64,000 nucleotides of DNA from the IMG/VR virus record IMGVR_UViG_3300034101_006325, positions 1-64,000 of that record; one strand, 5' to 3'. The notes below the pieces were generated by a model. The model was not told the origin of the DNA, made no database searches, and saw nothing but the letters and a program-made list of their open reading frames with translations. Origin of the DNA: a virus. Taxonomy: Duplodnaviria; Caudoviricetes. This document shows, in pieces, positions 1 through 64,000 of this stretch. The position numbers were made by a program, and so were the translations under genes. How positions within the stretch are numbered: position 1 is the stretch's first letter; the number at the start of each line of letters is the position of its first letter.

Positions 1-128
1 GAACCACGGTGCTTGGGGATGAAATCGATTACGATTCCGAACCAATCACCACAAACGTTATCGAATAGTTGGTGTTGATATTCACCGGGAGAGGTGGGTT
101 TGTTTCGAATCAAAGAACCGATTTTCAT
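1..128 (-). CDS. small SH3/KOW-like hypothetical protein, truncated at window edge
   Basis: Manual translation MKIGSLIRNKPTSPGEYQHQLFDNVCGDWFGIVIDF...; ATG overlaps the TGA of the upstream gene (ATGA). Confidence 0.6.
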   Translation of the reverse strand, partial: MKIGSLIRNKPTSPGEYQHQLFDNVCGDWFGIVIDFIPKHRG

Positions 129-361
129 TTGAGAACCTCGAGAATTTCTTCTATCTCATCTTCCAAGATGAGTGCCTTCATCACCAGGTTATCGGGTGTT
201 ACGAGGGCCTCGATGGTGGTGTAGTGGGTTGTGGAGTAGGACGGTGGAGTTATTTTGAGAACCAACGCGATCCAATCGAAGTCCAGGGTGGAGTTTTCCC
301 TGAAGATTGATACACCGGTTGTTTGGTATCGATTCCTGCGAAAGAGATCACCGATTTTCAC
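125..361 (-). CDS. small SH3/KOW-like hypothetical protein
   Basis: 78 aa, MKIGDLF start, ATGA coupling on both sides. Confidence 0.7.
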   Translation of the reverse strand: MKIGDLFRRNRYQTTGVSIFRENSTLDFDWIALVLKITPPSYSTTHYTTIEALVTPDNLVMKALILEDEIEEILEVLK

Positions 362-597
362 AGTTCCTCCATGGGAATAACCCGAAAATCATGGGTGTGA
401 TACCCGAATCGAACCAATCCATCGTTCCCCACGAAGATCCCATGGAAACTCATGCCTGGAATTTCACCTAAGAATAGAATGGGATATCCAACCGGAAGTG
501 GATCAGATACCATCCTGTGTTTTGGAGAAAAAACCACAAGAAATCCTGAGGTTATTCCAACAGGGAAATTAACCGGATTATCCAGATGGGCATCCAA
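358..597 (-). CDS. hypothetical protein (start uncertain)
   Basis: ORF open to 852 but overlaps the next gene; TTG at 597 gives 79 aa with FPVG motif. Confidence 0.5.
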   Translation of the reverse strand: MDAHLDNPVNFPVGITSGFLVVFSPKHRMVSDPLPVGYPILFLGEIPGMSFHGIFVGNDGLVRFGYHTHDFRVIPMEEL

Positions 598-610
598 GGG
601 TATCCATGTA

Positions 611-898
611 TCAATTTTTTCCTGTGGGTAGATTGCCATTCTGTGCCTCATGGAGGATTTGTTCCACGGGTTTTTCCGGTTCACCACGTAGATCTCGTTG
701 GGAATCCCTCCATGGTAAACTTCCCTTTTCCCACCTGCGAATCTGTTCCGGTGATTCGAGGAGTTTGATTGAGAATACCTCGGATCCTCGGTTATCAACC
801 TCTTCGATGAGGTGATTGAAACCGATGTGTTCTGCCTCCTTTTCACTTTCACAATCCACCAGGAGTTCGGTGAGGAATGAGATTCGATAGATGGCCAT
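611..898 (-). CDS. hypothetical protein
   Basis: Likely start MAIYRISF at 898, directly below a promoter-like ATGAAA-N18-TAGTAT. Confidence 0.6.
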   Translation of the reverse strand: MAIYRISFLTELLVDCESEKEAEHIGFNHLIEEVDNRGSEVFSIKLLESPEQIRRWEKGSLPWRDSQRDLRGEPEKPVEQILHEAQNGNLPTGKN

Positions 899-932
899 GG
901 TGTTGTATACTAATCCATTTTTGCTGGTGTTT

Positions 933-1142
933 TCATCGAACAATTTCGAGGTATTCGTTGGGAATCCAACCTTTTGAGGTGGGAAATACAACCTGGGAAC
1001 GGTAGATGTGTTGTTCGATAATGATTCCGAGTGAACCGTAGGGGATTACCAGAGATGATTCAACACGATTGTTGAAGAGTTCCGTGTAGGGTAGGGCACC
1101 ACCGGTGTGGCAAACCCTGATCAAGGTTCCTACTGGATACAT
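933..1142 (-). CDS. small SH3/KOW-like hypothetical protein
   Basis: 69 aa, MYPVGTLIRV...GIIIE...WIP pattern. Confidence 0.7.
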   Translation of the reverse strand: MYPVGTLIRVCHTGGALPYTELFNNRVESSLVIPYGSLGIIIEQHIYRSQVVFPTSKGWIPNEYLEIVR

Positions 1143-1330
1143 GGGTGGATTTCCTGGAGATCCTTGGAATCGAAGGTGTGAACCATGGAGGTTGTTGGAA
1201 CGAGACAGTGGCAGAAGTACATGGTGTACTTGAATTCAACATCGATGATGAGTAGAGGTTGATCGTAGTAAGGTGAGGTGCGGTACTTCGTGAGCCTCAC
1301 CACGGAACCAGGATTGAATGGGAGGCTCAC
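1130..1330 (-). CDS. small SH3/KOW-like hypothetical protein
   Basis: 66 aa, FNPGSVVRL motif, overlaps neighbours. Confidence 0.65.
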   Translation of the reverse strand: MSLPFNPGSVVRLTKYRTSPYYDQPLLIIDVEFKYTMYFCHCLVPTTSMVHTFDSKDLQEIHPCIQ

Positions 1331-1542
1331 TGTTGAACCTCCTTCATGCCAACCGTGCAGATATAACCCACCCGCTGATCGGAGAGAAGCACCTTGGCCC
1401 AGTTATCTCGGTATGGAATCTCAGCTTGGAGGACCAACATAGGTTGATTCTCCAATACGCGGAACGAATCTCCATAGCGAAGATCCGGGTAGAAATTCAC
1501 GTATGAACGAGGAGGAACTACGATGAGAGATCCTGGTTTCAT
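1327..1542 (-). CDS. small SH3-like hypothetical protein
   Basis: 71 aa, MKPGSLIV...WAKVLLSDQRVGYI. Confidence 0.7.
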   Translation of the reverse strand: MKPGSLIVVPPRSYVNFYPDLRYGDSFRVLENQPMLVLQAEIPYRDNWAKVLLSDQRVGYICTVGMKEVQQ

Positions 1543-1790
1543 AGGGAACTCCTGTGTTGTGATGCCGGTTTAAGGAAACGAGCCACACACCAACCGGAAT
1601 GGCCGGTGGAGGAGAGGACCTTGGCATAGGTGACAGTGTGCCAGGACTCGAAGGCGTTGGGAACCTCGGTGATTTCCACGATGATTCCGATGTGACCTCG
1701 GGTGAATGTCACGTTGAAGTCGTAGAGGGAGAGATCGGTGCAGAGATCCACTCCGTCCGCAACCACCATGCTTCCAACTCGAAGTTCCAT
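1539..1790 (-). CDS. small SH3-like hypothetical protein
   Basis: 83 aa, LRVGSMV...GIIVE...AKVLSSTGHSGWC. Confidence 0.7.
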   Translation of the reverse strand: MELRVGSMVVADGVDLCTDLSLYDFNVTFTRGHIGIIVEITEVPNAFESWHTVTYAKVLSSTGHSGWCVARFLKPASQHRSSL

Positions 1791-1796
1791 GGTATT

Positions 1797-1826
1797 AGTA
1801 TATCATGGGGAGGCGGGAGATTTCAC
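1797..1826 (-). promoter_or_regulatory. sigma70-like promoter, probably leaderless transcript
   Basis: GTGAAA-N18-TATACT with extended -10 TG; 6 nt to the ATG at 1790. Confidence 0.6.
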
Positions 1827-1830
1827 GGGA

Positions 1831-1864
1831 TGAAAAACGACCGGGAGTTTTTAGTTCCCGGTCG
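1831..1864 (-). terminator. intrinsic terminator
   Basis: 9-bp stem CGACCGGGA/TCCCGGTCG followed by a T-run on the minus strand, downstream of the 1932-2432 gene. Confidence 0.65.
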
Positions 1865-1931
1865 AAGCTGAACGCAACAGTTCAGACATAATAAATAAAA
1901 TCTATAGTGAATTTCTTCAAAAAAAAGAGTG

Positions 1932-2432
1932 TTATACGCTTAGGTTCCAATACACCTTGATATAAGGAGCAGGACTTGTTGGCATAATTTGTCCATTATC
2001 TTCCCAGTAAGCATACCATTCAAAGAACATTGATTCATCACCTATCCAAATTTCATGTGCCTGGTTGGGTCCTGAAGCATAAATGCTTGCGGGACTGAGT
2101 TCTCTGTTGACGTTAAAACTATCACTGTCCATAAAGCTATTATCGACGGGTCTCCATATGATGTAGTACCAGGTTCCACCGCTTGGTGTAATTGATCCGT
2201 AAGGATATGTCGTGGTGTTTTGATTTATCGTCATACCGTCGAACATCGAATGTGATAAAGTTGTGCCACCTGCGTTTGTGATAGTGGATTCGTAATACGT
2301 CATGGTATAACCGCCAGGAAGAACTGTAGGCTCTCCACCACCACCGCCACCTCCTGATGAAGTGATGCTTATACCACCACCTGTTCCACTAAATTTGATG
2401 GATCCTCCGGATCCGCTTGTTCTTATGGCCAT
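1932..2432 (-). CDS. Gly/Ser-rich N-terminus hypothetical protein, possibly virion-associated
   Basis: MAIRTSGSGGSIKF...GGGGGGG linker then an aromatic beta-rich domain; ORF open to 2468. Confidence 0.65.
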   Translation of the reverse strand: MAIRTSGSGGSIKFSGTGGGISITSSGGGGGGGEPTVLPGGYTMTYYESTITNAGGTTLSHSMFDGMTINQNTTTYPYGSITPSGGTWYYIIWRPVDNSFMDSDSFNVNRELSPASIYASGPNQAHEIWIGDESMFFEWYAYWEDNGQIMPTSPAPYIKVYWNLSV

Positions 2433-2503
2433 AAAAATCTCCGGACTGAACAACCTAAATTTGTTCAATCAAATATAAATATCAACAAAATTCAATGTTG
2501 AAT

Positions 2504-2704
2504 TCAATTTGATTCGACTCGATCCATGTAATCCTCGTAGAACTGGCGTGTTTTTCCGTCGGGGGTGAGAACCTCTGCGATGTTATCGAGCAATCGATCT
2601 GAGAAGAATGTTCGAAGAACCACGTAGACCTGAGGTTCATCTGAGAACTTTACGAGTTCACCTGGGAGGAGGGGTTCCCTCGGTGTAGGGGGTGATCGTT
2701 TCAT
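2504..2704 (-). CDS. small SH3/KOW-like hypothetical protein
   Basis: 66 aa, LLPGELVKF...VLTPDGKTR. Confidence 0.7.
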   Translation of the reverse strand: MKRSPPTPREPLLPGELVKFSDEPQVYVVLRTFFSDRLLDNIAEVLTPDGKTRQFYEDYMDRVESN

Positions 2705-2889
2705 TTCACAACATCCATGTAGTTCTCAGTTTCTTCCACGATTAGGCCGTCCTGACAGAGAACGAACCACCATCGGTGGTGTTGATCACCCCACCAGTTG
2801 GTTCGAGGAGACTCGTAGAGGATTATTCCGGTAAGGGGAGTTCCTTTCCGTCCCTCTTGCCTCCCGATCACAAAGTCACCCGGTTTCAT
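2701..2889 (-). CDS. small SH3/KOW-like hypothetical protein
   Basis: 62 aa, MKPGDFV...GIILY...VLCQDG. Confidence 0.7.
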   Translation of the reverse strand: MKPGDFVIGRQEGRKGTPLTGIILYESPRTNWWGDQHHRWWFVLCQDGLIVEETENYMDVVK

Positions 2890-3085
2890 CGATTCTGCTT
2901 AAGTATTGAGGTGAGAGCTGGACTGGTAGTTCACGAATAAAACCGGTGTTGCACACGAGAGTTATCATCATACCTTCAACCTGGGCAACAATCGCGATGG
3001 AACCCCACTGGTGGCCATCTTTCCAGAACTTCGGAATCTTTTCACTGATCCTCACCAGATCACCAGGTTTCATCTCTTTGATCAT
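2876..3085 (-). CDS. small SH3/KOW-like hypothetical protein
   Basis: 69 aa, MKPGDLVRI motif. Confidence 0.7.
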   Translation of the reverse strand: MIKEMKPGDLVRISEKIPKFWKDGHQWGSIAIVAQVEGMMITLVCNTGFIRELPVQLSPQYLSRIDETG

Positions 3086-3115
3086 AAAATAACATTCACA
3101 AGTTGTTTATTTCAC
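3086..3115 (-). promoter_or_regulatory. sigma70-like promoter
   Basis: GTGAAA-N18-TATTTT with extended -10 TG; same -35 as the promoter at 1821-1826. Confidence 0.5.
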
Positions 3116-3156
3116 TTTTTCGGGAACTTATTGTTTCTCCGGTTTTCTAATGCATC

Positions 3157-4446
3157 ATGGCAAAAGAAGAAACTCTCAGTTTTGTTGGCAGTACAAGATC
3201 CGTTGAGTTGAGGTTGGAATGGGGTAACTCAACCTTGAAGATTGTTGATCTAGATCCTCCCAGGAACTTCACTGCTGGAAACACAATACATTGCGATCAT
3301 CAACTTCCCATCAAACCGGTGGAAATCATTCGTGTTGAAGGTGATGATGTTTTTTTATGTGGAGAAAAGTTGGAGTTTGATGTTGAGAAAACCATCGAAC
3401 ATGGTGGTGTTACGTTCCGTGCTCGGCTGGGGGATAGAGGTGAGAAGGTTGTTGGTGGGTTTACGTTGGGAGATGGTGGGTGGTTCAATGGATTATCAGC
3501 AGTGATTCATGCCGCATTCCTGGGTGCAATCTTCTACTACAATCCTCTGCTCAACCCCACGGAGGATGGATCGATAACCGAGGAACAGAGGATTGTTTTA
3601 TCTCAGTATCTCTCCACCGCGGCCGAGAGGGAAGAGAAGAGGATGGAATCCGAGGTGGAGAATGTTGTGAGTGGTGGTGAGGTTGGTGGAAGATCCAAAG
3701 GAAGTGAAGGAAATATGGGGAGTAGTTCCGCTAAACCTTCAAACTCACGTTACTCGGTTGCAGGACCGAAGGATAATCAGGATCCACATGTTTCTAGGCA
3801 GGTTGCACTGAAGGATGCTGAGAACTTTGGGATGGTTGGATTGTTGAGTTCCACCGGAGGAGATACGGATTCTCCAACCTCTCCATGGGGTAGGGATGAT
3901 TCTCTTGGGAATGATGCGGTGAGTTTCAATGGTTCACTTTGGGGGGATCAACCTGGGGATAACTTTGGTTCCAATGGATTGGGACTTTCTGGTATAGGTG
4001 AAGGAAGCGGTGGGCCTGGTGAGGGGATAGGTGTTGGGCCCAACCTGGGTGGGCTAGGAAACAACATTCATCATGGGTTTGGACCGCCAGGAGTGTTATC
4101 GAAGAAGTACGTGCATAAGGATATAAAGATGAGACCGAGTTCGACCAGCGTATCAGGAAGAATTCCGCCTGAGGTAATACAGAGGATTATTCGCCAGAAT
4201 TACGGGAGGTTCAGAGCATGTTACGAAACAGGCTTGAGGAGCAACCCGTCGTTGAGCGGAAGGGTTGCAGTGAGGTTTGTTGTGGGGAGAGATGGATCTG
4301 TGTCGAGTGTTGGAAATGGAGGATCGGATCTTCCTGATGGTGGGGTTGTGAATTGTGTAGTGAATTCCTTCAGGGGTTTATCCTTTCCTGCGCCGGATGA
4401 TGGAATCGTAACGGTAGGTTATTCGATACAGTTCTCTCCGGGATGA
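3157..4446 (+). CDS. AgmX/PglI C-terminal (TonB-C-like) domain membrane protein, myxobacterial GltG/AgmX-like
   Basis: One TM segment, Gly-rich linker, C-terminal PPEVIQRIIRQNYGRFRACYETGLRSNPSLSGRVAVRFVVGRDG...FPAP...VGYSIQFSPG. Confidence 0.8.
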   Translation: MAKEETLSFVGSTRSVELRLEWGNSTLKIVDLDPPRNFTAGNTIHCDHQLPIKPVEIIRVEGDDVFLCGEKLEFDVEKTIEHGGVTFRARLGDRGEKVVGGFTLGDGGWFNGLSAVIHAAFLGAIFYYNPLLNPTEDGSITEEQRIVLSQYLSTAAEREEKRMESEVENVVSGGEVGGRSKGSEGNMGSSSAKPSNSRYSVAGPKDNQDPHVSRQVALKDAENFGMVGLLSSTGGDTDSPTSPWGRDDSLGNDAVSFNGSLWGDQPGDNFGSNGLGLSGIGEGSGGPGEGIGVGPNLGGLGNNIHHGFGPPGVLSKKYVHKDIKMRPSSTSVSGRIPPEVIQRIIRQNYGRFRACYETGLRSNPSLSGRVAVRFVVGRDGSVSSVGNGGSDLPDGGVVNCVVNSFRGLSFPAPDDGIVTVGYSIQFSPG

Positions 4447-4447
4447 G

Positions 4448-4681
4448 TCACAGTGCGCGGAGGAATCTCTCCTGCATCCAGCCCGATTTCCCCATGGACG
4501 TGATCACATAGACATATCGATGACGTTCATGGGGACATGTTCCATGTCTAATTGTTAAAACAATCTCGTTTGGAACGACTTTCCCGCAGACCATCCCGTC
4601 AGGCCTTTGCCAGAGGCAAATAAATCTTGGAGAGTCTGGGTGATCAGGAGGATTGATCGTCGTAAGAACACCTAACTTCAT
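4448..4681 (-). CDS. small SH3-like hypothetical protein
   Basis: 77 aa ending YVITSMGKSGWM. Confidence 0.6.
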   Translation of the reverse strand: MKLGVLTTINPPDHPDSPRFICLWQRPDGMVCGKVVPNEIVLTIRHGTCPHERHRYVYVITSMGKSGWMQERFLRAL

Positions 4682-4872
4682 ATCAATTTTTTTATATGAC
4701 GCTTAAAGTAAGTACGAATTGTTCCGTTTGGAAATAATACATCACAAGTTGGTTTGCCTAATTTAACTGTCTTGCCCATGCCAACTACAAGTAGAACGGG
4801 CGAAACTTCTTGTTTTAGCCAAGAAGAATGTATGTTAAGTGTGACTATGTCACCTACATGCAAAGAACTCAT
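4678..4872 (-). CDS. small SH3/KOW-like hypothetical protein
   Basis: 64 aa, LHVGDIV...VLFPNG. Confidence 0.7.
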   Translation of the reverse strand: MSSLHVGDIVTLNIHSSWLKQEVSPVLLVVGMGKTVKLGKPTCDVLFPNGTIRTYFKRHIKKLI

Positions 4873-4876
4873 GTCT

Positions 4877-5089
4877 TTATCGATTGTGGACTATTATCTT
4901 GTCCTCGTCAACTCCTGCCCAAACATCATACCAGAACCTCTTGTCGTTTTCCTCAAGAAGTTCAAAAGAATATAGTATCGAATGTTTGCCATGAAGTTCC
5001 GTTGTATCCTTTACGCCTACGACTAAACCGTGAAACGTTAGGTTAGTCGCCCATTCGTAGGTGATGAGATCTCCAATTTGAACCTTCAT
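4877..5089 (-). CDS. small SH3/KOW-like hypothetical protein
   Basis: 70 aa, VQIGDLI...GLVVG. Confidence 0.7.
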   Translation of the reverse strand: MKVQIGDLITYEWATNLTFHGLVVGVKDTTELHGKHSILYSFELLEENDKRFWYDVWAGVDEDKIIVHNR

Positions 5090-5391
5090 AACTTCTCATA
5101 AGAAACCATGGAAAACTTGCTCATGGTGTGGATGCCAGTAGGGGTGAGAATCTGGACGAAAGTCTCATACTTTCCCGGAATGACCATTGCGGGAAAGATC
5201 TCAGAATCGCCAACAAACCGCATGAGATCCTCAAGGTAGTAGTTTCCACCCTTGCAGGCGTTCCGTGCTGACGAGCTTGGGTACATCAAGGAACCCATGG
5301 GAATATCTGCAATGTAAGCATCGATGAGGTGCTTCACAAATTCAATATAACATTGTTTCTGATGAATTACACTGTATAAAAATAGATTCAA
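5086..5391 (-). CDS. hypothetical protein, SH3-like C-terminal part
   Basis: 101 aa ORF, IPMGSLM...QILTPTG; start uncertain. Confidence 0.55.
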   Translation of the reverse strand: MNLFLYSVIHQKQCYIEFVKHLIDAYIADIPMGSLMYPSSSARNACKGGNYYLEDLMRFVGDSEIFPAMVIPGKYETFVQILTPTGIHTMSKFSMVSYEKL

Positions 5392-5399
5392 ACTATAGA

Positions 5400-5813
5400 T
5401 TACTTCATGTTGAAAAGAGCTAACCCTGAAAGAGTTAGAAGAGAAGCAACAAAATGTTTAAGTTCAAATTCTTCATCCAAGAACATAATTGAAAGCAAGA
5501 CAGTGACAACAGGCGCTGCAGAAACCATTACAGACAGTGCGCCTGTCGAATTAGAAGATTTTAGAAGAAGGCCAAACGTAACTGCGCCACAAATGTGCAA
5601 GCCAGTAGTAATTACAGCAAAAATGGAACCTTGCAAATCTAAAGAAGAATTTTTAGGTGCTAAATTATACCACACAGGAACCAGCGCAAGATAGATGGAC
5701 GCTGCAATGATCTGCATGTAATAAGGATGTAATTTATCAACAGCCAGTTTTCTAAAGAAAGCTGACAAGCCAAATGATAAGATCGTTGCTGCAATCAGAA
5801 CACGATTCATCAA
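5400..5813 (-). CDS. EamA/DMT-family small membrane transporter
   Basis: 137 aa, 4-5 hydrophobic helices, SAAPVVTVLLSIMFLDEEF signature. Confidence 0.8.
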   Translation of the reverse strand: MMNRVLIAATILSFGLSAFFRKLAVDKLHPYYMQIIAASIYLALVPVWYNLAPKNSSLDLQGSIFAVITTGLHICGAVTFGLLLKSSNSTGALSVMVSAAPVVTVLLSIMFLDEEFELKHFVASLLTLSGLALFNMK

Positions 5814-5869
5814 ATTATAGTAACATTTTTTAAAGAATAATAAAAGATTTTTACAAGTTTATTTAAAAC

Positions 5870-6478
5870 ATGGACAAAAAAAGAAAGAAAAAAAGTCTCA
5901 AATTAAAAGCAGAATATCTAAAGCTTGAGCTAGAAGAAAAAATCGAAGAAACGGCAAAATATGAAAAAGAATTTATGGATGAAATTTTGAAATTAGAGCT
6001 AGAAGATCTACAAGAAGAGACTCCGTCTAATAAACAAAAGACGAACTCTGCGACTGTTGACGTCTTGGACGAAAGCTCTGCGGAATCAGAGAAAGAATTA
6101 GAAGAACAAGACAAAGTCGAAGAGAAGCCGGAGGAGATTAAAAAACTGTGGAAACAAATAGCACTATTGACACATCCAGATAGATCAGGCAATGATCCAG
6201 AAAAAGTTGACAAATACAAACGAGCAGCTGCTGCTTGGGACGATAAAAACTATGCTGAAATTATTTCAATAGCAGAAGAATTAGGAATTGATTTACCCGA
6301 GGACACTATTGTTGATCTACACATTCTAGAAAATTTTATTAATGACCTTCAGGGAAAGATAAAAGAAAACGAGAGCTCAATTCTGAGAGCATGGGCAACT
6401 GCGCCTCAGAACAAAAAAGAAAAAATACTGGATCTATATTTAAAGTCAAAGGGTAAAAAAAGAAAAACTGCCGACTGA
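5870..6478 (+). CDS. J-domain protein
   Basis: KKLWKQIALLTHPDR: HPD motif of a DnaJ domain in a charged helical protein. Confidence 0.75.
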   Translation: MDKKRKKKSLKLKAEYLKLELEEKIEETAKYEKEFMDEILKLELEDLQEETPSNKQKTNSATVDVLDESSAESEKELEEQDKVEEKPEEIKKLWKQIALLTHPDRSGNDPEKVDKYKRAAAAWDDKNYAEIISIAEELGIDLPEDTIVDLHILENFINDLQGKIKENESSILRAWATAPQNKKEKILDLYLKSKGKKRKTAD

Positions 6479-6479
6479 C

Positions 6480-6860
6480 TCAAATTGATGCTGGTGCTCT
6501 GCCATGATCATCTTCTACACGAACTACATCTGCGAGCTCCGAAGTAGAGACTTCTAGAACCTGCACATCATCAACTGCTGACATTCTATGCAGCATGCCG
6601 GGAGCAATGTGCCACGTTTGACCTTCTTTGAGAACATGAGTTTTAAGATTTGTTTTGCTGGTGCCGTATTCCAGAGTTAATTCTCCCTTTAGAACCATAA
6701 TCGTTTCATCTTTTATTTTATGATATTGCAGAGATAGTCTTTTTCCCGCAGAAATATGCAATATCTTTCCAAGATATTTTGGTTGCTCGGCCCAGATTAC
6801 TTCGTGTCCCCAAGGCTTGTTGACTTTTCTCATATAAATGTGACGGTTAATTATTGCCAA
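6480..6860 (-). CDS. cupin, mannose-6-phosphate isomerase type II-like
   Basis: KPWGHE...RLSLQYH..KDE...PGMLHR cupin motifs. Confidence 0.85.
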   Translation of the reverse strand: MAIINRHIYMRKVNKPWGHEVIWAEQPKYLGKILHISAGKRLSLQYHKIKDETIMVLKGELTLEYGTSKTNLKTHVLKEGQTWHIAPGMLHRMSAVDDVQVLEVSTSELADVVRVEDDHGRAPASI

Positions 6861-7169
6861 TTAAACAATTTTTTTCAAAAGAATTGATCTTGTCCAACCA
6901 AATTCACCAGAAGCTGCTAAAACGAAAGCATTATCAAATTTTTCTATAGAAACAACAATCATGGGAACCGTTTGTTTGATTACAAATTGAACATCAAAAG
7001 CTTTTGGCTCGTAGTCGGGCTCCGCCCACAAAAAATATCCTTCTTTTAATTTTGTTCTATCGAAACAAAATACCACTAAATCTCCGACTTTGATCGGGTC
7101 GTGGTCCATACAAATAATTATATATTCATAGACGAATATAAGAAAAATGAAATACAGGACCAAACCCAA
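6861..7169 (-). CDS. SH3-like hypothetical protein
   Basis: IKVGDLVVF motif; true start probably MDHDP. Confidence 0.55.
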   Translation of the reverse strand: MGLVLYFIFLIFVYEYIIICMDHDPIKVGDLVVFCFDRTKLKEGYFLWAEPDYEPKAFDVQFVIKQTVPMIVVSIEKFDNAFVLAASGEFGWTRSILLKKIV

Positions 7170-7326
7170 ATTCTGTTACATTAGAATTTTTCCAATAATC
7201 GTTAATTCCAAAATGCCATAAATCTGGCAGTGGCAATAATTTAGCATTAAAAATAAATTTTTTAGTTTTTATATGACAAGAAATTAATCCTTCATCTTTC
7301 CACAAGAAGTCAATTTCACAGGTCAT
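7126..7326 (-). CDS. hypothetical protein
   Basis: 66 aa ORF tiling the minus-strand run. Confidence 0.5.
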   Translation of the reverse strand: MTCEIDFLWKDEGLISCHIKTKKFIFNAKLLPLPDLWHFGINDYWKNSNVTEFGFGPVFHFSYIRL

Positions 7327-7517
7327 GTAATTAATTTTTCAATTTTAAGTCTAAGCTCTTTTAATTTTTCAATTTCTTTGTAGTTTCCGTGCTCTAGCTC
7401 CAAGGAAATTGCGGATCCAATACAGGGATAAACCTGCTTTAACAAAAAAATAGGATCGCTTTTATCGTTCTCGTCTTTCATTGATGTGTCTCCAGGTATA
7501 TCAATCTTCAGACGCAC
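7323..7517 (-). CDS. hypothetical protein
   Basis: 64 aa ORF, coupled to neighbours. Confidence 0.5.
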   Translation of the reverse strand: MRLKIDIPGDTSMKDENDKSDPIFLLKQVYPCIGSAISLELEHGNYKEIEKLKELRLKIEKLIT

Positions 7518-7887
7518 ACATATTTGTGCATTGACCTACACAAACGACGCACGCGCAAGTTTTAAAAGCAGAACATTCATTATGTAAATCTTCGTGTGAT
7601 GAATCGCAATCATCAAAGCAGCTTTTATCCATGGAAAGTGCAATGCAATCTTCAGTGCATGATAACCACTCGTTGCACAAAGGATCATCAACACAAGTAT
7701 TTGTTTCTAGCTCGCAATAGTCAGAAGTAGAACTCAAACAATCTTCGCACTCAACCGCTGAGACACTATCTAATTTGTGCATTGCAACTGCAACGCGTGA
7801 TTCATTTTGCTCTAAGCTATAAAGCTGATATCCTGCTGTAAGAGTTAAAGATGAAAATATGAACATAATGATCTTCTTGTCAGACAT
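7501..7887 (-). CDS. secreted/membrane-anchored Cys-rich protein
   Basis: N-terminal hydrophobic segment, then a dense Cys pattern (CEDC, CTEDC, CFDDC, CACVVCVGQC). Confidence 0.7.
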   Translation of the reverse strand: MSDKKIIMFIFSSLTLTAGYQLYSLEQNESRVAVAMHKLDSVSAVECEDCLSSTSDYCELETNTCVDDPLCNEWLSCTEDCIALSMDKSCFDDCDSSHEDLHNECSAFKTCACVVCVGQCTNMCASED

Positions 7888-7923
7888 ATGCGTATGTTAT
7901 CCTAATTTTAATTTTTTGTTCAT

Positions 7924-8115
7924 TCACCAAATTTCTCGCTGATCTTTTCTAGAAAGATTAGGAGGTGTACTCCACAAAATCATTACGTCGTCTTTGGATA
8001 AAAATTGCACTATCATTCCTGTAGAATTTTCATCTTTTTGAGATTTTACTAGAGCACCGACAACAGGTTCATTGTCAACAAGAATTATATCTTTAATGTT
8101 AGACATTAATTTCAT
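7924..8115 (-). CDS. hypothetical protein
   Basis: 63 aa, VGALV...GMIV SH3-like pattern. Confidence 0.55.
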   Translation of the reverse strand: MKLMSNIKDIILVDNEPVVGALVKSQKDENSTGMIVQFLSKDDVMILWSTPPNLSRKDQREIW

Positions 8116-8132
8116 AGCCTTGTATATATTAT

Positions 8133-9014
8133 TTACTGTTTAAAATTCTTGATATCTGCACAGCATCTAAAACCTTGTTGATAAAAAGTATGCCCAGGCC
8201 CATGATTTCGAGTTGCAGGTCGACAACGAGTCCGGACTGTCGACCAATACCCGCCTTTCAGGACAGAAGGATACGGATATTGACTCTTACGAACAGTAGA
8301 AGTCCATTCATCTACAGACCCATTCATGTCCTCGACTCCAAATGAAGATGCACACTGCGGAGAAATACCACTTCGACGTCCTTTCCACAATCGTTTTAAT
8401 TCCTGAGAACATTCCTGTGATCCACGTTGGGACAGAATTTTTTGTGAATATCTCTTCCATGGATTGTCCAAGTTACATTCTTGAGAATTACGTGTGTACC
8501 CGTAGGGGAAAGGAGTAGCCTCCTCGCCTTCACAGGCAAAAGTCCATTCATCTTCAGTACAGAGGCGTTTACCGACCGACTCGCACAACTTTTGTGATTC
8601 TCCCCAGGTTATCATCACCCATGGGTATGCATTCTTTTTGTTAGGCCATTCGTATTTATCGATGCAGAAAGACATGGGTTTTCTTGAGAAGCGTTTTGAT
8701 ACTTGAAGCCATTTATCTCTATTAAAAATAGCACATCTTTCTGGATATTTTCTCTCTATCCATCTGTCGCAAGTAGTCTTCTGGAGCGCCTCAATTGAAT
8801 TGGTGTGCCAGCTACCTAGACCCCCGTCATCTAACATCATACCCGATACACCGATCATGTTGCTTTGACAGCCGTCGACGAGGTCATGTTGAACAGGAGC
8901 GGCTGATATTTCAAAAGACCACCAGATTTTATTAATAAAACCAGCAGCTGGCACGTCATTATCTAACTGAATTGCATTAAAAAACAAAATACTTGCAAAG
9001 ACGGAGTCGTTCAT
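8133..9014 (-). CDS. FGE-sulfatase/SUMF1 domain protein
   Basis: FCIDKYEWPN, GKRLCTEDEWTFAC, FGVEDMNGSVDEW, KGGYW, GFRCC. Confidence 0.85.
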   Translation of the reverse strand: MNDSVFASILFFNAIQLDNDVPAAGFINKIWWSFEISAAPVQHDLVDGCQSNMIGVSGMMLDDGGLGSWHTNSIEALQKTTCDRWIERKYPERCAIFNRDKWLQVSKRFSRKPMSFCIDKYEWPNKKNAYPWVMITWGESQKLCESVGKRLCTEDEWTFACEGEEATPFPYGYTRNSQECNLDNPWKRYSQKILSQRGSQECSQELKRLWKGRRSGISPQCASSFGVEDMNGSVDEWTSTVRKSQYPYPSVLKGGYWSTVRTRCRPATRNHGPGHTFYQQGFRCCADIKNFKQ

Positions 9015-9028
9015 GTTTTATACTTAAA

Positions 9029-9565
9029 TTATGTTCTCTTTTTTAAATTTTTGGCAATAATCATAAGCATGTGTTTTATTTTTGGTGCCATTAAAATTAA
9101 CAACTTGTCGACCTCCACACCGATAATTTCATCAGGTTCTACAGTTTTAATCTCTCTGCAAGATCCATCCCATTCCTCAATCTCACTGTCAAGATATTCT
9201 TCATAAAGTTTTTCTTTTATTGCATGAAACAATAATTTTTCAAGAAGTGAAGAAGTCCAGCTGCTTACGTCAATGGCTCTTTGGTGTTCTGAACCGACTA
9301 TCACATTTTCATTTGAAACAATTGCTCCAAGCGAAGCGATCATGTCTCCAACAAAAGATCCTTTATAATTTTTTATTTCATTTAGTATCTCTAGCGTAAC
9401 AGTTTGCGGATCTTTGTCCCATCTGGCTTTAAGCATTCTACTAACACAAAATTTGCGGGGAGGACCGCCCTCTTTGTTTGGTAAATTTACTTCAATCTTT
9501 AACGTAATCTTGGGTTTTTCATCTAGCAACATAATTCTGACATCAATATAATCTGCGGTTGACAA
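9029..9565 (-). CDS. hypothetical protein
   Basis: 178 aa ORF. Confidence 0.65.
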   Translation of the reverse strand: MSTADYIDVRIMLLDEKPKITLKIEVNLPNKEGGPPRKFCVSRMLKARWDKDPQTVTLEILNEIKNYKGSFVGDMIASLGAIVSNENVIVGSEHQRAIDVSSWTSSLLEKLLFHAIKEKLYEEYLDSEIEEWDGSCREIKTVEPDEIIGVEVDKLLILMAPKIKHMLMIIAKNLKKRT

Positions 9566-9592
9566 ATTTATCTTTTAGAAAAAAGATACATA

Positions 9593-10165
9593 TTGACAAT
9601 AATTTGGAGTGTTGTCATGATTTCAAATGAAAATTACGAAGCCTTCTTGCAAGAAATAAAAAATGAATTCCCGGATTTCAAACTTGTCAAAAAAACAGAC
9701 TCAAAATTGATGAAATTTATTGATGGATTTTTAAAAGTAATTACCTTCGGCAAAATGAATACTTTCATGGAAGGTTTCATCACTACTATTGGAAATACTG
9801 TGTATGTTAACAGTAGCTGGGATGCAAGATCGGCGTCAACAAAAGCAATTACGTTAAGACACGAACGTGTTCACATGCGACAGTCTAAAACAAACGGCAG
9901 GCTTAAATTTTCTTTGATGTATCTCCTATTTCCTTTGCCGTCTGTTTTTGCGTATTATCGCAAAAAATTTGAACAAGAAGCGTACGAAGAAAGTCTCAAA
10001 GCTTTATGTGAATACTACGGACCAAAATTTTTTACTCAAGCAACGAAAGATGACATAGTAAAACACTTTACATCAGCTGAATATTTCTGGATGTGGCCAT
10101 GGAAACAGGACGTAGAAAAATGGTACGACAAGGTAGTCGCAGATATTACAAAAAATCATAAATGA
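9593..10165 (+). CDS. HExxH zincin-like protein
   Basis: FITTIG...LRHERVHMRQ...FEQEAY; start may be MISNEN. Confidence 0.65.
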   Translation: MTIIWSVVMISNENYEAFLQEIKNEFPDFKLVKKTDSKLMKFIDGFLKVITFGKMNTFMEGFITTIGNTVYVNSSWDARSASTKAITLRHERVHMRQSKTNGRLKFSLMYLLFPLPSVFAYYRKKFEQEAYEESLKALCEYYGPKFFTQATKDDIVKHFTSAEYFWMWPWKQDVEKWYDKVVADITKNHK

Positions 10166-10238
10166 TTTTAAAAATAGTTAAAGTCGATAATAGCTATGAT
10201 TAAGGCTGGAATTCAGCCCCTCCAGCCAGGAGGTCCTG

Positions 10239-10943
10239 ATGAAAAATTTCAGGAACCTATTGAAAATTAGTCTGTTATCTTTCTTGGTGGGTGGGTGTTG
10301 CACAACAATTATACAACCTGAACAAAACAGTCAAACGCCTCAATTTGAAAATAAAATTACTGTTGAAAATTTGAGGCAAACGACCATTGCCATCGTCGAC
10401 ACTTCCCTCGGTAAAATTATACCGACTTGCAGTGGCGTCTGGATCGGTCACAATATGATACTCACAGCTGCACACTGCGTCGAAGATCTTACTTTAATAG
10501 AATTCTCGACTGCAGATGATTATAACAATGAAAAGGTAAGAAAAGCAACCGTTGTAGCGTCAGACAAACAAATCGATCTTGCCTTAATAACGACCGATGG
10601 TGTCGATGATCAACATCCCATTGCAGTACTCTCAAATGAAATAATTTCCACAGGAGATCGCGTCGACATCGTCGGACATCCAGTAGGATATGCATGGACG
10701 TACATGATGGGACACGTGAGTTCAATTAGATCAAATATGACAGGACCTACCGGTATTTCCGAAAAAATCATTCAAATTTCTGCGCCTGTTTGGATGGGAA
10801 ATAGCGGAGGCGGAGCTTTTGACAATGAAGGCAGACTTATTGGCATTTGCTCGTGGATTTCAAAAAATGGTCCACAGCTTTCATTTTTTGTTCACAAAGA
10901 CGCAATTAATCAATTTTTAAATGAAAATTTAACAAAAATTTAA
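10239..10943 (+). CDS. trypsin-like serine protease, probable lipoprotein
   Basis: Triad motifs LTAAHC, IDLAL, GNSGG; signal peptide ending GGC; AGGAGG RBS. Confidence 0.9.
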   Translation: MKNFRNLLKISLLSFLVGGCCTTIIQPEQNSQTPQFENKITVENLRQTTIAIVDTSLGKIIPTCSGVWIGHNMILTAAHCVEDLTLIEFSTADDYNNEKVRKATVVASDKQIDLALITTDGVDDQHPIAVLSNEIISTGDRVDIVGHPVGYAWTYMMGHVSSIRSNMTGPTGISEKIIQISAPVWMGNSGGGAFDNEGRLIGICSWISKNGPQLSFFVHKDAINQFLNENLTKI

Positions 10944-11389
10944 TCAGGCGGGAGACATTGCGTCTCCCGCATTTTTCTCCACTGCCAATAAAGTGCCAAT
11001 GCTCCATCATTAGGAACAACATCGCCTAGTTGATTTTGGAAAAAAATTTCCCACATTCTAGACGCATATTCACCAACGCCAGGTAACTGTTTGGCGTGCG
11101 ACCAGTCTTTTTTTATGTAGGCATTCGCAAGATCCAAAAGTCGAATTGATCTACGTTTCCCAAATCCTAGACAAGAAATGATGTTTTCTATATCTGACTG
11201 ACTTGCAAAAGTTAAAGACTGAGCATCGGGCCATTTATTAAAAAAATTTGGTAGAATTTTTTCTACTTGTTTCCTGGTGGTGCAATTCAATAAAACACAA
11301 ACTACCAAACACCTCCATTCGTCCGGCCATAAATCTTCTTGTATTAGACTATATGGACTTCTAGGCGGTAACATTTTTATAGGTGCCAA
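10940..11389 (-). CDS. MBD4-like HhH-GPD DNA glycosylase
   Basis: LIQEDL..DEW..LV.CVLLNCTT, LPGVGEY HhH, PND catalytic Asp. Confidence 0.8.
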   Translation of the reverse strand: MAPIKMLPPRSPYSLIQEDLWPDEWRCLVVCVLLNCTTRKQVEKILPNFFNKWPDAQSLTFASQSDIENIISCLGFGKRRSIRLLDLANAYIKKDWSHAKQLPGVGEYASRMWEIFFQNQLGDVVPNDGALALYWQWRKMRETQCLPPD

Positions 11390-12408
11390 TTTGAAATAAT
11401 GTGTTTTAGATTGATCACATCTTCTTCATTCCTTACAGGCATGTATCTCTCTGATCTAGAAACTCCCAAATAACTTGTCGAATAAGCAGACGTTATTTCT
11501 TGAATAAGCCTGCTGAATTGAACAGAAAGTCTTTTATCGCTTTGAACTGACGTCCTGTGCCAAATTTTTCCTAACAACTCAAATTGAAGATTGGCATCCA
11601 CGACGTATGATCTTGTAGAAAGCCAAGTATACTTTTCAAGATCATCGTTTACTTGTGAAAATTGAACTATCTGCGGCCCATCGAATGCATCCACTAAAAT
11701 ATCACCAAATTCATTTTCTTTTCTCTTGACGACTTCACAAGTTACCTTTGAACGGGTGTGAAGATGGTAACCAACAATTGATGGTTCTAGGGACGCAAAT
11801 ACATTTTCAACATCTACAACAAAAATATGCTGAATCCCTTTCAGTAAGTTTTGTTGAGTTGCAAGTACTGAAAATAAATCTCCACTGCCGCAGATTGTAG
11901 AAAAATTATTTTCTTCAATTAGATTATCAGGCGTCAACTTGTAAGTTAAAAAATGATCAACAAGCGTAATTCTACGAGAAATATCTTCAGACAATTGAGA
12001 AATTTTATCCTCAAAAAGTTTTCGTTGTAAGGGATTGATTAAAAACCAGATGGGACCACTGCCGGGTGCCTGTTGCATCTTGAGATCAAAAAGCGTCAGA
12101 TTTGTCTCAGGCATAACAGACAAAGATCTGTCGCTTCCAGCGAGGACGCAGAATGCAATTTCACCACGAGATATTGCTTGCTCACCGATTGAAGAAAACT
12201 CTTCAATGGAATCGTGATAAAAATTTATCTGAGATGATCTAGGCGGTACAGAACTCACAGAAGTATCTCTTGGTTTCGTCAAAAGCTGAACCAAGTCCTT
12301 TTCATGAAGTCCCCCGCTGATGTTGACATGACGTCTAATCATATCAGGGACAACATCAAAAGACTTTAATAGCTGATCAACAAATCCAAAGTTTTTCATT
12401 GCAGACAA
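11377..12408 (-). CDS. UDP-sugar pyrophosphorylase family protein (divergent)
   Basis: CVLAG, CGSGDLFS, IFVVDVEN.....EP..VG.H, CEVVKR. Confidence 0.65.
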   Translation of the reverse strand: MSAMKNFGFVDQLLKSFDVVPDMIRRHVNISGGLHEKDLVQLLTKPRDTSVSSVPPRSSQINFYHDSIEEFSSIGEQAISRGEIAFCVLAGSDRSLSVMPETNLTLFDLKMQQAPGSGPIWFLINPLQRKLFEDKISQLSEDISRRITLVDHFLTYKLTPDNLIEENNFSTICGSGDLFSVLATQQNLLKGIQHIFVVDVENVFASLEPSIVGYHLHTRSKVTCEVVKRKENEFGDILVDAFDGPQIVQFSQVNDDLEKYTWLSTRSYVVDANLQFELLGKIWHRTSVQSDKRLSVQFSRLIQEITSAYSTSYLGVSRSERYMPVRNEEDVINLKHIISNWHL

Positions 12409-12429
12409 ATTAACCTAAAAATTTGTCAT

Positions 12430-12939
12430 TTACAAAACTAATTGTCTCATCATTCTCTTGAAGAGTTCGCCGTACTTCCCATTTTCAAGGGTTTTTTCAT
12501 CGACCCAAGCGACAATTCCTTCGTCGGAATTTCTCATCTTTCCTGCGACGTCAATTGCTTTGAATACGACAGTTTTGCCGTCGCTATAAATTTCAATCAT
12601 CTCACCGGCGATGAGTCCTGTTTCTTCCCACAACTCTCGACGAGCAGCATCCTCGGGAGTCTCTCCCGATTTTATGCCTCCGCCAGGCATGTTTAAATCA
12701 GTGGCGTCATCAGGACGTGATACTGCTAGAATCTTTCCAGACTTACCTCGAAAAAACACCACTGCTGAACTAGGACGTATCTTTGATCTTTCTTCTGCTT
12801 CCTCGTCTGTCAGCACATTCGTGCGATTGCTGGTCACGAACTGGCCAGCTCGTATATTGCCGGGAGCATCAGACCTGCGCGATCCGCGCATGGTGTAGTC
12901 ACCCACTATTTCAATGAATCTCTTTTTAGATTTCATCAT
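12430..12939 (-). CDS. NUDIX hydrolase
   Basis: Nudix box GGGIKSGETPEDAARRELWEETGL. Confidence 0.9.
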   Translation of the reverse strand: MMKSKKRFIEIVGDYTMRGSRRSDAPGNIRAGQFVTSNRTNVLTDEEAEERSKIRPSSAVVFFRGKSGKILAVSRPDDATDLNMPGGGIKSGETPEDAARRELWEETGLIAGEMIEIYSDGKTVVFKAIDVAGKMRNSDEGIVAWVDEKTLENGKYGELFKRMMRQLVL

Positions 12940-13312
12940 CCACTGCTCTCATTGCAGCATCATAACCACGCTTTGAGTACTCTTTCATTGCATTCATGAA
13001 AACTTTTTGTTCCTGCTCAGGTTTTAATCTTAGACGTTTAATGGCATCAACAATGCTGTTTACTTCTCTTCGACTATCTGAGTCCTTAACCTGAGATTGT
13101 CTGTCCGCGGTGCCAGGCTCGTAACTTGTCCCCAACAAATTTGAAAGTAATCTTGAACCTGCGTCTTTCAAGGACCACTTGAGCTTCCCAAGTTGATTAT
13201 CTAAAAATTGAGAAAAAAGCGAATCCCTGCGGGAACGTCTAATGAACTCCACTTGCAAAGATTCTTTAATGAAATTTACAAGAAGTTCTTTGTCTTTCTG
13301 ATCGTTTGTCAT
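12926..13312 (-). CDS. hypothetical protein with FIKE-type leader
   Basis: Start MTNDQKDKELLVNFIKESL behind ATATTTA and GAGG. Confidence 0.6.
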   Translation of the reverse strand: MTNDQKDKELLVNFIKESLQVEFIRRSRRDSLFSQFLDNQLGKLKWSLKDAGSRLLSNLLGTSYEPGTADRQSQVKDSDSRREVNSIVDAIKRLRLKPEQEQKVFMNAMKEYSKRGYDAAMRAVDDEI

Positions 13313-13366
13313 TGCCTCTTTAAATATTTGGAAAACAACAAAAGAACTGCGTCTATAATTTAAAAA

Positions 13367-13708
13367 GTGCACACATTTGAAGTAGGAGAACTCGTTGTAC
13401 CAAAATTAAAATTTGGTATCACTTCCCTTTTGCTTTGGCGCCTCCAAGATAATCAAGTTGTCAACAACATCGTTGAAACAGTTAAGAAGGATTGTGTGTT
13501 GACTATTGTCAAATCCATGCCAATGACAAACAATCAGCTGTTTTTAAACGACGAATGGATGCATGGTGCTTATCTTCTTTTGACGCCAAACGGTAAATTA
13601 GGTTGTTCGGGCGGTGGTTGGTTAAAAAAATTACCAACGTGCTCTAATTCCCAGCTTAAATCCATTGGGCGCAAGAGGTACGTTGATTCCAACGGGCTCT
13701 GTAAGTAA
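13367..13708 (+). CDS. SH3-like hypothetical protein
   Basis: FEVGELV...LLTPNGKLG; followed by a terminator. Confidence 0.6.
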   Translation: MHTFEVGELVVPKLKFGITSLLLWRLQDNQVVNNIVETVKKDCVLTIVKSMPMTNNQLFLNDEWMHGAYLLLTPNGKLGCSGGGWLKKLPTCSNSQLKSIGRKRYVDSNGLCK

Positions 13709-13738
13709 AATTTCATTTTGCAAATCTAACAATGATCG

Positions 13739-13761
13739 AAAGCCTCCCGTAGGCTTTTTTT
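13739..13761 (+). terminator. intrinsic terminator
   Basis: AAGCCT-cccgt-AGGCTT followed by a T-run. Confidence 0.6.
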
Positions 13762-13884
13762 CAACTGCCAGTGGAATTGCAATGACAATAGAACTATTCT
13801 TGAGTGCAGTTTTGACAGGCAGAGGCTCTATCGTTGTATTGCTGTTGGATGTAAATCCTGCACAAGCTGTTAGACTTAATGTAG

Positions 13885-14733
13885 TCAAACACCCCACAAA
13901 GAATCGAAAGACGAGTGAAATTTTTGCCACGAACCCTCCTTGACGATGGATTGAAATCCCATAGAAGTAAATAATTCTTTCACAGCATCCCAATTCTTTG
14001 CAGGAGAAGTAGACGTCATTTCAAGCTTTTCTTGCTCGTTCCAGGCGCGGAACGAAATGAGATCGTAATTTCTTTGAAAAATTTCAGCCTTGCTGCGATC
14101 GGACAAAACCTCGGACAACAGTTCAGGATCACATGCAAGCTTCTCGGCTGTCTTGTCGCCAATGCCAGGAATACCTGGGATATTGTCGGTGGCATCGCCA
14201 CGAAGGGCCTTCCAGGTAACGTAGGGATAGTCAGGAGAATTCACGAAATATTTCTTGACAGGATTATACAAGGAAATATGCGGGAATTCTTGTAGGGCCT
14301 GGATGAAGTCAGTGTCGGATGAGACGACCACCCATGGGACAGCTGTGGATGAGGTCTTGATCAGATTGTAGATGGTATCGTCGGCCTCGGAGGTCGGATG
14401 GCGGACGAGGGTCACGGGGAAATAAGAAGAAAGAAGATTGACGATCGCATCCTTCTGCTTGAAGAACTTCATGAGTTCCTCGTGACGAGGATCATTCTCC
14501 CCCACGATTCGATTAGCCTTGTACTCCGTCATCTGCTCGTGACGATGCACAGGCCTGCCTTCGAGTGCCAAGTAGACGCGGTTAGGTTTGAATTGATCGA
14601 CGAGTGCCCTGAACTGACGAAAGAAGTTGTAAATGACAGCGTGCTCGCCAGCGGTAAATCCACTGCGAGCACGATGGGCTGCGTTCATAAAGTCGATGCA
14701 GAGGATGGTCATGAGGACCATCATAACACGCAA
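13885..14733 (-). CDS. 5'-3' exonuclease / T4 RNase H-like flap nuclease
   Basis: CIDFMN, YKANR, EADD, SSDTDF, LRGDATDNIPGIPGIGDKTA. Confidence 0.9.
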   Translation of the reverse strand: MRVMMVLMTILCIDFMNAAHRARSGFTAGEHAVIYNFFRQFRALVDQFKPNRVYLALEGRPVHRHEQMTEYKANRIVGENDPRHEELMKFFKQKDAIVNLLSSYFPVTLVRHPTSEADDTIYNLIKTSSTAVPWVVVSSDTDFIQALQEFPHISLYNPVKKYFVNSPDYPYVTWKALRGDATDNIPGIPGIGDKTAEKLACDPELLSEVLSDRSKAEIFQRNYDLISFRAWNEQEKLEMTSTSPAKNWDAVKELFTSMGFQSIVKEGSWQKFHSSFDSLWGV

Positions 14734-14753
14734 ATGATGTTATTGCACAAAGA

Positions 14754-15230
14754 TCAGGTGCCTAGTCTGCCTTGATCTACTTCTTCACGTGAAACAACTT
14801 CACCTGACTTCGTATCTACAACCACCTTTGTCTTGCTGGCGTACATTGGGTCACGCTCATATTTTTCCTGAAAACGTGCTTCACCTTCTACGTAAGATGC
14901 ATTGTCTTGCATCAATTGCTTGACAGCTTCCTTGACAGTTTTACCTTTCAGGTTTTCAAAAACAGCGGATATTTGTTCGGGTGTGTGGCTCTTGTTCAAG
15001 GCTGCGAAAAATTTGTCGTAATTTCCCATTACAGAATCGTAAAGATCTTGTAGTTTGTCGGGAGTTCCCTTGTAAGATTTGAAAAAACGCATAACACCTC
15101 TTGGGTTATACATTGACTTCTTTAGAGCCAAAAATTCCTTGTATGCAGCCATGGAATCACTTGAACCCGCTGCTGCGCTCTCGACAGTTTCACGAATAAT
15201 TCTCTTCAGATCTCCTAGACGTATCTTCAT
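14754..15230 (-). CDS. hypothetical protein with LKRIIRE leader
   Basis: MKIRLGDLKRIIRETVE with GAGG RBS. Confidence 0.7.
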   Translation of the reverse strand: MKIRLGDLKRIIRETVESAAAGSSDSMAAYKEFLALKKSMYNPRGVMRFFKSYKGTPDKLQDLYDSVMGNYDKFFAALNKSHTPEQISAVFENLKGKTVKEAVKQLMQDNASYVEGEARFQEKYERDPMYASKTKVVVDTKSGEVVSREEVDQGRLGT

Positions 15231-15258
15231 GTTGCCTCTTAAACTTGAGTAAATATAA

Positions 15259-16002
15259 TCACGTAAGCAATTGTTCAATAATTTGTGCAGTGTGTTCAGG
15301 GCCTGTGGTTTCTATGCACTGAACGCCCGTGGTTTTCACTGCGTAGTCATTTCCGCCTGGAAACAATGCATCACCGATGAACAACATGTCTTCTTTAGAG
15401 AAACCTAGGTGCTTCTCGATCTGAGAAATACCGTATGCCTTGTCGATACCTTTTCTCGTCACGTCAATGGAAGTTGCGCCGCCGGCCCTCAGGTCAAATT
15501 CTGGCAGAAATTGTCGAAGTTGATCGATGAGGATGAGACGCTTGAAAAAATTCGGATCCCATTTCTTTTTCTCGGTTACGGGAGCCAGCTGACCCATGGC
15601 AGAGAATGTGACCTGTGTGCCACGATTTTCGATCTGATCTCCCCAGAATCTCTTGGGCATGCTAACGCCAGGATCTGCGAGGACTTTTTTAAATGCTGAC
15701 ATGATTTTTTTGACTTCTTCGTCAGTCAGATCCTCACAGTACACTTGAGTCCACTTTGAACCGTCGGGATTGTTGTAAAAACTTGTTCCCGATGTTGGAA
15801 ACAAGTGCAATCGTTTCGTCAAACTTGCTTCCAGCCCAAGTTGATTGACAAGCTGAGACTCGAACTGCGGCCACGCACCGCCCGAAATAACTGCAACATC
15901 GTATGTGTTCAACAGACGTCTGAGAACATCGGACATTTCAGCAGTGATTCTTGACTTGCTTTCTGCGAGCGTCCCGTCGAGGTCGAAAATGATTATCTTC
16001 AT
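15259..16002 (-). CDS. HAD-IIB phosphomannomutase
   Basis: DLDGTL, ISGG, IENRG, GGATSID, GDALFPGGND. Confidence 0.85.
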   Translation of the reverse strand: MKIIIFDLDGTLAESKSRITAEMSDVLRRLLNTYDVAVISGGAWPQFESQLVNQLGLEASLTKRLHLFPTSGTSFYNNPDGSKWTQVYCEDLTDEEVKKIMSAFKKVLADPGVSMPKRFWGDQIENRGTQVTFSAMGQLAPVTEKKKWDPNFFKRLILIDQLRQFLPEFDLRAGGATSIDVTRKGIDKAYGISQIEKHLGFSKEDMLFIGDALFPGGNDYAVKTTGVQCIETTGPEHTAQIIEQLLT

Positions 16003-16034
16003 TGCGGTCTTAAATATAAAATTGCCACAAAAAA

Positions 16035-16616
16035 TCACGAACGAATATACTTTTTAATGACGTGTCGTCCGGTCCTCTCATCCGGCGGGACGAAGTCCAT
16101 CTCGAGGAGATCGAAGAAATCCTTCTCCTCGGGAACCCACAGCTGCTCGCCTGTCGGCATGGTGGGCATGCAGTCGGTCATGCGGCCGCCACCGGACAAC
16201 TTTTTCCACCTAGCAAATGCACCGGGAGTGAATCCATTGAATGAGTTACCGTCGGCACCGACACCGCTGCCAGTTCGCATGAGAAAAAGTCCGCCCCAAT
16301 TTTCAGGTGATGCCATGAACAAGTCCAGGTTCATGCCTTCTTGCAGACGAACCCTGAGATACTTCGCATCAGATTTAGGTGACCATGGAACAGCGCCAGG
16401 AACGCCGGGTTTGATATGTTGACCCACATCTGTCAGTAAGGACAACAAAAGATCTCGTTGCTCTGAGATGGCTACGATCTCAATATCACCGACAATTTCT
16501 TTTTGTCTACGAATTGAGCCTGCAATCTCGCCTCGATCGAGAGCAGGCATGATGTGATTCAATACAGAATTTGCGATAAAATTAGCTTCAGACAGCAGAA
16601 TCTTGCCGATGCCCAT
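16035..16616 (-). CDS. DNA polymerase X family, short form
   Basis: IAGSIRR, GDIEIV, LDLF, RTGS. Confidence 0.85.
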   Translation of the reverse strand: MGIGKILLSEANFIANSVLNHIMPALDRGEIAGSIRRQKEIVGDIEIVAISEQRDLLLSLLTDVGQHIKPGVPGAVPWSPKSDAKYLRVRLQEGMNLDLFMASPENWGGLFLMRTGSGVGADGNSFNGFTPGAFARWKKLSGGGRMTDCMPTMPTGEQLWVPEEKDFFDLLEMDFVPPDERTGRHVIKKYIRS

Positions 16617-16622
16617 GCAAAT

Positions 16623-16652
16623 ATAGTAGCACTAAACTACAAATATTTGCAC
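16623..16652 (-). promoter_or_regulatory. sigma70-like promoter, probably leaderless polX transcript
   Basis: GTGCAA-N18-TACTAT with extended TG; 6 nt to ATG. Confidence 0.55.
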
Positions 16653-16666
16653 GGGCAAGAAAAATG

Positions 16667-16921
16667 TCATGTAGTAGCTGTTAATCCTAACTTTTCAAGA
16701 ACAAGATCTTCAAGATAAGGAGAATCATCGTTCCATCCCTGATATTCTTCTCCTGACAACTCAACAATCCCGTTTGAAAGTACTTCATCAAGGTCTGAAA
16801 GAAGTTGCCATGATATGGTTGCTTCACCACTGTCAGCAAATTTTTTAATATTTGCACCTGCAATTAGCAAAGTTGTTGCTGTGGATGGAAAAACAGGGAC
16901 TGGGTTGATTCTAATTTTCAT
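16667..16921 (-). CDS. hypothetical phage protein
   Basis: MKIRINPVPVFP...WNDD..Y....VLEKLGL. Confidence 0.65.
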   Translation of the reverse strand: MKIRINPVPVFPSTATTLLIAGANIKKFADSGEATISWQLLSDLDEVLSNGIVELSGEEYQGWNDDSPYLEDLVLEKLGLTATT

Positions 16922-16931
16922 GATTTGTATC

Positions 16932-17102
16932 TTAATTATCTGAACGATTAGTTGATGTAACGTCTTCAATGTTATTCTTAATTTTATATGGACAATTTCG
17001 ACAGCGTGAGTTACAGCAGTAACCTCTTTTTAGAAGAAATTCACGTGTAAAGACAAGCTTGTTATCTTCCATAATATAGTCAATTCCTTCTATCAGCTTC
17101 AT
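16932..17102 (-). CDS. small Cys-rich zinc-binding protein (DUF5522-like), not in ORF track
   Basis: Manual translation MKLIEGIDYIMEDNKLVFTREFLLKRGYCCNSRCRNCPY..., 56 aa. Confidence 0.75.
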   Translation of the reverse strand: MKLIEGIDYIMEDNKLVFTREFLLKRGYCCNSRCRNCPYKIKNNIEDVTSTNRSDN

Positions 17103-17111
17103 TAAGCTCAC

Positions 17112-17348
17112 CTAGATTTTTCTATCAATTAAATTATTAGGAACCTTTGCTAATATTTGAATAACATCTTCAATATTGTTAATTGCAGAATTTAATTTTG
17201 TTTCTGAAACTATAATAGAAAGAGGGACCATTCCGCTAGGATCGATCCCTTCTTTTCTTATCTTTGATAAATTTTTAGATATCAGTTCAAGTTTTTCTTT
17301 GACACCAAAGAGAATAGAACCCATTTCACTTGTCGTCAGGTCGCGCAT
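17112..17348 (-). CDS. hypothetical protein
   Basis: 78 aa, AGGAGG RBS. Confidence 0.65.
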   Translation of the reverse strand: MRDLTTSEMGSILFGVKEKLELISKNLSKIRKEGIDPSGMVPLSIIVSETKLNSAINNIEDVIQILAKVPNNLIDRKI

Positions 17349-17402
17349 AATTACGCCTCCTGACTATAAATAAATTCATCTATGATTTTTAGTCAAATTA
17401 CG

Positions 17403-18644
17403 TCAAAACTGTTCTTCTTCGGTGGAGCCGTGCAAAGCTAAAGTTGATGATTTCCCTGAAGTAATTACCTGCGAGACAGCATCAAAGTAACCCGTACCTA
17501 CTTCGCGCTGATGTTTTGTTGCTGTATATCCAATTTTTTCAGCATTAAATTCTGCCTGTTGCAATTCAGAATATGCAGCCATTCCGCGATCTTTATAGTC
17601 ATGTGCTAATTGATACATTGAATGATTGAGTGTATGGAAACCAGCAAGTGTGACGAACTGGAACTTGTAGCCCATTGCGCCTAATTCTCGCTGAAATTTT
17701 GTAATAGTAGAATCATCCAAGTTTTTCTTCCAATTAAATGAAGGTGAACAGTTGTATGCCAAAATTTTTCCTGGAAATTTTGAATGAATTGCTTCGGCAA
17801 ACATCTTCGCTTGCGTAAGATCTGGCGTTGAAGTTTCCATCCACAATACGTCTGCATATGGAGCATATGCAAGACCTCTTGCAATAGCTCTTTCAAGCCC
17901 TGTCCTGCATAGATAATGAAATCCTTCGGGCGTTCGTTGCTTAGTGGCCTCGATGTAATCATGATCGTATGGATCAATATCACTGGTAATAAGATTGGCT
18001 GAATCAGCATCTGTTCTTGCAATGATAACCATCGGTACATCCATGACATCAGCGGCCAGGCGTGCTGCTGTAAGTGTTCTAATAAACTGTGATGTTGGAA
18101 CCAGAACTTTACCGCCCATGTGGCCACACTTCTTTTCGGACGCAAGCTGATCTTCAAAATGAACTCCGGCCGCGCCAGCTTCAATTAAGGATTTTGTAAG
18201 TTCAAATACATTTAGAGGACCTCCAAAACCTGCTTCTGCATCCGCAACAATAGGCGCAAACCAATCGACATTGTTTTTTCCTTCTGCGTGATCAATTTGA
18301 TCTGCACGTTGAAGCGCATTATTGATGCGTCGAACAACTGAAGGGACGCTGTTTACTGGGTACAGACTTTGATCAGGATACATTTCGCCGGCAAGATTTG
18401 CGTCTGCGGCCACCTGCCAGCCTGAAAGATATATGGCTTTAAGGCCGGCTTTTACTTGTTGTACGGCTTGATTGCCCGTAAGTGCGCCAAGGGCTGCAAC
18501 ATAATCTTTATTGTGCATTAATTCCCAAAGCTTTTTTGCACCATTTTCTGCAAGTGTATGTTGTATTTTAATTGATCCACGAAGACGATTAACATCTTCG
18601 TTAGTATAATTTCTAACGATGTCCTTAAATCTCAAATTTTCCAT
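17403..18644 (-). CDS. aceA: isocitrate lyase
   Basis: [17 protein letters not shown], catalytic [29 protein letters not shown]. Confidence 0.97.
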
Positions 18645-18652
18645 TATAATCC

Positions 18653-19072
18653 TTAAGCTATAATTGCTGATTTTAACCTGGCAACTGTACCATCGGGTAA
18701 TGTAACAAGATCTACATCATCATCACTTTGAATTTTTGCTTGTGGTAATTCATGTATTTCTTGTTCATTTACTTGCGATTCCATGCTATACCAATTCTTG
18801 GCATTTTGAACCGCATTTTGAATAATTCGATCTATCTGACTTGTTGCTCTTTCGACAAGAACAGTTCGAGCATCTTCTGATGACTCAAAGATCTCTCCTT
18901 CAACTTGATTTAACATCACTTTGGAATTGAGATCTTCTCCTGACTGTAGGACATAATTGACTTCTTCACCTTTGAGTGTTTTCTTAGTAATTTCTTCAAC
19001 AACACACATCGGGTAAACTTGACCTTTTTTTGAAAGGATAATATAAATAATTTGTCCTACACTATAAGACAT
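18653..19072 (-). CDS. hypothetical protein
   Basis: 139 aa, YSVGQIIY...[10 protein letters not shown]. Confidence 0.7.
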
Positions 19073-19473
19073 CAGTCATCTCCCTCGTCATCGTCTTCTA
19101 CGTCATCTTCTTGCTGATCTTCATCAGGTAAAAATCCAATTCCCTCCTCAACTGGACTTTCACCAGCCAAATCATGATTTACATGAAAAACACCAAGCTT
19201 TGGTGAAGTGATTGGCGCAATAATATAGTCTGGTGCCTCTGAATCAGTAGGTAAACCTGCAGATTCGCAGAGAGAAGAAAGTTTGGTCCATAGCATGGAT
19301 TCTATTAAATTTCTTCCTTCAAGTTCTGCTAAAGATTGTGAAAGCGTTTGCTGCCCGTCAGGTGGCAAAAGAAGACTCATTAGATCACGCAAATGAAGTA
19401 ATTCAAATTTAGTTAAGTTAAGATCAAATGTCTTCTGACGATGAATTTTTGGTTTCTTTTCTGTTTTCTTCAT
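19072..19473 (-). CDS. hypothetical protein
   Basis: 133 aa with acidic tail. Confidence 0.65.
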   Translation of the reverse strand: MKKTEKKPKIHRQKTFDLNLTKFELLHLRDLMSLLLPPDGQQTLSQSLAELEGRNLIESMLWTKLSSLCESAGLPTDSEAPDYIIAPITSPKLGVFHVNHDLAGESPVEEGIGFLPDEDQQEDDVEDDDEGDD

Positions 19474-19772
19474 TGCTGACTCATTTCTAGTGTTGTTTCT
19501 GGCTCGAGAACTTCCATGAACAAATCAAAAGTGTCTCTGTGCTCAACACCTTGTTTGATCTTAACGACTTTCATTGCAGCTTGCAGAACTTTAAGATCGA
19601 GCTTTTCTGAATATTCTTCGATAAGTTCTTTGCGATCAGACTTAAGCAGTTCAATTTCATTATCAACTGACTCAATCTTTAACACAAACTCCTTGACCAA
19701 GGAACGTAATGTATTCAACTCGTCCGGCTGAAGTTCTGCAACATTATACTGTTTTTGTTGGCGTCTTCTCAT
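19470..19772 (-). CDS. DsbA/GapR (DUF2312)-like dsDNA-binding protein
   Basis: L..F..KIE....EI..LK.DRKE......LD.KVL..AMK coiled-coil pattern. Confidence 0.65.
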   Translation of the reverse strand: MRRRQQKQYNVAELQPDELNTLRSLVKEFVLKIESVDNEIELLKSDRKELIEEYSEKLDLKVLQAAMKVVKIKQGVEHRDTFDLFMEVLEPETTLEMSQQ

Positions 19773-19805
19773 GCTGTATATGATACAACATAATTTGACA
19801 ATTGT

Positions 19806-20879
19806 TCAGGCTGGTCCTTGACTGCTCTTGACTTTTGAATGAAGCTGCTGAAGTTTTTGAATTAATCCGTCAATTTTTGTTTTGGCTTCGGGAGAATCTT
19901 TTGTATCGATCTTCTTCAATGAACCAATTTTGGTCATAATCATATTCAACGCAGGACCTTGTAAAGATGGCCAAGCAAGCTTTGGAATATTATCTAACAC
20001 TTTAAGTGCTTCGGCTTTGTCAGCATCTGACAATTTTTTTGCATCTGCTTCTTTTTCAATTTCTGCTTTTAATTTTTCTTTTATCTTAGGGTCCTCAAGT
20101 TTTTGTCTTAGGTCGCCTAAATCACCTTTCATGAGAGACTCTGCTTGTTTTACTATATCTTCAACAGAAGAGTCAAGATTATCTATGAGAGCTGTAGTGA
20201 TTGGTTTTAGCTTTGAAACAATTGCGTCTCTATATTTCTCAACATCACTGGCGAGCTTTTCAACATCTACTTCTGCTTCATATAAGAGATAACCTTTTTG
20301 CATCCAATAACTTTTGGTCTCTGTTTTAATGCCAAGAACATCCTTAAGACCGCCATAGAGTTCGCTGACAGTCTGTGGTGCTTTTTTGGCAGCTGCAGCA
20401 GTCAAATAGGCTCCTGGGCTTAAAAAGAATGCCATCACTTTTGCATCTGAGCCTAACGATTGAGACACTCTGTCATAAACTGTCCCATATTTGCCTTCAA
20501 TCTGCTTGATAGCCGCTCTATCTTTTGCAAAAATTTTATCAAATGATGCGTCTACTGTTGGAATTAGTGTAGAAGCTATGGTTCCTAAAACAGTCTTGAA
20601 TAAAGTCGAACCTTTTTGAAGAATTTTAAGAGCGCCACCCTTTAAAGCCTTCGTGATGTCGCCAAAACCAGCAAATAAAGAAGAAAGCTTAGCACCACCA
20701 GTTATGTCGCCTTCTCCTGTACCCGAAGCGTAACCTTGTCCCCAGTCCTCTTTAAGAAGTACTTCGGAAACAATGTCATAATTTTCAGTTTCTTTCATTG
20801 TTTCAAGAAGAGCAATTTCTTCTTTAATGATCTGTCTAATGCTTTCTTTCAAAATCTTTTTAGGGTCAGTACGGTTCAT
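19806..20879 (-). CDS. hypothetical helical protein with IRQIIKEE leader, candidate virion internal protein
   Basis: LKESIRQIIKEEIALLE...LLKE; start 20879 behind ATATTTA/AGGTGG. Confidence 0.7.
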   Translation of the reverse strand: MNRTDPKKILKESIRQIIKEEIALLETMKETENYDIVSEVLLKEDWGQGYASGTGEGDITGGAKLSSLFAGFGDITKALKGGALKILQKGSTLFKTVLGTIASTLIPTVDASFDKIFAKDRAAIKQIEGKYGTVYDRVSQSLGSDAKVMAFFLSPGAYLTAAAAKKAPQTVSELYGGLKDVLGIKTETKSYWMQKGYLLYEAEVDVEKLASDVEKYRDAIVSKLKPITTALIDNLDSSVEDIVKQAESLMKGDLGDLRQKLEDPKIKEKLKAEIEKEADAKKLSDADKAEALKVLDNIPKLAWPSLQGPALNMIMTKIGSLKKIDTKDSPEAKTKIDGLIQKLQQLHSKVKSSQGPA

Positions 20880-20963
20880 AATTACCACCTTAAATATACT
20901 AAAAACAAAGACCTTGAATCTATGCTACAAATAAGTTTGGTAAATAGACACAAAACAAACTGT

Positions 20964-22181
20964 TCAAAATTGATCAGTGCTGATTGGCGACTTATACCTA
21001 AAAAGACCTAGAATCTGGTTTAAACTTGAAAAGCTGCCGGTAAATTTATAAGCATCGCCCTTCCAAAAAAATACGATTCCTTCCACGGGGGTATTGATGT
21101 TGTTTACTGACTTAAGTCTGTGCATCTGTTCTTTGAGGACCTGCATCGATTTTTCATCTCCGCTTTTTTTAATTTTTGTAATTGCATGAGTTACTTCTTC
21201 GCGGAGGCGTCTGACTTCAGCATCGTTGTCGCTTATCAGCGTGGACTTTAAACCTTTCAATAGATCAACAGCAAAATCATTGATTGCTGATTCAATAGGA
21301 CGAACATACGTCTTGAGCAGTACAGGTGAATTCTTTACAAATTCTGTGACCAATTCATGTTTTGATTTGTCGCAATTTTTTCTAATGTCAACCAAGGTCG
21401 GCGCGCCATCTTCTTTTAAACATCTCTCAAACAACATGCGAGAAGTTTTCTTTGAAAGACAAAGTTTTGAAATATCGTCTTCGAGCAGAGAGCCCATGTA
21501 TTGTTTGAGAGTTGCATTATCATCGACCTGCGCTGCGAGGGCGGCCGCATCAATCCGCTTGATTGCATTTTCTAGGACACTGCCATCGTGAATCTTGGCG
21601 AGATTTAGGACCGTTGGACCCATTATCTGCCAGCCATTTAAGGCTGACGATCTTTTCATTCTGTCAATGTTCTTGGTAAGCAATGAAGCTGTTGATCGGT
21701 CCTCGACGAGGTGAACTGTGCCATTTTCGATCTCAAATACTGGCCACTCATGGAAGACTATGTTGTTGTTGTCATAGTTGACGACGTTCGGATTTTTTGT
21801 ATAAATTACTTCGATGGAACACCAACGATTGCCCGATGGGCCAAACACTTTCTCTAAAGTTTGTTCAGACAAAGTTCCAAGGGCACTCTTCAAAATTTGA
21901 AACGCCGACGTGAATGCTGCATGTAAATTTTCTCTACCGGCAAATTTATTGGCCAGACTTTCCGAGGTAAGACCTCCAGACTTAATGTCTCCTGTGGCTC
22001 GTGCGACGCGGAGGTCATTTTCTTCTAGATTCCAAGTGAAAACTAGGTTCAATCCATCCAATTTCTCCGAAGAATTTTGTAGCCTACCACTGGCCGCACT
22101 TTCAAGGATTTTCTTAATTTCACCCAGCGTGAGATTGTGATTTTCGTACAAATGCTGCAGATGTCCAGCGGCGCCGCCCAT
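20964..22181 (-). CDS. conserved large-phage protein with ligase-type nucleotidyltransferase motifs
   Basis: MGGAAGHLQH start; EKLDG (motif I), EGIVF (IV), YKFTG (V). Confidence 0.6.
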   Translation of the reverse strand: MGGAAGHLQHLYENHNLTLGEIKKILESAASGRLQNSSEKLDGLNLVFTWNLEENDLRVARATGDIKSGGLTSESLANKFAGRENLHAAFTSAFQILKSALGTLSEQTLEKVFGPSGNRWCSIEVIYTKNPNVVNYDNNNIVFHEWPVFEIENGTVHLVEDRSTASLLTKNIDRMKRSSALNGWQIMGPTVLNLAKIHDGSVLENAIKRIDAAALAAQVDDNATLKQYMGSLLEDDISKLCLSKKTSRMLFERCLKEDGAPTLVDIRKNCDKSKHELVTEFVKNSPVLLKTYVRPIESAINDFAVDLLKGLKSTLISDNDAEVRRLREEVTHAITKIKKSGDEKSMQVLKEQMHRLKSVNNINTPVEGIVFFWKGDAYKFTGSFSSLNQILGLFRYKSPISTDQF

Positions 22182-22183
22182 GT

Positions 22184-22474
22184 TTAAATTCCTTCTGTCG
22201 TTTGTTTTTCTTGCAATCTTCGTTTTTCGGCCGACTTTTTTGCAGAATTCAACTCGGATCTCAATCTTGACTCAACGCGTCTATAATCTGCCCGAGCGCT
22301 TGAGCCTCTTGGATGCTTGGATTTTCTATGTTGAATTTCTGCTAATTGGCTCTCAAGAGCCGCGACATGTTCGTCAGATCCCCACTCGAGGACTGTTCCG
22401 TCTGAAAGTTGAAATTCTCTGAGTTTTTTCTCAACCAACAACTTAACAAATTCTACGAGTGTTGAATTCTTCAT
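22184..22474 (-). CDS. hypothetical protein
   Basis: 96 aa, LVEFVKLLVE leader. Confidence 0.65.
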   Translation of the reverse strand: MKNSTLVEFVKLLVEKKLREFQLSDGTVLEWGSDEHVAALESQLAEIQHRKSKHPRGSSARADYRRVESRLRSELNSAKKSAEKRRLQEKQTTEGI

Positions 22475-22674
22475 AACTTTTCCTTCTCGGCTTTTTCTAT
22501 TGCATTTTTAAATGCACCCCAAACATACATTCTGATGTGATCATTACCGACCTCATCGGTGGAATCTAGATTAAAGTGTTCCTTCAATACCTTCAAAAAT
22601 TTAGGAGTCACATCGACTTCAAGTGTTCCACCTTTTGGAAGAGGAATGTTCTTTTTTATAATTTCATTTTCCAT
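22471..22674 (-). CDS. hypothetical protein
   Basis: 67 aa; TG-T-TATAGT lies 6 nt upstream. Confidence 0.7.
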   Translation of the reverse strand: MENEIIKKNIPLPKGGTLEVDVTPKFLKVLKEHFNLDSTDEVGNDHIRMYVWGAFKNAIEKAEKEKL

Positions 22675-22711
22675 GAATCAACTATAACACAAGAATTAAA
22701 TTTTTACATCG

Positions 22712-23203
22712 TCACTTCTTTGGACTAATTGGAACGGGGCCAGAAGTGTCTTCCTTGCCTGCTTTTTTCGATGCTAAAGTCGACAGCTTTGTTTTAACAA
22801 CAATCTTCTCAGGAGATGTTTTTTCCATTTTAACACCGACAGGTTTGTCGCTTGGATCAACAGCAGCATCGGGCGAAACCTCACCTGTCACAATTTGAGA
22901 AATTCCTTTTAAGAAGGCGCCGAGGGCTGTCCTTTCGGTCTCAGAAAGATCGCTGACATACTTGGTCAAGTTTGCCATTATTTTGCTATCCTTAAAGGAA
23001 CGTCCGGAACGTATGGAGTTCAACTTTTCAACAACATCCCCGATGTCAACTTGACCTTTCTTTAGTTTTTCAACGTCCGCATCGACGCTTTTGGGTTTGT
23101 CAGCCTCAGCAAGCTTCCTCCCGCTTTTAGCAGTATCAAGTGATTCATTTATAATTTTTTTCAAATAATCGTCAAGAGACACTTTTTTGGTAGACATTGT
23201 CAC
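22712..23203 (-). CDS. hypothetical protein with YLKKIINE leader
   Basis: 163 aa. Confidence 0.7.
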   Translation of the reverse strand: MTMSTKKVSLDDYLKKIINESLDTAKSGRKLAEADKPKSVDADVEKLKKGQVDIGDVVEKLNSIRSGRSFKDSKIMANLTKYVSDLSETERTALGAFLKGISQIVTGEVSPDAAVDPSDKPVGVKMEKTSPEKIVVKTKLSTLASKKAGKEDTSGPVPISPKK

Positions 23204-23607
23204 ATTCCTTGTTGCTTAATTAGGTCGATCGCCAGCACACAAACTTTTGAGTTTGCATCCAGCTCAACAATTTTGACGGATGCAGCATGAAATGACCCTT
23301 CAATATGTGTAGAATTATCACCATACGCGAGAATAATCCCTGGAATTAATTTGGATATTCTATTGGTCAAGATTTTTGAAACAAATACGTAGGCATCTTC
23401 AATTGATACCTTCATATCTATTTTTATATTTTCTTCAAGCTGTACGCCTACCAGCGAACCTATCAAGGCATCGGACTTTTCTTGCGAAAGAACAACAATG
23501 CTAATGAAAGATTCCTGGTACGCCTTTGCAATATCTTCTTCTTCCTGCAAAACATTTTGCAGGTCTTCGCTCATCAGCTCTCTTGGGTCAGAATCTTGTA
23601 TAAACAT
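23200..23607 (-). CDS. hypothetical protein
   Basis: 135 aa, coupled to neighbours. Confidence 0.65.
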   Translation of the reverse strand: MFIQDSDPRELMSEDLQNVLQEEEDIAKAYQESFISIVVLSQEKSDALIGSLVGVQLEENIKIDMKVSIEDAYVFVSKILTNRISKLIPGIILAYGDNSTHIEGSFHAASVKIVELDANSKVCVLAIDLIKQQGM

Positions 23608-23987
23608 TACTTGGTTTTTACACCGTAGACAACATCTTTGTATAAAAGATCTGCAAATTTTGCGTATTCTTTGTCAAGGTCAGTAATTTGCTCTATATCT
23701 TTTGTGTATAAAGTAATCGACACTGTTCCTTCGTCAATATTCAAATTTGAATTGTGCTGAGTCTCAATTTCATATTCAAATAACTTTTTAACAAAAAAGT
23801 TTCTCAGCTCGTTATCAAAAAACTTAAAAGTTTTTTTCATTCTCACAGGATCTTTGGTAGTCTCCCACCTGTCGACAGGAACAATTGCAACATCGCCTTT
23901 GACAGGTCGTATGGGCAATCGACCGAATGTCATAGGCCGTCGTGCGTGGTCAATAAATTCTTCATGCAATCGTTGTAGTTGTTTCAT
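23607..23987 (-). CDS. pterin-4a-carbinolamine dehydratase-like protein
   Basis: W..., KTFKF...FV......E...H.......GTV.I.LYT.....IT.LD...A..AD. Confidence 0.7.
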   Translation of the reverse strand: MKQLQRLHEEFIDHARRPMTFGRLPIRPVKGDVAIVPVDRWETTKDPVRMKKTFKFFDNELRNFFVKKLFEYEIETQHNSNLNIDEGTVSITLYTKDIEQITDLDKEYAKFADLLYKDVVYGVKTK

Positions 23988-24745
23988 AAAAGCACTATTC
24001 CACCTACGACCGAAGACTCATTAAAAGAAGACCCGTTAGTCCAAACTTTCCTTGATCTATCAATTATGCACGAGCCACCTTTAAATTTAAGGTCTCTTTC
24101 TTTGCCAACGCGATTTGATACAATCACATTTGCACCTGTTTCTTCAGAAAGTTCAAGCCAACTGTTATCAGGATAACCATAGTCTACACCCCAATTTGTG
24201 AGCAATGCGATGGTATCCACCGATCCTTTTTTATAGAATCTTGATTCAGATTTATAAAATCTATATGAGGATCTATAATTGTTCATCACGTCACCGCAAA
24301 TTAAAACGCCTAAACGACCTGCAGGAGTAATAACGACAGGAGATAGACCTTCGCCAGGCGTCGCCCATAAAGCGTCTGATCCCCACAAATTGTGCTTTTG
24401 AGTATTAGCAATCACACCAGCGTTGCCCACAACGGCGGCAGAATTGTAAAAGTTTCCTTCACAAAGCTCTACGTAACCAAATACAATTTGACATCCAAAG
24501 CGCCGGGCGAGTGGAATAAATGCTTCTGTTTGATATCCATCTCTACATTGAGCAACTTCCATTGCCTCAGTTTTGTTACGTAGAACTTGTCCACTCAAAC
24601 AAAGCTCAGGCAAGACAATAATTTTCGCTCCTTTGGCAGCAGCTTCAAAGACAAGCTGTTTTGCAACTTCAATGTTTTTATGAACATCAAGAAGCTTTGG
24701 CGCAAATTGTACCGCAGCAACGATTGTCTTGCCTAATTCAAACAT
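23984..24745 (-). CDS. carbon-nitrogen hydrolase (nitrilase family)
   Basis: VLPEL (E), QKHNL (K), LICGD (C) triad. Confidence 0.85.
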   Translation of the reverse strand: MFELGKTIVAAVQFAPKLLDVHKNIEVAKQLVFEAAAKGAKIIVLPELCLSGQVLRNKTEAMEVAQCRDGYQTEAFIPLARRFGCQIVFGYVELCEGNFYNSAAVVGNAGVIANTQKHNLWGSDALWATPGEGLSPVVITPAGRLGVLICGDVMNNYRSSYRFYKSESRFYKKGSVDTIALLTNWGVDYGYPDNSWLELSEETGANVIVSNRVGKERDLKFKGGSCIIDRSRKVWTNGSSFNESSVVGGIVLL

Positions 24746-24753
24746 TTTTACTC

Positions 24754-26316
24754 TCAGTTCTGTTCAAGAAGATACTTTTGAAAAATATCAAGTTCTAATA
24801 CCATCTTAGGATTAAGCTTTAAAACCTTGATGTCACTGTGTGAAAGTGCTCCTTCGTTAAGGGCTTTTTGCAAGAAATTATCAAAAATCTTAGATTCTTT
24901 CTTGTCCTCTTTTTCAGAAGCTGTTTCTTCGTAGCTCTTTTGCCCCTTGCTAAACCAATCCTTGAACTGTTTGCTCTTAAGGACAATTTCAAGCTGTGGG
25001 GATTTAAAGAAGTCAATGACATCAAGACTCAACTTTCGTCTATTAGTTACATCATTTGCCTTTGCCAGGTCTTTAGCAAAAAGATGAACCAAATCAGAGA
25101 CAAGAGCTAGATATCCCTCAGGATCATCCTTGACAAGCGCCTTTATTGCATCTCCACTCTTCTTTTTTGCCTTTTCAATTGATGATTCAATGCCACTTGG
25201 ATCGACATCTGCCTTAGTCTTTCCTTTCATTGCTCCTGCAAGCTGCTTTTCCTTAAATGCAAGTGCAGTCAAATTAGGTCTTTCTAGACGCGTGTAATAC
25301 AATTTTTGTAATTGACTCATTGTGCCATCAATCGTTGGATCCAAGTTTCTTGCTGGTGAAAGTGAATCCAAGTTTAATTGCCCTGTCGTTGAATCGGGAT
25401 TTAAAAATTTAAAAGCATTTGTCCCTGGAATTTTTGCTTGCTTTAAAAATTCAATGACTGTAAGAGTGTAGGGGTTTTCGACTGTTTCGCCCTTCTTGGT
25501 AGGATTAAAGAGTTTTTCTATGAACTGTTTAACTCCGCTCTCGCCGCTAAACTTATCGCCATAGAGTTTTTCTATCACATTTTCATTGAACTCAGAAAAT
25601 GTTCCGCTAGCAAGGCCTGTCACGTTCTTCTTTTCTTCTTCACCACCGCCGTCAGTATCGACATCTGATTTGTCCAGAGAAGCCACGTTTCTTTTATCAG
25701 CATCTGAAGCTGCGAATGGATTAGTTTGAGGAGCTTTGGTCCCAGAAGCACCGGGATCATACTTCTTTGGTACAACGCCTGCGGGATTCGTGACGGGTGT
25801 AGAATGTGCTAATTTTGACCTTAAATCTGCTTTTTGTGCTGCTGTCAAGCCTTTTTGTTTAAGCTCTTCTTCAGGATCAGGAACAGGTAATCTTTCGGGC
25901 AGTTTCATCCTGGGAGGTGGAACTGGCAGTGCTTCGGCTACAATGTTTTCTTCAATTATTTTTTTTACGATGTTCCTTACTGTCTCTTCAACACTCGTCT
26001 TTTCTTTTTTCATGTCTGACTTTCCTTTTTCGTCGGCGGCGGCGTCTTCAATCGCCTGTTTTATTGATTTATAAATTTTCGGTACATTGTCCTGAGGTAT
26101 TTCTGATGCCATAGAATTGAGAGCAACTTTTAACTCAACAGCAGAATCAGGCACGTAGTTAAGATTGCTTGGATCTGTTAATGCAGCGGACGGATCAACA
26201 ACAGGATTAACTTTTATCAGAGCTGGTCCTAATGCTTTGTCCTCCAATAAAACCTTAACAATTTGTCTTAATGTGGATTCTTTTATTGTATTTCCAAGCA
26301 TAATCTTTTTGCTCAC
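24754..26316 (-). CDS. large hypothetical protein with LRQIVKVLLE leader
   Basis: 520 aa; repeated LLE, IIEE, LNE motifs. Confidence 0.7.
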   Translation of the reverse strand: MSKKIMLGNTIKESTLRQIVKVLLEDKALGPALIKVNPVVDPSAALTDPSNLNYVPDSAVELKVALNSMASEIPQDNVPKIYKSIKQAIEDAAADEKGKSDMKKEKTSVEETVRNIVKKIIEENIVAEALPVPPPRMKLPERLPVPDPEEELKQKGLTAAQKADLRSKLAHSTPVTNPAGVVPKKYDPGASGTKAPQTNPFAASDADKRNVASLDKSDVDTDGGGEEEKKNVTGLASGTFSEFNENVIEKLYGDKFSGESGVKQFIEKLFNPTKKGETVENPYTLTVIEFLKQAKIPGTNAFKFLNPDSTTGQLNLDSLSPARNLDPTIDGTMSQLQKLYYTRLERPNLTALAFKEKQLAGAMKGKTKADVDPSGIESSIEKAKKKSGDAIKALVKDDPEGYLALVSDLVHLFAKDLAKANDVTNRRKLSLDVIDFFKSPQLEIVLKSKQFKDWFSKGQKSYEETASEKEDKKESKIFDNFLQKALNEGALSHSDIKVLKLNPKMVLELDIFQKYLLEQN

Positions 26317-26609
26317 TTGCTATTTGAAAATTTCGCATCAGTCCAGCGGCGGCCCATGTACGTCGTAAGTAAAGGAATTAAATAGGCTGAACATGCACCT
26401 GCGTCAAAAGGTCGTATGACGACAGATCCAATTGATTCAAAAATAGACGCAACATATGCAACAGTTGTTACAGTAAATGCAACTGTTAAGAATGTAATTG
26501 TTGCAGATGCTTCTCCTTTGCTATTTTTGATCCAAAACCACGAAGGCTTTACTTTTTCTAGCTGATCAGCAGCTGGCATCTTAGTATCAGTCGAAGATTC
26601 TTCTGCCAT
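26313..26609 (-). CDS. small two-TM membrane protein (holin-like)
   Basis: 98 aa, two hydrophobic segments, basic C-terminus. Confidence 0.55.
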   Translation of the reverse strand: MAEESSTDTKMPAADQLEKVKPSWFWIKNSKGEASATITFLTVAFTVTTVAYVASIFESIGSVVIRPFDAGACSAYLIPLLTTYMGRRWTDAKFSNSK

Positions 26610-26656
26610 AAAAACTCCCTTACCTCAGCCTAATTATAATGCTGGTAATGAAGTTT

Positions 26657-27172
26657 TTATTTCATTGCCTGAGAAACAGCAAAAGTTGTCAATACTGTAA
26701 CAGCAACTCCTCCTGCTGCACCAATCAGGGCCCACATGGCTGGATCTGTCTGCTGTTCTTTTTCTTTCTTGAGTTGATCATCATAAGCTTTAATTACTTT
26801 GTTTTGATCCTCAACTCTTGCTTCTAAGATAGATCTTTGCGCAGCTGCCTGTATTTGGAAATTATTTTTTTCATTTTTGCAGACTTCATTGGCTAAGTCA
26901 ACAGCCTCATCAACAGCAAGCTTTTTTTCTTTGTCAAAAGAATTCAACTTGGCTACCAAGAATGCAATAGCTTTGGGTGCGAGCAATACGCCTGTAAATG
27001 GAGCCTTTTGCGATAATTTCATAGGAGAAATTGCAAGTCCTGGATCTACTTCGCCTTCCGGCGTCTCCGTGCTAGGAATATCTAATTTTGTCGGTTGCTG
27101 ACAAAATACTGCTGAAGTATTAGTGATTAATGTTAATGCAAGCAATCCGGATACAATTTTTTTCATTTTCAA
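26657..27172 (-). CDS. signal peptide + coiled coil + C-terminal TM protein
   Basis: MKKIVSGLLALTLIT...; WALIGAAGGVAVTVL tail. Confidence 0.65.
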   Translation of the reverse strand: MKMKKIVSGLLALTLITNTSAVFCQQPTKLDIPSTETPEGEVDPGLAISPMKLSQKAPFTGVLLAPKAIAFLVAKLNSFDKEKKLAVDEAVDLANEVCKNEKNNFQIQAAAQRSILEARVEDQNKVIKAYDDQLKKEKEQQTDPAMWALIGAAGGVAVTVLTTFAVSQAMK

Positions 27173-27615
27173 TCCTTTGGCATGATTATTGTAAACCCGG
27201 TGACTTCTGAGAGTTTCTTTGCCAGCGCAACGGGATCATTTTTATTTTCTTTTATAATCTTGTCGGCTTCATCCTGTGTTTCAGAATCCAATTTTTCTCG
27301 AAGTCCTTCGTATTTATTTTTTATTTCTTCGACTGTTGCTTTGTGCCTGTTTGCTTCGCTTGTTAGTGCAGCTGTTTGCTGATCTTGAATTGTTGAAACA
27401 CTATCGGCAAAATCATCATGTGCTGTCTGTATTGTAGAAGACAAAGTGGAATCATCAGCAGACTTTTTCTTCTTAAAATAAATAATGGCAGCAATGGCTC
27501 CAATTCCTGCCAAAATAAATGCCCAAAATTTTTTAACAAAAAATTTAGCTTTTGACAAACCAGAAATTGAATTAATTTGGCTTTGAACTTTCTTTGTCTT
27601 TTGCAGCATAATCAA
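27169..27615 (-). CDS. N-terminal TM + coiled-coil protein (spanin-like)
   Basis: FWAFILAGIGAIAAIIYF then KKKK and a helical periplasmic part. Confidence 0.6.
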   Translation of the reverse strand: MIMLQKTKKVQSQINSISGLSKAKFFVKKFWAFILAGIGAIAAIIYFKKKKSADDSTLSSTIQTAHDDFADSVSTIQDQQTAALTSEANRHKATVEEIKNKYEGLREKLDSETQDEADKIIKENKNDPVALAKKLSEVTGFTIIMPKD

Positions 27616-27826
27616 AAATTATTGTCTGTTTGTGTAATTTGTAAAGATCAGCTATTGCTTTTTCATGCTTGTTTAATCTTTCATTCATTTGAACAGCAAG
27701 ATCTGCAATTTTTCTACTTTCATCAGCAAGCTTAACAATGTTTTCAACCAAAACATTAAAGATATCTGAAGATGAGATTGTTTTATCAACGAAAACATCA
27801 AGCAATAGTTTTAAACTATTTTTCAT
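27572..27826 (-). CDS. coiled-coil hypothetical protein
   Basis: 84 aa ORF. Confidence 0.6.
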   Translation of the reverse strand: MKNSLKLLLDVFVDKTISSSDIFNVLVENIVKLADESRKIADLAVQMNERLNKHEKAIADLYKLHKQTIIFDYAAKDKESSKPN

Positions 27827-28134
27827 TCTTTGTCTTCTTTCATGTCGTTTAGCATACTATAAATTGTTTCGCTATCAAGTTCACTAAAACTTAATTGTCT
27901 TCTTTTAGGCTTGCCTTCTATTGCTTGTTTAATTTTCTTTTCAACGACTGTGGTTATCATTGACTGACCTCGAGGAGATTCTGACGCAACAAGTCTAGCA
28001 AACTCTTCAAATAGGTCTTGCATTGTAATGTTGTGTTTAAATAATTTTTCTCGAATTGCGCAATGAACATCTTTGTCAAGCTTTATGTGTACACTTTTTC
28101 TCTCTTCAAAGATGTCTGTTCTCATAAAAATCAA
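27823..28134 (-). CDS. ribbon-helix-helix-like DNA-binding protein
   Basis: RKSVHIKLDKDVH..IREKL...ITMQDLFEE. Confidence 0.55.
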   Translation of the reverse strand: MIFMRTDIFEERKSVHIKLDKDVHCAIREKLFKHNITMQDLFEEFARLVASESPRGQSMITTVVEKKIKQAIEGKPKRRQLSFSELDSETIYSMLNDMKEDKE

Positions 28135-28709
28135 GCACCTCCGGGCGAAGCACCGGCGCGGTCAGCAGCAGGAGGCTGGAAATTCTCGTCATCTGCTTCA
28201 GTCTTGCTCTTTCCTACTACAAGACCGTGTCTTTCTGACAATGATTCCTTAAAAGCATCGGCGACGTCTCCTTCATAATTCTTCACAAGAAAACTTACGG
28301 CTCTTCTAAAAATGGTATTTCTCATTTCAAGAAGAGAATCATAGTTGTCTGCAAGTCTAACAACACTATCAGCAAATGAATTAATGTCAAGATCGTCGAT
28401 AGATAATTTTTCTATCTTTTTATCCTCAGACTCTTCTTTGTCTTTATCCTTATCTTTGTCTTTGTCTTTCTTGTCATCCTTATCTTCGTCTGCTTCATTT
28501 AAAAATCTTCGCATGAATAAACGAAAGTCATGACCTTCATTTTTTGAATTTTTTGCTTCTGACTCATACTGAGAAAAATAAGCGTCTATTTGAGAGTCTA
28601 CAGAATCTTCGCCTGAAGATTCTTTGTCTTTTAAATTTTCTTCGACAAGAAGCAAACGAACTTCTTTTATCAAAGTTTTTAATTGACTTTTTGTAATTTG
28701 CTTTTTCAT
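28131..28709 (-). CDS. hypothetical protein with LKTLIKE leader
   Basis: MKKQITKSQLKTLIKEVRLLLVEE; KD-rich low-complexity linker. Confidence 0.75.
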   Translation of the reverse strand: MKKQITKSQLKTLIKEVRLLLVEENLKDKESSGEDSVDSQIDAYFSQYESEAKNSKNEGHDFRLFMRRFLNEADEDKDDKKDKDKDKDKDKEESEDKKIEKLSIDDLDINSFADSVVRLADNYDSLLEMRNTIFRRAVSFLVKNYEGDVADAFKESLSERHGLVVGKSKTEADDENFQPPAADRAGASPGGA

Positions 28710-29419
28710 CTGAGCACCTGCGCAATGCTCTCGACTTTTTTGACCCTATCTTCGATAATATTCCAGTTAAATTCTCTCATTTGAGAAATAAGATAGCTTT
28801 TCTTGTCATTCATGTAGTCTCTGTAATATGAATGTTCCCACATGTCGACAACGATTAGTGGATAAAAACCAACAGGAACATGTCCATCGTGGCCGTCAAC
28901 CATCACATTGACAAACCTTTTTAGAAACATATGATAGCCCATGACAGCCCAGCCATTCTGGCTAGCTAATGCACATCCCATGAAGTCTCTTTGCCAGTTT
29001 TCAAAAGATCCAAAGTCTCTTTCGATCCGCAAAAATGTCGTTGAGTCCATTACAATTTCGCTGTGCGGATCGAAACAATTGGCAAAATAAAGTTCGTGCA
29101 GCCAAGCTGCATTTAAATTAAAGATTTCATCAATCTTTAAAGATCTAAACTTTGAATGCCTGGGATTTGCATCGGACTTGTCAACAGAGTCAAGTTCGGA
29201 CGAAACTTTATTTAATGATTCGACGTAACCTTTGTAGAGTTCTGTGTGAGCGTTCTTGGTCTTTTGAGAAACAAGTTCAGAAACTTGCTTAAAAGGCTTT
29301 GGCTCATGAACATATGCTTCATTGAGATTAGGCAGTTTCTCTGACACTGTACTGTTAACAGCATCTTTTACTAAGCCCTTTAAAAATTTATCGAGACCGT
29401 CTTTATCACCCTGGTACAT
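28706..29419 (-). CDS. sod: Fe/Mn superoxide dismutase with N-terminal extension
   Basis: AH..LY.GYV..LN, FN.NAAWLH, DMWEHSYY. Confidence 0.85.
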   Translation of the reverse strand: MYQGDKDGLDKFLKGLVKDAVNSTVSEKLPNLNEAYVHEPKPFKQVSELVSQKTKNAHTELYKGYVESLNKVSSELDSVDKSDANPRHSKFRSLKIDEIFNLNAAWLHELYFANCFDPHSEIVMDSTTFLRIERDFGSFENWQRDFMGCALASQNGWAVMGYHMFLKRFVNVMVDGHDGHVPVGFYPLIVVDMWEHSYYRDYMNDKKSYLISQMREFNWNIIEDRVKKVESIAQVLR

Positions 29420-29690
29420 ATTCGTTCCTCCACTGCTCGCCGTTTATAACAAATTTTTCTTTTCCGTCAGCCGAAACAAGAGTTACAACATCAGGACCAG
29501 TCGAAACAACTGTATAAAGCTTTTGGCTTTTCTTGTTTTTTGCTTTGAAGCCAGGCGATGCTATTTCGACTTCTTTGCCATCAACTTTTGCCGTAAGAGA
29601 AAGTTTTACTTCCTCAGTAAGCTTTTGAATTTTCTTGTTCCATTCTTCACGCATGACGCGTATAATGTCATTTTCTGTCAAGTTGTTCAT
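29406..29690 (-). CDS. hypothetical protein with IIRVMREE leader
   Basis: 94 aa. Confidence 0.65.
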   Translation of the reverse strand: MNNLTENDIIRVMREEWNKKIQKLTEEVKLSLTAKVDGKEVEIASPGFKAKNKKSQKLYTVVSTGPDVVTLVSADGKEKFVINGEQWRNEYVPG

Positions 29691-30139
29691 AAATCTCTAG
29701 GACTAACTATGATCTCACTTAAACTTAATACGTCAATATCAGCAGACTTTAATAATTCTATTCCAGAAATATCTCTGTACAATTCTCCATAAATTACTCT
29801 TGAAATTTCAGCATTAACTATTAATTTTGCGCAGTGTCTGCATGGTGAATGTGTAACATACATGTATTTCTTTTTATGAAAATTAAAGTCACACTTAACA
29901 AGAGCATTAACTTCAGCATGTAAAAGTCCGCCTAAACCAGGTTCATCTGACTCTCTTACATTTGGTCCGCCTTTGTAATTGCCATTATATCCAACAGACA
30001 ACATTCTAGTGTTGTCTTCGGAAACAATAATGGCACCTACTTTTAAGATAGGATCATACGACCTCTTAGAAATTTCTCTAGCAATTGACATCCAAGTTTC
30101 AGGCCAGCTAGGTCTTTCCATATCACTTCTCAGGATCAA
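29687..30139 (-). CDS. dCMP deaminase
   Basis: KVGAII, GYNG, HAEVNA, THSPCRHC. Confidence 0.92.
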   Translation of the reverse strand: MILRSDMERPSWPETWMSIAREISKRSYDPILKVGAIIVSEDNTRMLSVGYNGNYKGGPNVRESDEPGLGGLLHAEVNALVKCDFNFHKKKYMYVTHSPCRHCAKLIVNAEISRVIYGELYRDISGIELLKSADIDVLSLSEIIVSPRDL

Positions 30140-30686
30140 AAATGAGGGGATGACACCTTAGACACCGAGGTTCGTAAAGCTCCGCCCCTCCTACTTCTAT
30201 CTCATCTCCACCAGTTTGTTTCTTGTATGTATAATAAGCATCCTTGCTGCAAACAGTACAAACTGCGCTCCTTTTTTCAACGTGAGTTGCCCATGGCAAC
30301 ATTCTCTCAATTTCATCAAAAACTTTACCTGTTGCGGAGAGTTCAAGTGAAGAGACAACGACTGAATAACCGCTTCGATAAAGCCAAATAAGAACCTTGG
30401 CAACGCCAGGAATCATAAATGCCTCGTCTACAGCAACTACGTGAGGATTTTCATCCATCTCAGAAAGTTTTTCTAAAATATCACTACCTTCTCTTATACA
30501 AGTGGCTGGTACTTTCCAGCCGCTGTGGGTACAAACAAAATCTTCGCTGTATCGATCATCAAGACGTGGTTTAAAAACAGCTATTTTTTTGTTCTGGTAC
30601 TTAAATCTATCAATAGATGAAAGCAATCCTGTTGTTTTTGAACTAAACATTGGTCCTGTGTAAATGATAAATTGAGGATTCGACAT
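30123..30686 (-). CDS. tdk: thymidine kinase
   Basis: GPMFSSKTT, VDEAFM, C..C, YEPRCLRC. Confidence 0.92.
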   Translation of the reverse strand: MSNPQFIIYTGPMFSSKTTGLLSSIDRFKYQNKKIAVFKPRLDDRYSEDFVCTHSGWKVPATCIREGSDILEKLSEMDENPHVVAVDEAFMIPGVAKVLIWLYRSGYSVVVSSLELSATGKVFDEIERMLPWATHVEKRSAVCTVCSKDAYYTYKKQTGGDEIEVGGAELYEPRCLRCHPLIFDPEK

Positions 30687-30710
30687 GATGATCTCCTAAA
30701 AATATTTTTA

Positions 30711-31679
30711 TTATGCCTCAGTTGACAGTTCTAAAATTAATTTAAAATTATCTTGGTACCACTGAATTGTCCTGTCGAGGCCTTCTTTAAAAGGCACATC
30801 AACTGAATAGCCGAGATAATTTTTTGTTTTTGTAATGTCGGCCCTCGTATGCATTACATCGCCTGGACGCCAAGATGCTTCATAGAAACTCGCATCTGGA
30901 AATTTCTTGAGCAAATAATTCAATATTGTTTTATTCGTCGTGCTTACGCCGCATCCAACATTAAAGACTTGCCCGCACAAGCTTTCTTTAATTTTTAAAG
31001 AGGACAAAATGGCATTAACAACATTGTCAACATAGCACATATCTCTAGATTGACTTCCATCTCCGTCGGATCTCATCGGTTTGCCCTTCAAAATGGCATT
31101 TATCCAGGCAGAAACTGCTGTCGAATAAGGAGAATTACCGAGCTGATTAGGACCAAAAACATTAAAAAATCTTAGACTTACAGAATCAAAGTCATACAGT
31201 TGATAAAAAAGCTTAAGATAATTTTCAATCGACAACTTTTGAAGTGCATAAGGCGAGCGAGGATCAACAGGCCCATCGGGCAAAGAAGGCAATGCCAAGG
31301 AATTGCCATATATTGCAGACGTAGAAGCAAATACAAATCGTTTTATATTTCCTCGGCAAGCATCCAACAGCCTTAATGTCGATGTAACATTCACTTGATG
31401 TGATTCAAATGGATACTCAACTGTAAACAACACTCGAGGATTGGCTGCAAGATGAATAACAGCATCATAATATCCTGATTTTATTCTTTCGATGATGTGA
31501 GGAGAATCAAAGTCGCATACAAAAAAACGATCATTTATGAATTTTTCAGGAACAAATTTCAAGTGACCATTCGATAAATTGTCAACAACATCAATATTGT
31601 AGTCGTCATTTTCAGAAAGTTTTTTTAGTAAATTACTTCCGATGAATCCTGCGCCGCCTGTTATAAGTAAATTTTGCAT
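30711..31679 (-). CDS. NAD-dependent epimerase/dehydratase (extended SDR)
   Basis: TGGAGFIGS, HLAA, YALQK, RFFNVFGP. Confidence 0.92.
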   Translation of the reverse strand: MQNLLITGGAGFIGSNLLKKLSENDDYNIDVVDNLSNGHLKFVPEKFINDRFFVCDFDSPHIIERIKSGYYDAVIHLAANPRVLFTVEYPFESHQVNVTSTLRLLDACRGNIKRFVFASTSAIYGNSLALPSLPDGPVDPRSPYALQKLSIENYLKLFYQLYDFDSVSLRFFNVFGPNQLGNSPYSTAVSAWINAILKGKPMRSDGDGSQSRDMCYVDNVVNAILSSLKIKESLCGQVFNVGCGVSTTNKTILNYLLKKFPDASFYEASWRPGDVMHTRADITKTKNYLGYSVDVPFKEGLDRTIQWYQDNFKLILELSTEA

Positions 31680-31690
31680 AACTTGAAATG

Positions 31691-32602
31691 TTAGTTTACA
31701 ACATCTGTTCTAATGTGTGCACTATTCATGTTAATGATTAATCGAATTTTTTCTACAGACCACTGAAAAACTTTTGGCATAAACGCCGAAAGATGTGCAA
31801 GAAATCTTGTGTCGATCTCGCCATTTTTTTCGACATCTGTGCTTCTAAGAGTACAAATGACAGTAATTTTATTACTTCTAGGTAAAAAATGGATAGATGA
31901 TATGCAAGTATCTGAAGAATAATAAAAACGCCGAGAGTTCATGTCCTGAGGTTTGTTGTATGGATTGTCTCCATTGATTTCTTTTTGAATGACCTTGGCA
32001 CAGTCATCAATAATTCCATTATAATAATGAATTTCTCGAGGATCATCGCACACAGCAAAATCGCTGTAATCGGGGTCAAGAACCAACTCAAAGTTAATTT
32101 GTGTTTCCGACGACGACAAACCTTTTAGGACATTTACTAAAGATTGACCAACCTCTCGAGGACTAGAATTTTCGTACTCTTCAAGTTTACTCTTTACAAG
32201 ATCAGTCAAGTCGTCCAAATTTAGCGCATCCCGTACAACTAACACATTAGGAGAATTTTGCAAGACATCAACTTCATTATTAAAGATATCATAAAGTCTG
32301 GACAGGGATGTTGCGTCTTGGGCTTCGTCACCTCGTGAATTAAATCTTCGAAGAATCTCTTCCTTTGGAGGCAAAAGAACCACGACAAAGTTATTCAAAT
32401 TGCTGACTTCTTTGGTCAAAGAAATACGATGATGTGACTCATCCCTACCGTAAAGCTTGGCGTAACACAGCATTGATAGACAAGATCTATCCTGAATATT
32501 GTATTTAAAACCAGTCGAACGGTGTAAAGAAGAATAAAGTGAAGTTTTGCCGCTTAGATCAGAACCCTCAAGAATCAAGTAATTGACAGGAAGACTCATC
32601 AT
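31691..32602 (-). CDS. dNMP kinase fused to a truncated thymidylate synthase / dCMP-modifying domain
   Basis: N-terminal LEGSDLSGKTS and QDRS; C-terminal SRR...TC...HF...RSTD.......D...SAH. Confidence 0.7.
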   Translation of the reverse strand: MMSLPVNYLILEGSDLSGKTSLYSSLHRSTGFKYNIQDRSCLSMLCYAKLYGRDESHHRISLTKEVSNLNNFVVVLLPPKEEILRRFNSRGDEAQDATSLSRLYDIFNNEVDVLQNSPNVLVVRDALNLDDLTDLVKSKLEEYENSSPREVGQSLVNVLKGLSSSETQINFELVLDPDYSDFAVCDDPREIHYYNGIIDDCAKVIQKEINGDNPYNKPQDMNSRRFYYSSDTCISSIHFLPRSNKITVICTLRSTDVEKNGEIDTRFLAHLSAFMPKVFQWSVEKIRLIINMNSAHIRTDVVN

Positions 32603-35600
32603 GCCACCTTTCTCAGCTTAAAAATTGATGTTGAAAATCCCCAACTAGGATCGTTCGATGCTTGACCTACCCAAAGTGTATAAGGATCAATAGATTCCGT
32701 TGGATTACCCCAGATTCTAATCCAGCCTTGACGTGAATCATTGTCAATAGCCTTGCACCGATAGAATGCCTTTCCATTCTTTGTCTTTTTAAGGTTGACT
32801 TCAGTCACGAGAAACCAACCTATACCGTCAGAACCAGGCTGTACATCGTGCAATGATTGGACACCTTTTTCAAGGAGTTTTTTCATAATGTCGGGAGGAA
32901 ACAATAGATCGACGTCTGCTGTGGAAGTAAGATCATATGCCATGCTGATCTTTTCATCTCGCGTCCAATCTACAGTACTGGCTTGCTCCTCCAGCAACAC
33001 GTCAATTACTGGCAGCGGATCGATTCCTTCTTTTGCAAGCTTTTTTAGCTGAGCTGCAGTTAAACCATAGATTCCTTTTCGCAAGGTTTCATAATTTTTA
33101 TCTTCAGTCAAAGCCAACAATAATTGTCTGTGGTGTCTTACAGACCCTCCTTGAAAATCTTCAAGTGATTCCAGAGCTTCAATCTTGCAAAGTGCTGAAA
33201 GTGCAGTCTTATTGACCTTGCTGTGACGCCAATTTCCTTCTGCATCATAAAGCATTTCTTTGAGATTTTTGTAAGGTCTATTCTCCATAATTTCGTCGAC
33301 TGCAGTTGAACCAATACCCTTGGCTGAAGTAATAGGAGGAACAAATGCATCGGCTTTTTCAGAAAACTGCCATTCTTTACCTGAATAATTGATATCAATC
33401 TTGGAAAATTTGTATCCTAAAGACTTAATTTCACCAATTACCTTTGTCAGCTCTTTGGGATTTGAATTTGCCGACTGAAGAATCGTGGCAAGCCAGTCCT
33501 TCTCATAGTGAGTGTGGAGCCAGGCAGCATAGTAAGAGTCGATCGCATATGCGACGGAGTGTGACTTGTTGAAGCCATAGAGGGAGAAGAACTCGATCTT
33601 GTCGAACAGGGCATTGGTGATGTCCTCCGAGATTCCGTGGATCTCCTTTGCGCCCTTCACGAACTTCTCGCGGAGCATCGCCTTCTCGCCGCCCTTCTTG
33701 TCGAGGGTGTCGAGAGACTTCTTGACGAGAGTCTTGCGCATCTGATCTGACTCGCCAGGATTGAAGCCTGCAAGCTCAACGGCCAGGGACATGAACTGCT
33801 CCTGGAAAGTGATGAACCCGCGAGTCGGTCCGAGGACCTTCTCGATCAGCGGATGGTCGTATTTAATCTTGGTCAGGTCCTTGCCGGCGTCGACGTACAT
33901 GTTGTGGACGTTCGCTTTGAGGGGGCCAGGGCGATAGATCGCCGTGATTGCTGACAGGTCTTCGATGCAGTTTGGTTGAGACTGCATGCAGAACTTTCGA
34001 GCTCCCTGAGCAGTGAACTGAAACACTCCGACGAATCGTCCCTCATGGTAGACATGTTTCCAAACCTCGGGGTCGTCCTGCTTCACGTAGCGACAGTTGA
34101 GGTGCTTGTCGAAGAACGCCTTCACGTTGAGGAAGGTGGGATCAGGGTTTCCCTGGTTGACGAGGATCCGACGGATGCAGTTCTCCACGTCCTTGAGGAG
34201 CGTGAGTCCGAGGAAGTCGAACTTGAGGAAGCCGTTGTCCTCCAGGTTGCGGAAGTTCATGCCTTCCGTCCACGGGGTCTGCAGTTCGCCTCGGACGCCG
34301 ATGATGGGCATCGTGGCTGCAAGGTCGTCCGGATCTGCCACGATGACGCCGCCGGCGTGTCGACCGACGGATCGGTTCTGCATAAAGAGCGTCTCGACGT
34401 GTGCCGCGACGTCTGGGTACTTCTCCATGAATGCCTTGTACTTCGGAGAGTACTTCATGCAGTCCTCGTGCTTCAGGACGAAGACGGACTTCTCCTGATC
34501 GTCGTCGCGGGCGAGCGGCATCACCTCGTCCTGAAGCGGACCCGTCATCTCGTTCACCTCCTCGAAGGGCACGCCGTAGATCTTGGCGATGTCCTTGACG
34601 AGGGACTTGAGCTTCAAGGTGTTGAAGTTCGACACCGGGATCACAGCGTCGTCGCCGAACAGCTCGCGTGCCGAGTCGATCAGGGCATCGCGGTCGCCTG
34701 CGTCGGAGTCGATGTCGGGCCACGACACGCGATGGCGGCCTAGGAAACGGCTCCACAGGAGACCGTAAGGCAGGGGATCGATCTGAGTGATGCCGAGGAG
34801 GTAGTTGACGAGTGAACCTGCGCCTGAACCACGGCCGGGGCCGAACAGGGTCCGAGTCTCCGCCTTCTTGAAGATCTTGTACATCGTCACGAAGTAGGAA
34901 GCGTGACCGAGGTACTTGATGTCGGACAGCTCCTCCTTCACGCGGGCGACGTATTCTGGTTTGTCAGACAGGCCTTCACGAATCAGGGCCTCCTTGACGA
35001 GCTCAGTGAGCTGCTGGAATGTTGTCTTGCCTGGCATGTCCAGCTTCGGTAGCTTTGCTTTAACATCGACCCATGTATCCTCACAATGTTGCCATGCGAT
35101 ATCATGGGTCCTCTCGATGGCGTCTCGGACCTCCTCCTCGGAGCCTCGATAGAACTCGTACTGCTCGTAGGACTTCTTGTACTCGTCCCACATCTGGGAT
35201 GCATTCTTCGGATACAGCTCGCACTTAAGATCTTCGAACTTTGGAAGTGCCTGTTCGTCGAGCTTAGCACCCATCCATCCAAGCTTCTTGTAGAGCTCAC
35301 GGGCCTGCCACTTCGACGGGTCGGGATAGTGGGAATCGCAGGTGGCGAGCAGCTTGACGCCGGACTTTCGAGACAGGTCGATGAGGTACCTGTTGACCGT
35401 GTGCTGCTTCGGCAGCTTGTTGAACTGGATCTCGAGGAAGAAGTTCTCGGTCCCCACCGCATCCGTGAACCTGTCCGTGAGGTTCATCAGCTCGGAGATG
35501 ATCTGCTCCGAGTTCTTGCCGTAGGCCTCGCCGCGGAGGATCGTGCCGCTGTAGATTCCACCAAGGCAGGCCGTGGACCACACGATCCCCTTGCCGTACT

Positions 35601-36224
35601 TCCGGAGGAGGTCGAAGTCGATGCGTGGATAGCGGTAGAAACCGTCCTTGAACGACGCCTTCACGAGGCGATTGATGTTCGCGAGACCTTCGGCGGTCTG
35701 CGCCACCGCCACGAGGTGGTAGCGACGCTGCCAGTCGGGCTTCTCCTTGTAGTCGTCTGCCTTCGTCTCGTTCTCGTCCTCGACGACGTGTCCGCCGGCC
35801 TCTTCCTCCTCCACCTCGTCAGCGTCGACGTCGGTCCGGACCTTCGCCTTCTTCTCGGCCTCCGCAGCGGTCTTCGCGTCCTTGATCGCCTGCTTGTGTG
35901 CCTCGTAGTCGATCTTCCACTGTGTCAGCGAAGGAACGAAGTAGAACTCCACACCGTAGAGCTGCCGGTACTTCACGCCCTTCTTCTGCAGCTTCTTTGC
36001 TGCGGAATGAGCGTGTGCGAGGCCGTTGCCGTTGCCGTGGTCGGTCAGGGCCCACGCGTCCATCCCCTGTGATTCGGAGACAATCCACTTTATATGATCC
36101 TCGGGATAGCCAAGTCCGTCAAAAGTTGAGAAACCCGAAAAGCCGCCCCTGAACAAGCCAGGGGCGGCACCTACGAATGCGCGTGGAAACCGACGAATTT
36201 CTTCGGCGGCGTCACATCGCGCAT
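32599..36224 (-). CDS. dnaE: DNA polymerase III alpha, interrupted by a 38-nt out-of-frame insert (36136-36173)
   Basis: PHP motifs (HAH, TDHG, E, H, DSH), GRGSGAGS, PDIDSD, RHAGG, KFDFLG, FNKSH; first 14-17 codons lie in another frame (start GTG 36215 or ATG 36224, AAGGAG RBS). Confidence 0.93.
36136..36176 (-). other. candidate translational bypass (ribosome hop) element or micro-intron
   Basis: mRNA UCG UAG GU GCCGCCCCUG GCUUGUU CAGGGGCGGC UUU UCG: matched UCG codons, stop codon, perfect 10-bp stem; removal restores HAHS-GFSTFDG. Confidence 0.75.
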
Positions 36225-36234
36225 CTCCTTAAAA

Positions 36235-36264
36235 GTGTTAGATGACATGATAACAATCTAACAC
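36235..36264 (-). promoter_or_regulatory. dnaE upstream extended -10 inside a 9-bp inverted repeat
   Basis: GTGTTAGAT...ATCTAACAC flanks TG-T-TATCAT on the minus strand. Confidence 0.5.
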
Positions 36265-36355
36265 GCGAAATCTGTCGTTTACACACGGGAAGCAAATGCA
36301 GTTCGAGGCGAAACCCGAAGGAATCGCCTCAATTGCGTTTCTTTGAGGCTCTTTC

Positions 36356-36607
36356 TCAGATGTCCGTGACGGTGCCGTCTTCGTCGAGCTTGAGACCGAC
36401 ATCAAAGAGCTGCTGATCAGTGATCGCGCCTGGATACACCGCGAGTGCAGACTCGAGATCCTCAATAGAGACATAGCCTCCCTCCAAGTAGATCTCATCG
36501 AATGCGTCACGGAGCTCGAGGTTGCTTACGGATTCACGTGTCTCTCGGATTACTTTTCGTGCTTCTTCCTTGATGATGGAACGCAACTGCTTTACTGTGA
36601 TCTTCAT
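36356..36607 (-). CDS. small protein with LRSIIKEE leader
   Basis: MKITVKQLRSIIKEEARKVIRE; AAGGAG RBS. Confidence 0.75.
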   Translation of the reverse strand: MKITVKQLRSIIKEEARKVIRETRESVSNLELRDAFDEIYLEGGYVSIEDLESALAVYPGAITDQQLFDVGLKLDEDGTVTDI

Positions 36608-36643
36608 GTCTGACGCGTCTCCTTGCTTACGTAGCGCTACTGT

Positions 36644-37648
36644 CTAATTATTAGGACATTTTGGAAAGTGCTGCAAGAGGTCAAACTTATGCTCGGCCGC
36701 CTCGTCGAGGTACTTTAGCGGATTATAGTCGGAAGAATTGCGGATCCATTCCAGCGTCCGCTGAATACCGTCGAGCAAATCAAGTGTTGGTTTCCAACCA
36801 AGCTTTTCTCGAATTTTTCTGGATGACAACCGGTGGTTTCCGAGATAGTCTGTTGTCGGGTGCCACCTCACGAGATCAGATGCCGATGCACCGACAACAT
36901 CGTCTATAATCTTCATCACTTCTCCTGCAGGCACTGGTGTCTCCGCGGAGACGTTCCAGTCTGTCCCCCAACCGGGCCCGGAGACGTCGCGGCATACTAG
37001 CTCAACAGCCCTGCAAAAATCCTCCACATGGAGGTAGTCCTTTACCTTCGTCGGATCCAGAAACATATCCACGGATTTCTTTCCGTTGAGGTAAGCATAA
37101 ATCGACTTCGCGATGAGCGAATTCATATCACCGAGGCCACCAAACGCGAATAGCGGTCGAACGATAGTCCACCTATCTGCCATTGCTGTGACAATCTGTT
37201 CTGCGGCGAGCTTCTGGACGCCATAATAAGTCCGAGGAATCTTTGTTGAATTTTCTACAATCTGTTCGTCTTGATAACTCTTCGTATCATAGATGACAGT
37301 TGTTCCTAGATAGCAAACTGCAGCCTTTGCTCGATTGGCAGCACGAACAATGTTGTATGTGCCTTGGACGTTGGATAGTGTCGCCTCTGCAGGATCAAGG
37401 GCAACCACGTCTGTTCCGACCACAGCAGCATTGTGAACGACGACGTCGACATCATTGTCGTAAAGCGCTTTATGCCAAGTTTCCTCCGAATTCCTGTGGA
37501 TGCATGCCTCCCCGGTGCGTGGAAACTTGACGTAATCTATTCCCTCGAACAGATCCTTGTCGGTCACGACTTCCTGTGAAAGAGATTCTAGAACGACCTT
37601 GAGATTACGAGCGATCAGGCCCTGTGGTCCGGTGATATAGTACTTCAT
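36644..37648 (-). CDS. NAD-dependent epimerase/dehydratase (extended SDR), second copy
   Basis: ITGPQGLIA, HNAA, YGVQK, RP. Confidence 0.88.
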   Translation of the reverse strand: MKYYITGPQGLIARNLKVVLESLSQEVVTDKDLFEGIDYVKFPRTGEACIHRNSEETWHKALYDNDVDVVVHNAAVVGTDVVALDPAEATLSNVQGTYNIVRAANRAKAAVCYLGTTVIYDTKSYQDEQIVENSTKIPRTYYGVQKLAAEQIVTAMADRWTIVRPLFAFGGLGDMNSLIAKSIYAYLNGKKSVDMFLDPTKVKDYLHVEDFCRAVELVCRDVSGPGWGTDWNVSAETPVPAGEVMKIIDDVVGASASDLVRWHPTTDYLGNHRLSSRKIREKLGWKPTLDLLDGIQRTLEWIRNSSDYNPLKYLDEAAEHKFDLLQHFPKCPNN

Positions 37649-37734
37649 CGTTGTCTCAGTCTAAAACAAAATATCAGACTTTACACGTCGACAATATAAT
37701 GACGCAATATTTCTGAGCCTTCCATGCTAAATAC

Positions 37735-37758
37735 AAAAAAGGAAGCATTGCTGCTTCC
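37735..37758 (-). terminator. intrinsic terminator
   Basis: GGAAGCA-loop-TGCTTCC followed by TTTTTT on the minus strand. Confidence 0.7.
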
Positions 37759-37784
37759 TCTCATTGTTTAATTGGCGATATTGT

Positions 37785-38258
37785 TCACTCAATTTCCTTG
37801 TCGTAAGGCTCATACAACAGCTCACCAGCAGTCTTACAGCGCTCGAGGTAATCCTCCAACTGATCAAATGATGTGCAGACCTTGATGCCGCTGCGACTGA
37901 GCATCAAATTAAACTTTGCACCAGAAGGGAGATTTTCGCAGAAATAAACGATCTTGGTGCCGTATGCATATGATGCACCGGCCTCCCAGATGGTACCAAT
38001 GTCGCGGTATGTCGTGTTGACGAGGCAGAAATCAGCCTTCTTGATGTGATCAACATTGCCCTTGAACACATTGTCCTGTACCTCCTGCGTTGCATCTGGT
38101 GGACAGACGAAGATTCGACGGGGGGACGCAAGGTTTATCCAGGCAGAGCGATCGTCAAAGACCTTTTCCAACTTTGTGAGTTGCTTGTCCTGATCTGGAG
38201 AAAACCAACCTGATGCCAAATATACGTGAAGCTTACGACCAAAATTATTAGCGCTCAT
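37785..38258 (-). CDS. nucleoside 2-deoxyribosyltransferase / nucleotide N-glycosidase
   Basis: VYLASGWF, N..HI..AD, D.GT.WEAG, FNLM. Confidence 0.85.
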   Translation of the reverse strand: MSANNFGRKLHVYLASGWFSPDQDKQLTKLEKVFDDRSAWINLASPRRIFVCPPDATQEVQDNVFKGNVDHIKKADFCLVNTTYRDIGTIWEAGASYAYGTKIVYFCENLPSGAKFNLMLSRSGIKVCTSFDQLEDYLERCKTAGELLYEPYDKEIE

Positions 38259-38267
38259 ATGTTCCTT

Positions 38268-38849
38268 TCAAAAATTAGTATGATAGTTTATATTCAAATA
38301 CTGGGCGTCGAGAGCAACATCGCTGACAAGAGATTTTGGTCCTGCGACGAAGACTTCCGTGCTGCTCTGACCATTGTACAGGTAGCGGAGAAGTTGTTTA
38401 GGGCGTGAGCAATTTTTTGTGTTTACAAAATAAGCTCGTGCAAATTGTGGATAAAAATTGCTGAGGGCTAGAGGATCAAGTCCACGCGAACAGATGCCGA
38501 TCATAGGATTTATTCCTCTGCTGAAGAGTTGATTGATCAAAAGTGCGACTGCTCCAACGCCAGTGCCACCAGCAATCACGATGGCTGATGAAGATGATGC
38601 TGTTGGAAAACCTTTGCCGGAAGGAAATTCAACCTTGTCGATCTCCTCGCGAAAGAGGAAGGAGCTAGATTTGACGATGAATGTCAGCGTGGAATCGGTA
38701 AAATCGGCGATCGCAACCCACCTGCCGTTGACGACTGCACAGGATCCTGGAATAATGTGCTGTGTTAGCCCAGGATGGGTCAGGACGACTTTCTGATAAT
38801 CTCCACCAAGGTTTGTATTCTCGATTATTTGAAAATTATCCTGACCCAT
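38268..38849 (-). CDS. FAD/NAD-binding FNR-like reductase (PyrK-like)
   Basis: P.GKGF, IAGGTGVG, VFVAGP. Confidence 0.65.
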   Translation of the reverse strand: MGQDNFQIIENTNLGGDYQKVVLTHPGLTQHIIPGSCAVVNGRWVAIADFTDSTLTFIVKSSSFLFREEIDKVEFPSGKGFPTASSSSAIVIAGGTGVGAVALLINQLFSRGINPMIGICSRGLDPLALSNFYPQFARAYFVNTKNCSRPKQLLRYLYNGQSSTEVFVAGPKSLVSDVALDAQYLNINYHTNF

Positions 38850-38856
38850 TGCCGTG

Positions 38857-39840
38857 TCACTTTCCGTTCTTCCAGTCGTCGTGGCGCGACTTTAGTGTGG
38901 ACCAGTCGGTCATGTCCTTGTTCCACAGCTCAGTAAAGCGTTTTTGTTGACCGGAGCCATGGGTGCCATTCAGTTCCTCACGCGTTGATTGGTAGATCGT
39001 ATCATTTGGATGAAACTCAAAGATATCGTTCTTCTTGATCGGCCAATAGAGATTGGTTCCCCTCGACACAAACTTGTCGCCTTCCTTGACCCTGAAGGTC
39101 TTGACATAGTGCATGTCAGGCTTGTTGAAGTCGATGACAGAAGTAAATTCTGGCATCACCTTGGCGACTTCCACTGCCATTCGAGAGGCGAGGAGATTGT
39201 CGGCGGCAGGCTGAATCTGTGTGTCCATGCGTTGGTAGATGAATCCAATCAGATCCTTTAGTGATAGACGCATGTAATAGAACGAAGTCATGCACTTTGG
39301 CAGGATCATCCTCGCATCCATCATTGATACGACCTTGGAATCTGTCATGTCGGCGTAGAGCTGCTTTGATTCCTCAACAAGCTTAGTCCATCGTGCGAGA
39401 AACTCGGGTGAGTTCTGGACGGGCTCCGGGATTACAGCATCGTCGTCGCGGAGGTCGCGGTCTCCAGTGCACTGTGCTGCGAAAGTGCCAGCGCGGTGGC
39501 GGATGATGTGTGTCACCTCCTGGAAGGAGAGACCGCTGAGGCGGAACGTGAAGCCGAGACACTCCATCGGTGCAGGAAGAGTACGTCCTCCGAACACGTC
39601 CTCGAGGTTCTTGGAAAGTTCACGCTCAGTTACACCTCGTGTAGGATCAATATCCGGGCGATCGGCCCATGTGGCCTTGACATAGTGCCATGCAACATTC
39701 CAGGCCTGTTGTCGCGTGGGGTGGTCGACGAGTTCCACCTTGAGTGCGTCGAGGTTGTTGTGGAATTGTGTCTTTGGCTTGCGGCCAAACTTGAGTTCCA
39801 TGGGAAGATCTACGGGCTGAAGGTCACGATTAATAGGCAT
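38857..39840 (-). CDS. ThyX-like flavoenzyme paralog with atypical active site
   Basis: TFRLSG.S....THIIRHRAGTFAAQCTGDR; DAR.ILP. Confidence 0.75.
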   Translation of the reverse strand: MPINRDLQPVDLPMELKFGRKPKTQFHNNLDALKVELVDHPTRQQAWNVAWHYVKATWADRPDIDPTRGVTERELSKNLEDVFGGRTLPAPMECLGFTFRLSGLSFQEVTHIIRHRAGTFAAQCTGDRDLRDDDAVIPEPVQNSPEFLARWTKLVEESKQLYADMTDSKVVSMMDARMILPKCMTSFYYMRLSLKDLIGFIYQRMDTQIQPAADNLLASRMAVEVAKVMPEFTSVIDFNKPDMHYVKTFRVKEGDKFVSRGTNLYWPIKKNDIFEFHPNDTIYQSTREELNGTHGSGQQKRFTELWNKDMTDWSTLKSRHDDWKNGK

Positions 39841-39862
39841 TTGTTACTCCTTGAGATTGTGT

Positions 39863-39891
39863 ATTATACGCGCTAATTTGAAACATTTCAC
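39863..39891 (-). promoter_or_regulatory. sigma70-like promoter
   Basis: GTGAAA-N17-TATAAT followed by AAGGAG RBS. Confidence 0.7.
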
Positions 39892-40850
39892 TGCAAAGAT
39901 TCAAGTATGATATTTGCGGCATCGAAGGGATCCGAGCCTTCCGAGACGTAGGTTATATTCTTGAGAGAAGACACCTCTGTGTTGTATGTCTTCTGGGGTA
40001 CGACAACTTGGACACCATGCTTTGCATATTCTGCAGAATGTTTGGCCGAGTCGTCAACGGCAAAAAACTTTCCCGTCGAATAGAATTTTTGGTCCGCCAC
40101 CCAAGCAAATTTTTCAGGTGCAAAAGTTATTGCATCTGCAGGTATGTTGTGCCTGTAGAGCCACGAGTATGTGTCGTAGAAACATGTAAGATTTTTTTCA
40201 GGTCGTGCCGTGATTATCTGGATCCAGCAGCCTTTGTCTTTCAGTTTCCTCAGCGTCTCACAATATCGATGATTGGGATGAAGCCCCAAAAAACCATGCT
40301 TGTCAATAAAAGTTCTAAAATAATACTCATTGCTCAAGCCGTGCTTTTTAAACGTCGTAACGTTATAATATTCGGGACAATGAGGATCGATGAAAATTCC
40401 GCTATCTTTTGTGACAAACTCGCAGAAAGACGATCTAAACTCCGCCAAGACATCGTCCATGTCGAAAAGAACAACAGGCTCACCATTCCACTTTCTTTGT
40501 GAGAGCGTGTGTCTATAGTGCAGAAATTCATCCTTCTGCTTCAAGGCGTTCACAAATTGATCACCATCAATTGAGCACAAATTTAAAATTGCAAGAATAT
40601 AACGATATGCATCTACAGATTTATAGAGGACTTTTTGAGAGTCAATTGAATCGGGCAGAAGCCGATGATTCTTGTAATTTGCGCCTTCGACGATCCCCGT
40701 CGCTTCAGAATGTAAAGACAAAACAAAGGTCTTGAGCAATTCCTGCTTCTGACTCAGGGTGAGCTGTTTTTCATCAAAAAACAGAGATGAAAAATCTGCT
40801 TGACGCGACAAGGCATCAAGCAGATTTCCCCAATCAATTTGTGAATTCAT
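39888..40850 (-). CDS. degenerate all-alpha NTP-PPase domain fused to a 5'(3')-deoxyribonucleotidase (HAD)
   Basis: N-terminus resembles the next gene but lacks the acidic motif (YKSVD); C-terminal FDMDDVL, ITAR, K, VDD. Confidence 0.75.
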   Translation of the reverse strand: MNSQIDWGNLLDALSRQADFSSLFFDEKQLTLSQKQELLKTFVLSLHSEATGIVEGANYKNHRLLPDSIDSQKVLYKSVDAYRYILAILNLCSIDGDQFVNALKQKDEFLHYRHTLSQRKWNGEPVVLFDMDDVLAEFRSSFCEFVTKDSGIFIDPHCPEYYNVTTFKKHGLSNEYYFRTFIDKHGFLGLHPNHRYCETLRKLKDKGCWIQIITARPEKNLTCFYDTYSWLYRHNIPADAITFAPEKFAWVADQKFYSTGKFFAVDDSAKHSAEYAKHGVQVVVPQKTYNTEVSSLKNITYVSEGSDPFDAANIILESLQ

Positions 40851-40866
40851 GTATGCATTCTATGTC

Positions 40867-41250
40867 TTAATAGCCTGATTTTACACGCCGGACATTTACT
40901 TCGCCTTTTTTCATGAAGGCTTCGTACAATTCTTCCACAGATATTCCACTATAAATGACGATGCCAAAGAAATAATGCAGGGCATCCACAAGCTCTTCTT
41001 TGTAAGATTCACGATCAAAATCTTTGACCTCAGTTACTCGATGTGCTTTGCTGTTCTTTAGAAGATGATTTGCTTCAAAAAGTTCATGCATGCATTCATG
41101 TGCAAGACCTTTGAGCATTTGTTGATTTTTCTTTTCTCTAAGGTCAAGAGGAAAGTCTGGCATTTGACGTTCATCTCGCAAGAGTACATTGAAGTCTCTT
41201 TGCTGATTGTACATTTTTTCTAGCTTGTCCATTGTTGTTTCCTTAATCAC
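40867..41250 (-). CDS. all-alpha dNTP pyrophosphatase (MazG / dimeric dUTPase-like)
   Basis: E..ELFE, KEELVDALHY, KK...N..R. Confidence 0.8.
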   Translation of the reverse strand: MIKETTMDKLEKMYNQQRDFNVLLRDERQMPDFPLDLREKKNQQMLKGLAHECMHELFEANHLLKNSKAHRVTEVKDFDRESYKEELVDALHYFFGIVIYSGISVEELYEAFMKKGEVNVRRVKSGY

Positions 41251-42251
41251 AGAACTTGAGCTGCAATTAAACAGCCTCTAGCAACAGCATGCAGAGGATC
41301 GGCAGCATGTCGAACTTCCTTGACTGGCAGTGGGAAATTGTTCTCCTTTAACTTTGAAGCAAACATTTCGACAAAACCTTTGGCCTTTGAGGTGCCTCCG
41401 GCGACGACGACGGGTAGAGCATCTTTAAATTTTGGCAATGATTTGTGGCCATCCATTGCGGCTGCAAGCTGCTTCGTAGTATAATCGATGAGACGTTCAT
41501 AATAGGCAGCAACTGCAGCAAGGACTTGATTGTCATTAGGTTGACCGACGGTGAAATCGCCTGATTCTTTCTCAGCTTGGACAATTGAATCAGCCTCACC
41601 CGTGGCGACTGCAGACATGCGATCTACCCAGTCACCGCTCTTAGTAGTTGAAAACTTGACTACAGGCTCACCATTGAGCATAACACAAACATTGACCATG
41701 CCAGCTCCCCACGAGAGACAAACACCCGTATAGTCATCCTTATCAAGTTCGGAATAACAAAGAGCCTCTGCCTCATTTATTGCTCTTGCAGAATAGCCTA
41801 CTTCAGTTAGAAGTTTAACGATGACGTCTTCATGATACCCAACATCGAAATCATCATCTTCTTGATCGATCGGTTGTGCTGGGACACAGAACACAAGTTT
41901 TTCTCCTTCTTCGCTTGGTTTTCCAGCAACTTCTTTAAGGATAAAAGTCAAAATTTTTCTCGCATCTTTTTCTTTGGACGAGACGACGCCACGGTACATT
42001 GGTCTCTTTGCGGAGTCATTTCTCTCCACAGCTTTTTCAATTGCATCGGCACCGAGCAGAATAAATGAACCATCAGAGTCTTTAACAAATGTTTTTCCTG
42101 TAAGACCTTTTTCGATCATCTTTGTAGCAATTGGTGTGGTTGGCTTGATAACATAAAAAGCATCCCTAAAATCTTTATAGTTGACCTTTCCTTTGTTTCC
42201 TTCCGAAGCTAGAACAATGAATGATGTACCTACGTCTAAACCCTTAGCCAT
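41247..42251 (-). CDS. actin-like ATPase (MreB/FtsA superfamily)
   Basis: LDVGTS phosphate-1, NEAEA connect, SWGAG phosphate-2, VAGGTS adenosine motif. Confidence 0.85.
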   Translation of the reverse strand: MAKGLDVGTSFIVLASEGNKGKVNYKDFRDAFYVIKPTTPIATKMIEKGLTGKTFVKDSDGSFILLGADAIEKAVERNDSAKRPMYRGVVSSKEKDARKILTFILKEVAGKPSEEGEKLVFCVPAQPIDQEDDDFDVGYHEDVIVKLLTEVGYSARAINEAEALCYSELDKDDYTGVCLSWGAGMVNVCVMLNGEPVVKFSTTKSGDWVDRMSAVATGEADSIVQAEKESGDFTVGQPNDNQVLAAVAAYYERLIDYTTKQLAAAMDGHKSLPKFKDALPVVVAGGTSKAKGFVEMFASKLKENNFPLPVKEVRHAADPLHAVARGCLIAAQVL

Positions 42252-42309
42252 TATTTTGATTCTCCTGTTAGTAATCGCAACGAGAAATTAAATTGTATGA
42301 ATGACAATA

Positions 42310-42624
42310 TTACTTGCTTTTTTTCAATTGTGCAAGTCTATTGACAGAATTTTCAATGTCGTCCTCGACGGAAGAATTCTTCCCGAGCGAAACATTTGAT
42401 TTTTGAAAATCATCGGAAGATACGTTTGTGACAAATTTAGCGTCATCTATCTTGATTGATTTTAAACGCTTGAGTTCAACAGATTCATTTTTTTTAAAAA
42501 TGCTGTCAGAATCAGAGTGAATAATTTGTTTACCTTGAGTATTTCTCCCAAGCAAAAATCCTAGTATAAAACTAAATTGAGCAATTAAAAATGCAACCAG
42601 AATATTATTCACGTTAACCAACAT
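42310..42624 (-). CDS. N-terminal TM hypothetical protein
   Basis: 104 aa, hydrophobic N-terminus. Confidence 0.65.
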   Translation of the reverse strand: MLVNVNNILVAFLIAQFSFILGFLLGRNTQGKQIIHSDSDSIFKKNESVELKRLKSIKIDDAKFVTNVSSDDFQKSNVSLGKNSSVEDDIENSVNRLAQLKKSK

Positions 42625-42675
42625 TATAATTTAAAGTTTCAATTATACAATTGACCAAAATTAATATTTAACAAC

Positions 42676-43245
42676 ATGAAAACGAAACATGATCGCATTA
42701 TAGAAGAAAATTTCGGTATGCCTCTTGACTACGACGCAAAAATTGGTAAAAAAATTGGTGATGAATATGCTGGTGAACCAGCAGTTGGTGTCAGAGACAT
42801 GCGCGAAGAGGGCATTTGTTCAGAATGTGGCACAATGCCTGTTGAAGGAGAATGTGAATGCGGTTGCATGTTGGACGACGAGATGTGTTCAGGCTGCGGT
42901 ATGAATGCTTCCGATTGTATGTGCGGCGTCGAAGTAGATGCTTGTCCAGTATGTTCAATGATGCCTATTGATAATTCGTGTGGCTGTGATTCATCTTATG
43001 AAGCTGAGGCGCCAAAATTGTGTGAATGCGGTGCAAATTTAAGCGAAGGTGAAATTTGCGAATGCGGAATGAATGAGGCCAAGAAAAAGAAAGGGCCTAC
43101 CAAAAAAACTGCACAAAAGATTTTGCGTGGTACCAAAACATTTAAAGACAAGATGAAAAAAGTATCAGGATGGGCCAAAGATCCTGCAGCAGGAGCCGCT
43201 TGGATGATGCATAAAGCTACGGGAAAATGGCCATCAGAAAAATAA
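42676..43245 (+). CDS. Cys-rich (metallothionein-like) protein with basic C-terminal domain
   Basis: 17 Cys in CxxC/CxC clusters; ATATTTA 5 nt upstream. Confidence 0.7.
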   Translation: MKTKHDRIIEENFGMPLDYDAKIGKKIGDEYAGEPAVGVRDMREEGICSECGTMPVEGECECGCMLDDEMCSGCGMNASDCMCGVEVDACPVCSMMPIDNSCGCDSSYEAEAPKLCECGANLSEGEICECGMNEAKKKKGPTKKTAQKILRGTKTFKDKMKKVSGWAKDPAAGAAWMMHKATGKWPSEK

Positions 43246-43249
43246 ACAA

Positions 43250-44302
43250 TTACAATTTTCCATGTGGTCCATTTTCTTGGACCCCATTGGATGTAATCTG
43301 AACAAATTTTGATTTTGAACGAAGTTCTCTAATTGTTTGAGCACCAGAATAAGAAAGCCCTGACTTAATACCTTCGAGTAAATCTGTCAGGGTGTTCTTT
43401 AATTCGCCTTTATAAGGTATGAGCGTTGTTTCTCCCTCTGTGACTGAAACTTTTCCTCTCCACTCAAGCTGAGCTTCGCGTGAAGCCATGCCTCTAAAAT
43501 TCTTATAAATTCTGTTATCTTTTGTGATCAACTCACCGGGCGATTCATCGTGTCCTGCAAGAATAGATCCTAGCATAATCATGTCAGCTCCTGCTGCAAG
43601 AGCTTTCACAGCATCACCGCTGTTTCTAATTCCTCCATCAGCAACAATCAAAACATCTCTATCGGACTTTGCACAGTCCATAATTGACTGCAAGGTAGGA
43701 ATGCCATGACCTGTCCTAATTCTTGTTGTGCACATGGAACCACCACCAATTCCTACACGCAAAGAATCTGCGCCCCAGTCGGCAAGGTCATTAAATGCAT
43801 CAAGTGTTGCAATATTGCCTGCCATGATATGAATATCATTACTGTAGATTTTTCTTAAAGATTCCAAAGCACGTCTTGTATGACCATGATGACCATGAGC
43901 AACATCAATACAAAATGCTCTACAGCCTGAGGCATGTAGTTCAGCTGCACGTTCCAGATAATCTCCTGTCGCACCAATTGCAACCATGATATTGTTTTCA
44001 TTTGACTTATTCGTTACAAGCTTTTTTGTTTGCAAATATTCACGATTTGCCTCATCGATAGAGCAATATCGATGAAGAACGCCAAATCCTCCTGCGTCAG
44101 CCAAAATAGAAGCCGAAGATGGACTAATTACTGTGTCCATAGGCGAGCCTACAATTGGACATAAAAGATTTGATTGTTTGGCTGTTAGTCTTGCAAAAGT
44201 CTCGTCAAAACCAGGCACAGACAAATCCACTGATGACCTGGTTTCAATTTCTGAGTATTGTGGGACGAGCAGGACATCATCAAAACAAACAGCTCTTTGC
44301 AT
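43250..44302 (-). CDS. IMP dehydrogenase / GMP reductase family, lacking CBS domains
   Basis: [17 protein letters not shown], catalytic [20 protein letters not shown]. Confidence 0.92.
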
Positions 44303-44348
44303 ATATGATGTTATACACAAAGAGCTGAAAGATTTATCAGGCTAAATT

Positions 44349-44936
44349 TCATGGATGAGCTTGTAGCTCTGCGCACTCTTCACAGACAGCAGGATAACCC
44401 TGTCCACCTTGAGCCTCAAATTTAGATTTTTCCTTAGATGACATCATGCTGTCGCAGCTTGGACATACAGGTCTATCCATGCCTGGTGGCTTCGTAGGAT
44501 GCATAAATGCGTCATCACGACCCGCCATCATTCCGTGAGAAGCTTCTTCCACGTAGCCCCAATTGCCGCTCTTCCACGCGTCCATCTCATTTTGTGTTAT
44601 TCGCTTGTAAGATTCGTTGAGTTTCTTCGACTCTTGCATCTGAGGCTCGAGCTCGGCAACTCCCGTCAAATAATCATAGACATGTTGCAGATCGTTGTGC
44701 GATGTTGCAACTAAATCTTGAACCCAGCCAGGTAGTTGATCATCATTGTTTAAAAGACTGCATAGTTCAGAAGCCATTTTCTTCATTGACGACATCCTGG
44801 CCTTGAGCATATAACCCTCATCATCCATTGGGTGGCCAGATTCGCTTCCATGTAGAAATCGAGACGTATCGTCCGTCTTGACTAGCGATATTTCTTCTTT
44901 GATAAGCTTCTTAAGCTGTGTAAGCGTAATTTTCAT
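44349..44936 (-). CDS. protein with LKKLIKEE leader and C-terminal CxxC pair
   Basis: MKITLTQLKKLIKEE; EG.M.K...LPGWVQ domain; LNE. Confidence 0.75.
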   Translation of the reverse strand: MKITLTQLKKLIKEEISLVKTDDTSRFLHGSESGHPMDDEGYMLKARMSSMKKMASELCSLLNNDDQLPGWVQDLVATSHNDLQHVYDYLTGVAELEPQMQESKKLNESYKRITQNEMDAWKSGNWGYVEEASHGMMAGRDDAFMHPTKPPGMDRPVCPSCDSMMSSKEKSKFEAQGGQGYPAVCEECAELQAHP

Positions 44937-44945
44937 TATTTTCCC

Positions 44946-45506
44946 TCAAATCATTGCAGAATTTGCGCATCTCTGCTTCAAGAGATACACGTGACCTTCG
45001 TGTTTATCTGCAATATCTTGCAGCATATTGTCGACGCCGTTGGTTAAAAGACCACATTCTTCCAAAGAAGACCTACAGCTGTCGACAACCTTGAGGAAAT
45101 TTAGTTCCACCATTAAAGATTTTCTCGCCAAGTCAGAAGACTGTGGAATTGTCGAGCCTGAACCAACGCCGGATAAAAGTTTTAATACTTGCGAGTGTAT
45201 TATTTGAGGATTGACATTTGAAGTGCAGCCTAGACCCACAGCCTTTTCTGCTACAGGATCAATTTCTGCATCGACTGCTTCGTACAAACGAGAGAACAAA
45301 AGATGATCTCCGTAGAATGGATCTCCCATGCATGTCCAATGATGATTTTCATGAACTGTTGCAAGAAACTTTAAGTACACAAGCACAACTGAAAGTTGAG
45401 AATAGGATAGACCTCCCCATTCTGCCATCATATTGTCCAAGATGACATCGTGATTAGGTTCTACAACAACAAGCATTTGGTGAAAATTTTCTTTCAATTT
45501 CTTCAT
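44946..45506 (-). CDS. Dps/ferritin-like protein
   Basis: HW...G..F...H.LF..LY......D.VAE; D...H. Confidence 0.75.
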   Translation of the reverse strand: MKKLKENFHQMLVVVEPNHDVILDNMMAEWGGLSYSQLSVVLVYLKFLATVHENHHWTCMGDPFYGDHLLFSRLYEAVDAEIDPVAEKAVGLGCTSNVNPQIIHSQVLKLLSGVGSGSTIPQSSDLARKSLMVELNFLKVVDSCRSSLEECGLLTNGVDNMLQDIADKHEGHVYLLKQRCANSAMI

Positions 45507-46684
45507 TACTTAAGCTCCACTTGAAATCTAACAGTATTTGATTCTACGGGATGCCAATTTAGACGATAAGGTTGTTGCATGAGATTACGTCTAGAATTCC
45601 AATGTTTTACATAAACATCGATAGCTTTTTCATCTAATTGACGCATTGTATTCGTAGGTAGTGTGGCTTCCATGGGAGCAATCAGTCTTGCGTAGCTTTC
45701 ATTAATTCCCAGTGATTTTCCAGGATTTGCAACTGATCCTTTTTTTACTTGAAAAAGATCCTCAAATGATTTCATGTAAGTAGATGGAATTGACCTTGTT
45801 TCCAAAAGATTTTTGACTGGATCAATTTTTTCTTCAATTATCGGCATGACATCTGGATTATAATCGCTCATAAACCTGAGATTCGATGCTATGCTTTTCA
45901 AGGCATTTTCTTGCATGTCATCGCTTGCTGTTTTTGGCATTGTGCTTGCGACAATTGCCGATTTGTCACGAATTTCCATGTGTTTGTAAACAGACTTTAA
46001 AAGCTTGTCATAATCAACTTCTATGCCTTGTGACTTGTAGGAATCTACTAGGCGATCAACAGTCTTTTCTTCCCAGTTTCCTTCAAGGTTATTTCCGTAT
46101 GCTGTTGGGCCATTGATGATCTTGTGTGCTTGCGTGTCATACCACGCATCTGTAAAGCCAGGATCTTCAACGCCTTCGTATGCGTCACTCAGAGGAAATT
46201 CACCGTATAAGTCGAAGTGTTTTTCAACAGCTTTGGGCGTAGGAAGGCCAGATTCTTGCAATTTTTTTTGTTGTGATATGGCCATCAGCTGATCATCTGC
46301 TGGGAATCTTCTGACCATTTCAGAAACAAGATTACGCGAAAGTCGATTGGCAACAGCAGCTCTAACTGCAGGACTCATGTCGAACATCATTTTTTGCACC
46401 AATTCTTCAGGAAGCAAACGTGCAACTAATTTCCTGACAACAGGAAATTCAGAATTTGCAAATTTTAGCAGCGTAGATGTCTTCACAGGGCCAGGTGAAC
46501 GGCCAGTTTTTTCAAGAACATCGAGCTGATTATTGGCAGACTCTGCCATTAACTTTAAACCATGCGTCACAAGAACAGTCGGCCCTATTGCATTTCTGAC
46601 TTCTGTCTTAAAGGCTTCAATTCTTTTTTCTTCGCTGACTACTTTGCTGGCAACTTTTTGCAGCTTTTCAAGCTTCAATTGCAT
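45506..46684 (-). CDS. hypothetical protein with HEAT-like repeats
   Basis: VVRKLVARLL...D.SPAVRAAVANRL; GGAG RBS. Confidence 0.7.
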   Translation of the reverse strand: MQLKLEKLQKVASKVVSEEKRIEAFKTEVRNAIGPTVLVTHGLKLMAESANNQLDVLEKTGRSPGPVKTSTLLKFANSEFPVVRKLVARLLPEELVQKMMFDMSPAVRAAVANRLSRNLVSEMVRRFPADDQLMAISQQKKLQESGLPTPKAVEKHFDLYGEFPLSDAYEGVEDPGFTDAWYDTQAHKIINGPTAYGNNLEGNWEEKTVDRLVDSYKSQGIEVDYDKLLKSVYKHMEIRDKSAIVASTMPKTASDDMQENALKSIASNLRFMSDYNPDVMPIIEEKIDPVKNLLETRSIPSTYMKSFEDLFQVKKGSVANPGKSLGINESYARLIAPMEATLPTNTMRQLDEKAIDVYVKHWNSRRNLMQQPYRLNWHPVESNTVRFQVELK

Positions 46685-46739
46685 GAAACAAGACTCCTAG
46701 CATCTAATTATAATCCTGTTTCGTTGTTTTTAAAAAGAA

Positions 46740-47270
46740 TTACATCTCGACAAACAATGACCAATCTTCGTGCCATGACGTAGGTCTAGACAAATCCCAA
46801 TAATGAAATGCATTAGGTTCTACAGGCTGTTTTAAAAGTTTCATGCCAGCCTCTTCCGGCGTTCTATTGCCTTTATTATTGTTACAACGCCTGCAAGCTG
46901 CAACACAATTTTTCCAAGTTGTTCCGCCGCCGCGCGAAGCAGGCTGAATATGATCGACAGTTATGACTGCATAATTGAGGTCAATTCCACAATATTGACA
47001 TTTCCATGAGTCACGATTGAAAAGAACTTTTTTCTGAAATCTTGGCGGTTTTCTATATGAACGCTTGTTGACATAATACTTAAGTCGCAATACGGCGGGA
47101 AGTCTAAATTCTCGTGTCGGCGTGTTAATGCAATCATCCCAATAGGAAGGCAAACCAGTAAGACCTGAAGCAACTTCGACTCGGTCTTTGAGCATCAATT
47201 TAATTGCTCTGCTGCCATCGATAAATTGCAAAGGTTCGCCGTTACAGTTCAGAAGAAGTGACCGATTCAT
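46740..47270 (-). CDS. HNH endonuclease
   Basis: RD.WKCQYCG, TVDHIQP.SRGG..TW.N.VAAC..CN..K; AAGGAGG RBS. Confidence 0.9.
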   Translation of the reverse strand: MNRSLLLNCNGEPLQFIDGSRAIKLMLKDRVEVASGLTGLPSYWDDCINTPTREFRLPAVLRLKYYVNKRSYRKPPRFQKKVLFNRDSWKCQYCGIDLNYAVITVDHIQPASRGGGTTWKNCVAACRRCNNNKGNRTPEEAGMKLLKQPVEPNAFHYWDLSRPTSWHEDWSLFVEM

Positions 47271-47289
47271 AACGGTTCCTCCTTGAAGC

Positions 47290-48120
47290 TTAAATATCGA
47301 CGTTCCCAGCGATCTGTGGCGCTCCATACTGCGATTTTCCAACTTTTGCATGAAGATTCGGAAGAATATCCCCTGTAAAACGACCATGTGTGTGGCCAGA
47401 CAATACAGTAAACTGTGTGTTAGGATATGTTTTAGCCGCAGATAATAACATTTCACCCATCATTCTTGATGTATACCACGGGATCACTAGTTCCGAATCA
47501 ATGCTGTCGAACTTTTCTTTCGTATAAGACTCAACAAAAGGCGGGAAATGAGTTGCGATAATCAAATGATCAAAATCGTCTACTGTGGCTTTTATTCCCT
47601 TGAACACATGAGAAACTGATGCTTTGCAAATTGATCTCGCTATTTGCAGAATAATTCCTTTGTCAAGCGATCTGCCCATGACTGTTGGTCGAACGGCAGG
47701 CGCAAAATCACTAATTTTAAGCCAATCATTCATTATAATTTCGCTGTCGGCAACATTACCATTGATACCATCATACCAGCCATCAGATCCAATAAGAACA
47801 GTCGAGTTATTCAGTTTAACATATGGAACTGCACCAAGGTATTTAGAAAAAGAAAGGTACCTGCATGCTTCAGTTACTTTTCTCCTTGTCTCAAGAATAT
47901 TCGAAAAATAATAATCATGATTTCCCATTACGAAATAAATGGGTTTATTCAGAGAACTCTCCAACTGCTTCAGATGCTGTACTATCGAAGTACCCACTGA
48001 AATATCACCCGTAATAATCACGGCTTCTGATGAGCCGGCTTCCAAATTTAATCTTGCAATTGTATCTCGAAGATTGTCTACACAATCAAGATGTATATCT
48101 GTAAACCAAGCAATTTTCAT
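47290..48120 (-). CDS. calcineurin-like metallophosphoesterase
   Basis: DIH, GD, GNHD, H, GHTH. Confidence 0.88.
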   Translation of the reverse strand: MKIAWFTDIHLDCVDNLRDTIARLNLEAGSSEAVIITGDISVGTSIVQHLKQLESSLNKPIYFVMGNHDYYFSNILETRRKVTEACRYLSFSKYLGAVPYVKLNNSTVLIGSDGWYDGINGNVADSEIIMNDWLKISDFAPAVRPTVMGRSLDKGIILQIARSICKASVSHVFKGIKATVDDFDHLIIATHFPPFVESYTKEKFDSIDSELVIPWYTSRMMGEMLLSAAKTYPNTQFTVLSGHTHGRFTGDILPNLHAKVGKSQYGAPQIAGNVDI

Positions 48121-49100
48121 AAAGACCGGCCATATCTGACGGCAGGAGTCATCTTAAAATCAAAATTAATTGTTGCTCTATTGGCGTCCAAAATGCAAGG
48201 TGCTCCCATCGGTATGGGGCACGTATATTTGCCATGAGAAAAACTCACGCCATAAATACAAGGTGGTCCATCTTTCAAATATTGAAGAATTACTTCTTCA
48301 AGAGTCGCGGCATCATTTCCATAGCCTTCTTTTTTAGGAAGGTCAAAAAATTCTCCCAATACTATCCCAGCGAGTTTGTTAAGAACACCAGCAAGCTTAA
48401 GATGTAAAAGCATCCTTGAAAGTTCCATAGAACTAGTTTTTGTGTCCTCAAGAAAAAGTATAGTATTTTCAACATCTGGAAAGTAGTCTGTTCCAATTAA
48501 ATGTACGAATGTGTTGAAATTTCCACCTATCGCACAACCTTTTGCAATGCCTGGCGATACAGTTCGCGGCTGCATTTCATTTATACAAAAAGGCTTATCT
48601 CCCCAGTGTTGTTCTGACATGAGAAGTTCTAAGGCTAACTTAAGAGAAGTTGTATCACATTCTACTGCAGTATTGCCTTTGTCGCATCTTACAGCTGCTC
48701 CTCTGCCATTAATTGTAACAAGTCTAGCTTTTGTCAATATTCCCATTGATATTGAAGTATTATCAGACTTGCCAAGAAAAGGCTTTTGAGATTTTCTTAT
48801 AGTATCAAAATTAAGATAAGGAAGCAAAGCTGCAGCTCCTTCGCCCCCGCGTGCAGCAATTACAGCCGAAATATTGGGATCTGAAAATGCCCAGTTGAGT
48901 TCTTCAGCTCTTTCTTGAACACTTGCAGAATTATGAATTGTCGTCCTTAAATTCTTAACACATGGGCCTAGAATAGGATTGAGACCACATTCTCTTATTG
49001 CATCCAATCCTGCTAACAATTCATTTGACATGAAAGTAGCAGATGGTGCAACAACTGCAACATTGCTTCCTGCACGAACTCTTTTTGGTGGTATGTACAT
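48117..49100 (-). CDS. S66 peptidase (LD-carboxypeptidase / MccF family)
   Basis: RGG.G, G.SD.T (Ser), LED (Glu), SHG (His). Confidence 0.88.
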   Translation of the reverse strand: MYIPPKRVRAGSNVAVVAPSATFMSNELLAGLDAIRECGLNPILGPCVKNLRTTIHNSASVQERAEELNWAFSDPNISAVIAARGGEGAAALLPYLNFDTIRKSQKPFLGKSDNTSISMGILTKARLVTINGRGAAVRCDKGNTAVECDTTSLKLALELLMSEQHWGDKPFCINEMQPRTVSPGIAKGCAIGGNFNTFVHLIGTDYFPDVENTILFLEDTKTSSMELSRMLLHLKLAGVLNKLAGIVLGEFFDLPKKEGYGNDAATLEEVILQYLKDGPPCIYGVSFSHGKYTCPIPMGAPCILDANRATINFDFKMTPAVRYGRSL

Positions 49101-49122
49101 GTCTTTAAATATTCAGACAAAG

Positions 49123-49383
49123 TCAAACAGAAATTTGAGTTAGTTTGTTTTTAATTTGATCAATAATCTCAAATGTTTGTGAATATTCCAGCCGTGCTTG
49201 TGCAAGTCGATTGGTCATCTTTTGCTTTTTTGAGGCATCCCATTTTTTTGAACTTTTGCGATTCATAATGTCTTCATATCTTTCAATCTTTCCTTTTGTG
49301 TCAATTTGAATCTTTGTAAATTGATCAAGCAGATTATCAAGATATTCTTTTTCTGAAATAGCTTTTTTCTTAACAGTTTTCAT
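49123..49383 (-). CDS. coiled-coil hypothetical protein
   Basis: 86 aa. Confidence 0.65.
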   Translation of the reverse strand: MKTVKKKAISEKEYLDNLLDQFTKIQIDTKGKIERYEDIMNRKSSKKWDASKKQKMTNRLAQARLEYSQTFEIIDQIKNKLTQISV

Positions 49384-50147
49384 TACAACCTCTCTATCAT
49401 TTTATTAAAAATTTCTTCGTCTTTCTCGACGACAATAAATTTTCTGCCTAATTTTCTTGCAGAAAATGCAGTTGCTCCACTGCCAGCAAAAGGATCAACA
49501 ACGATGTCACCTGGGTCGGTGTGGACTTCAATAGGGATCTCAACGACACGTTCAGCTTTTTGGGTAGGATGCAATTTACCTCTAAATATTTCAGTAACGT
49601 CTGTCCAGACATTTGTTCGACGATAGAACTCACTCTTAGCTGGATACTTTTCATTGTAACCAGCATACCCTCTCTTCGTCTCGAGGAGCGGGATGTTGAA
49701 CTTTAAAGGCTTCTTTGGATTTCCCTTGATGAAGTAGGCGAGTTCTTCACGCGTAAAGAGATAGTTGTTTTGGACTCCATACGCACGCTTCTTTGACCAG
49801 GTAATGAGATTGGCCATCTTAAAGTTATCATCTTCAACTCTCGTGAGATACTTGATGAAAGGACGGAAATCAGGAAGTCCAATACCTCCCCAGACATAGA
49901 ATGCTCCTCCTTGAAGTAGAACCTCCGACCACAATCGTGTCCATTGGATCATGTGGTCGGCATATTGGTCGTCAGTCGTCTTTACCCGATCCCATTCCTG
50001 CATGACTATGTTGCCATAAGGAGGATCAGTTGCGATCAGAGGTACTCCTCCGGTTTCGCCTAGCCACGCTTTAACTTCTTCAATTGTATCTCTTGAAGAA
50101 GAATCGCCATTAATAGCAAGTCCATCTTTAAACTCAACTTTCTTCAT
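49383..50147 (-). CDS. N4-C/N6-A DNA methyltransferase (beta group)
   Basis: DPPY before HPTQK and DPFAGSG. Confidence 0.9.
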   Translation of the reverse strand: MKKVEFKDGLAINGDSSSRDTIEEVKAWLGETGGVPLIATDPPYGNIVMQEWDRVKTTDDQYADHMIQWTRLWSEVLLQGGAFYVWGGIGLPDFRPFIKYLTRVEDDNFKMANLITWSKKRAYGVQNNYLFTREELAYFIKGNPKKPLKFNIPLLETKRGYAGYNEKYPAKSEFYRRTNVWTDVTEIFRGKLHPTQKAERVVEIPIEVHTDPGDIVVDPFAGSGATAFSARKLGRKFIVVEKDEEIFNKMIERL

Positions 50148-50569
50148 GTTGTTCTCCGCGCTCTCTTCTCAGAACATGGATCACAGGAAGTATGTATCCA
50201 ACCTCTAAAACTTTGTTGTTTGCCCGGATTGCCGCAGGTTTCACAAATTTTCATAGACATTGTCTCGGCAAAAGAAATGAAAGCTTCTGTGATATCGTCC
50301 CCACCCGTGACATAAAAACGAAGTCCTCCAAATTTTTCTTTAATTTGTTCTGCAACAACTTGAAGATTCTCTAGCTCTTCTGCGTTGTTGATATTTTTTG
50401 ATCGCCAGTCAATGTGAGATTGAATTTTGCTGCAGAGTGTATCTACCAGTTCAAACCAACCATCATCGCATTCTAACCCCCACATGTCAAGAGGTTCATC
50501 TTTATGTGTCGAAGTCTTAAAAATCTTGGGATATCTTTGGCGAAGCAATAGATCTTTTTCAGGCGACAT
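50144..50569 (-). CDS. conserved phage hypothetical protein
   Basis: ECDDGW..L, QIKEKFGGLRFY, CETCG.PG, C..C. Confidence 0.8.
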   Translation of the reverse strand: MSPEKDLLLRQRYPKIFKTSTHKDEPLDMWGLECDDGWFELVDTLCSKIQSHIDWRSKNINNAEELENLQVVAEQIKEKFGGLRFYVTGGDDITEAFISFAETMSMKICETCGNPGKQQSFRGWIHTSCDPCSEKRARRTT

Positions 50570-50576
50570 GTGTGGG

Positions 50577-50605
50577 ATTATACAATGTCAAACGGAAAAA
50601 TTCAA
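50577..50605 (-). promoter_or_regulatory. sigma70-like promoter, probably leaderless
   Basis: TTGAAT-N17-TATAAT, 7 nt to ATG. Confidence 0.65.
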
Positions 50606-50615
50606 AAATAAGAAA

Positions 50616-51104
50616 TTATGAATTTTTTTCCCAACTAGATGAAGTCTCATCGTCGACAATAGGACCGCCACCTGTCCATGTGTAACACGTGCGCATCGAA
50701 TGACACTTAAAATGATGCATCCAGCAATAACCTAGTGACTGCCAAGGCTCGCCAGAAGATATTGCTGCCATGATCTCGCTTTGTGGCATAATCTCACCAG
50801 GCATACACTCTATCATTCTCGGTGATACATCAAAAGCACCACAATTACCACACTTTGATTCTTTAGCGACATCGGAAGTCGTGTTCCAGTGTTCAGCTAT
50901 TCTTTCCCAATATTTCTCGTCGGATAGGTTTAGAGGACCATATTGAATGTGAGGAGCAGAAATTGCTTTATTTCTATTTAAAGTATTGAGCTTGAGATCT
51001 TGAGTTGCAGCTGGACAAGCAGCATCTTCTTGAATTACGGGAAGTCTTCTTATTTCTTCGCGTATCACTCTTCTTAGCTGTGTAATTGTTAATTTCACTT
51101 GCAA
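50616..51104 (-). CDS. Cys/His-containing protein with LRRVIREE leader
   Basis: CP.ATQD, YGP.N, CGNC..FD, GYC.MHHFKC. Confidence 0.75.
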   Translation of the reverse strand: MQVKLTITQLRRVIREEIRRLPVIQEDAACPAATQDLKLNTLNRNKAISAPHIQYGPLNLSDEKYWERIAEHWNTTSDVAKESKCGNCGAFDVSPRMIECMPGEIMPQSEIMAAISSGEPWQSLGYCWMHHFKCHSMRTCYTWTGGGPIVDDETSSSWEKNS

Positions 51105-51109
51105 TTACC

Positions 51110-51730
51110 TTACTTCTTTTTTGACTTTCTTTTCTTGCCTCTGTGTTTTTGAATCTGCTTCCACTGTGCAGCGTCCACTTTTCTTGCAGGGCCTCCTGTT
51201 AAAACAGAATTAACACGGGCCATCGCCCATTGATGTGCTGATGCACCAGGTCTATGACCCGTTCGCCATGCTGCCAATCCCTTGTTGTATATGGCACGTA
51301 AAGCACCCATCGGTGCTCCGGTTTTTTCGGCCTTATTTTTTAAGGCTGTCTTGACATTCGATCCTTTTTTCTTTTCAAGCAAAATTTCTTCCACAAATTC
51401 TCTTAATAGATCGACGTCGTCATCAAGAATTTCGTCTTCACCCAGCAGATCGTACTCCAATAAATCTTCCATAATGTCTATTTCCTCTAGCTGCTCCTTG
51501 ACTTTGCCGAAACGTTTTTCGAAATTTTTGGTGTGCACGGATTTCTTGGTGGGCCTAGGTTCACCGCTAGACATAAAGTCTGTTGGAAATCTTGAGGCAT
51601 CGTATGCTGACTTATCGCCAGAATCCGTTTTTGATCCACGTTCTATTTCTTTTCTTCTCTTTGTCTTGTTGCGGACGCCCTTTAGATAGTTAGGATCAAT
51701 TTTTTTCTTTTTTTCTTTAAGATCTTCCAC
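51110..51730 (-). CDS. basic protein (DUF5824-like C-terminal domain)
   Basis: LKNKAEKTG....LRAIYNKGLAAWRTGHRPG..AHQW..ARV; GTG start behind ATAATTA. Confidence 0.7.
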   Translation of the reverse strand: MEDLKEKKKKIDPNYLKGVRNKTKRRKEIERGSKTDSGDKSAYDASRFPTDFMSSGEPRPTKKSVHTKNFEKRFGKVKEQLEEIDIMEDLLEYDLLGEDEILDDDVDLLREFVEEILLEKKKGSNVKTALKNKAEKTGAPMGALRAIYNKGLAAWRTGHRPGASAHQWAMARVNSVLTGGPARKVDAAQWKQIQKHRGKKRKSKKK

Positions 51731-51758
51731 GTCACTAATTATTACCAAAGAGGATTGT

Positions 51759-52520
51759 ATGATCAAAAAAGGATCCCAAGGTTCCGACGTTGAAAGTTGG
51801 CAATTATTTTTGCGCGGTCTTAAACACAACAGCAAAGTCATTGTGAACGGAATATTCGACGATGTCACTGACGCAGAAACAAGAATATTTCAAACTGAAA
51901 ATAAACTTTTATCAGATGGTATTGTCGGTCCTGCGACTTTACAGGCATCTTATAAATATGAATACCCAGAAGCGCACGAAAGATCTATAGATTATCAGAA
52001 TCCTGGCATACAAAATCTTTCTTTTATTGAAAGACAGAAACTATTCGGATATTTTTCGTATGAGCCTGCGCCTACGCCAGACAATCCAGAAGCAATTAGA
52101 ATTAAAGACGCATGGTCGGTTACAAACATAAAATCTGTGTATGTGCCTCAGCTTGCCGGCGTGGCGGGCGCATCAAAGTCTGGGATTGTCCAAGTTCACA
52201 CAAAAATAGCAGATCAGTTCGTAGGACTTTTTCAAGCATGGGAGGATGCAGGACTCAAAGACAGAATCTTGACATGGGGTGGCTCATGGGTTCCTCGATT
52301 TATTAGGGGCTCAAGATCGTCGCTTTCCAATCATTCTTGGGGCACTGCATTCGATATAAATGCACAATGGAATGGACTTGGCGTCAAACCTGCAGACGTA
52401 GGTAAAAAGGGAAGTGTAAAAGAATTAGTTTCAATTGCAGTCGATCATGGATTCTATTGGGGTGGGTGGTTTCCTCGAAGGCCTGATGGAATGCACTTTG
52501 AAGCTTATAAAATTATATAA
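51759..52520 (+). CDS. endolysin: peptidoglycan-binding domain + M15 peptidase
   Basis: GSQGSDV..WQ, DGIVGP.T; SNHSWG.AFD, DGMHFE. Confidence 0.88.
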   Translation: MIKKGSQGSDVESWQLFLRGLKHNSKVIVNGIFDDVTDAETRIFQTENKLLSDGIVGPATLQASYKYEYPEAHERSIDYQNPGIQNLSFIERQKLFGYFSYEPAPTPDNPEAIRIKDAWSVTNIKSVYVPQLAGVAGASKSGIVQVHTKIADQFVGLFQAWEDAGLKDRILTWGGSWVPRFIRGSRSSLSNHSWGTAFDINAQWNGLGVKPADVGKKGSVKELVSIAVDHGFYWGGWFPRRPDGMHFEAYKII

Positions 52521-52550
52521 GAAAGGTCCGAGAACCAGCTCGGACCTTTC
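52521..52550. terminator. hairpin between convergent genes (likely bidirectional terminator)
   Basis: 12-bp stem GAAAGGTCCGAG/CTCGGACCTTTC. Confidence 0.7.
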
Positions 52551-52568
52551 CTTGGGTCAAAATATTTG

Positions 52569-52919
52569 TTAAGTAACAATAGGAATTTTTTTAGATTTTG
52601 TCTCTAACTTTTTAGGAAGTTTAATTTCAAGAAGACCATCTTGAAGATGAGCCGTAACAGAATTTTCATCTACTGTAGATTTGAGTGCATATGAATACGA
52701 AAATTCTTTACCGTGTCTAGACTTGCCAGAAACCTTTAATGTTTTTCCTTCTACAGTAACTTCAAGATCCGATGATTTGACTCCTGGCATTTCTATCTTT
52801 ATACCTTCATCGTCGATTGAGTCAGCTCTTGCTTTTGTCTGTAAATCGCCAAAAAAACCGAATGAATCTAAAAGATCGAAAGTAGGCGTTCTAAAACCAT
52901 CGTAGTATCTAGTAATCAT
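52569..52919 (-). CDS. small heat shock protein Hsp20
   Basis: EMPGV...L.V.V, A.LQDGLL.I.LPK; AAGGAG RBS. Confidence 0.88.
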   Translation of the reverse strand: MITRYYDGFRTPTFDLLDSFGFFGDLQTKARADSIDDEGIKIEMPGVKSSDLEVTVEGKTLKVSGKSRHGKEFSYSYALKSTVDENSVTAHLQDGLLEIKLPKKLETKSKKIPIVT

Positions 52920-53093
52920 TTTTAACTCCTTAGTGTAATTCATGCGGATCCCGTCCGCATGAACATGTTAAACACCAACTTGAGTTTGAAAACCCCCTAA
53001 GCAAAAAATTATTTTTTTGTTTGGTCAATATCGTTCAGAAAAATTCTTGTGCTAATCAATATTGAAATCAATACAAAAAAAATAATTTTCATC

Positions 53094-53357
53094 TTAATTC
53101 TCAAAGATGAGAGGAACTGAAGTTCCTGCTTGCTTGGCCTTCAATGCTTCAGCTTCATCAAGATACTTTTTGTGCATTTCAGCAACTTGCTTTTCGTATT
53201 CAGGATCAAGTGTAACAGTGTCGGGATTGTTTGAATCGACTACAAGACGAACCTGCCTCATCAAATCAGCTCCGTCGACACCGAGAAGAAGTGCTTCTTG
53301 AAAAATCTGGATCATTCGCATTGCAACTGTATCTGAAATTTTATAACTCATGGTCAC
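53094..53357 (-). CDS. hypothetical phage protein
   Basis: 87 aa, QEALLLGVD..D.MR. Confidence 0.7.
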   Translation of the reverse strand: MTMSYKISDTVAMRMIQIFQEALLLGVDGADLMRQVRLVVDSNNPDTVTLDPEYEKQVAEMHKKYLDEAEALKAKQAGTSVPLIFEN

Positions 53358-53384
53358 CTAACATCAATGTAGGCATGTAATAAA

Positions 53385-55667
53385 TCAATGTATCAGACTT
53401 TTTCTTTTTACTTCGAACAAAAGTGCAGCCTGACGTCTCGCAACCTCAGAAATCATCCAGTCGGGAAGTACATCCAAAACTTTTTTAATCGTATCTGTTT
53501 TAACGTTCTTTAGATCAGTCTTTATCGCTGCAGCTGCTTTTTCTTTCCTACCTGAAGGTTCTGTGGACCCTTCTCCTGCTCCCGCACCAGGAGAAGGTCC
53601 TTCGGGAAGACCGGGAACGCCGGCGTCAGCAGCAGCTTTGGCAATCTCGGCAGCATTTTTTGCTTTAATCGCGTCAATATACTTTTTTATGCCTCCTGCG
53701 TCCGCGATATCATTTTGTAATTTAGCAGGATCTTCACCCAGCTCGTCAGCAAGCTCTTTGACAAACTTTTTAATAATTTCTGTGCTTGATTTCAGCAACT
53801 TGTCATATGCCTTATCTTTTTCGGAACTTTGAGATGCCAATTTTTCTAGCTCGCTTTTAAGCTGATCATTTCTTTTCTTTTCATCGTCCACACGCTGAGC
53901 AAGCTCTGTCTCTCTTTTCGCGAGCTGAGACAAAATTTGTTTCTTTTCATCTTCGGACTTGTTCAAAAGAGTCTTATACCAAGTAGAAATTTTTTCATTT
54001 AAACCTTGAAGTATCGAATAAATTAAAACAAGCGCAGGCGTAGGCTTTGATCGTATTTCCTCATAACGTGCGCGAGGCTCTGAAGTCTGCTGTATAAGTT
54101 CTTTGTCACCTGTAGAATCAATAAATACAATTACATCTTGTAAATTCTTTTTTAAGACATCAGCTACCTGCTTATGTTTGGTAGGATTAGACTCTATCTG
54201 AGCAAAAATACTTTCCGATCTACTCAATTCTTTTTGAGTGCCTTGACTTGCTCTAATCACATCTTGCACAATTTTTGAGATTTCTTGTGCAGAGGATAGT
54301 GAACTTGGCTCTTTCTTCGGAGCATCCATCTCAGCATTTGGAAATTTTTGTTTTAATCTTGCAAGTCCGGCCTGCTTTTCTTCGTCAGATAATTTTTCTT
54401 TGTCTACAATCTCATTAAACTCATCCATTACTTTTCTAAAAGCATCAGGGGATATTTTCGAAGCTCTTGCGTTTTGAATCTTGCCAATTTTTTCCAAAAA
54501 TACCTTGAGAGATTGATTGCTAATGGCGCTTTTTTGTTCAAAAAGTAAATCTATCCAATCAGAAGACGTACCATCACATTCAAAAAGTTTAATTTTTGCA
54601 TCAAAAACATCTTCGGCAGTAATGTAGCTTCTGCTCTCTTGCGCAGGTACAGGTGCTGCAGGCGGAGAAGCAGATCCTGGTTCGGGCTTTTGACCCTTTT
54701 TCCCGCCTTTTTTGCCGCTCTTTTTGCTATTGTTGTATACAACCAAAGCATTTAAAATTTTTGCGATGGTATCTTTCTTTATTTTTGTCTGTGCTGCAAT
54801 TGAATCAATAAAACTATTTAAAAACTGCCCAGGATCATCCTTCGCCTTGGCAGAAATTGTAGCAGATGTTTTTCCCTTGCCATCCGTCGCAGCAGCAGCA
54901 ACGAGAGAAATTAATTGACTCGTCGATGTGGCTGGTTGGCCAGACGTAGGTAATATTTTATCAGGTGAAACAAGCACTCCCGGGGCTTCCGACGCGACGA
55001 AATCTTGGACGCTACTTTGCACATTTTTTGTCGTAAATCCTCCGAGGACTGACTTCCTGAGCTGAAGCAGGCTCTTTGCTGGCACTGTCATGAGCTCTTG
55101 AATAAAGATATCTTCATTATCTACGAAAGGAATCCTACTGACACCTAAAAGGGACTTTAACTTTGAAAATATTCCTTCAGCAGCAAAAGCTTTCTTGAGG
55201 ACCTTTTTTACATTCTCAGCATTGTTGCCCGACTGTTCTTCTAAGCTCGGACCATTCTTTTTAAATTTAGGAAAATTTGCAGGATCAGATACGATATCCT
55301 CGAGAAAATCAAATCCTGACTCCAAGGTACTGAGCATTGACATGCTCTTAAGGACAGGATTATTATCGACCTTGACACCAAATACATTAGCCAGCTTGGC
55401 GATGCCGGTCTTTTTCTTTGTGGCTTCTGGATTTTTTGCCATTTCTTCAAGAGCTTTTTGCATAGCAGATGCAGTCACAGTCATGCCTTCTTTCTGTGCA
55501 ACAGCGGCAATGTCTGCAATCTTTTTCTTTATAACAGTCAAATCCTTGTAGCTTTTGTCCAAAGCCTCAAGAATGATATAAGCAGTAGACTCAGCAATAA
55601 GTCTTTCCTGCATTGATTCTGTCAAAAGAAGCTCAAAATTTCTTAAGTACGGTGTCATCTGATTCAT
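53385..55667 (-). CDS. large helical protein, candidate virion internal protein
   Basis: 760 aa; LLTE, LIAE, ILE, LFE motifs; ATATTTA 6 nt upstream. Confidence 0.75.
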   Translation of the reverse strand: MNQMTPYLRNFELLLTESMQERLIAESTAYIILEALDKSYKDLTVIKKKIADIAAVAQKEGMTVTASAMQKALEEMAKNPEATKKKTGIAKLANVFGVKVDNNPVLKSMSMLSTLESGFDFLEDIVSDPANFPKFKKNGPSLEEQSGNNAENVKKVLKKAFAAEGIFSKLKSLLGVSRIPFVDNEDIFIQELMTVPAKSLLQLRKSVLGGFTTKNVQSSVQDFVASEAPGVLVSPDKILPTSGQPATSTSQLISLVAAAATDGKGKTSATISAKAKDDPGQFLNSFIDSIAAQTKIKKDTIAKILNALVVYNNSKKSGKKGGKKGQKPEPGSASPPAAPVPAQESRSYITAEDVFDAKIKLFECDGTSSDWIDLLFEQKSAISNQSLKVFLEKIGKIQNARASKISPDAFRKVMDEFNEIVDKEKLSDEEKQAGLARLKQKFPNAEMDAPKKEPSSLSSAQEISKIVQDVIRASQGTQKELSRSESIFAQIESNPTKHKQVADVLKKNLQDVIVFIDSTGDKELIQQTSEPRARYEEIRSKPTPALVLIYSILQGLNEKISTWYKTLLNKSEDEKKQILSQLAKRETELAQRVDDEKKRNDQLKSELEKLASQSSEKDKAYDKLLKSSTEIIKKFVKELADELGEDPAKLQNDIADAGGIKKYIDAIKAKNAAEIAKAAADAGVPGLPEGPSPGAGAGEGSTEPSGRKEKAAAAIKTDLKNVKTDTIKKVLDVLPDWMISEVARRQAALLFEVKRKSLIH

Positions 55668-55696
55668 CAGCTCTAAATATACAGTTTGTCAGGGGT

Positions 55697-56281
55697 TTAA
55701 ATTATGCCAAAAACTTTTAAAGAATTAAGCAAATCTCGCGAGACTTCTTCGATGGTTTGATTGCAATTAATCACTTGAGATTTATCAATGTTTTGATCTG
55801 CCCATTCTTTATAGATTTTTCTCACACTTAATTGCAATTTTTGATCAGACTCATAAACATCTTCAGCAATATGAGCATGAGATTGACCCAATAAAATAAT
55901 TGTGCAATCTGGGACCTTTAATCTATCATATAATTTTTTTGTGAATTCTTGAGAAACACCAGAAGCTTCTCCGTATACAACGGTTGATAGACTCCAGCGG
56001 TCCATTATAATAAAGTCATAAGACTTTTCAAGACGAGGTAGAACTGTCCACTGAAATATTTGTCTATTGAAGTATTGAAACCACTGAAATAATCTGGGGA
56101 ATTTCTTGGCTAGGCCATTCCCTAACATCCAATAGATGACTCCATGAATTATATTGGATTTAATTGGCACTTCGACGACTACAGCTTTTTTACCCGTGAG
56201 CTTTAAGTAATCACACAAAATATTGCTCTGCGTCGCCTTGCCGCAGCGATCAGGCCCTTCAATTACAAGAAATTTGCTCAT
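55697..56281 (-). CDS. tmk: thymidylate kinase
   Basis: IEGPDRCGKATQ, MDRWSLS. Confidence 0.9.
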   Translation of the reverse strand: MSKFLVIEGPDRCGKATQSNILCDYLKLTGKKAVVVEVPIKSNIIHGVIYWMLGNGLAKKFPRLFQWFQYFNRQIFQWTVLPRLEKSYDFIIMDRWSLSTVVYGEASGVSQEFTKKLYDRLKVPDCTIILLGQSHAHIAEDVYESDQKLQLSVRKIYKEWADQNIDKSQVINCNQTIEEVSRDLLNSLKVFGII

Positions 56282-56937
56282 TCAAATGGTCCTCTAATTA
56301 CACCATTTATTGTTAATCCAAAAGCAGCTAAAGTATCATCAAATTTTCCTGTTTCTTTCACGAGATCCAACATTTGTCGAGCAATTTCTCTAATCTCCAG
56401 CTGCGCATGCTCTGAGTAACGTAGATGAAGAAAGTGATAAAAGCTTCTAAAATTAAACATGACATCTGCAGTAATTTGATTTCCATAAGGCAAATAAAAT
56501 CTTGCAGACTCTTTGGCACGTTTTCTTGGAACACCTTTTTTAACCAGCCTGTTTAAAGCTTCATGGTATTCTTTTAAAGAATTTTCCATGTGAGTAATGT
56601 AATTGAGACGTTCCTCTTCATCCCAATCTACTGGCGTGTAATATTTGTCGTCTTTGAGTTCTTTGTACCTTGCTGACTCCGCATTGATTGATACGCCTAC
56701 TCTGTGTTTCAATAGATGCACGTGTGACGCAATATCTGTTGTTACCAAAAAATGAAGACTTGACTTTTCAAAAACAGAATGATGTTCATTTTCAGCCAAC
56801 ATCTTAAGAAGCTGAGGAATTCTATTCCTCTTTTCTTCGTTTAATTCTCGAGAAGTTGAAGTCCACGCAGAAAGTGCGTGTGTTTCATCAGACCCATAAG
56901 TTCCAATTAATTCTACCCTATTTTGACTAGAAGGCAT
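56278..56937 (-). CDS. thyX: FAD-dependent thymidylate synthase
   Basis: H.SVFE, KHR..SINAESARY, AR..LP, N.RS..HF..LR. Confidence 0.92.
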   Translation of the reverse strand: MPSSQNRVELIGTYGSDETHALSAWTSTSRELNEEKRNRIPQLLKMLAENEHHSVFEKSSLHFLVTTDIASHVHLLKHRVGVSINAESARYKELKDDKYYTPVDWDEEERLNYITHMENSLKEYHEALNRLVKKGVPRKRAKESARFYLPYGNQITADVMFNFRSFYHFLHLRYSEHAQLEIREIARQMLDLVKETGKFDDTLAAFGLTINGVIRGPFE

Positions 56938-56957
56938 AAATTTATATTGTCCGTGGA

Positions 56958-57254
56958 TTACTTTGCTTGATCTATGAAAATTAATAATTTTTCTTTTAGC
57001 TTTTCTTCAATAAATTTTTTCAATTCTTTGTCGTTAATAATGGATGCAGCTGCAACATCCGCTGCCGAATATTTTCTCTGTCTAGAAGAACTATCCTTGG
57101 AAGTATGATTAATGTGCGTCACAAGAATAGTTTTAAAATATTGAGCTAATAGACGAAGAGCTTCGTCTGTTGGACCATTAAAAGCATAATCTGGGATGCC
57201 TCTAGCAAGTTCTTCTTTTATCAACTGTTTTAACTGAGTTTTTGTTAATTTCAT
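56958..57254 (-). CDS. small protein with LKQLIKEE leader
   Basis: MKLTKTQLKQLIKEELA. Confidence 0.75.
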   Translation of the reverse strand: MKLTKTQLKQLIKEELARGIPDYAFNGPTDEALRLLAQYFKTILVTHINHTSKDSSSRQRKYSAADVAAASIINDKELKKFIEEKLKEKLLIFIDQAK

Positions 57255-57276
57255 AATTTTATCTTCTCAATTTAAT

Positions 57277-59868
57277 TCAGCATTTTGACCAACCACAAGA
57301 AGAACATGTGACGCATCCTTCTTTGTAAACAAGCGCATCTGATGAACATTGCGTGCATGTTTTGTCTGATGAAGTTGCCTTGACTCCATCAGGAATGTAG
57401 CTCTTCAATACTCTAGCTAGAACCCTAGAGAAAGACTGCATGTCGCTGTGTTTGTCTTTCTGCAGCTGTTCAACAACATATTGAACAGGTACACCGTGTC
57501 GAAGAGCTAGCGAAAGTGATCTGGTGAATGCTCCGTGATTTGGATTGGCGAATAGTTCAACAATATCCTTAAACATTAACGAATCGTCGTCCCCTACAGG
57601 AATTTGCAAATTGTAAGTTGCAACTCCATCCTTCTTACCATTCTTGATAAGATTTCCAACCTTCGCCTTCTTCGGTACTTCAACATGATGCGATAATCCA
57701 CAGAAGATCTCGTATGGCTTGCCTTCAAGCCTGCCGACCAACACCAGGTATGATTCCTGACCTTCAGAACCTTTTACATTAATTCTGTGAATGTCGCACG
57801 GTAATTCTTTCGGACGTTTTGGCGCATGATTCTCTATCATGGTTTCCGGTTGACCGTCAGTTTCAACCTTCTTCGCTTCTTTCGGCGTATCCTGCACGAG
57901 CACACCGGTTCGACATCCATCTCGATAAACTGTAAAACCTTTGCAACCTGCTTCCCATGCTGCCATGTAAACATCAGCAACGACTTCACGTGTTACTTCG
58001 TTAGGAAGATTGCATGTCTTTGAGATGGCGTGACATACCCACTGTTGGGCAGCAGCTTGAAGCTTAACTGACATGGGCCAATCAACATCGTTGCTTGTTG
58101 CCTTCCAATAAGGCGATTCAGCAATTTGCTCGTCTGACTTTCCTGTAGCATCCATCCACTTCTTAAAGCCGTGGTGATAAACTTTATACTCCTGCCACTT
58201 ATCACCAAGCTGATCAATGAAATCTACCCTTGCAGTTGTGTCTGTTGGATTGATCTTCTTTCGTCTTGTGTAAGACAAGAGATACGCAGGTTCGATGCCG
58301 CTTGTTGTTTGAGTAAGACATGAAACGGAGCCGGCCGGCGCAGTTGTCGTCAGCGCAATATTTCGCCTGCCATATTTTGACCAGTCTGCATGCAGATCTT
58401 TGTCGACATTCATGATCCTTTTGAGGAACTCACTATTGTTTTCAAGCTTCCAGTCATAAACAGGGAAAGCACCTCGATCCTTTGCCATGTCGACAGATGA
58501 ACGGTACGCAGATAGCGCAAGTGCTCTATAAATTTCTTCTGTTTTATCTACTGATTGTTGCGTGCCGTACACAACACCAATTGCTGCCAATGCATCACCA
58601 ATTCCTGTGATTCCGAGACCAGTTCGTCGAGCGCCGCTGGCAGCTTTTTTAATTTTCTTCCAAAGCTCAATTTCTGGTCTTTTAACAGCATCTGACTCTG
58701 GGTCTTCTTCGATCTTATTTAAGATGGCATCGACAGCCTCGATCTCAAGATCAACAAGATCGTCCATCAACTTTTGTGCCTTCGCAGAAACCTTCTTGAA
58801 CTTTTCAAAGTCAAACGACGCTGTAGGAAGGTAAGAATCCTTGACAAACTTTGTGAGATTAATCAGGAGAAGACGACAGGAGTCGTACGGGCTAAGGATC
58901 AATTCAGCGCATGGATTTGTAGAAACATTAGCGTATCCCTTTGAAGCATAGGCTTCTGTTGGAGTCATCTTCTTTACTGTATCCCAGAATAGAAGACCTG
59001 GTTCTGCAGAAGTCCATGCAGCATCAATGACTTGATTCCAGAGCTCGCGAGCCCGTACAACTTTTGTAACCTTTGCTTCTTCAACGGATGATTCAACTGG
59101 CCATCGAAGAGTGAATTCTTTGTCATCCTTCACAGCGTTCATAAATTCATCAGTGAGTCTAATGGAAATGTTGGCTCCTGTGACCTTCTTTAAATCTCGC
59201 TTGATGTTGATGAAGGTTTCAACTTCAGGATGCATCACAGAGATTGTGAGCATTAGCGCACCACGACGACCACCTTGAGCAACCTCACGGCATGTGTTGG
59301 AGAATCGTTCCATGAAAACACCGATGCCGTCAGTTGTTCCGGCTGCATTAGCAGTGGCAAGACCCTTTGGGCGAATTGTTGAGACGTCGAATCCAACACC
59401 GCCGCGGCGCTTCATAATTTGAGCCTGCTCCTGATCAGTGAAGAGGATTCCACCGTAAGAGTCCTGGGGAGAATCAATAACAAAACAATTCGATAACGAT
59501 TGGAGTTTATATGGATTTCCCATGGCTGACATCGGAGAACCCTGTGGAACAACAGCACCAATTCCACGTGATTCGGCAGCCAATTGCTCCAAAGTCATCG
59601 TTGACTTCTTTGTTACGTCCAAATGATCAGTGTCTGCAAGAAGACAAAAGATCTCTTTTTCAGATAACGGATTGGGATACTTGGCTTCGATACGAGCAAA
59701 CTCACGAGTAAGACGAAGGTGCATATCAGTCGGCGTCTTCTCAAGAACTTGACCCTTTGCATCTCTCAATGCATATTTGTCGACAAAAACTGATGCTGCC
59801 AATTCATCACCTCCAAAGTAGGACAATGATGCTTCATATGCTTCGGCTCTTGTATACGTCTTGCTCAT
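57277..59868 (-). CDS. nrdJ: adenosylcobalamin-dependent (class II) ribonucleotide reductase
   Basis: SNCFV, GGVG, TNPCAE, APAGS, SGIEP, YRDGCR; C-terminal TSCPD-like domain and CxxC zinc ribbon. Confidence 0.92.
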   Translation of the reverse strand: MSKTYTRAEAYEASLSYFGGDELAASVFVDKYALRDAKGQVLEKTPTDMHLRLTREFARIEAKYPNPLSEKEIFCLLADTDHLDVTKKSTMTLEQLAAESRGIGAVVPQGSPMSAMGNPYKLQSLSNCFVIDSPQDSYGGILFTDQEQAQIMKRRGGVGFDVSTIRPKGLATANAAGTTDGIGVFMERFSNTCREVAQGGRRGALMLTISVMHPEVETFINIKRDLKKVTGANISIRLTDEFMNAVKDDKEFTLRWPVESSVEEAKVTKVVRARELWNQVIDAAWTSAEPGLLFWDTVKKMTPTEAYASKGYANVSTNPCAELILSPYDSCRLLLINLTKFVKDSYLPTASFDFEKFKKVSAKAQKLMDDLVDLEIEAVDAILNKIEEDPESDAVKRPEIELWKKIKKAASGARRTGLGITGIGDALAAIGVVYGTQQSVDKTEEIYRALALSAYRSSVDMAKDRGAFPVYDWKLENNSEFLKRIMNVDKDLHADWSKYGRRNIALTTTAPAGSVSCLTQTTSGIEPAYLLSYTRRKKINPTDTTARVDFIDQLGDKWQEYKVYHHGFKKWMDATGKSDEQIAESPYWKATSNDVDWPMSVKLQAAAQQWVCHAISKTCNLPNEVTREVVADVYMAAWEAGCKGFTVYRDGCRTGVLVQDTPKEAKKVETDGQPETMIENHAPKRPKELPCDIHRINVKGSEGQESYLVLVGRLEGKPYEIFCGLSHHVEVPKKAKVGNLIKNGKKDGVATYNLQIPVGDDDSLMFKDIVELFANPNHGAFTRSLSLALRHGVPVQYVVEQLQKDKHSDMQSFSRVLARVLKSYIPDGVKATSSDKTCTQCSSDALVYKEGCVTCSSCGWSKC

Positions 59869-59938
59869 ATCAACATGTCTCCTGAGTTCTTTTGACGGGA
59901 TGCATAACTATACTCCATTTAATTTGAAAAGATTTAAT

Positions 59939-61357
59939 TTAAACATTCGTAGGCTTTGCGGAAAATTCATTTTTTAATTCTTTCCATTTGGCCCGCAATG
60001 CCTTTTTTTGTTCTGCTTCGTCTGATTCTGATGCAACCTCAGGGGTATCGGCAGAACCAGTAATCTCAAATTTACTTTGTGCTGTATTTATCTTGACAGG
60101 ATAAACCAAACCGTCCCGACCAGCACGATTTTTAGCAACAAAGAGACGACCCCATCCGCTAGCTTTCTCATGAGACCTTCGAGAGATAGAGATGATAAAA
60201 TCACAGATCATTGCCTTGCCGTATGCCTCCGACATATTGGTCATGTCGATGATCTCGCTGTTGGCGCCTTCCTTGTTGGACTGAGATGCAGTCCAAATTG
60301 GTACTCCAATTTCCATTGCAAGACCTCGCAACTCCTCATATACAAGTTTTAACTCATGACGAAGAGAATCAAACTGACGCGATGACCTCATGATATCTGC
60401 ATAATCAATAATAATAATGTCAGGCTTAAACCCTTTGAGATCTAACCTCTCAACGTGTGAACGTATTGTAAAAACTGAGGCTGTATTCGTCGGATATTCC
60501 TTGATAAAAAGACGACCCAATGACATGTTTTTATACTTGTCAATGACTTCATTTTTGTGATCCATAACTTCATTAGAGTCCATATCGCAGAGATTGGAAT
60601 CGTAACGAATGCCTACAGCTGTCTCTGATAACTCAAAAGTATAATGCAGAACATTTTTGCCTTGACGTAAAGCATTGGCGCCAATCATAGTAAGCCAATG
60701 CGATTTTCCGCTGCCGCTGCCTCCGACTACGCAAAGAAGCTCTCCTTTACCGCTGCCACCGTTAAGCAATTCTTTCTTATCGAGGTCTGGCAGGCCTGTT
60801 GGAATGGTGTCTCGGCGGAGGCGTGTAAACCTTGCATCCATCTCATTGAAAAAGTCGTGGCCGACAGACGGTGCTGTTCCAACTTGGACAGCGCGCCTGA
60901 TTGATTCAACGATAGACTCGTACTTATTTGCCTGCATTTGATCGACAGCATCCTCAAGAGCCTTTTTTAAGGCCTGCTTTCGACAAAAATCAAGCGACTT
61001 TTCTTTGACAAATTGAAGATCTCCTGGGTCGGGGTTGGCCTTCATTCTTTGCAAGTACTCAATAATTTGGTCCCGCAGCATGACATCGGTGCCGACCTTG
61101 AGATCTTCACGAATGATTGTGACAAGAAGTTGAAGCGTCGGAAAAACCTTGTATTTTCGTGAATAAGCAAAATATCTATCGGCCAAAAATTGCAGGTACT
61201 TGAGCTCAAAATAGGATGAGTCAAATACTTCCATCATTTGTTCGGCAAATTTCCAATCTGTCAAAAGTGTTTGCATAATCTTTTCTTGAAAAGATTTGCC
61301 ATAAGATCCAAAAGTTTGCTTCACAATGCCGTTTGCTGTTTTATCGTTTTCCAACAT
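59939..61357 (-). CDS. DnaB / T4 gp41-like replicative helicase
   Basis: GGSGSGKS, FELSE, IIIDYAD, TASQ, KNR.G. Confidence 0.9.
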   Translation of the reverse strand: MLENDKTANGIVKQTFGSYGKSFQEKIMQTLLTDWKFAEQMMEVFDSSYFELKYLQFLADRYFAYSRKYKVFPTLQLLVTIIREDLKVGTDVMLRDQIIEYLQRMKANPDPGDLQFVKEKSLDFCRKQALKKALEDAVDQMQANKYESIVESIRRAVQVGTAPSVGHDFFNEMDARFTRLRRDTIPTGLPDLDKKELLNGGSGKGELLCVVGGSGSGKSHWLTMIGANALRQGKNVLHYTFELSETAVGIRYDSNLCDMDSNEVMDHKNEVIDKYKNMSLGRLFIKEYPTNTASVFTIRSHVERLDLKGFKPDIIIIDYADIMRSSRQFDSLRHELKLVYEELRGLAMEIGVPIWTASQSNKEGANSEIIDMTNMSEAYGKAMICDFIISISRRSHEKASGWGRLFVAKNRAGRDGLVYPVKINTAQSKFEITGSADTPEVASESDEAEQKKALRAKWKELKNEFSAKPTNV

Positions 61358-61367
61358 TTAATAATTC

Positions 61368-62336
61368 CTAGACATTAATGCAGTTAAATGCATAGAACAA
61401 TTCTTCAACATCAAAGTCACCTATACCTTCTTTGATGAGAGACTTCAGTAGACCTACTTTATTTTTACGAGGGACAAATGTATCTATCGTATGTTGCACC
61501 TTGGAAATTTGAGTCGCAGACATCATGCTGCCATCGAGGTGGACAAGCTTCCAATTCCTCATAAGCTCATCTTTGCTCTCAATTATTTTCTTGTATACGA
61601 CTGACTCGGATGCATGAGACTGGCAGAAAGAAAGAACTTCCTGAATTGTGATATCATCATCACCGCCTAGGAAAGGCAATTTCTTGGCGACAGTTTTAAA
61701 ACCTAGTCCTTTTATGCCAGGAACATTGTCGCCAGGATCTCCACAAATCGCCTTGGCAACTGCGAAGTTGTGTGTCTTTATCCTATATTCTTCAAAAATA
61801 TCGTCCTTGGTTACTACCTGTTTTTTATGCAAGGAATAAATTCGAGTCTTGCCGTCCAACAGTTGATACATGTCCTTGTCGGAAGAGACAATCACCTTTT
61901 CATCAAGTCTAAATGGACCCTTACATAAAAACGCGACAATGTCATCACCTTCACAGTCGGAAACATAGACCTGACAGACAGGTGAGTGCTTCAACATCTC
62001 AAGAAGAGTTATTAGCTGATGCTTTCTATTCTCTTCGGATTCAGGGATATCGTCGCCATAAAAACGATTGAGCTTCTCTGGACGTCTTCCGAGTTTATAC
62101 TCTGAAAATATTTTTCTTCTACGAAGCGATCCTCCTCCTTCCCATGCCACGATGACTCGAGAAGGACAAATTTCAGTCACTATTCTCTTGAGCGTCTTCA
62201 AGAAGCCAATGCAACCTCCCATTTGATAACCATGCGAGGACATTTGTGGATAAGCGGCCCAAGATCTAATGAATAAGTTTTGGCCATCGACTATGAGCAC
62301 GGGTCTTTCTGAAGACATAAGGACCTTATATAACAC
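61368..62336 (-). CDS. 5'-3' exonuclease (PolA N-terminal-like)
   Basis: VDGQN, YK..R, EGDD, SSDKD, GD.GDNVPGIKG.G.KT. Confidence 0.9.
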   Translation of the reverse strand: MLYKVLMSSERPVLIVDGQNLFIRSWAAYPQMSSHGYQMGGCIGFLKTLKRIVTEICPSRVIVAWEGGGSLRRRKIFSEYKLGRRPEKLNRFYGDDIPESEENRKHQLITLLEMLKHSPVCQVYVSDCEGDDIVAFLCKGPFRLDEKVIVSSDKDMYQLLDGKTRIYSLHKKQVVTKDDIFEEYRIKTHNFAVAKAICGDPGDNVPGIKGLGFKTVAKKLPFLGGDDDITIQEVLSFCQSHASESVVYKKIIESKDELMRNWKLVHLDGSMMSATQISKVQHTIDTFVPRKNKVGLLKSLIKEGIGDFDVEELFYAFNCINV

Positions 62337-62383
62337 CTACAATAAACCAGTACAACTTAAAATTTTAACAATAATTACAAGAC

Positions 62384-63091
62384 ATGAGTCAAACGCTGCT
62401 GCGTGAATATCTTGATCTGATGCTTGAAAAAATTCGATCAAAAAAGAAAGTAAAGACAAAATTTGGAAAACCAAATTTTGATCTTGAAGAATTTAAATCT
62501 CTACCGAATGAAGCAATCATGAGAGCGTATGCGATGAATTATTTGGATCCCTTAGGACAAGGAAGCTCAAGAATTGCATTCGTTTTATCTGGCAATAGAC
62601 AGAAAGTGTTGAAGATAGCTCTCAATGAAAAAGGTCTTGCACAAAATAAAGCTGAACTAGAGGTATATACAGACCCTGCTACTGCCGACATGGCGGCAAA
62701 AATATACGATACAGACGAGAACAATCGTTGGGTAATCGCTGATATCGTCAGACCTCTAACGAACCCAATGGAATTTAAAAAGTTAACGGGAACGGATTGG
62801 GATCAATTTGTGCAAGACATGATGTCGTCTGTTTCTCAGGCTGCAAGAAGAAGAGATATGAAGTTAAGGGATGACGCGCCTGAATTTACAAAAAAGGTCT
62901 ATAGAATGGCTGAAAAAGGAAGCAATAAACTTCGTCAAGGCGACTTGACAGTTTTAGACCATTGGGGTAAAACAGCGGATGGCAGGGTCGTAATACTTGA
63001 TTATGGCTTCACAGTAGATGTTGGAGAAAAATACTACGACAAAAAGCCACAAAAAGTCGCGGTTCAAGACGATATTCCTACTGGCCGGTAG
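62384..63091 (+). CDS. protein kinase-like fold protein with LLREYL leader
   Basis: LGQGSSR glycine loop, VLKIA Lys, NKAE Glu, DL...HWG, ILDYG. Confidence 0.65.
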   Translation: MSQTLLREYLDLMLEKIRSKKKVKTKFGKPNFDLEEFKSLPNEAIMRAYAMNYLDPLGQGSSRIAFVLSGNRQKVLKIALNEKGLAQNKAELEVYTDPATADMAAKIYDTDENNRWVIADIVRPLTNPMEFKKLTGTDWDQFVQDMMSSVSQAARRRDMKLRDDAPEFTKKVYRMAEKGSNKLRQGDLTVLDHWGKTADGRVVILDYGFTVDVGEKYYDKKPQKVAVQDDIPTGR

Positions 63092-63515
63092 AGCCAAAGC
63101 CTCCTGAGCCTCTGTCGGTCTTGGTTAAGCTCTCTGTCACCTGGAATATCCCACGAAAAACTCTTGAAAATATCATCTGAGCAATCCTATCGCCTTTATT
63201 GACAATAAATTCCTCGTCACCTGTATTCAACAGAATGACCTTGATTTCTCCTCTAAAATCTTCATCAACTGTTCCCGGTGTGTTCAGTACTGTGATGCCA
63301 TACTTGGCAGCCAGACCGGACCTAGGACGAACCTGTGCCTCAAAACCTGGTGGCAGTTCGATCTTTAAACCTGTCGACACCATTGCACGGCGACCAGGTC
63401 TAATGATCAAATTTTCATTTGCGTAAAGATCACAACCGGCTGATCCTTGTGTTTGATACTTTGGAACAAGACTGTTGTCATCTACCTCACAACGAATCCA
63501 AAATATATCACTCAT
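63078..63515 (-). CDS. dut: trimeric dUTPase
   Basis: AGCDL, RPRSGLA, GTVDEDFRGE, RIAQ, RG.GGFGSTG. Confidence 0.95.
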   Translation of the reverse strand: MSDIFWIRCEVDDNSLVPKYQTQGSAGCDLYANENLIIRPGRRAMVSTGLKIELPPGFEAQVRPRSGLAAKYGITVLNTPGTVDEDFRGEIKVILLNTGDEEFIVNKGDRIAQMIFSRVFRGIFQVTESLTKTDRGSGGFGSTGQ

Positions 63516-64000
63516 CTGTCATTCCTCCTTCTCCATCACCCTCCCCAGAAGGATCTCCTCCTGTGGTCACAAGTGCTGAGTCAATAACTGTCAAAAGATA
63601 GTTTCTGTATTTCTCATCCTTCAGCATTTCACCAAATTCCGACTTATAAAACTTCTTTTCCAATACAACTTCGCCTGTCTTTGCATTGACGACTGAAAGC
63701 TCTTTCCAAGCACCCTCTCCGCTGAGATTGATCTCAAGACCGTCTCGTTTCACAGGACCGTTGGCCTTGCAGTGAGCACGAGACTCATCGAAAAGATATT
63801 CGTCTTCGACGATGCCTTTGCCAAAGATGATGTCAAATTCGCACTTTCTAAATGGTGCTGCAACCTTGTTCTTTTTAATTGTGACCGTTGTATGAATACC
63901 GATGGTATTGCCGGCCTTGTCCTTTACCTGATTTCCGCTACCGAGTCGAATGCGAACCGACGAATGAAATGGAATAGCCTTCCCACCGGGTGTCACTGCT
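63508..64000 (-). CDS. recA: RecA/UvsX recombinase, C-terminal part (truncated by window)
   Basis: TPGGKA.PF.SSVR.RL, KNKVA.PFR..EFDI.FG.GI. Confidence 0.88.
   Translation of the reverse strand, partial: AVTPGGKAIPFHSSVRIRLGSGNQVKDKAGNTIGIHTTVTIKKNKVAAPFRKCEFDIIFGKGIVEDEYLFDESRAHCKANGPVKRDGLEINLSGEGAWKELSVVNAKTGEVVLEKKFYKSEFGEMLKDEKYRNYLLTVIDSALVTTGGDPSGEGDGEGGMTDE

Follow-up and report, generated by a model that had tools for sequence, protein, structure and literature searches.

The hydroxymethyl-C (hmC) system of T4 consists of the gp56 dCTPase, the gp42 dCMP hydroxymethylase, the gp1 dNMP kinase, cd, td, tk and glucosyltransferases. ThyX natively uses dUMP, and PolB, a neofunctionalised relative of ThyX, is a UMP/dUMP methylase of polyoxin biosynthesis. 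NT5C-type nucleotidases usually favour dUMP/dTMP. A glycosylated 5-hydroxycytosine pathway has been described in RB69, DLP3, HY126 and RL38JI, and its parts are the 5hodCMP synthase/AfhB, a YorR-like kinase, a MazG-type dCTPase, a dNMP kinase and DNA glycosyltransferases (PMC13326640). The 5-hydroxy-dC clusters of DLP3, RB69 and RL38JI encode a YorR-like 'nucleotide kinase' and a TS homolog, and in DLP3 and RL38JI the kinase lies next but one to the TS homolog by locus tag (PMC13326640). Specificity for dCMP has been tied to Asp at the position of E. coli N177 (PMC13326640). In addition, base replacement in Z-genome phages already involves an NDT-family enzyme, DmtZ (PMC12884076).

We analysed a stretch of 64,000 nucleotides (the window) from an uncultured freshwater jumbo phage, whose clade (about 284 kb, freshwater/marine) is present in lake metagenomes from 17 studies. 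For a block of nucleotide enzymes around DnaE, we identified the genes, their folds and their conserved residues, and compared their synteny and co-occurrence. Judged from the sequences, the conserved block, a rewired ThyX and a mini-TS fusion suggest, but do not prove, that the phage DNA contains an altered pyrimidine.

The nucleotide-enzyme block around DnaE

The block occupies 29687-41250 on the minus strand and has eleven genes, all of which were found where the earlier note had placed them. These genes, the small features between them and three related genes outside the block are as follows.

29687..30139, minus strand: dCMP deaminase, 150 aa (PF00383, 4.4e-21), zinc motifs HAE and PCxxC intact
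30123..30686, minus strand: thymidine kinase (TK), 187 aa (PF00265, 1e-37), with P-loop and two CxxC motifs
30711..31679, minus strand: SDR1, NDP-hexose 4-epimerase of WbgU/WbpP type, 322 aa (PF01370, 6e-51; GxxGxxG, YxxxK)
31691..32602, minus strand: kinase::mini-TS fusion, 303 aa (AF2 model, pLDDT 92.7)
32599..36156, minus strand: DnaE (Pol III alpha) main ORF, 1185 aa, with PHP, DNA_pol3_alpha, finger and HHH_6 domains
36171..36224, minus strand: short ORF upstream of DnaE that carries the first PHP motif of DnaE and ends in ...FVGFHAHS
36356..36607, minus strand: acidic ORF, 83 aa, with an RBS ahead of its ATG
36644..37648, minus strand: SDR2, divergent extended SDR, 334 aa (PF01370, 2e-27)
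37737..37762, minus strand: terminator-like hairpin and T run just after NDT (pattern match only)
37785..38258, minus strand: nucleoside 2-deoxyribosyltransferase-family enzyme (NDT), 157 aa (PF05014, 1e-11)
38268..38849, minus strand: FNR/PyrK-like putative NAD(P)H:flavin reductase, 193 aa (language-model features 0.89-0.92 to PyrK/FNR-type clusters)
38857..39840, minus strand: divergent ThyX-fold flavoenzyme, 327 aa (PF02511, 64.5 bits)
39863..39891, minus strand: sigma-70-like promoter match ahead of the ThyX-like gene (GTGAAA-17-TATAAT)
39888..40850, minus strand: MazG-like N-domain fused to an NT5C-type HAD 5'-deoxynucleotidase, 320 aa (PF06941, 6.6e-8)
40867..41250, minus strand: MazG/dUTPase_2-type all-alpha NTP pyrophosphohydrolase, 127 aa (PF08761, 3e-6; phrog_12184, 2e-14)
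55697-56281, minus strand: thymidylate kinase (Tmk), beside canonical ThyX (PF02223, 1.5e-14)
56278-56937, minus strand: canonical ThyX (PF02511, 129 bits)
63078..63515, minus strand: trimeric dUTPase (PF00692, 1.5e-35)

The module runs in the order MazG, MazG::HAD, ThyX-like, NDT, SDR2, DnaE, kinase::mini-TS, SDR1, TK and dCMP deaminase. The earlier note had proposed looking for co-occurrence across related phages; the block is syntenic in at least 80 related IMG/VR contigs, and this order was identical in 80/80 fetched viral loci, within reach of the flanks. Because the same order recurs in all of these loci, the arrangement is not due to chance. DnaE is 54-80% identical to its homologs in the related loci. 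The short ORF ahead of it ends at a TAG stop, which is followed by a 10-bp GC hairpin. The acidic ORF had no Pfam match, and a 90-aa frame overlapping it had no tblastn match in related loci. Terminator-like hairpin sites were not more numerous than in shuffles, and the promoter match (10/12 positions) is a consensus match only. No palindrome avoidance was found in the genome (counted as weak evidence for modified DNA).

In 62/77 loci, NDT and the ThyX-like gene are no more than 110 nt apart. Among 21 NDT homologs, residues Y13, D76, D86, E92, N117 and the C-terminal E157 do not vary. The nearest known counterparts are DmtZ/DutZ, which control the nucleotide pool of Z-genome phages (PMC12884076), and the N-hydrolases DNPH1/MilB; the shared feature is an NDT-family gene next to one for a dNTP pyrophosphatase in the setting of phage base replacement. 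DmtZ, however, acts on dAMP and the Z base, and the window NDT differs from DmtZ, DNPH1 and MilB in its classical 157-aa layout with a catalytic Glu and a conserved C-terminal carboxylate. Residues E55, E56, E59, E85, E86 and D89 of the MazG-like protein are shared by 64 homologs. The degenerate N-domain of the HAD fusion is homologous to this neighbour (hhalign 98.3%) and lacks the EExxE metal motif, while its HAD domain conserves DxDxV, T214, K247 and D266-D267. The gene that the earlier note called an FNR-like reductase is present, but its identity is more weakly backed: the protein had no Pfam match, and its PDB matches to T4moF and PyrK were sub-threshold. It is a lineage-specific insert, missing from the 80 related loci and found in an independent lake virome contig.

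The ThyX-like paralog and the kinase::mini-TS fusion

Foldseek confirmed the ThyX fold of the paralog, with matches to ThyX/PolB at a TMt of about 0.6. Its score against the thyX equivalog TIGR02170 was 34.6 bits, far under the cut-off of 87.9. When residues were mapped on T. maritima ThyX, the equivalents of R78/H79/R80, R147 and R174 (nucleotide/FAD arginines) were retained, and H53 was replaced by Leu, E86 by Ala, S88 by Cys, R90 by Gly, Y91 by Asp and E144 by Met, so that the folate-stacking residues and the S-x-R-Y motif are lost. Structure matches include crystallised H53, S88 and R90 mutants of T. maritima ThyX; H53 has a role in folate stacking, and a Y91 mutant has reportedly been crystallised as well. 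The replacements are conserved over some 200 sequence clusters that are under strong constraint, and the signature Q-C-[TS]-G-D-x-D-x-R holds across 89 divergent representatives. The protein is 55-91% identical across the 80 related loci and has about 1000 close metagenome homologs. The paralog shares with ThyX (PF02511, TM0449) and PolB the fold, the RHR motif, the R147 and R174 equivalents and a likely FAD site, whereas it differs in the swapped H53, S88, R90, Y91 and E144, in its extensions (50-aa N-terminal, 95-aa C-terminal) and in coexisting with a canonical ThyX. The earlier note had located canonical ThyX, Tmk and dUTPase outside the block, and they were confirmed at 55697-56937 and 63078-63515. 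Canonical ThyX and Tmk are the ordinary dTMP/dTDP route. Both ThyX copies occur together in this genome and in 5/5 large relatives, one of which was rated 100% complete.

The earlier note was also correct in calling a fusion of a dNMP kinase with TS. Pfam returned a weak P-loop and nothing else for this protein. In the AF2 model, aa 1-148 form a YorR/Tmk-like P-loop nucleotide kinase (residues 7-148 match YorR 3kb2, Z 14.7, VIA-align) and aa 146-303 a mini thymidylate-synthase-fold domain (residues 145-303 match MilA 5b6e, a TS fold, Z 11.5, VIA-align). R224, R225, C233, R253, S254, D264 and H296 are invariant. The top Foldseek match of the mini-TS is AfhB, the HY126 dCMP hydroxylase, and its profile matches only T4 dCMP hydroxymethylase (E 0.014) and AfhB; the threshold of PF00303 was not reached. 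The catalytic Cys is present, and the position of E. coli N177 is invariantly Asp, which marks the dCMP-specific homologs T4 gp42 and AfhB/RB69 5-hydroxy-dCMP synthase. The position of E. coli D169, a published diagnostic for 5-hydroxy-dCMP, is Asp in the window copy and Asp, Asn or Glu in relatives, so the product cannot be read from the sequence. Since the domain has only ~155 aa, lacks most folate/flavin-binding segments of full-length homologs and falls below PF00303, its role may be binding or regulation. New in this analysis are the two parts of the fusion, a YorR-like kinase and a 155-aa TS fold, the altered active site of the ThyX paralog, and the return of its family in unrelated phages.

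The block resembles the 5hodC pathway in a TS-fold enzyme with catalytic Cys and the N177-position Asp, a YorR-like kinase in the cluster of the TS homolog (fused in the window phage), an all-alpha NTP pyrophosphatase, a plausible flavin dependence, as a putative flavin reductase adjoins in the window phage, and clustering by the polymerase with NDP-sugar enzymes nearby. It differs in that its TS domain has ~155 aa instead of 217-320, the D169 position is Asp and not the diagnostic Asn, glycosyltransferase and arabinose genes are absent from the block, the polymerase is DnaE and not family B, and ThyX-fold, NDT-family and HAD nucleotidase proteins, its most conserved parts, are added. With T4 it would share the overall logic of pool cleaning, C5 modification of dCMP and a dedicated kinase, with dCMP deaminase, TS and TK kept for dTTP; no other sequence matches the mini-TS profile better than gp42, and both have Asp at the D169 position. 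However, the gp42 match is marginal, the folate-binding segments are absent, the dTMP synthase is ThyX and not ThyA with DHFR, and T4-type glucosyltransferases are absent in the window phage.

Sugar enzymes, glycosyltransferases and unrelated phages

SDR1 matches PDB 6dnt and WbgU (1e-49 to 1e-50), and by its sequence it is a predicted WbgU/WbpP-type UDP-hexose(NAc) 4-epimerase. SDR2, whose gene separates NDT from DnaE in 63 loci, has dTDP-glucose 4,6-dehydratases as its closest PDB entries (7e-14); 52 homologs conserve the T117/Y142/K146 triad and TGxxGxxA and lack the Asp-Glu pair of 4,6-dehydratases. Both are extended SDRs and resemble ordinary NDP-sugar enzymes; the earlier suggestion that the pair makes a side chain from sugar while the base is still a nucleotide, in the fashion of SP-15, is not supported. 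More plausibly, they would feed post-replication glycosyltransferases or a separate glycan island. The window has no glycosyltransferase, as had been claimed. The same record has at least five further along, at 154-172 kb, including GT2 and GT1-family genes, but a search of its 200 kb found no member of TAGT, a glycosyltransferase family that acts on DNA bases.

The ThyX-like family recurs in ten phage contexts that are unrelated and encode PolA, PolB or DnaE. Its partners were NDT (5/10), a kinase (5/10) and a mini-TS directly downstream (3/10). Glycosyltransferases accompany the gene in five of the ten: two have TAGT, one has GT8, GR1 has an annotated glycosyltransferase, and in the fifth the ThyX-like protein itself carries a fused GT2-like region that scores below threshold. 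At L093, a dCMP deaminase adjoins the ThyX-like gene. Geobacillus phage GR1 is a cultured carrier of the gene. The flavin reductases beside it are non-homologous, FNR-like here and a nitroreductase in GR1. In GR1, no thymidylate synthase was found besides the ThyX-like enzyme and mini-TS, so the ThyX-like enzyme there could simply make dTMP. Genes for an amidoligase and a gamma-glutamylcyclotransferase lie ~10 kb downstream of the ThyX-like gene of GR1 in the same annotated stretch, and amidoligase domains have been found among thymidine-hypermodification contigs (PMC8989533).

Possible functions of the block

We give slightly less than an even chance to the explanation we prefer, in which the block is a pre-replicative pathway that swaps a canonical pyrimidine, most likely cytosine, for a C5-modified one. 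A pyrimidine modified at the nucleotide level, with pool-cleaning enzymes and a dedicated kinase clustered with the polymerase, as the earlier note proposed, agrees with the comparative genomics, the rewired active sites and the resemblance to the 5-hydroxy-dC and 5-hydroxymethyl-dC pathways; the SDR-made side chain was not supported, and the base, every catalytic step and any glycosylation are inferred.

Ordinary salvage or pool balancing in a large phage whose DNA has no unusual base seems rather unlikely. The ThyX-like protein would then act as an additional or alternative thymidylate synthase, or else as a flavin oxidoreductase. Host nucleotides would be recycled by MazG, HAD, NDT, TK and deaminase, and the SDRs would contribute to glycans of the virion or the host. 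All families in the block are also known from salvage metabolism, redundant nucleotide genes are frequent in jumbo phages, GR1 has the ThyX-like gene as its only TS-family gene apart from mini-TS, and the block lacks a glycosyltransferase while a separate glycan island exists. Yet the replaced ThyX residues are the sites of crystallised T. maritima mutants, with swaps conserved in some 200 clusters; both ThyX types occur together in 6/6 large genomes; the ThyX-like gene is repeatedly linked to TAGT and other glycosyltransferases in unrelated phages; and a dCMP-type mini-TS is fused to the kinase type of proven 5-hydroxy-dC clusters.

A uracil/thymine target, which we judge distinctly unlikely, would have the ThyX-like enzyme convert dUMP to 5-hydroxymethyl-dUMP or another C5 derivative, with partial or whole replacement of T, maybe further decorated, as in SPO1, SP10, ViI and M6. 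The canonical ThyX and adjacent Tmk of this phage and all five large relatives would compete with it, the mini-TS has the dCMP-type Asp, and the uracil-pocket residues R90 and Y91 are replaced, although ThyX natively acts on dUMP and the R174 equivalent and phosphate-binding Arg are retained. The NT5C family of the HAD domain, with its preference for dUMP/dTMP, the deaminase at L093, and GR1, without canonical TS and with amidoligase and gamma-glutamylcyclotransferase genes, also favour uracil/thymine. It is very improbable that the product is a free modified base, nucleoside or nucleotide outside DNA, for example an inhibitor or signal against the host or its defences. The model for this is nucleoside antibiotics, made by a MilA/PolB-type C5 modifier, a MilB/BlsM NDT-like N-glycosidase and sugar enzymes; structural neighbours include MilA as well as PolB, which is ThyX-like and methylates UMP in the polyoxin pathway, base-releasing hydrolases are known within the NDT family, and SDR2 directly follows NDT in many loci. 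But the module always adjoins a replicative polymerase (three families) among replication genes, a dedicated nucleotide kinase leads one to expect a triphosphate, and TAGT targets DNA bases.

For cytosine modification, the MazG-like pyrophosphatase would convert the unwanted dNTP (dCTP) to dNMP, and the rewired ThyX-fold enzyme, jointly with the mini-TS or in parallel to it, would hydroxylate or hydroxymethylate C5 of the monophosphate, with the FNR-like reductase next door as a likely source of reduced flavin in this phage. The fused YorR-like kinase would phosphorylate the modified product, cellular NDP kinase would finish the triphosphate, and the phage DnaE would incorporate it. The HAD 5'-deoxynucleotidase and the NDT-family enzyme may clear or recycle the remaining canonical nucleotide, while dCMP deaminase, canonical ThyX, Tmk, TK and dUTPase would maintain ordinary dTTP. 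The two SDRs may provide NDP-sugars, which glycosyltransferases encoded elsewhere could add to the new hydroxyl after replication. If this is true, the phage would follow the logic of the T4 hydroxymethyl-C and RB69/DLP3 hydroxy-C systems with different parts.

Gene order of the block and its genomic setting

All genes that the earlier note had placed between 29687 and 41250 were found on the minus strand at those positions. Canonical ThyX (56278-56937), Tmk and dUTPase were sited where the same note had put them, elsewhere in the window. Catalytic motifs of the deaminase, TK and SDR1 are intact. The genes discussed most in this part are:

31691-32602, minus strand: fusion of 303 aa, a YorR-like kinase half followed by a minimal TS domain (kinase::mini-TS)
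38857-39840, minus strand: divergent ThyX paralog (ThyX-like)
39888-40850, minus strand: fusion of a MazG-type and a HAD domain (MazG::HAD)
40867-41250, minus strand: MazG-like gene (MazG2)

Using back-translated patterns from the ThyX paralog, we recovered 114 related loci, of which 80 were kept. Co-occurrence of the block genes in related phages, a point the earlier note had raised for checking, was borne out: tblastn with the window proteins revealed the same order in the 80 kept loci, within the reach of their flanks. The common order is MazG, MazG::HAD, ThyX-like, NDT, SDR2, DnaE, kinase::mini-TS, SDR1, TK and dCMP deaminase. The distance from ThyX-like to NDT is at most 110 nt in 62 of 77 loci, and that from DnaE to the kinase::mini-TS fusion at most 60 nt in 16 of 22. 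Canonical ThyX and ThyX-like occur together in all five large relatives; four of these five carry the fusion, the fifth being itself only a 53% fragment. Inserts between the module genes of relatives are variable, unrelated cargo (DUF7487, methyltransferase-like, RNA-ligase-like, VWA, PLP enzyme, YkuD and endonuclease-I-like genes), and no glycosyltransferase was found among them. An apparent MazG::HAD::ThyX-like fusion in two related loci, L023 and L028, was rejected because a TGA stop parts the two genes. Promoter and terminator scans were barely or not above shuffled controls. Therefore, it is only a suggestion that ThyX-like, FNR-like and NDT might form one transcription unit.

Several local variations were observed. 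In the region 36100-36230, the first PHP motif of DnaE lies in a separate 17-codon ORF (36224-36171, minus strand) that ends with TAG and is followed by a perfect 10-bp GC hairpin, and the main dnaE ORF resumes in a different frame. An independent lake-virome contig has one additional A behind 36137. In the related loci L003 (14360-19274) and L012 (13018-19476), dnaE is in two pieces (residues ~5-480 and 470-1185) with a gap of 1.3-3.7 kb, which in L003 contains an endonuclease-I-like ORF. The junction of NDT and FNR-like (37850-38360) is strain-variable; contigs of the independent virome run X3 are interrupted between 37853 and 38361, with dissimilar sequence past the break. Flanking the block are genes for an Fe/Mn superoxide dismutase (28706-29419) and an IMPDH/GMP-reductase-family protein (43250-44320), and the IMPDH-like gene is also near the module in L005, L006, L014 and L031. 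An actin-like protein is encoded directly after the module in the window (41247-42251; Pfam Volactin, 7.6e-66) and in L083 (22046-22870).

The record containing the window is 200,303 bp long and rated 61% complete, the window being its first 64 kb. A related genome that carries this module measures 284 kb, its completeness being rated at 100%. Peptidoglycan hydrolases encoded in the phage point to a bacterial host. Other window genes encode a class II ribonucleotide reductase, DnaB, a flap endonuclease, a RecA fragment and an actin-like protein. One 9.9-kb stretch of the phage recurs in lake and freshwater metagenomes from 17 studies. The block had no megablast match among 50,697 phage records, no cultured phage being close at the DNA level, and tblastn with the kinase::mini-TS protein gave none either. 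GC content rises from ~38% to 47-63% between 33.4 and 40.3 kb (genome mean 39.5%), with one boundary within dnaE; the nearest relatives, L003 and L007, have 56% GC. Contigs from independent runs span both boundaries (X2, X3 and X5 at 33.4 kb, others at 40.2-40.5 kb). This rules out mis-assembly as the cause of the GC jump in dnaE; the GC-rich segment is a mosaic that arose by recombination among relatives of different composition. More high-GC islands are located in the record at 64-71, 75-87, 98-99 and 114-116 kb. Palindrome avoidance of the restriction-site kind was not detected in the whole 200-kb record (four-mer O/E 0.81-1.16; six-mer median 1.02, none below 0.5), which is compatible with a protected genome, not specific to one.

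The ThyX-like protein and the kinase::mini-TS fusion

The ThyX-like protein scores below the canonical equivalog model (TIGR02170, 34.6 bits vs a cut-off of 87.9) and passes the broad model (PF02511, 64.5 vs 24.8). Its fold is that of ThyX (Foldseek probability 1.00, TMt ~0.6 to ThyX/PolB). Residues were mapped by profile alignment to Thermotoga maritima (Tm) ThyX, where chain numbering is native + 12. R78, R80, R147 and R174 of Tm ThyX bind the nucleotide phosphate and the pyrimidine. The ThyX-like protein keeps R78/H79/R80, R147 and R174, and its R114, R116, R177 and R204, which correspond to Tm R78, R80, R147 and R174, respectively, are conserved. It differs from Tm ThyX at H53 (Leu88), H59 (Cys94), Q75 (His111), E86 (Ala), S88 (Cys124), R90 (Gly126), Y91 (Asp127) and E144 (Met174). 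Thus the S-x-R-Y segment and the His at H53 are absent, and the replacements Cys124, Gly126, Asp127 and Leu88 are conserved family-wide. RHR is followed by Q-C-[TS]-G-D-x-D-x-R; among 89 divergent full-length representatives, Cys is present in 58, Gly in 59 and Asp in 62. Because the ThyX-like protein carries Cys at the S88 position, its best PDB sequence match is an S88C mutant ThyX entry. Mutants of H53, S88, R90, E144 and R174 are present among solved ThyX entries; H53 stacks on folate, and a Y91 mutant has been described as well. This pattern suggests that binding of nucleotide and FAD is kept and that the co-substrate, perhaps also the pyrimidine, has changed. With a Cys next to C6, covalent activation as in ThyA would be possible. 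The family is large, with 204 clusters at 50% identity (E < 1e-10) and ~1000 close homologs of this protein. None of the papers searched gives this family a role in DNA modification.

The earlier note had called the 303-aa protein a kinase-TS fusion. Pfam revealed only a weak P-loop, and it is the AF2 model (pLDDT 92.7) that bore out both halves. The kinase half (residues 7-148) resembles YorR (3kb2, Z 14.7; 2axp, 1.2e-8) and has the P-loop E-G-x-D-x-x-G-K-T and the D-R motif, with E12, G13, D15, G18, K19, D38 and R39 invariant. The mini-TS (residues 145-303) superimposes on MilA (5b6e; Z 11.5, rmsd 3.6, 146 residues aligned), and its top Foldseek matches are 9iqu, 9iqc and 1b5d, with AfhB first. 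Its profile matched only two PDB sequences, T4 dCMP hydroxymethylase (E 0.014) and HY126 dCMP hydroxylase AfhB (E 0.18), with motifs in register. No real match to PF00303 (ThyA) was obtained in the 200-kb record. Across 18 homologs, C233, R224/R225, R253/S254 and D264 do not vary. The invariant residues correspond to R126/R127, C146, R166/S167 and H207 of E. coli ThyA, with an invariant Asp at the N177 position, and Asp at this position gives a preference for dCMP in TS homologs (PMC13326640). In the window protein, Asp256 stands at the position of E. coli D169; relatives carry Asp (12), Asn (4) or Glu (2). Geobacillus phage GR1 and the locus L097 have Asn. Flavin binding is reported for the 5hodCMP synthases, for which Asn at D169 is diagnostic (PMC13326640; NAR 2026, glycosylated 5-hydroxycytosine). 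The window mini-TS does not carry this Asn. It has ~155 aa, compared with 217-320 in full-length homologs, and lacks the terminal cofactor-binding segments; its activity is therefore uncertain. A YorR-like 'nucleotide kinase' is listed in the same clusters as a TS homolog in DLP3, RB69 and RL38JI (PMC13326640, Table 1). In those phages the two are separate clustered genes, whereas the window phage encodes them as a single polypeptide.

Partner enzymes, glycosyltransferases and contexts outside the clade

MazG2 has the EExxE ... ExxD motif, with E55, E56, E59, E85, E86 and D89 at least 90% conserved. The N-domain of MazG::HAD is homologous to it (hhalign 98.3%) and has lost the metal-binding EExxE. 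The HAD domain is of the NT5C type (PF06941, 33.1 vs 24.8) and keeps motifs I-IV (DxDxV, Thr, Lys, DD), with D130, D132, V134, T214, K247, D266 and D267 conserved. Phmmer against the PDB found no match for MazG::HAD and chance matches only for MazG2. NDT matches PF05014 (45.4 bits vs 28.8) and has the catalytic Glu nucleophile together with the Tyr/Asp/Asn set, Y13, D76, D86, E92 and N117 being invariant. That a base-replacing phage can use a member of the NDT family to clean or redirect its nucleotide pool is known from DmtZ of Z-genome phages (PMC12884076). The 193-aa ORF that the earlier note had called FNR-like gave no Pfam match; sub-threshold PDB matches across its GGTG motif (T4moF and PyrK, E 0.27-1.5) and language-model feature scores of 0.89-0.92, the top families all belonging to the FNR clan, back the call weakly. 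By tblastn of related loci, this ORF is unique to the present lineage.

SDR1 is a WbgU/WbpP-type 4-epimerase (1e-49). SDR2 is an extended SDR too, though divergent, and among solved structures it is closest to dTDP-glucose 4,6-dehydratases (7e-14). Across 52 homologs, both its T117/Y142/K146 triad and its motif for nucleotide binding are maintained, but the Asp-Glu pair of the dehydratases is absent. Neither SDR was found in ten non-clade contexts. SDR1 and SDR2 are read as probable suppliers of NDP-sugars. The block contains no glycosyltransferase and the 200-kb record no TAGT. At 154000-172400 of the record, 90-108 kb past the window, at least three GT2 genes (154-159 kb) and at least three GT1-family genes (165-172 kb) form a cluster.

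Glycosyltransferase genes (TAGT, GT8 or others) adjoin the ThyX-like gene in other phages. Iyer et al. (2013) reportedly linked TAGT, a DNA base glycosyltransferase family, to TET/JBP systems. The adjoining TAGT argues that the product of the pathway would carry a hydroxyl group in DNA. Among the carriers, GR1 (OK896991; host G. stearothermophilus ATCC 10149) alone is in culture; its ThyX-like protein is 48% identical, and none of the papers searched deals with this phage. Its region is annotated as follows.

First genes: NDT, HD protein, glycosyltransferase, P-loop protein, nitroreductase-type flavin reductase, ThyX-like
Further genes: 151-aa 'hypothetical', PHP/DnaE polymerase, dUTPase, NUDIX, actin-like protein, TK

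The start of the 151-aa 'hypothetical' overlaps the ThyX-like stop, and hhalign identifies the P-loop protein and this 151-aa protein as one half each of the fusion in the window (96% and 94.5% probability). Besides the ThyX-like enzyme and the mini-TS, no other TS was found in GR1. Its actin-like gene lies ~9 kb downstream of the ThyX-like gene.

Nine more contexts, taken from divergent ThyX-like representatives, were scanned with purpose-built HMMs. NDT was detected in L089, L090, L093 and L098, and the kinase in L089, L090, L094 and L098. The mini-TS directly follows the ThyX-like gene in L096 and L097. L090 and L095 have TAGT beside it and L094 has GT8; in L089 the ThyX-like protein itself carries a fused N-domain with weak likeness to GT2. 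The neighboring polymerase varies among PolA, PolB and DnaE while the partners recur; thus the conserved partners of ThyX-like are NDT, the kinase, the mini-TS and a glycosyltransferase, not one polymerase. In L098, a PolA phage, the gene after ThyX-like (8896-9783) encodes a P-loop kinase with a C-terminal putative uracil-DNA-glycosylase motif, read by eye.

Candidate pathways and their significance

The earlier note had read the block as a pathway for a modified pyrimidine, possibly with a sugar-derived side chain made by the two SDRs. The idea of such a pathway draws support from the gene content, the conserved rewiring and the parallel with T4 and RB69; a side chain built by the SDRs is not supported. 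Like those two phages, the window phage has a predicted all-alpha dNTP pyrophosphatase, a putative C5-modifying enzyme and a dedicated kinase, and keeps dCMP deaminase, TS, TK and dUTPase for dTTP. It is partly supported that the block could be a phage pyrimidine-replacement system built on enzyme types not yet characterised.

Since the canonical ThyX-Tmk pair is kept in 6 of 6 large genomes, cytosine is the likelier target of a pre-replicative C5 modification, and we give this assignment a little under an even chance. The NT5C-type nucleotidases, which favor dUMP/dTMP, the Arg R174 kept in ThyX-like and GR1, which lacks any other TS, speak for a uracil-derived product; set against the retained ThyX-Tmk pair, such a product appears improbable. 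Plain salvage would need no modified base, but it accounts neither for the conserved rewiring of ThyX-like nor for the glycosyltransferase link, and we consider it unlikely. A free nucleoside made in the manner of mildiomycin is the least probable outcome, and we would be surprised by it. Returning to cytosine modification, we propose, tentatively and with more doubt than confidence, that the ThyX-fold protein and the mini-TS constitute a new flavin-dependent C5 hydroxylase or hydroxymethylase of a pyrimidine deoxynucleotide. The Cys at the old Ser88 would make possible ThyA-like covalent activation on a ThyX scaffold, and the base, possibly glycosylated afterwards, would fully replace cytosine in an abundant freshwater/marine jumbo clade and many smaller phages.

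Hypermodifications of phage DNA determine which restriction and CRISPR defences work, affect the sequencing and cloning of phage DNA, and are a source of enzymes for epigenetic tools. To our knowledge, the characterised pre-replicative pyrimidine modifiers are all ThyA-fold enzymes. A modifier with the ThyX fold would open a second enzymatic route to them, independent of the first, and a TS domain reduced to 155 aa and joined to its own kinase would provide yet another. GR1, with ThyX-like, mini-TS, kinase, NDT and glycosyltransferase, is cultured, so the hypothesis can be tested by routine LC-MS. The ThyX-like family is spread over lakes, oceans and other habitats. Since it is large and occurs in many habitats, such modification may systematically escape environmental viromics. 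If the joint reading of the ThyX-fold protein and the mini-TS is true, much environmental phage DNA would bear an as yet unmeasured modification.

Follow-up and report, generated by a model that had tools for sequence, protein, structure and literature searches.

The window analysed here is the first 64 kb (64,000 nucleotides) of a 200,303-bp IMG/VR virus record from an uncultured freshwater phage, with a G+C content of 39.5%, no tRNA gene and an estimated completeness of 61%. On its minus strand, the dnaE gene is broken after codon 25. The upstream part, ORF1 (36174..36248), runs from an ATG to a serine UCG codon; its 25 codons, MSSNTFKEMRDVTPPKKFVGFHAHS, carry the HxH metal ligands of PHP motif I and end in HAHS at this UCG. 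The UCG (36174..36176), which we call the take-off codon on the basis of its sequence and of the comparisons below, is abutted on its 3′ side by a UAG stop codon (36171..36173). This stop opens a coding gap of 38 nt (36136..36173) that reaches through a second UCG (36136..36138), identical to the first and designated the landing codon. Beyond it lies GGU UUC UCA ACU UUU GAC GGA (GFSTFDG), in the frame of a TTG-started DnaE ORF of 1185 aa (36156..32599), so that decoding would be expected to resume at the GGU at 36135-36133. Two nucleotides past the UAG begins a hairpin (36142..36168) made of a perfect 10-bp GC stem, in which 36168-36159 pairs with 36151-36142, and a 7-nt loop, with a folding energy of -23.8 kcal/mol; UUU and then the second UCG follow the stem. 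As no further copy of this gap hairpin was found in the window or in the 200-kb genome, it is not a dispersed repeat.

The rest of the polymerase, from GFSTFDG to the stop codon, forms ORF2 (32599..36135, minus strand), in which Pfam recognises the PHP, pol III alpha, fingers and HhH regions. The Pfam PHP profile matches the 1185-aa ORF only from profile position 6. While the downstream PHP motifs TDHG, VEF, HLV and CDSH are all present, the HxH strand is supplied by ORF1 alone, and it should be needed since the remaining ligand motifs are intact. All these elements had been reported in a preliminary description of the locus made from the sequence alone: the AAGGAG, the UCG-UAG pair, the GU, stem, loop and UUU, the second UCG with GFSTFDG, the 38-nt gap that is not a multiple of three, and the long TTG-started ORF that lacks only the HxH strand. 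Each detail was recovered in our own analysis, for the ligands through Pfam and motif inspection. What that description had missed is a structure upstream of the gap and the trace of a mobile endonuclease cassette.

The upstream structure is a bulged 5′ stem-loop of 20 bp (36176..36225, minus strand; -25.8 kcal/mol), defined by folding and by comparison. Its 3′ arm (CGCGCAU + U; arms at 36224-36218 and 36183-36177) ends on the take-off codon, whose first base forms the last pair, and its apical loop lies about 25 nt 5′ of this codon. Directly 5′ of the stem-loop is an internal Shine-Dalgarno-like AAGGAG (36225..36230); this clear motif stands at the base of the 5′ stem-loop instead of before the landing codon, 3 nt 5′ of which the G-rich 3′ arm of the gap hairpin stops. 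The start codon of ORF1 remains uncertain. The ATG at 36248 has no clear Shine-Dalgarno sequence, and in the window allele the AAGGAG might serve a GTG at 36215 as start, but this GTG is missing from several relatives. The KEMRDV N-terminal segment of ORF1 appears from sequence comparison to be derived from the cassette, and the same segment recurs in five related alleles (L083, L084, L158, L110 and L111). A YGTGTAAA motif located upstream of dnaE showed no enrichment in the window (6 matches versus 4.1 expected).

The insert is not an assembly artefact, a possibility that the preliminary description had wished to see excluded. The stretch turns up in 11 or more metagenome runs of freshwater or lakes, coming from many studies; no RNA run is listed among them, and one run presumed to be RNA contains only 0.04 of its sequence words. 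The whole insert is bridged by contigs of four independent lake or virome runs, belonging to four studies, with at most one difference each. In these four runs no contig joins dnaE directly across the insert, although contigs cannot reveal rare variants. The phage is abundant in many lakes with the insert fixed. In one independent virome contig (depth 13), an extra U is found in the U-run that precedes the landing codon, which gives a gap of 39 nt. This polymorphism of 38 versus 39 nt means that the frame relation between ORF1 and ORF2 differs within one phage population.

We then compared the locus with its relatives. Scans of viral and metagenome contigs yielded 160 dnaE loci with 53-83% protein identity, among which 149 reach the N-terminal motif, corresponding to a non-redundant set of 111. 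Most of them (118/149 loci; 89 non-redundant) are uninterrupted, with the consensus PPxRFVGLHxHSxFSxFDGLGYP, zero length variation and colinearity with the product that a hop would give. The other 31 loci (22/111 non-redundant) are interrupted directly after either one or the other serine codon of HxHSxFS, and skipping the gap gives back the exact consensus in every interrupted allele. An alignment of dnaE from related phages, as had been suggested in the preliminary description, agrees with what was predicted there: it retrieves mostly uninterrupted genes together with 22 non-redundant alleles that display serine codons, a stop codon and covarying stems. In the phage GenBank collection, we found no nucleotide match to the locus; the best protein matches, to actinophage DnaE, are only 26-28% identical, so that no cultured relative is available. 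Searching IMG/VR for the exact pattern of the two helix arms combined gave no match, and a 15-mer scan of the same database gave 60 loci, of which only L164 and L206 are real dnaE cassettes.

The gaps measure 5, 9, 10, 11, 12, 38, 39, 40, 42, 43 or 68 nt and are spread over all three frames. Those after the second serine codon are short: 5 nt in L085, 9 nt in the L011 group and L016, 10 nt in L002, L072/L119 and L076, 11 nt in L038, and 12 nt in the L026 group and L120. Long gaps follow the first serine codon and contain a GC hairpin: 38 nt in the window, L110 and L111, 40 nt in L083, L084 and L086, 42 nt in L158, and 43 nt in L164 and L206. The outlier is L080, with a 68-nt insert, which is also the sole allele with its take-off codon inside a stem. 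The stop codon abuts the take-off codon in 21/22 interrupted alleles, and UAG, UAA and UGA are each used at this position. The landing codon is UCN in most interrupted alleles and ACG in three. A TGA lies within the gap, in the dnaE frame, in L083, L084 and L086, which excludes a simple frameshift for these three alleles. With gaps in three frames and this in-gap TGA, no single frameshift or read-through mechanism fits the whole set. The short-gap alleles have neither a hairpin in the gap nor flanking repeats, and they nevertheless keep the layout of serine codon, stop, serine codon and 5′ stem-loop.

The 5′ stem-loop with its AGGAG is the most consistent signal among the interrupted alleles. 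A stem-loop abuts the take-off codon in 20/22 of them and is absent from the 89 intact alleles; AGGAG(G), AAGGAA or UGGAG is found 0-12 nt 5′ of the helix in the same proportion (20/22), and the two alleles that have no 5′ stem-loop are L080 and L085. Except in L085, the short-gap alleles form an ungapped helix of 10-17 bp, versus helices of at most 9 bp, GU-rich and at chance level, in the 89 intact alleles. In the short-gap helix, a distance of 0-3 nt separates the end of the 3′ arm from that of the take-off codon; the 5′ arm sits 37-48 nt upstream, within the N-terminal extension, with AGGAG(G) a further 2-12 nt 5′. The 3′ arm encodes the conserved protein motif, and the 5′ arm tracks its synonymous and lineage-specific changes: the arms of L038, L076, L072 and the L011 group differ among themselves, and each set is still complementary. 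The N-terminal extensions vary by cassette type, and their conserved parts coincide with the arms of the RNA helix. The long-gap alleles, including the window, share a common bulged 20-bp hairpin, with AAGGAG at its base in the window. In an alignment of seven alleles of this long-gap 5′ stem-loop, 95.7% of the cells pair, compared with 22-48% after sliding of the partner; compensatory changes occur at four pairs, and the covariation score exceeds that of all 500 shuffles. This test rests on a small sample and on a structure taken from the window's own fold. We also computed fold z-scores for the 60-75 nt that end at the take-off codon. They range from -3.4 to -6.6 in 20/22 interrupted alleles, with -3.7 for the window, and from -2.6 to +1.9 in the 89 intact ones (interrupted versus intact, Mann-Whitney p ~4e-11).

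The hairpin located in the gap also covaries. A C-G pair of the window is replaced by U-A in L083, the gap stems of L110, L111 and L164 are unrelated in sequence to that of the window while each being perfect, and the gap hairpins of L164 and L206 differ by an inverted loop. The U-run that follows the hairpin in the window is absent in L083, L158, L110, L111 and L164. A search against Rfam, introns included, gave no family match, and a permissive threshold gave only one sub-threshold chance hit.

The split gene is under selection. For pairs in which both alleles are interrupted, dN/dS is 0.015-0.065, indicative of strong purifying selection, and it is 0.065-0.17 for ORF2 of the window against its relatives. 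The downstream long ORF is intact in all interrupted alleles where the locus reaches it. The 200-kb genome encodes one dnaE and one small PolA-like gene; because of the latter, the essentiality of DnaE is assumed and not demonstrated. A suppressor tRNA or an alternative genetic code was considered and rejected, with no tRNA gene, and thus no encoded suppressor, in the 200 kb, and with all three stop codons in use across the alleles.

The distribution of the gaps points to a mobile origin. At least 12 changes of state have to be placed on the DnaE tree to account for the interruptions, and nearly identical sisters differ in state (L158/L156, L016/L017, L073/L079 and L076/L075). Directly upstream of dnaE, a gene ending in LRxxYxxxIxWEGK is present in 24/31 interrupted loci and 0/118 intact ones. 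At full length this WEGK nuclease is of about 300 aa, with Cys-rich N-terminal motifs and a TPDF...YEVKG core of PD-(D/E)XK type; it scores 29.0 bits against Pfam Phage_endo_I, for a cut-off of 29.1, and matches PHROG endonuclease families with E ~1e-13. In many interrupted loci it is reduced to a remnant of 31-142 aa. In the window itself no remnant was detected by tblastn, and the ORFs at 36238-36607 match no family. When L158 is aligned with L156, or the window with the intact L057, the upstream sequences are unrelated and identity starts exactly at the landing serine codon; 45-75 nt of lowered identity come next, after which the sequences are nearly identical. In the window, this probable co-conversion tract covers about 75 nt after the landing codon (36061..36135, minus strand), with ~72% identity to L057 followed by ~92-95%. 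Such a pattern is expected of endonuclease-driven gene conversion with exon co-conversion. Moreover, conservation is higher in the cassette than in dnaE: at the nucleotide level, the window and L158 share an identity of 0.81 in the former and 0.59 in the latter. Thus, the comparative pattern supports the view that the window element is a putative nuclease-less relic of a mobile endonuclease cassette. As they are linked through this cassette, the interrupted alleles are not fully independent samples.

We propose, with the support of the comparative pattern, that a single mobile cassette brought in the gap together with the new N-terminal segment and some 75 nt of adjoining dnaE. Its carrier would be a free-standing PD-(D/E)XK nuclease, resembling T7 endonuclease I, that targets the conserved sequence coding for HxHSxFSxFDG, and the interrupted target site presumably shields the carrier genome from cutting. 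In the window, the nuclease gene would since have been deleted, which in our proposal leaves the phage dependent on a ribosome hop.

Our preferred explanation, to which we give a probability of roughly 0.75, is that full-length DnaE is produced by programmed translational bypassing of a gap brought by the nuclease cassette. The comparison of alleles and the purifying selection support the hop suggested in the preliminary description; in the absence of any protein, ribosome-profiling or RNA evidence the hop itself stays an inference. What has been observed is how the sequence is built, that this layout is conserved and covaries, and that the gene is under selection; the mechanistic steps that follow are inferred. 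A ribosome translating ORF1 would reach the UCG at 36176-36174 in the P site with the UAG in the A site, the stop codon supplying the pause. The peptidyl-tRNA-Ser would then unpair, the ribosome would slide 38 nt over the GC hairpin without decoding, and the tRNA would re-pair at the identical UCG at 36138-36136, the next codon being GGU, to give ...FVGFHAHS-GFSTFDG... The hop predicts the junction peptide ...FVGFHAHSGFSTFDGLGYPEDHIK. The gap hairpin may block normal decoding and be skipped, and the AAGGAG at the base of the 5′ helix may aid positioning through the anti-Shine-Dalgarno sequence. With its 3′ arm inside the ribosome at take-off, the 5′ stem-loop is inferred to re-form only as the mRNA leaves the exit channel, and its re-folding on the exiting mRNA could pull the mRNA forward. 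In the short-gap alleles, the arm length of 10-17 nt is close to the hop distance of 9-12 nt. As judged from the alleles compared, this geometry fits the idea that refolding of the exiting mRNA is the forward driver (bioRxiv 10.1101/2024.12.09.627546).

Several observations do not sit easily with the hop. The gap hairpin begins 5 nt past the take-off codon and excludes it, unlike the A-site stem-loop of T4 gene 60, and structured gaps are reportedly handled poorly by bypassing ribosomes (10.1101/2024.12.09.627546), so that a slide across a 10-bp GC stem need not come easily. The nascent chain counts only 25 residues, and still fewer should translation start internally; it shows no identifiable peptide signal. 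Finally, the three alleles with an ACG landing codon do not land on serine, and L080 and L085 lack the 5′ stem-loop.

These difficulties led us to weigh other ways in which the locus might work. The least improbable of them, although we hold it to be clearly unlikely, is that there is no recoding at all: a selfish insertion would have killed the gene, or an internal start such as the TTG at 36156 would make a DnaE devoid of the HxH strand, the ORF1 peptide being a by-product or a complement in trans. The 1185-aa ORF with its TTG start does exist, many bacterial DnaE PHP domains are catalytically inactive, and the genome also contains a PolA-like gene. In addition, homing-endonuclease insertions in T4 are known to split genes into working halves (10.1101/2022.08.31.505936). 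But this TTG sits within the 10-bp GC stem and has no Shine-Dalgarno sequence, and the short-gap alleles have no start codon past the gap. Furthermore, each cassette brings an in-frame PPxxFVGxHxHS replacement that extends up to the gap, in which the protein is conserved while the wobble positions covary. The low dN/dS of interrupted pairs and the intact ORFs speak against a dead gene, as do the abundance of the phage in many lakes with the insert fixed and the retention of all other PHP ligand motifs. Next in our ranking, and also unlikely, is a decoded gap, reached in the window by a frameshift of -1 (or +2) at UCG-UAG or ahead of it and by +1 frameshifts or stop read-through in relatives, which would add about 13 residues between HxH and FDG. 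The dnaE frame is open across the entire gap of the window, the gaps of L158 (42 nt) and of the 39-nt variant keep the frame, which makes read-through of a UAG formally possible for them, and a hairpin just past the shift site is a classical frameshift stimulator. Against this, three frames and three stop codons would require at least three different mechanisms, the dnaE frame is closed by the in-gap TGA in L083, L084 and L086, and 0/118 intact alleles vary in length at the motif. CAU-UCG-UAG contains no slippery sequence, no suppressor tRNA is encoded, and a frameshift leaves unexplained the serine landing codon of most alleles.

The insert might also be removed before translation, either by RNA excision and ligation or by DNA deletion between the TTCG repeats in a subpopulation, two alternatives that the preliminary description had retained. 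The 4-nt TTCG repeat does flank the insert, the stable hairpin could act as a processing site, and rare variants would be invisible in contigs. These alternatives fare worse than the hop, and we place them slightly lower still, as improbable: no contig of the four runs joins across the insert, gaps of 5-12 nt with neither hairpin nor flanking repeats show the same arrangement of serine codon, stop, serine codon and 5′ stem-loop, and Rfam, introns included, returned no match. We know of no self-splicing element as small as a 38-nt insert. Lastly, the GC stem followed by UUUU looks like an intrinsic terminator or attenuator, which could limit dnaE transcription, the codon match then being coincidental. 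This suggestion of the preliminary description can hardly be upheld and is in our opinion very improbable indeed. The terminator scan does not call the hairpin, since only four U follow the stem; the U-run is not conserved, being missing after the homologous hairpins of the five alleles listed above; and a terminator would leave the translation of 1185 strongly selected downstream codons unexplained.

Returning to programmed bypassing as the preferred reading, we can extend it, much more tentatively and with somewhat less than even confidence, into a general proposal. The dnaE gaps could represent a modular and portable bypass device, carried by endonuclease cassettes to keep the target gene working. 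A helix with a Shine-Dalgarno-like base and a 3′ arm that abuts the take-off codon would re-zip on the exiting mRNA and drag the ribosome over a set distance, which would be about the arm length for gaps of 9-12 nt and would extend further with the help of a second hairpin for gaps of 38-43 nt, with no need for a nascent-peptide signal. If this is true, bypassing would be recurrent and evolvable, with rules simple enough to make it predictable from sequence and engineerable, and not a one-off of T4 gene 60.

For more than 35 years, efficient programmed bypassing has essentially been known from T4 gene 60 with its homologues, a single phage gene family, and from yeast mitochondria. A second, unrelated family, in a replicative polymerase gene of widespread aquatic phages and with covarying RNA signals, would alter that picture. 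Such a family would also demonstrate that, more than once, homing endonucleases have teamed up with bypass elements in the invasion of essential genes. The preliminary description knew of no bypass in a dnaE gene, and our full-text literature searches likewise found no report of one; polymerases are not mentioned in a preprint that surveys gene 60. The range of gaps from 5 to 43 nt constitutes a natural mutational series on ribosome sliding and landing, and especially on the refolding of exiting mRNA. There is also a practical consequence: gene callers truncate such dnaE genes, which introduces wrong N-termini into annotation pipelines and protein databases.

Among known systems, the bypass of T4 gene 60 is the closest. 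This bypass and the MobA homing-endonuclease cassette that goes with it are said to go back to work by Huang in 1988 and Bonocora in 2011. In gene 60 the codons match and are accompanied by a UAG and a 5′ stem-loop; pairing of the exiting mRNA has been proposed as the forward driver (bioRxiv 10.1101/2024.12.09.627546, 10.1101/2022.08.31.505936). As in the window, its take-off and landing codons match, the former is directly followed by a UAG, and the non-coding gap between them, tens of nucleotides long (50 nt in gene 60), bears a hairpin; upstream stands a 5′ stem-loop whose loop lies about 25-26 nt 5′ of take-off (26 being quoted for gene 60). As for the dnaE alleles, a Shine-Dalgarno-like element and an N-terminal extension supplied by the element are present, delivery relies on a free-standing homing endonuclease, in many cases decayed or gone altogether, and occurrence among related phages is sporadic. 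As related phages have similar gaps at one and the same place, the dnaE gap looks like an independent counterpart of the gene 60 bypass. The two share no sequence homology and differ in several defining features. The host gene is dnaE, at PHP motif I, instead of the topoisomerase II large subunit; the hop codon is Ser UCG instead of Gly GGA; and take-off is at codon 25 instead of 46, with no recognisable nascent-peptide signal. In contrast to that of gene 60, which contains the take-off codon, the gap hairpin of the window begins past it and has no UUCG tetraloop. The Shine-Dalgarno-like element lies at the base of the 5′ stem-loop here and 6 nt before landing in gene 60, and the nuclease of the dnaE relatives is of the PD-(D/E)XK (T7 endonuclease I-like) type whereas MobA is an HNH enzyme. 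The dnaE family spans 5-43 nt, and, unlike that of gene 60, its hop lacks experimental data.

Other systems recall parts of the dnaE arrangement. In the yeast mitochondria of Magnusiomyces capitatus, the ‘byps’ attributed to Lang et al. in 2014 are reportedly mobile GC-rich hairpin inserts of 27-55 nt in protein-coding genes, skipped between matched codons; they are said to number dozens per genome, with no single target motif and no endonuclease. The hairpin described here is, unlike these many-copy elements, unique in its genome. A candidate bypass of 7-10 nt was described in the terminase gene of the Streptomyces phage Hau3, for which a 5′ stem-loop and a Shine-Dalgarno sequence were proposed (PMC10732093). 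It shares with dnaE the short gaps, the location in an essential phage gene and the restoration of a conserved protein junction. Its proposed stimulators, a 5′ stem-loop and a flanking internal Shine-Dalgarno sequence, correspond to the layout of the 9-12 nt dnaE alleles and of the window upstream of its gap. Take-off in Hau3, however, is at a rare UUA ‘hungry’ codon, with a proposed sensing of host tRNA, and not at a stop; no nuclease cassette has been reported with it, the known genes number just three, and the gap of the window is far longer and structured. Finally, the synthetic or low-level stop-hops of E. coli (Weiss et al. 1987, as relayed in PMC10732093) were, as far as this second-hand account goes, inefficient and seen in reporters. 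Within the same limit, they resemble the dnaE alleles with gaps of 5-12 nt in that the peptidyl-tRNA re-pairs, a few nucleotides beyond a stop, with a synonymous codon, and they differ from the dnaE arrangement, which is fixed in an apparently essential gene and comes with a dedicated RNA structure.

Mobile elements seem to have a hot spot in dnaE, and its interruptions can differ between closely related phages. The DnaE proteins of two related contigs, L084 and L085, are nearly identical, yet their cassette types differ: one contig carries a 40-nt hairpin gap and a 31-aa nuclease remnant, while the other has a 5-nt gap and a full-length nuclease. Since near-identical polymerases are associated here with different cassettes, either this lineage suffered repeated invasions or an earlier cassette was swapped for another. 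In another pair of dnaE loci, L164 (1324-1360) and L206 (same region, minus strand), the 43-nt gap hairpins are identical except that the loop and adjacent bases are exactly inverted. From sequence comparison alone, this difference suggests that the hairpin may have flipped via template switching or recombination, leaving the stem intact.

The body of the gene is also affected. In seven relatives (L044, L053, L054, L057, L065, L075 and L076), the dnaE match extends over 4.8-5 kb, not 3.5 kb, and the frame is broken 280-950 codons into the gene. Both features point to additional large inserts, whether inteins, introns or nuclease genes, at other sites in dnaE. In the window, positions 35200-36135, corresponding to the 5′ third of dnaE, share 92-95% nucleotide identity with L057, and their G+C content is far above the genome average of 39.5%. 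The dN/dS and dS values across 550 codons indicate a mosaic, and these sequence patterns suggest that recent recombination between phage lineages may have occurred in this gene.

Outside the window, the longer genome record also encodes a small family-A DNA polymerase-like ORF (G000:C1:67114-67755; Pfam DNA_pol_A, 45 bits; open frame of 419 aa), so that the phage has both this ORF and DnaE.

Upstream of dnaE, a YGTGTAAA motif (window 36278-36285, minus strand) recurs in many relatives, including L011, L016, L044, L057, L073 and L080, at about 30-100 nt 5′ of the start codon of dnaE. This motif could represent a phage promoter element and shows no enrichment across the whole window (6 matches versus 4.1 expected). 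The 395-nt spacer separating dnaE from the upstream epimerase gene contains a GAGGCGA...UCGCCUC hairpin (36300-36330, minus strand), which is probably the terminator of the epimerase gene. Two short ORFs of this spacer (36238-36510 and 36356-36607) have no family match.

Finally, a third kind of dnaE interruption, at the same Ser codon, is found in L080, an IMG/VR relative with 83% DnaE identity. Its 68-nt insert (within L080:1060-1145) is free of any N-terminal extension, 5′ stem-loop or nuclease remnant. A perfect 21-bp inverted repeat accompanies the insert, with the CAT-TCT take-off codons within the 5′ arm, and GCG, not a stop, directly follows take-off. The L080 insert resembles the A-site stem-loop of T4 gene 60, which contains the take-off codon, more closely than does the element of the window, whose hairpin starts 5 nt after take-off.
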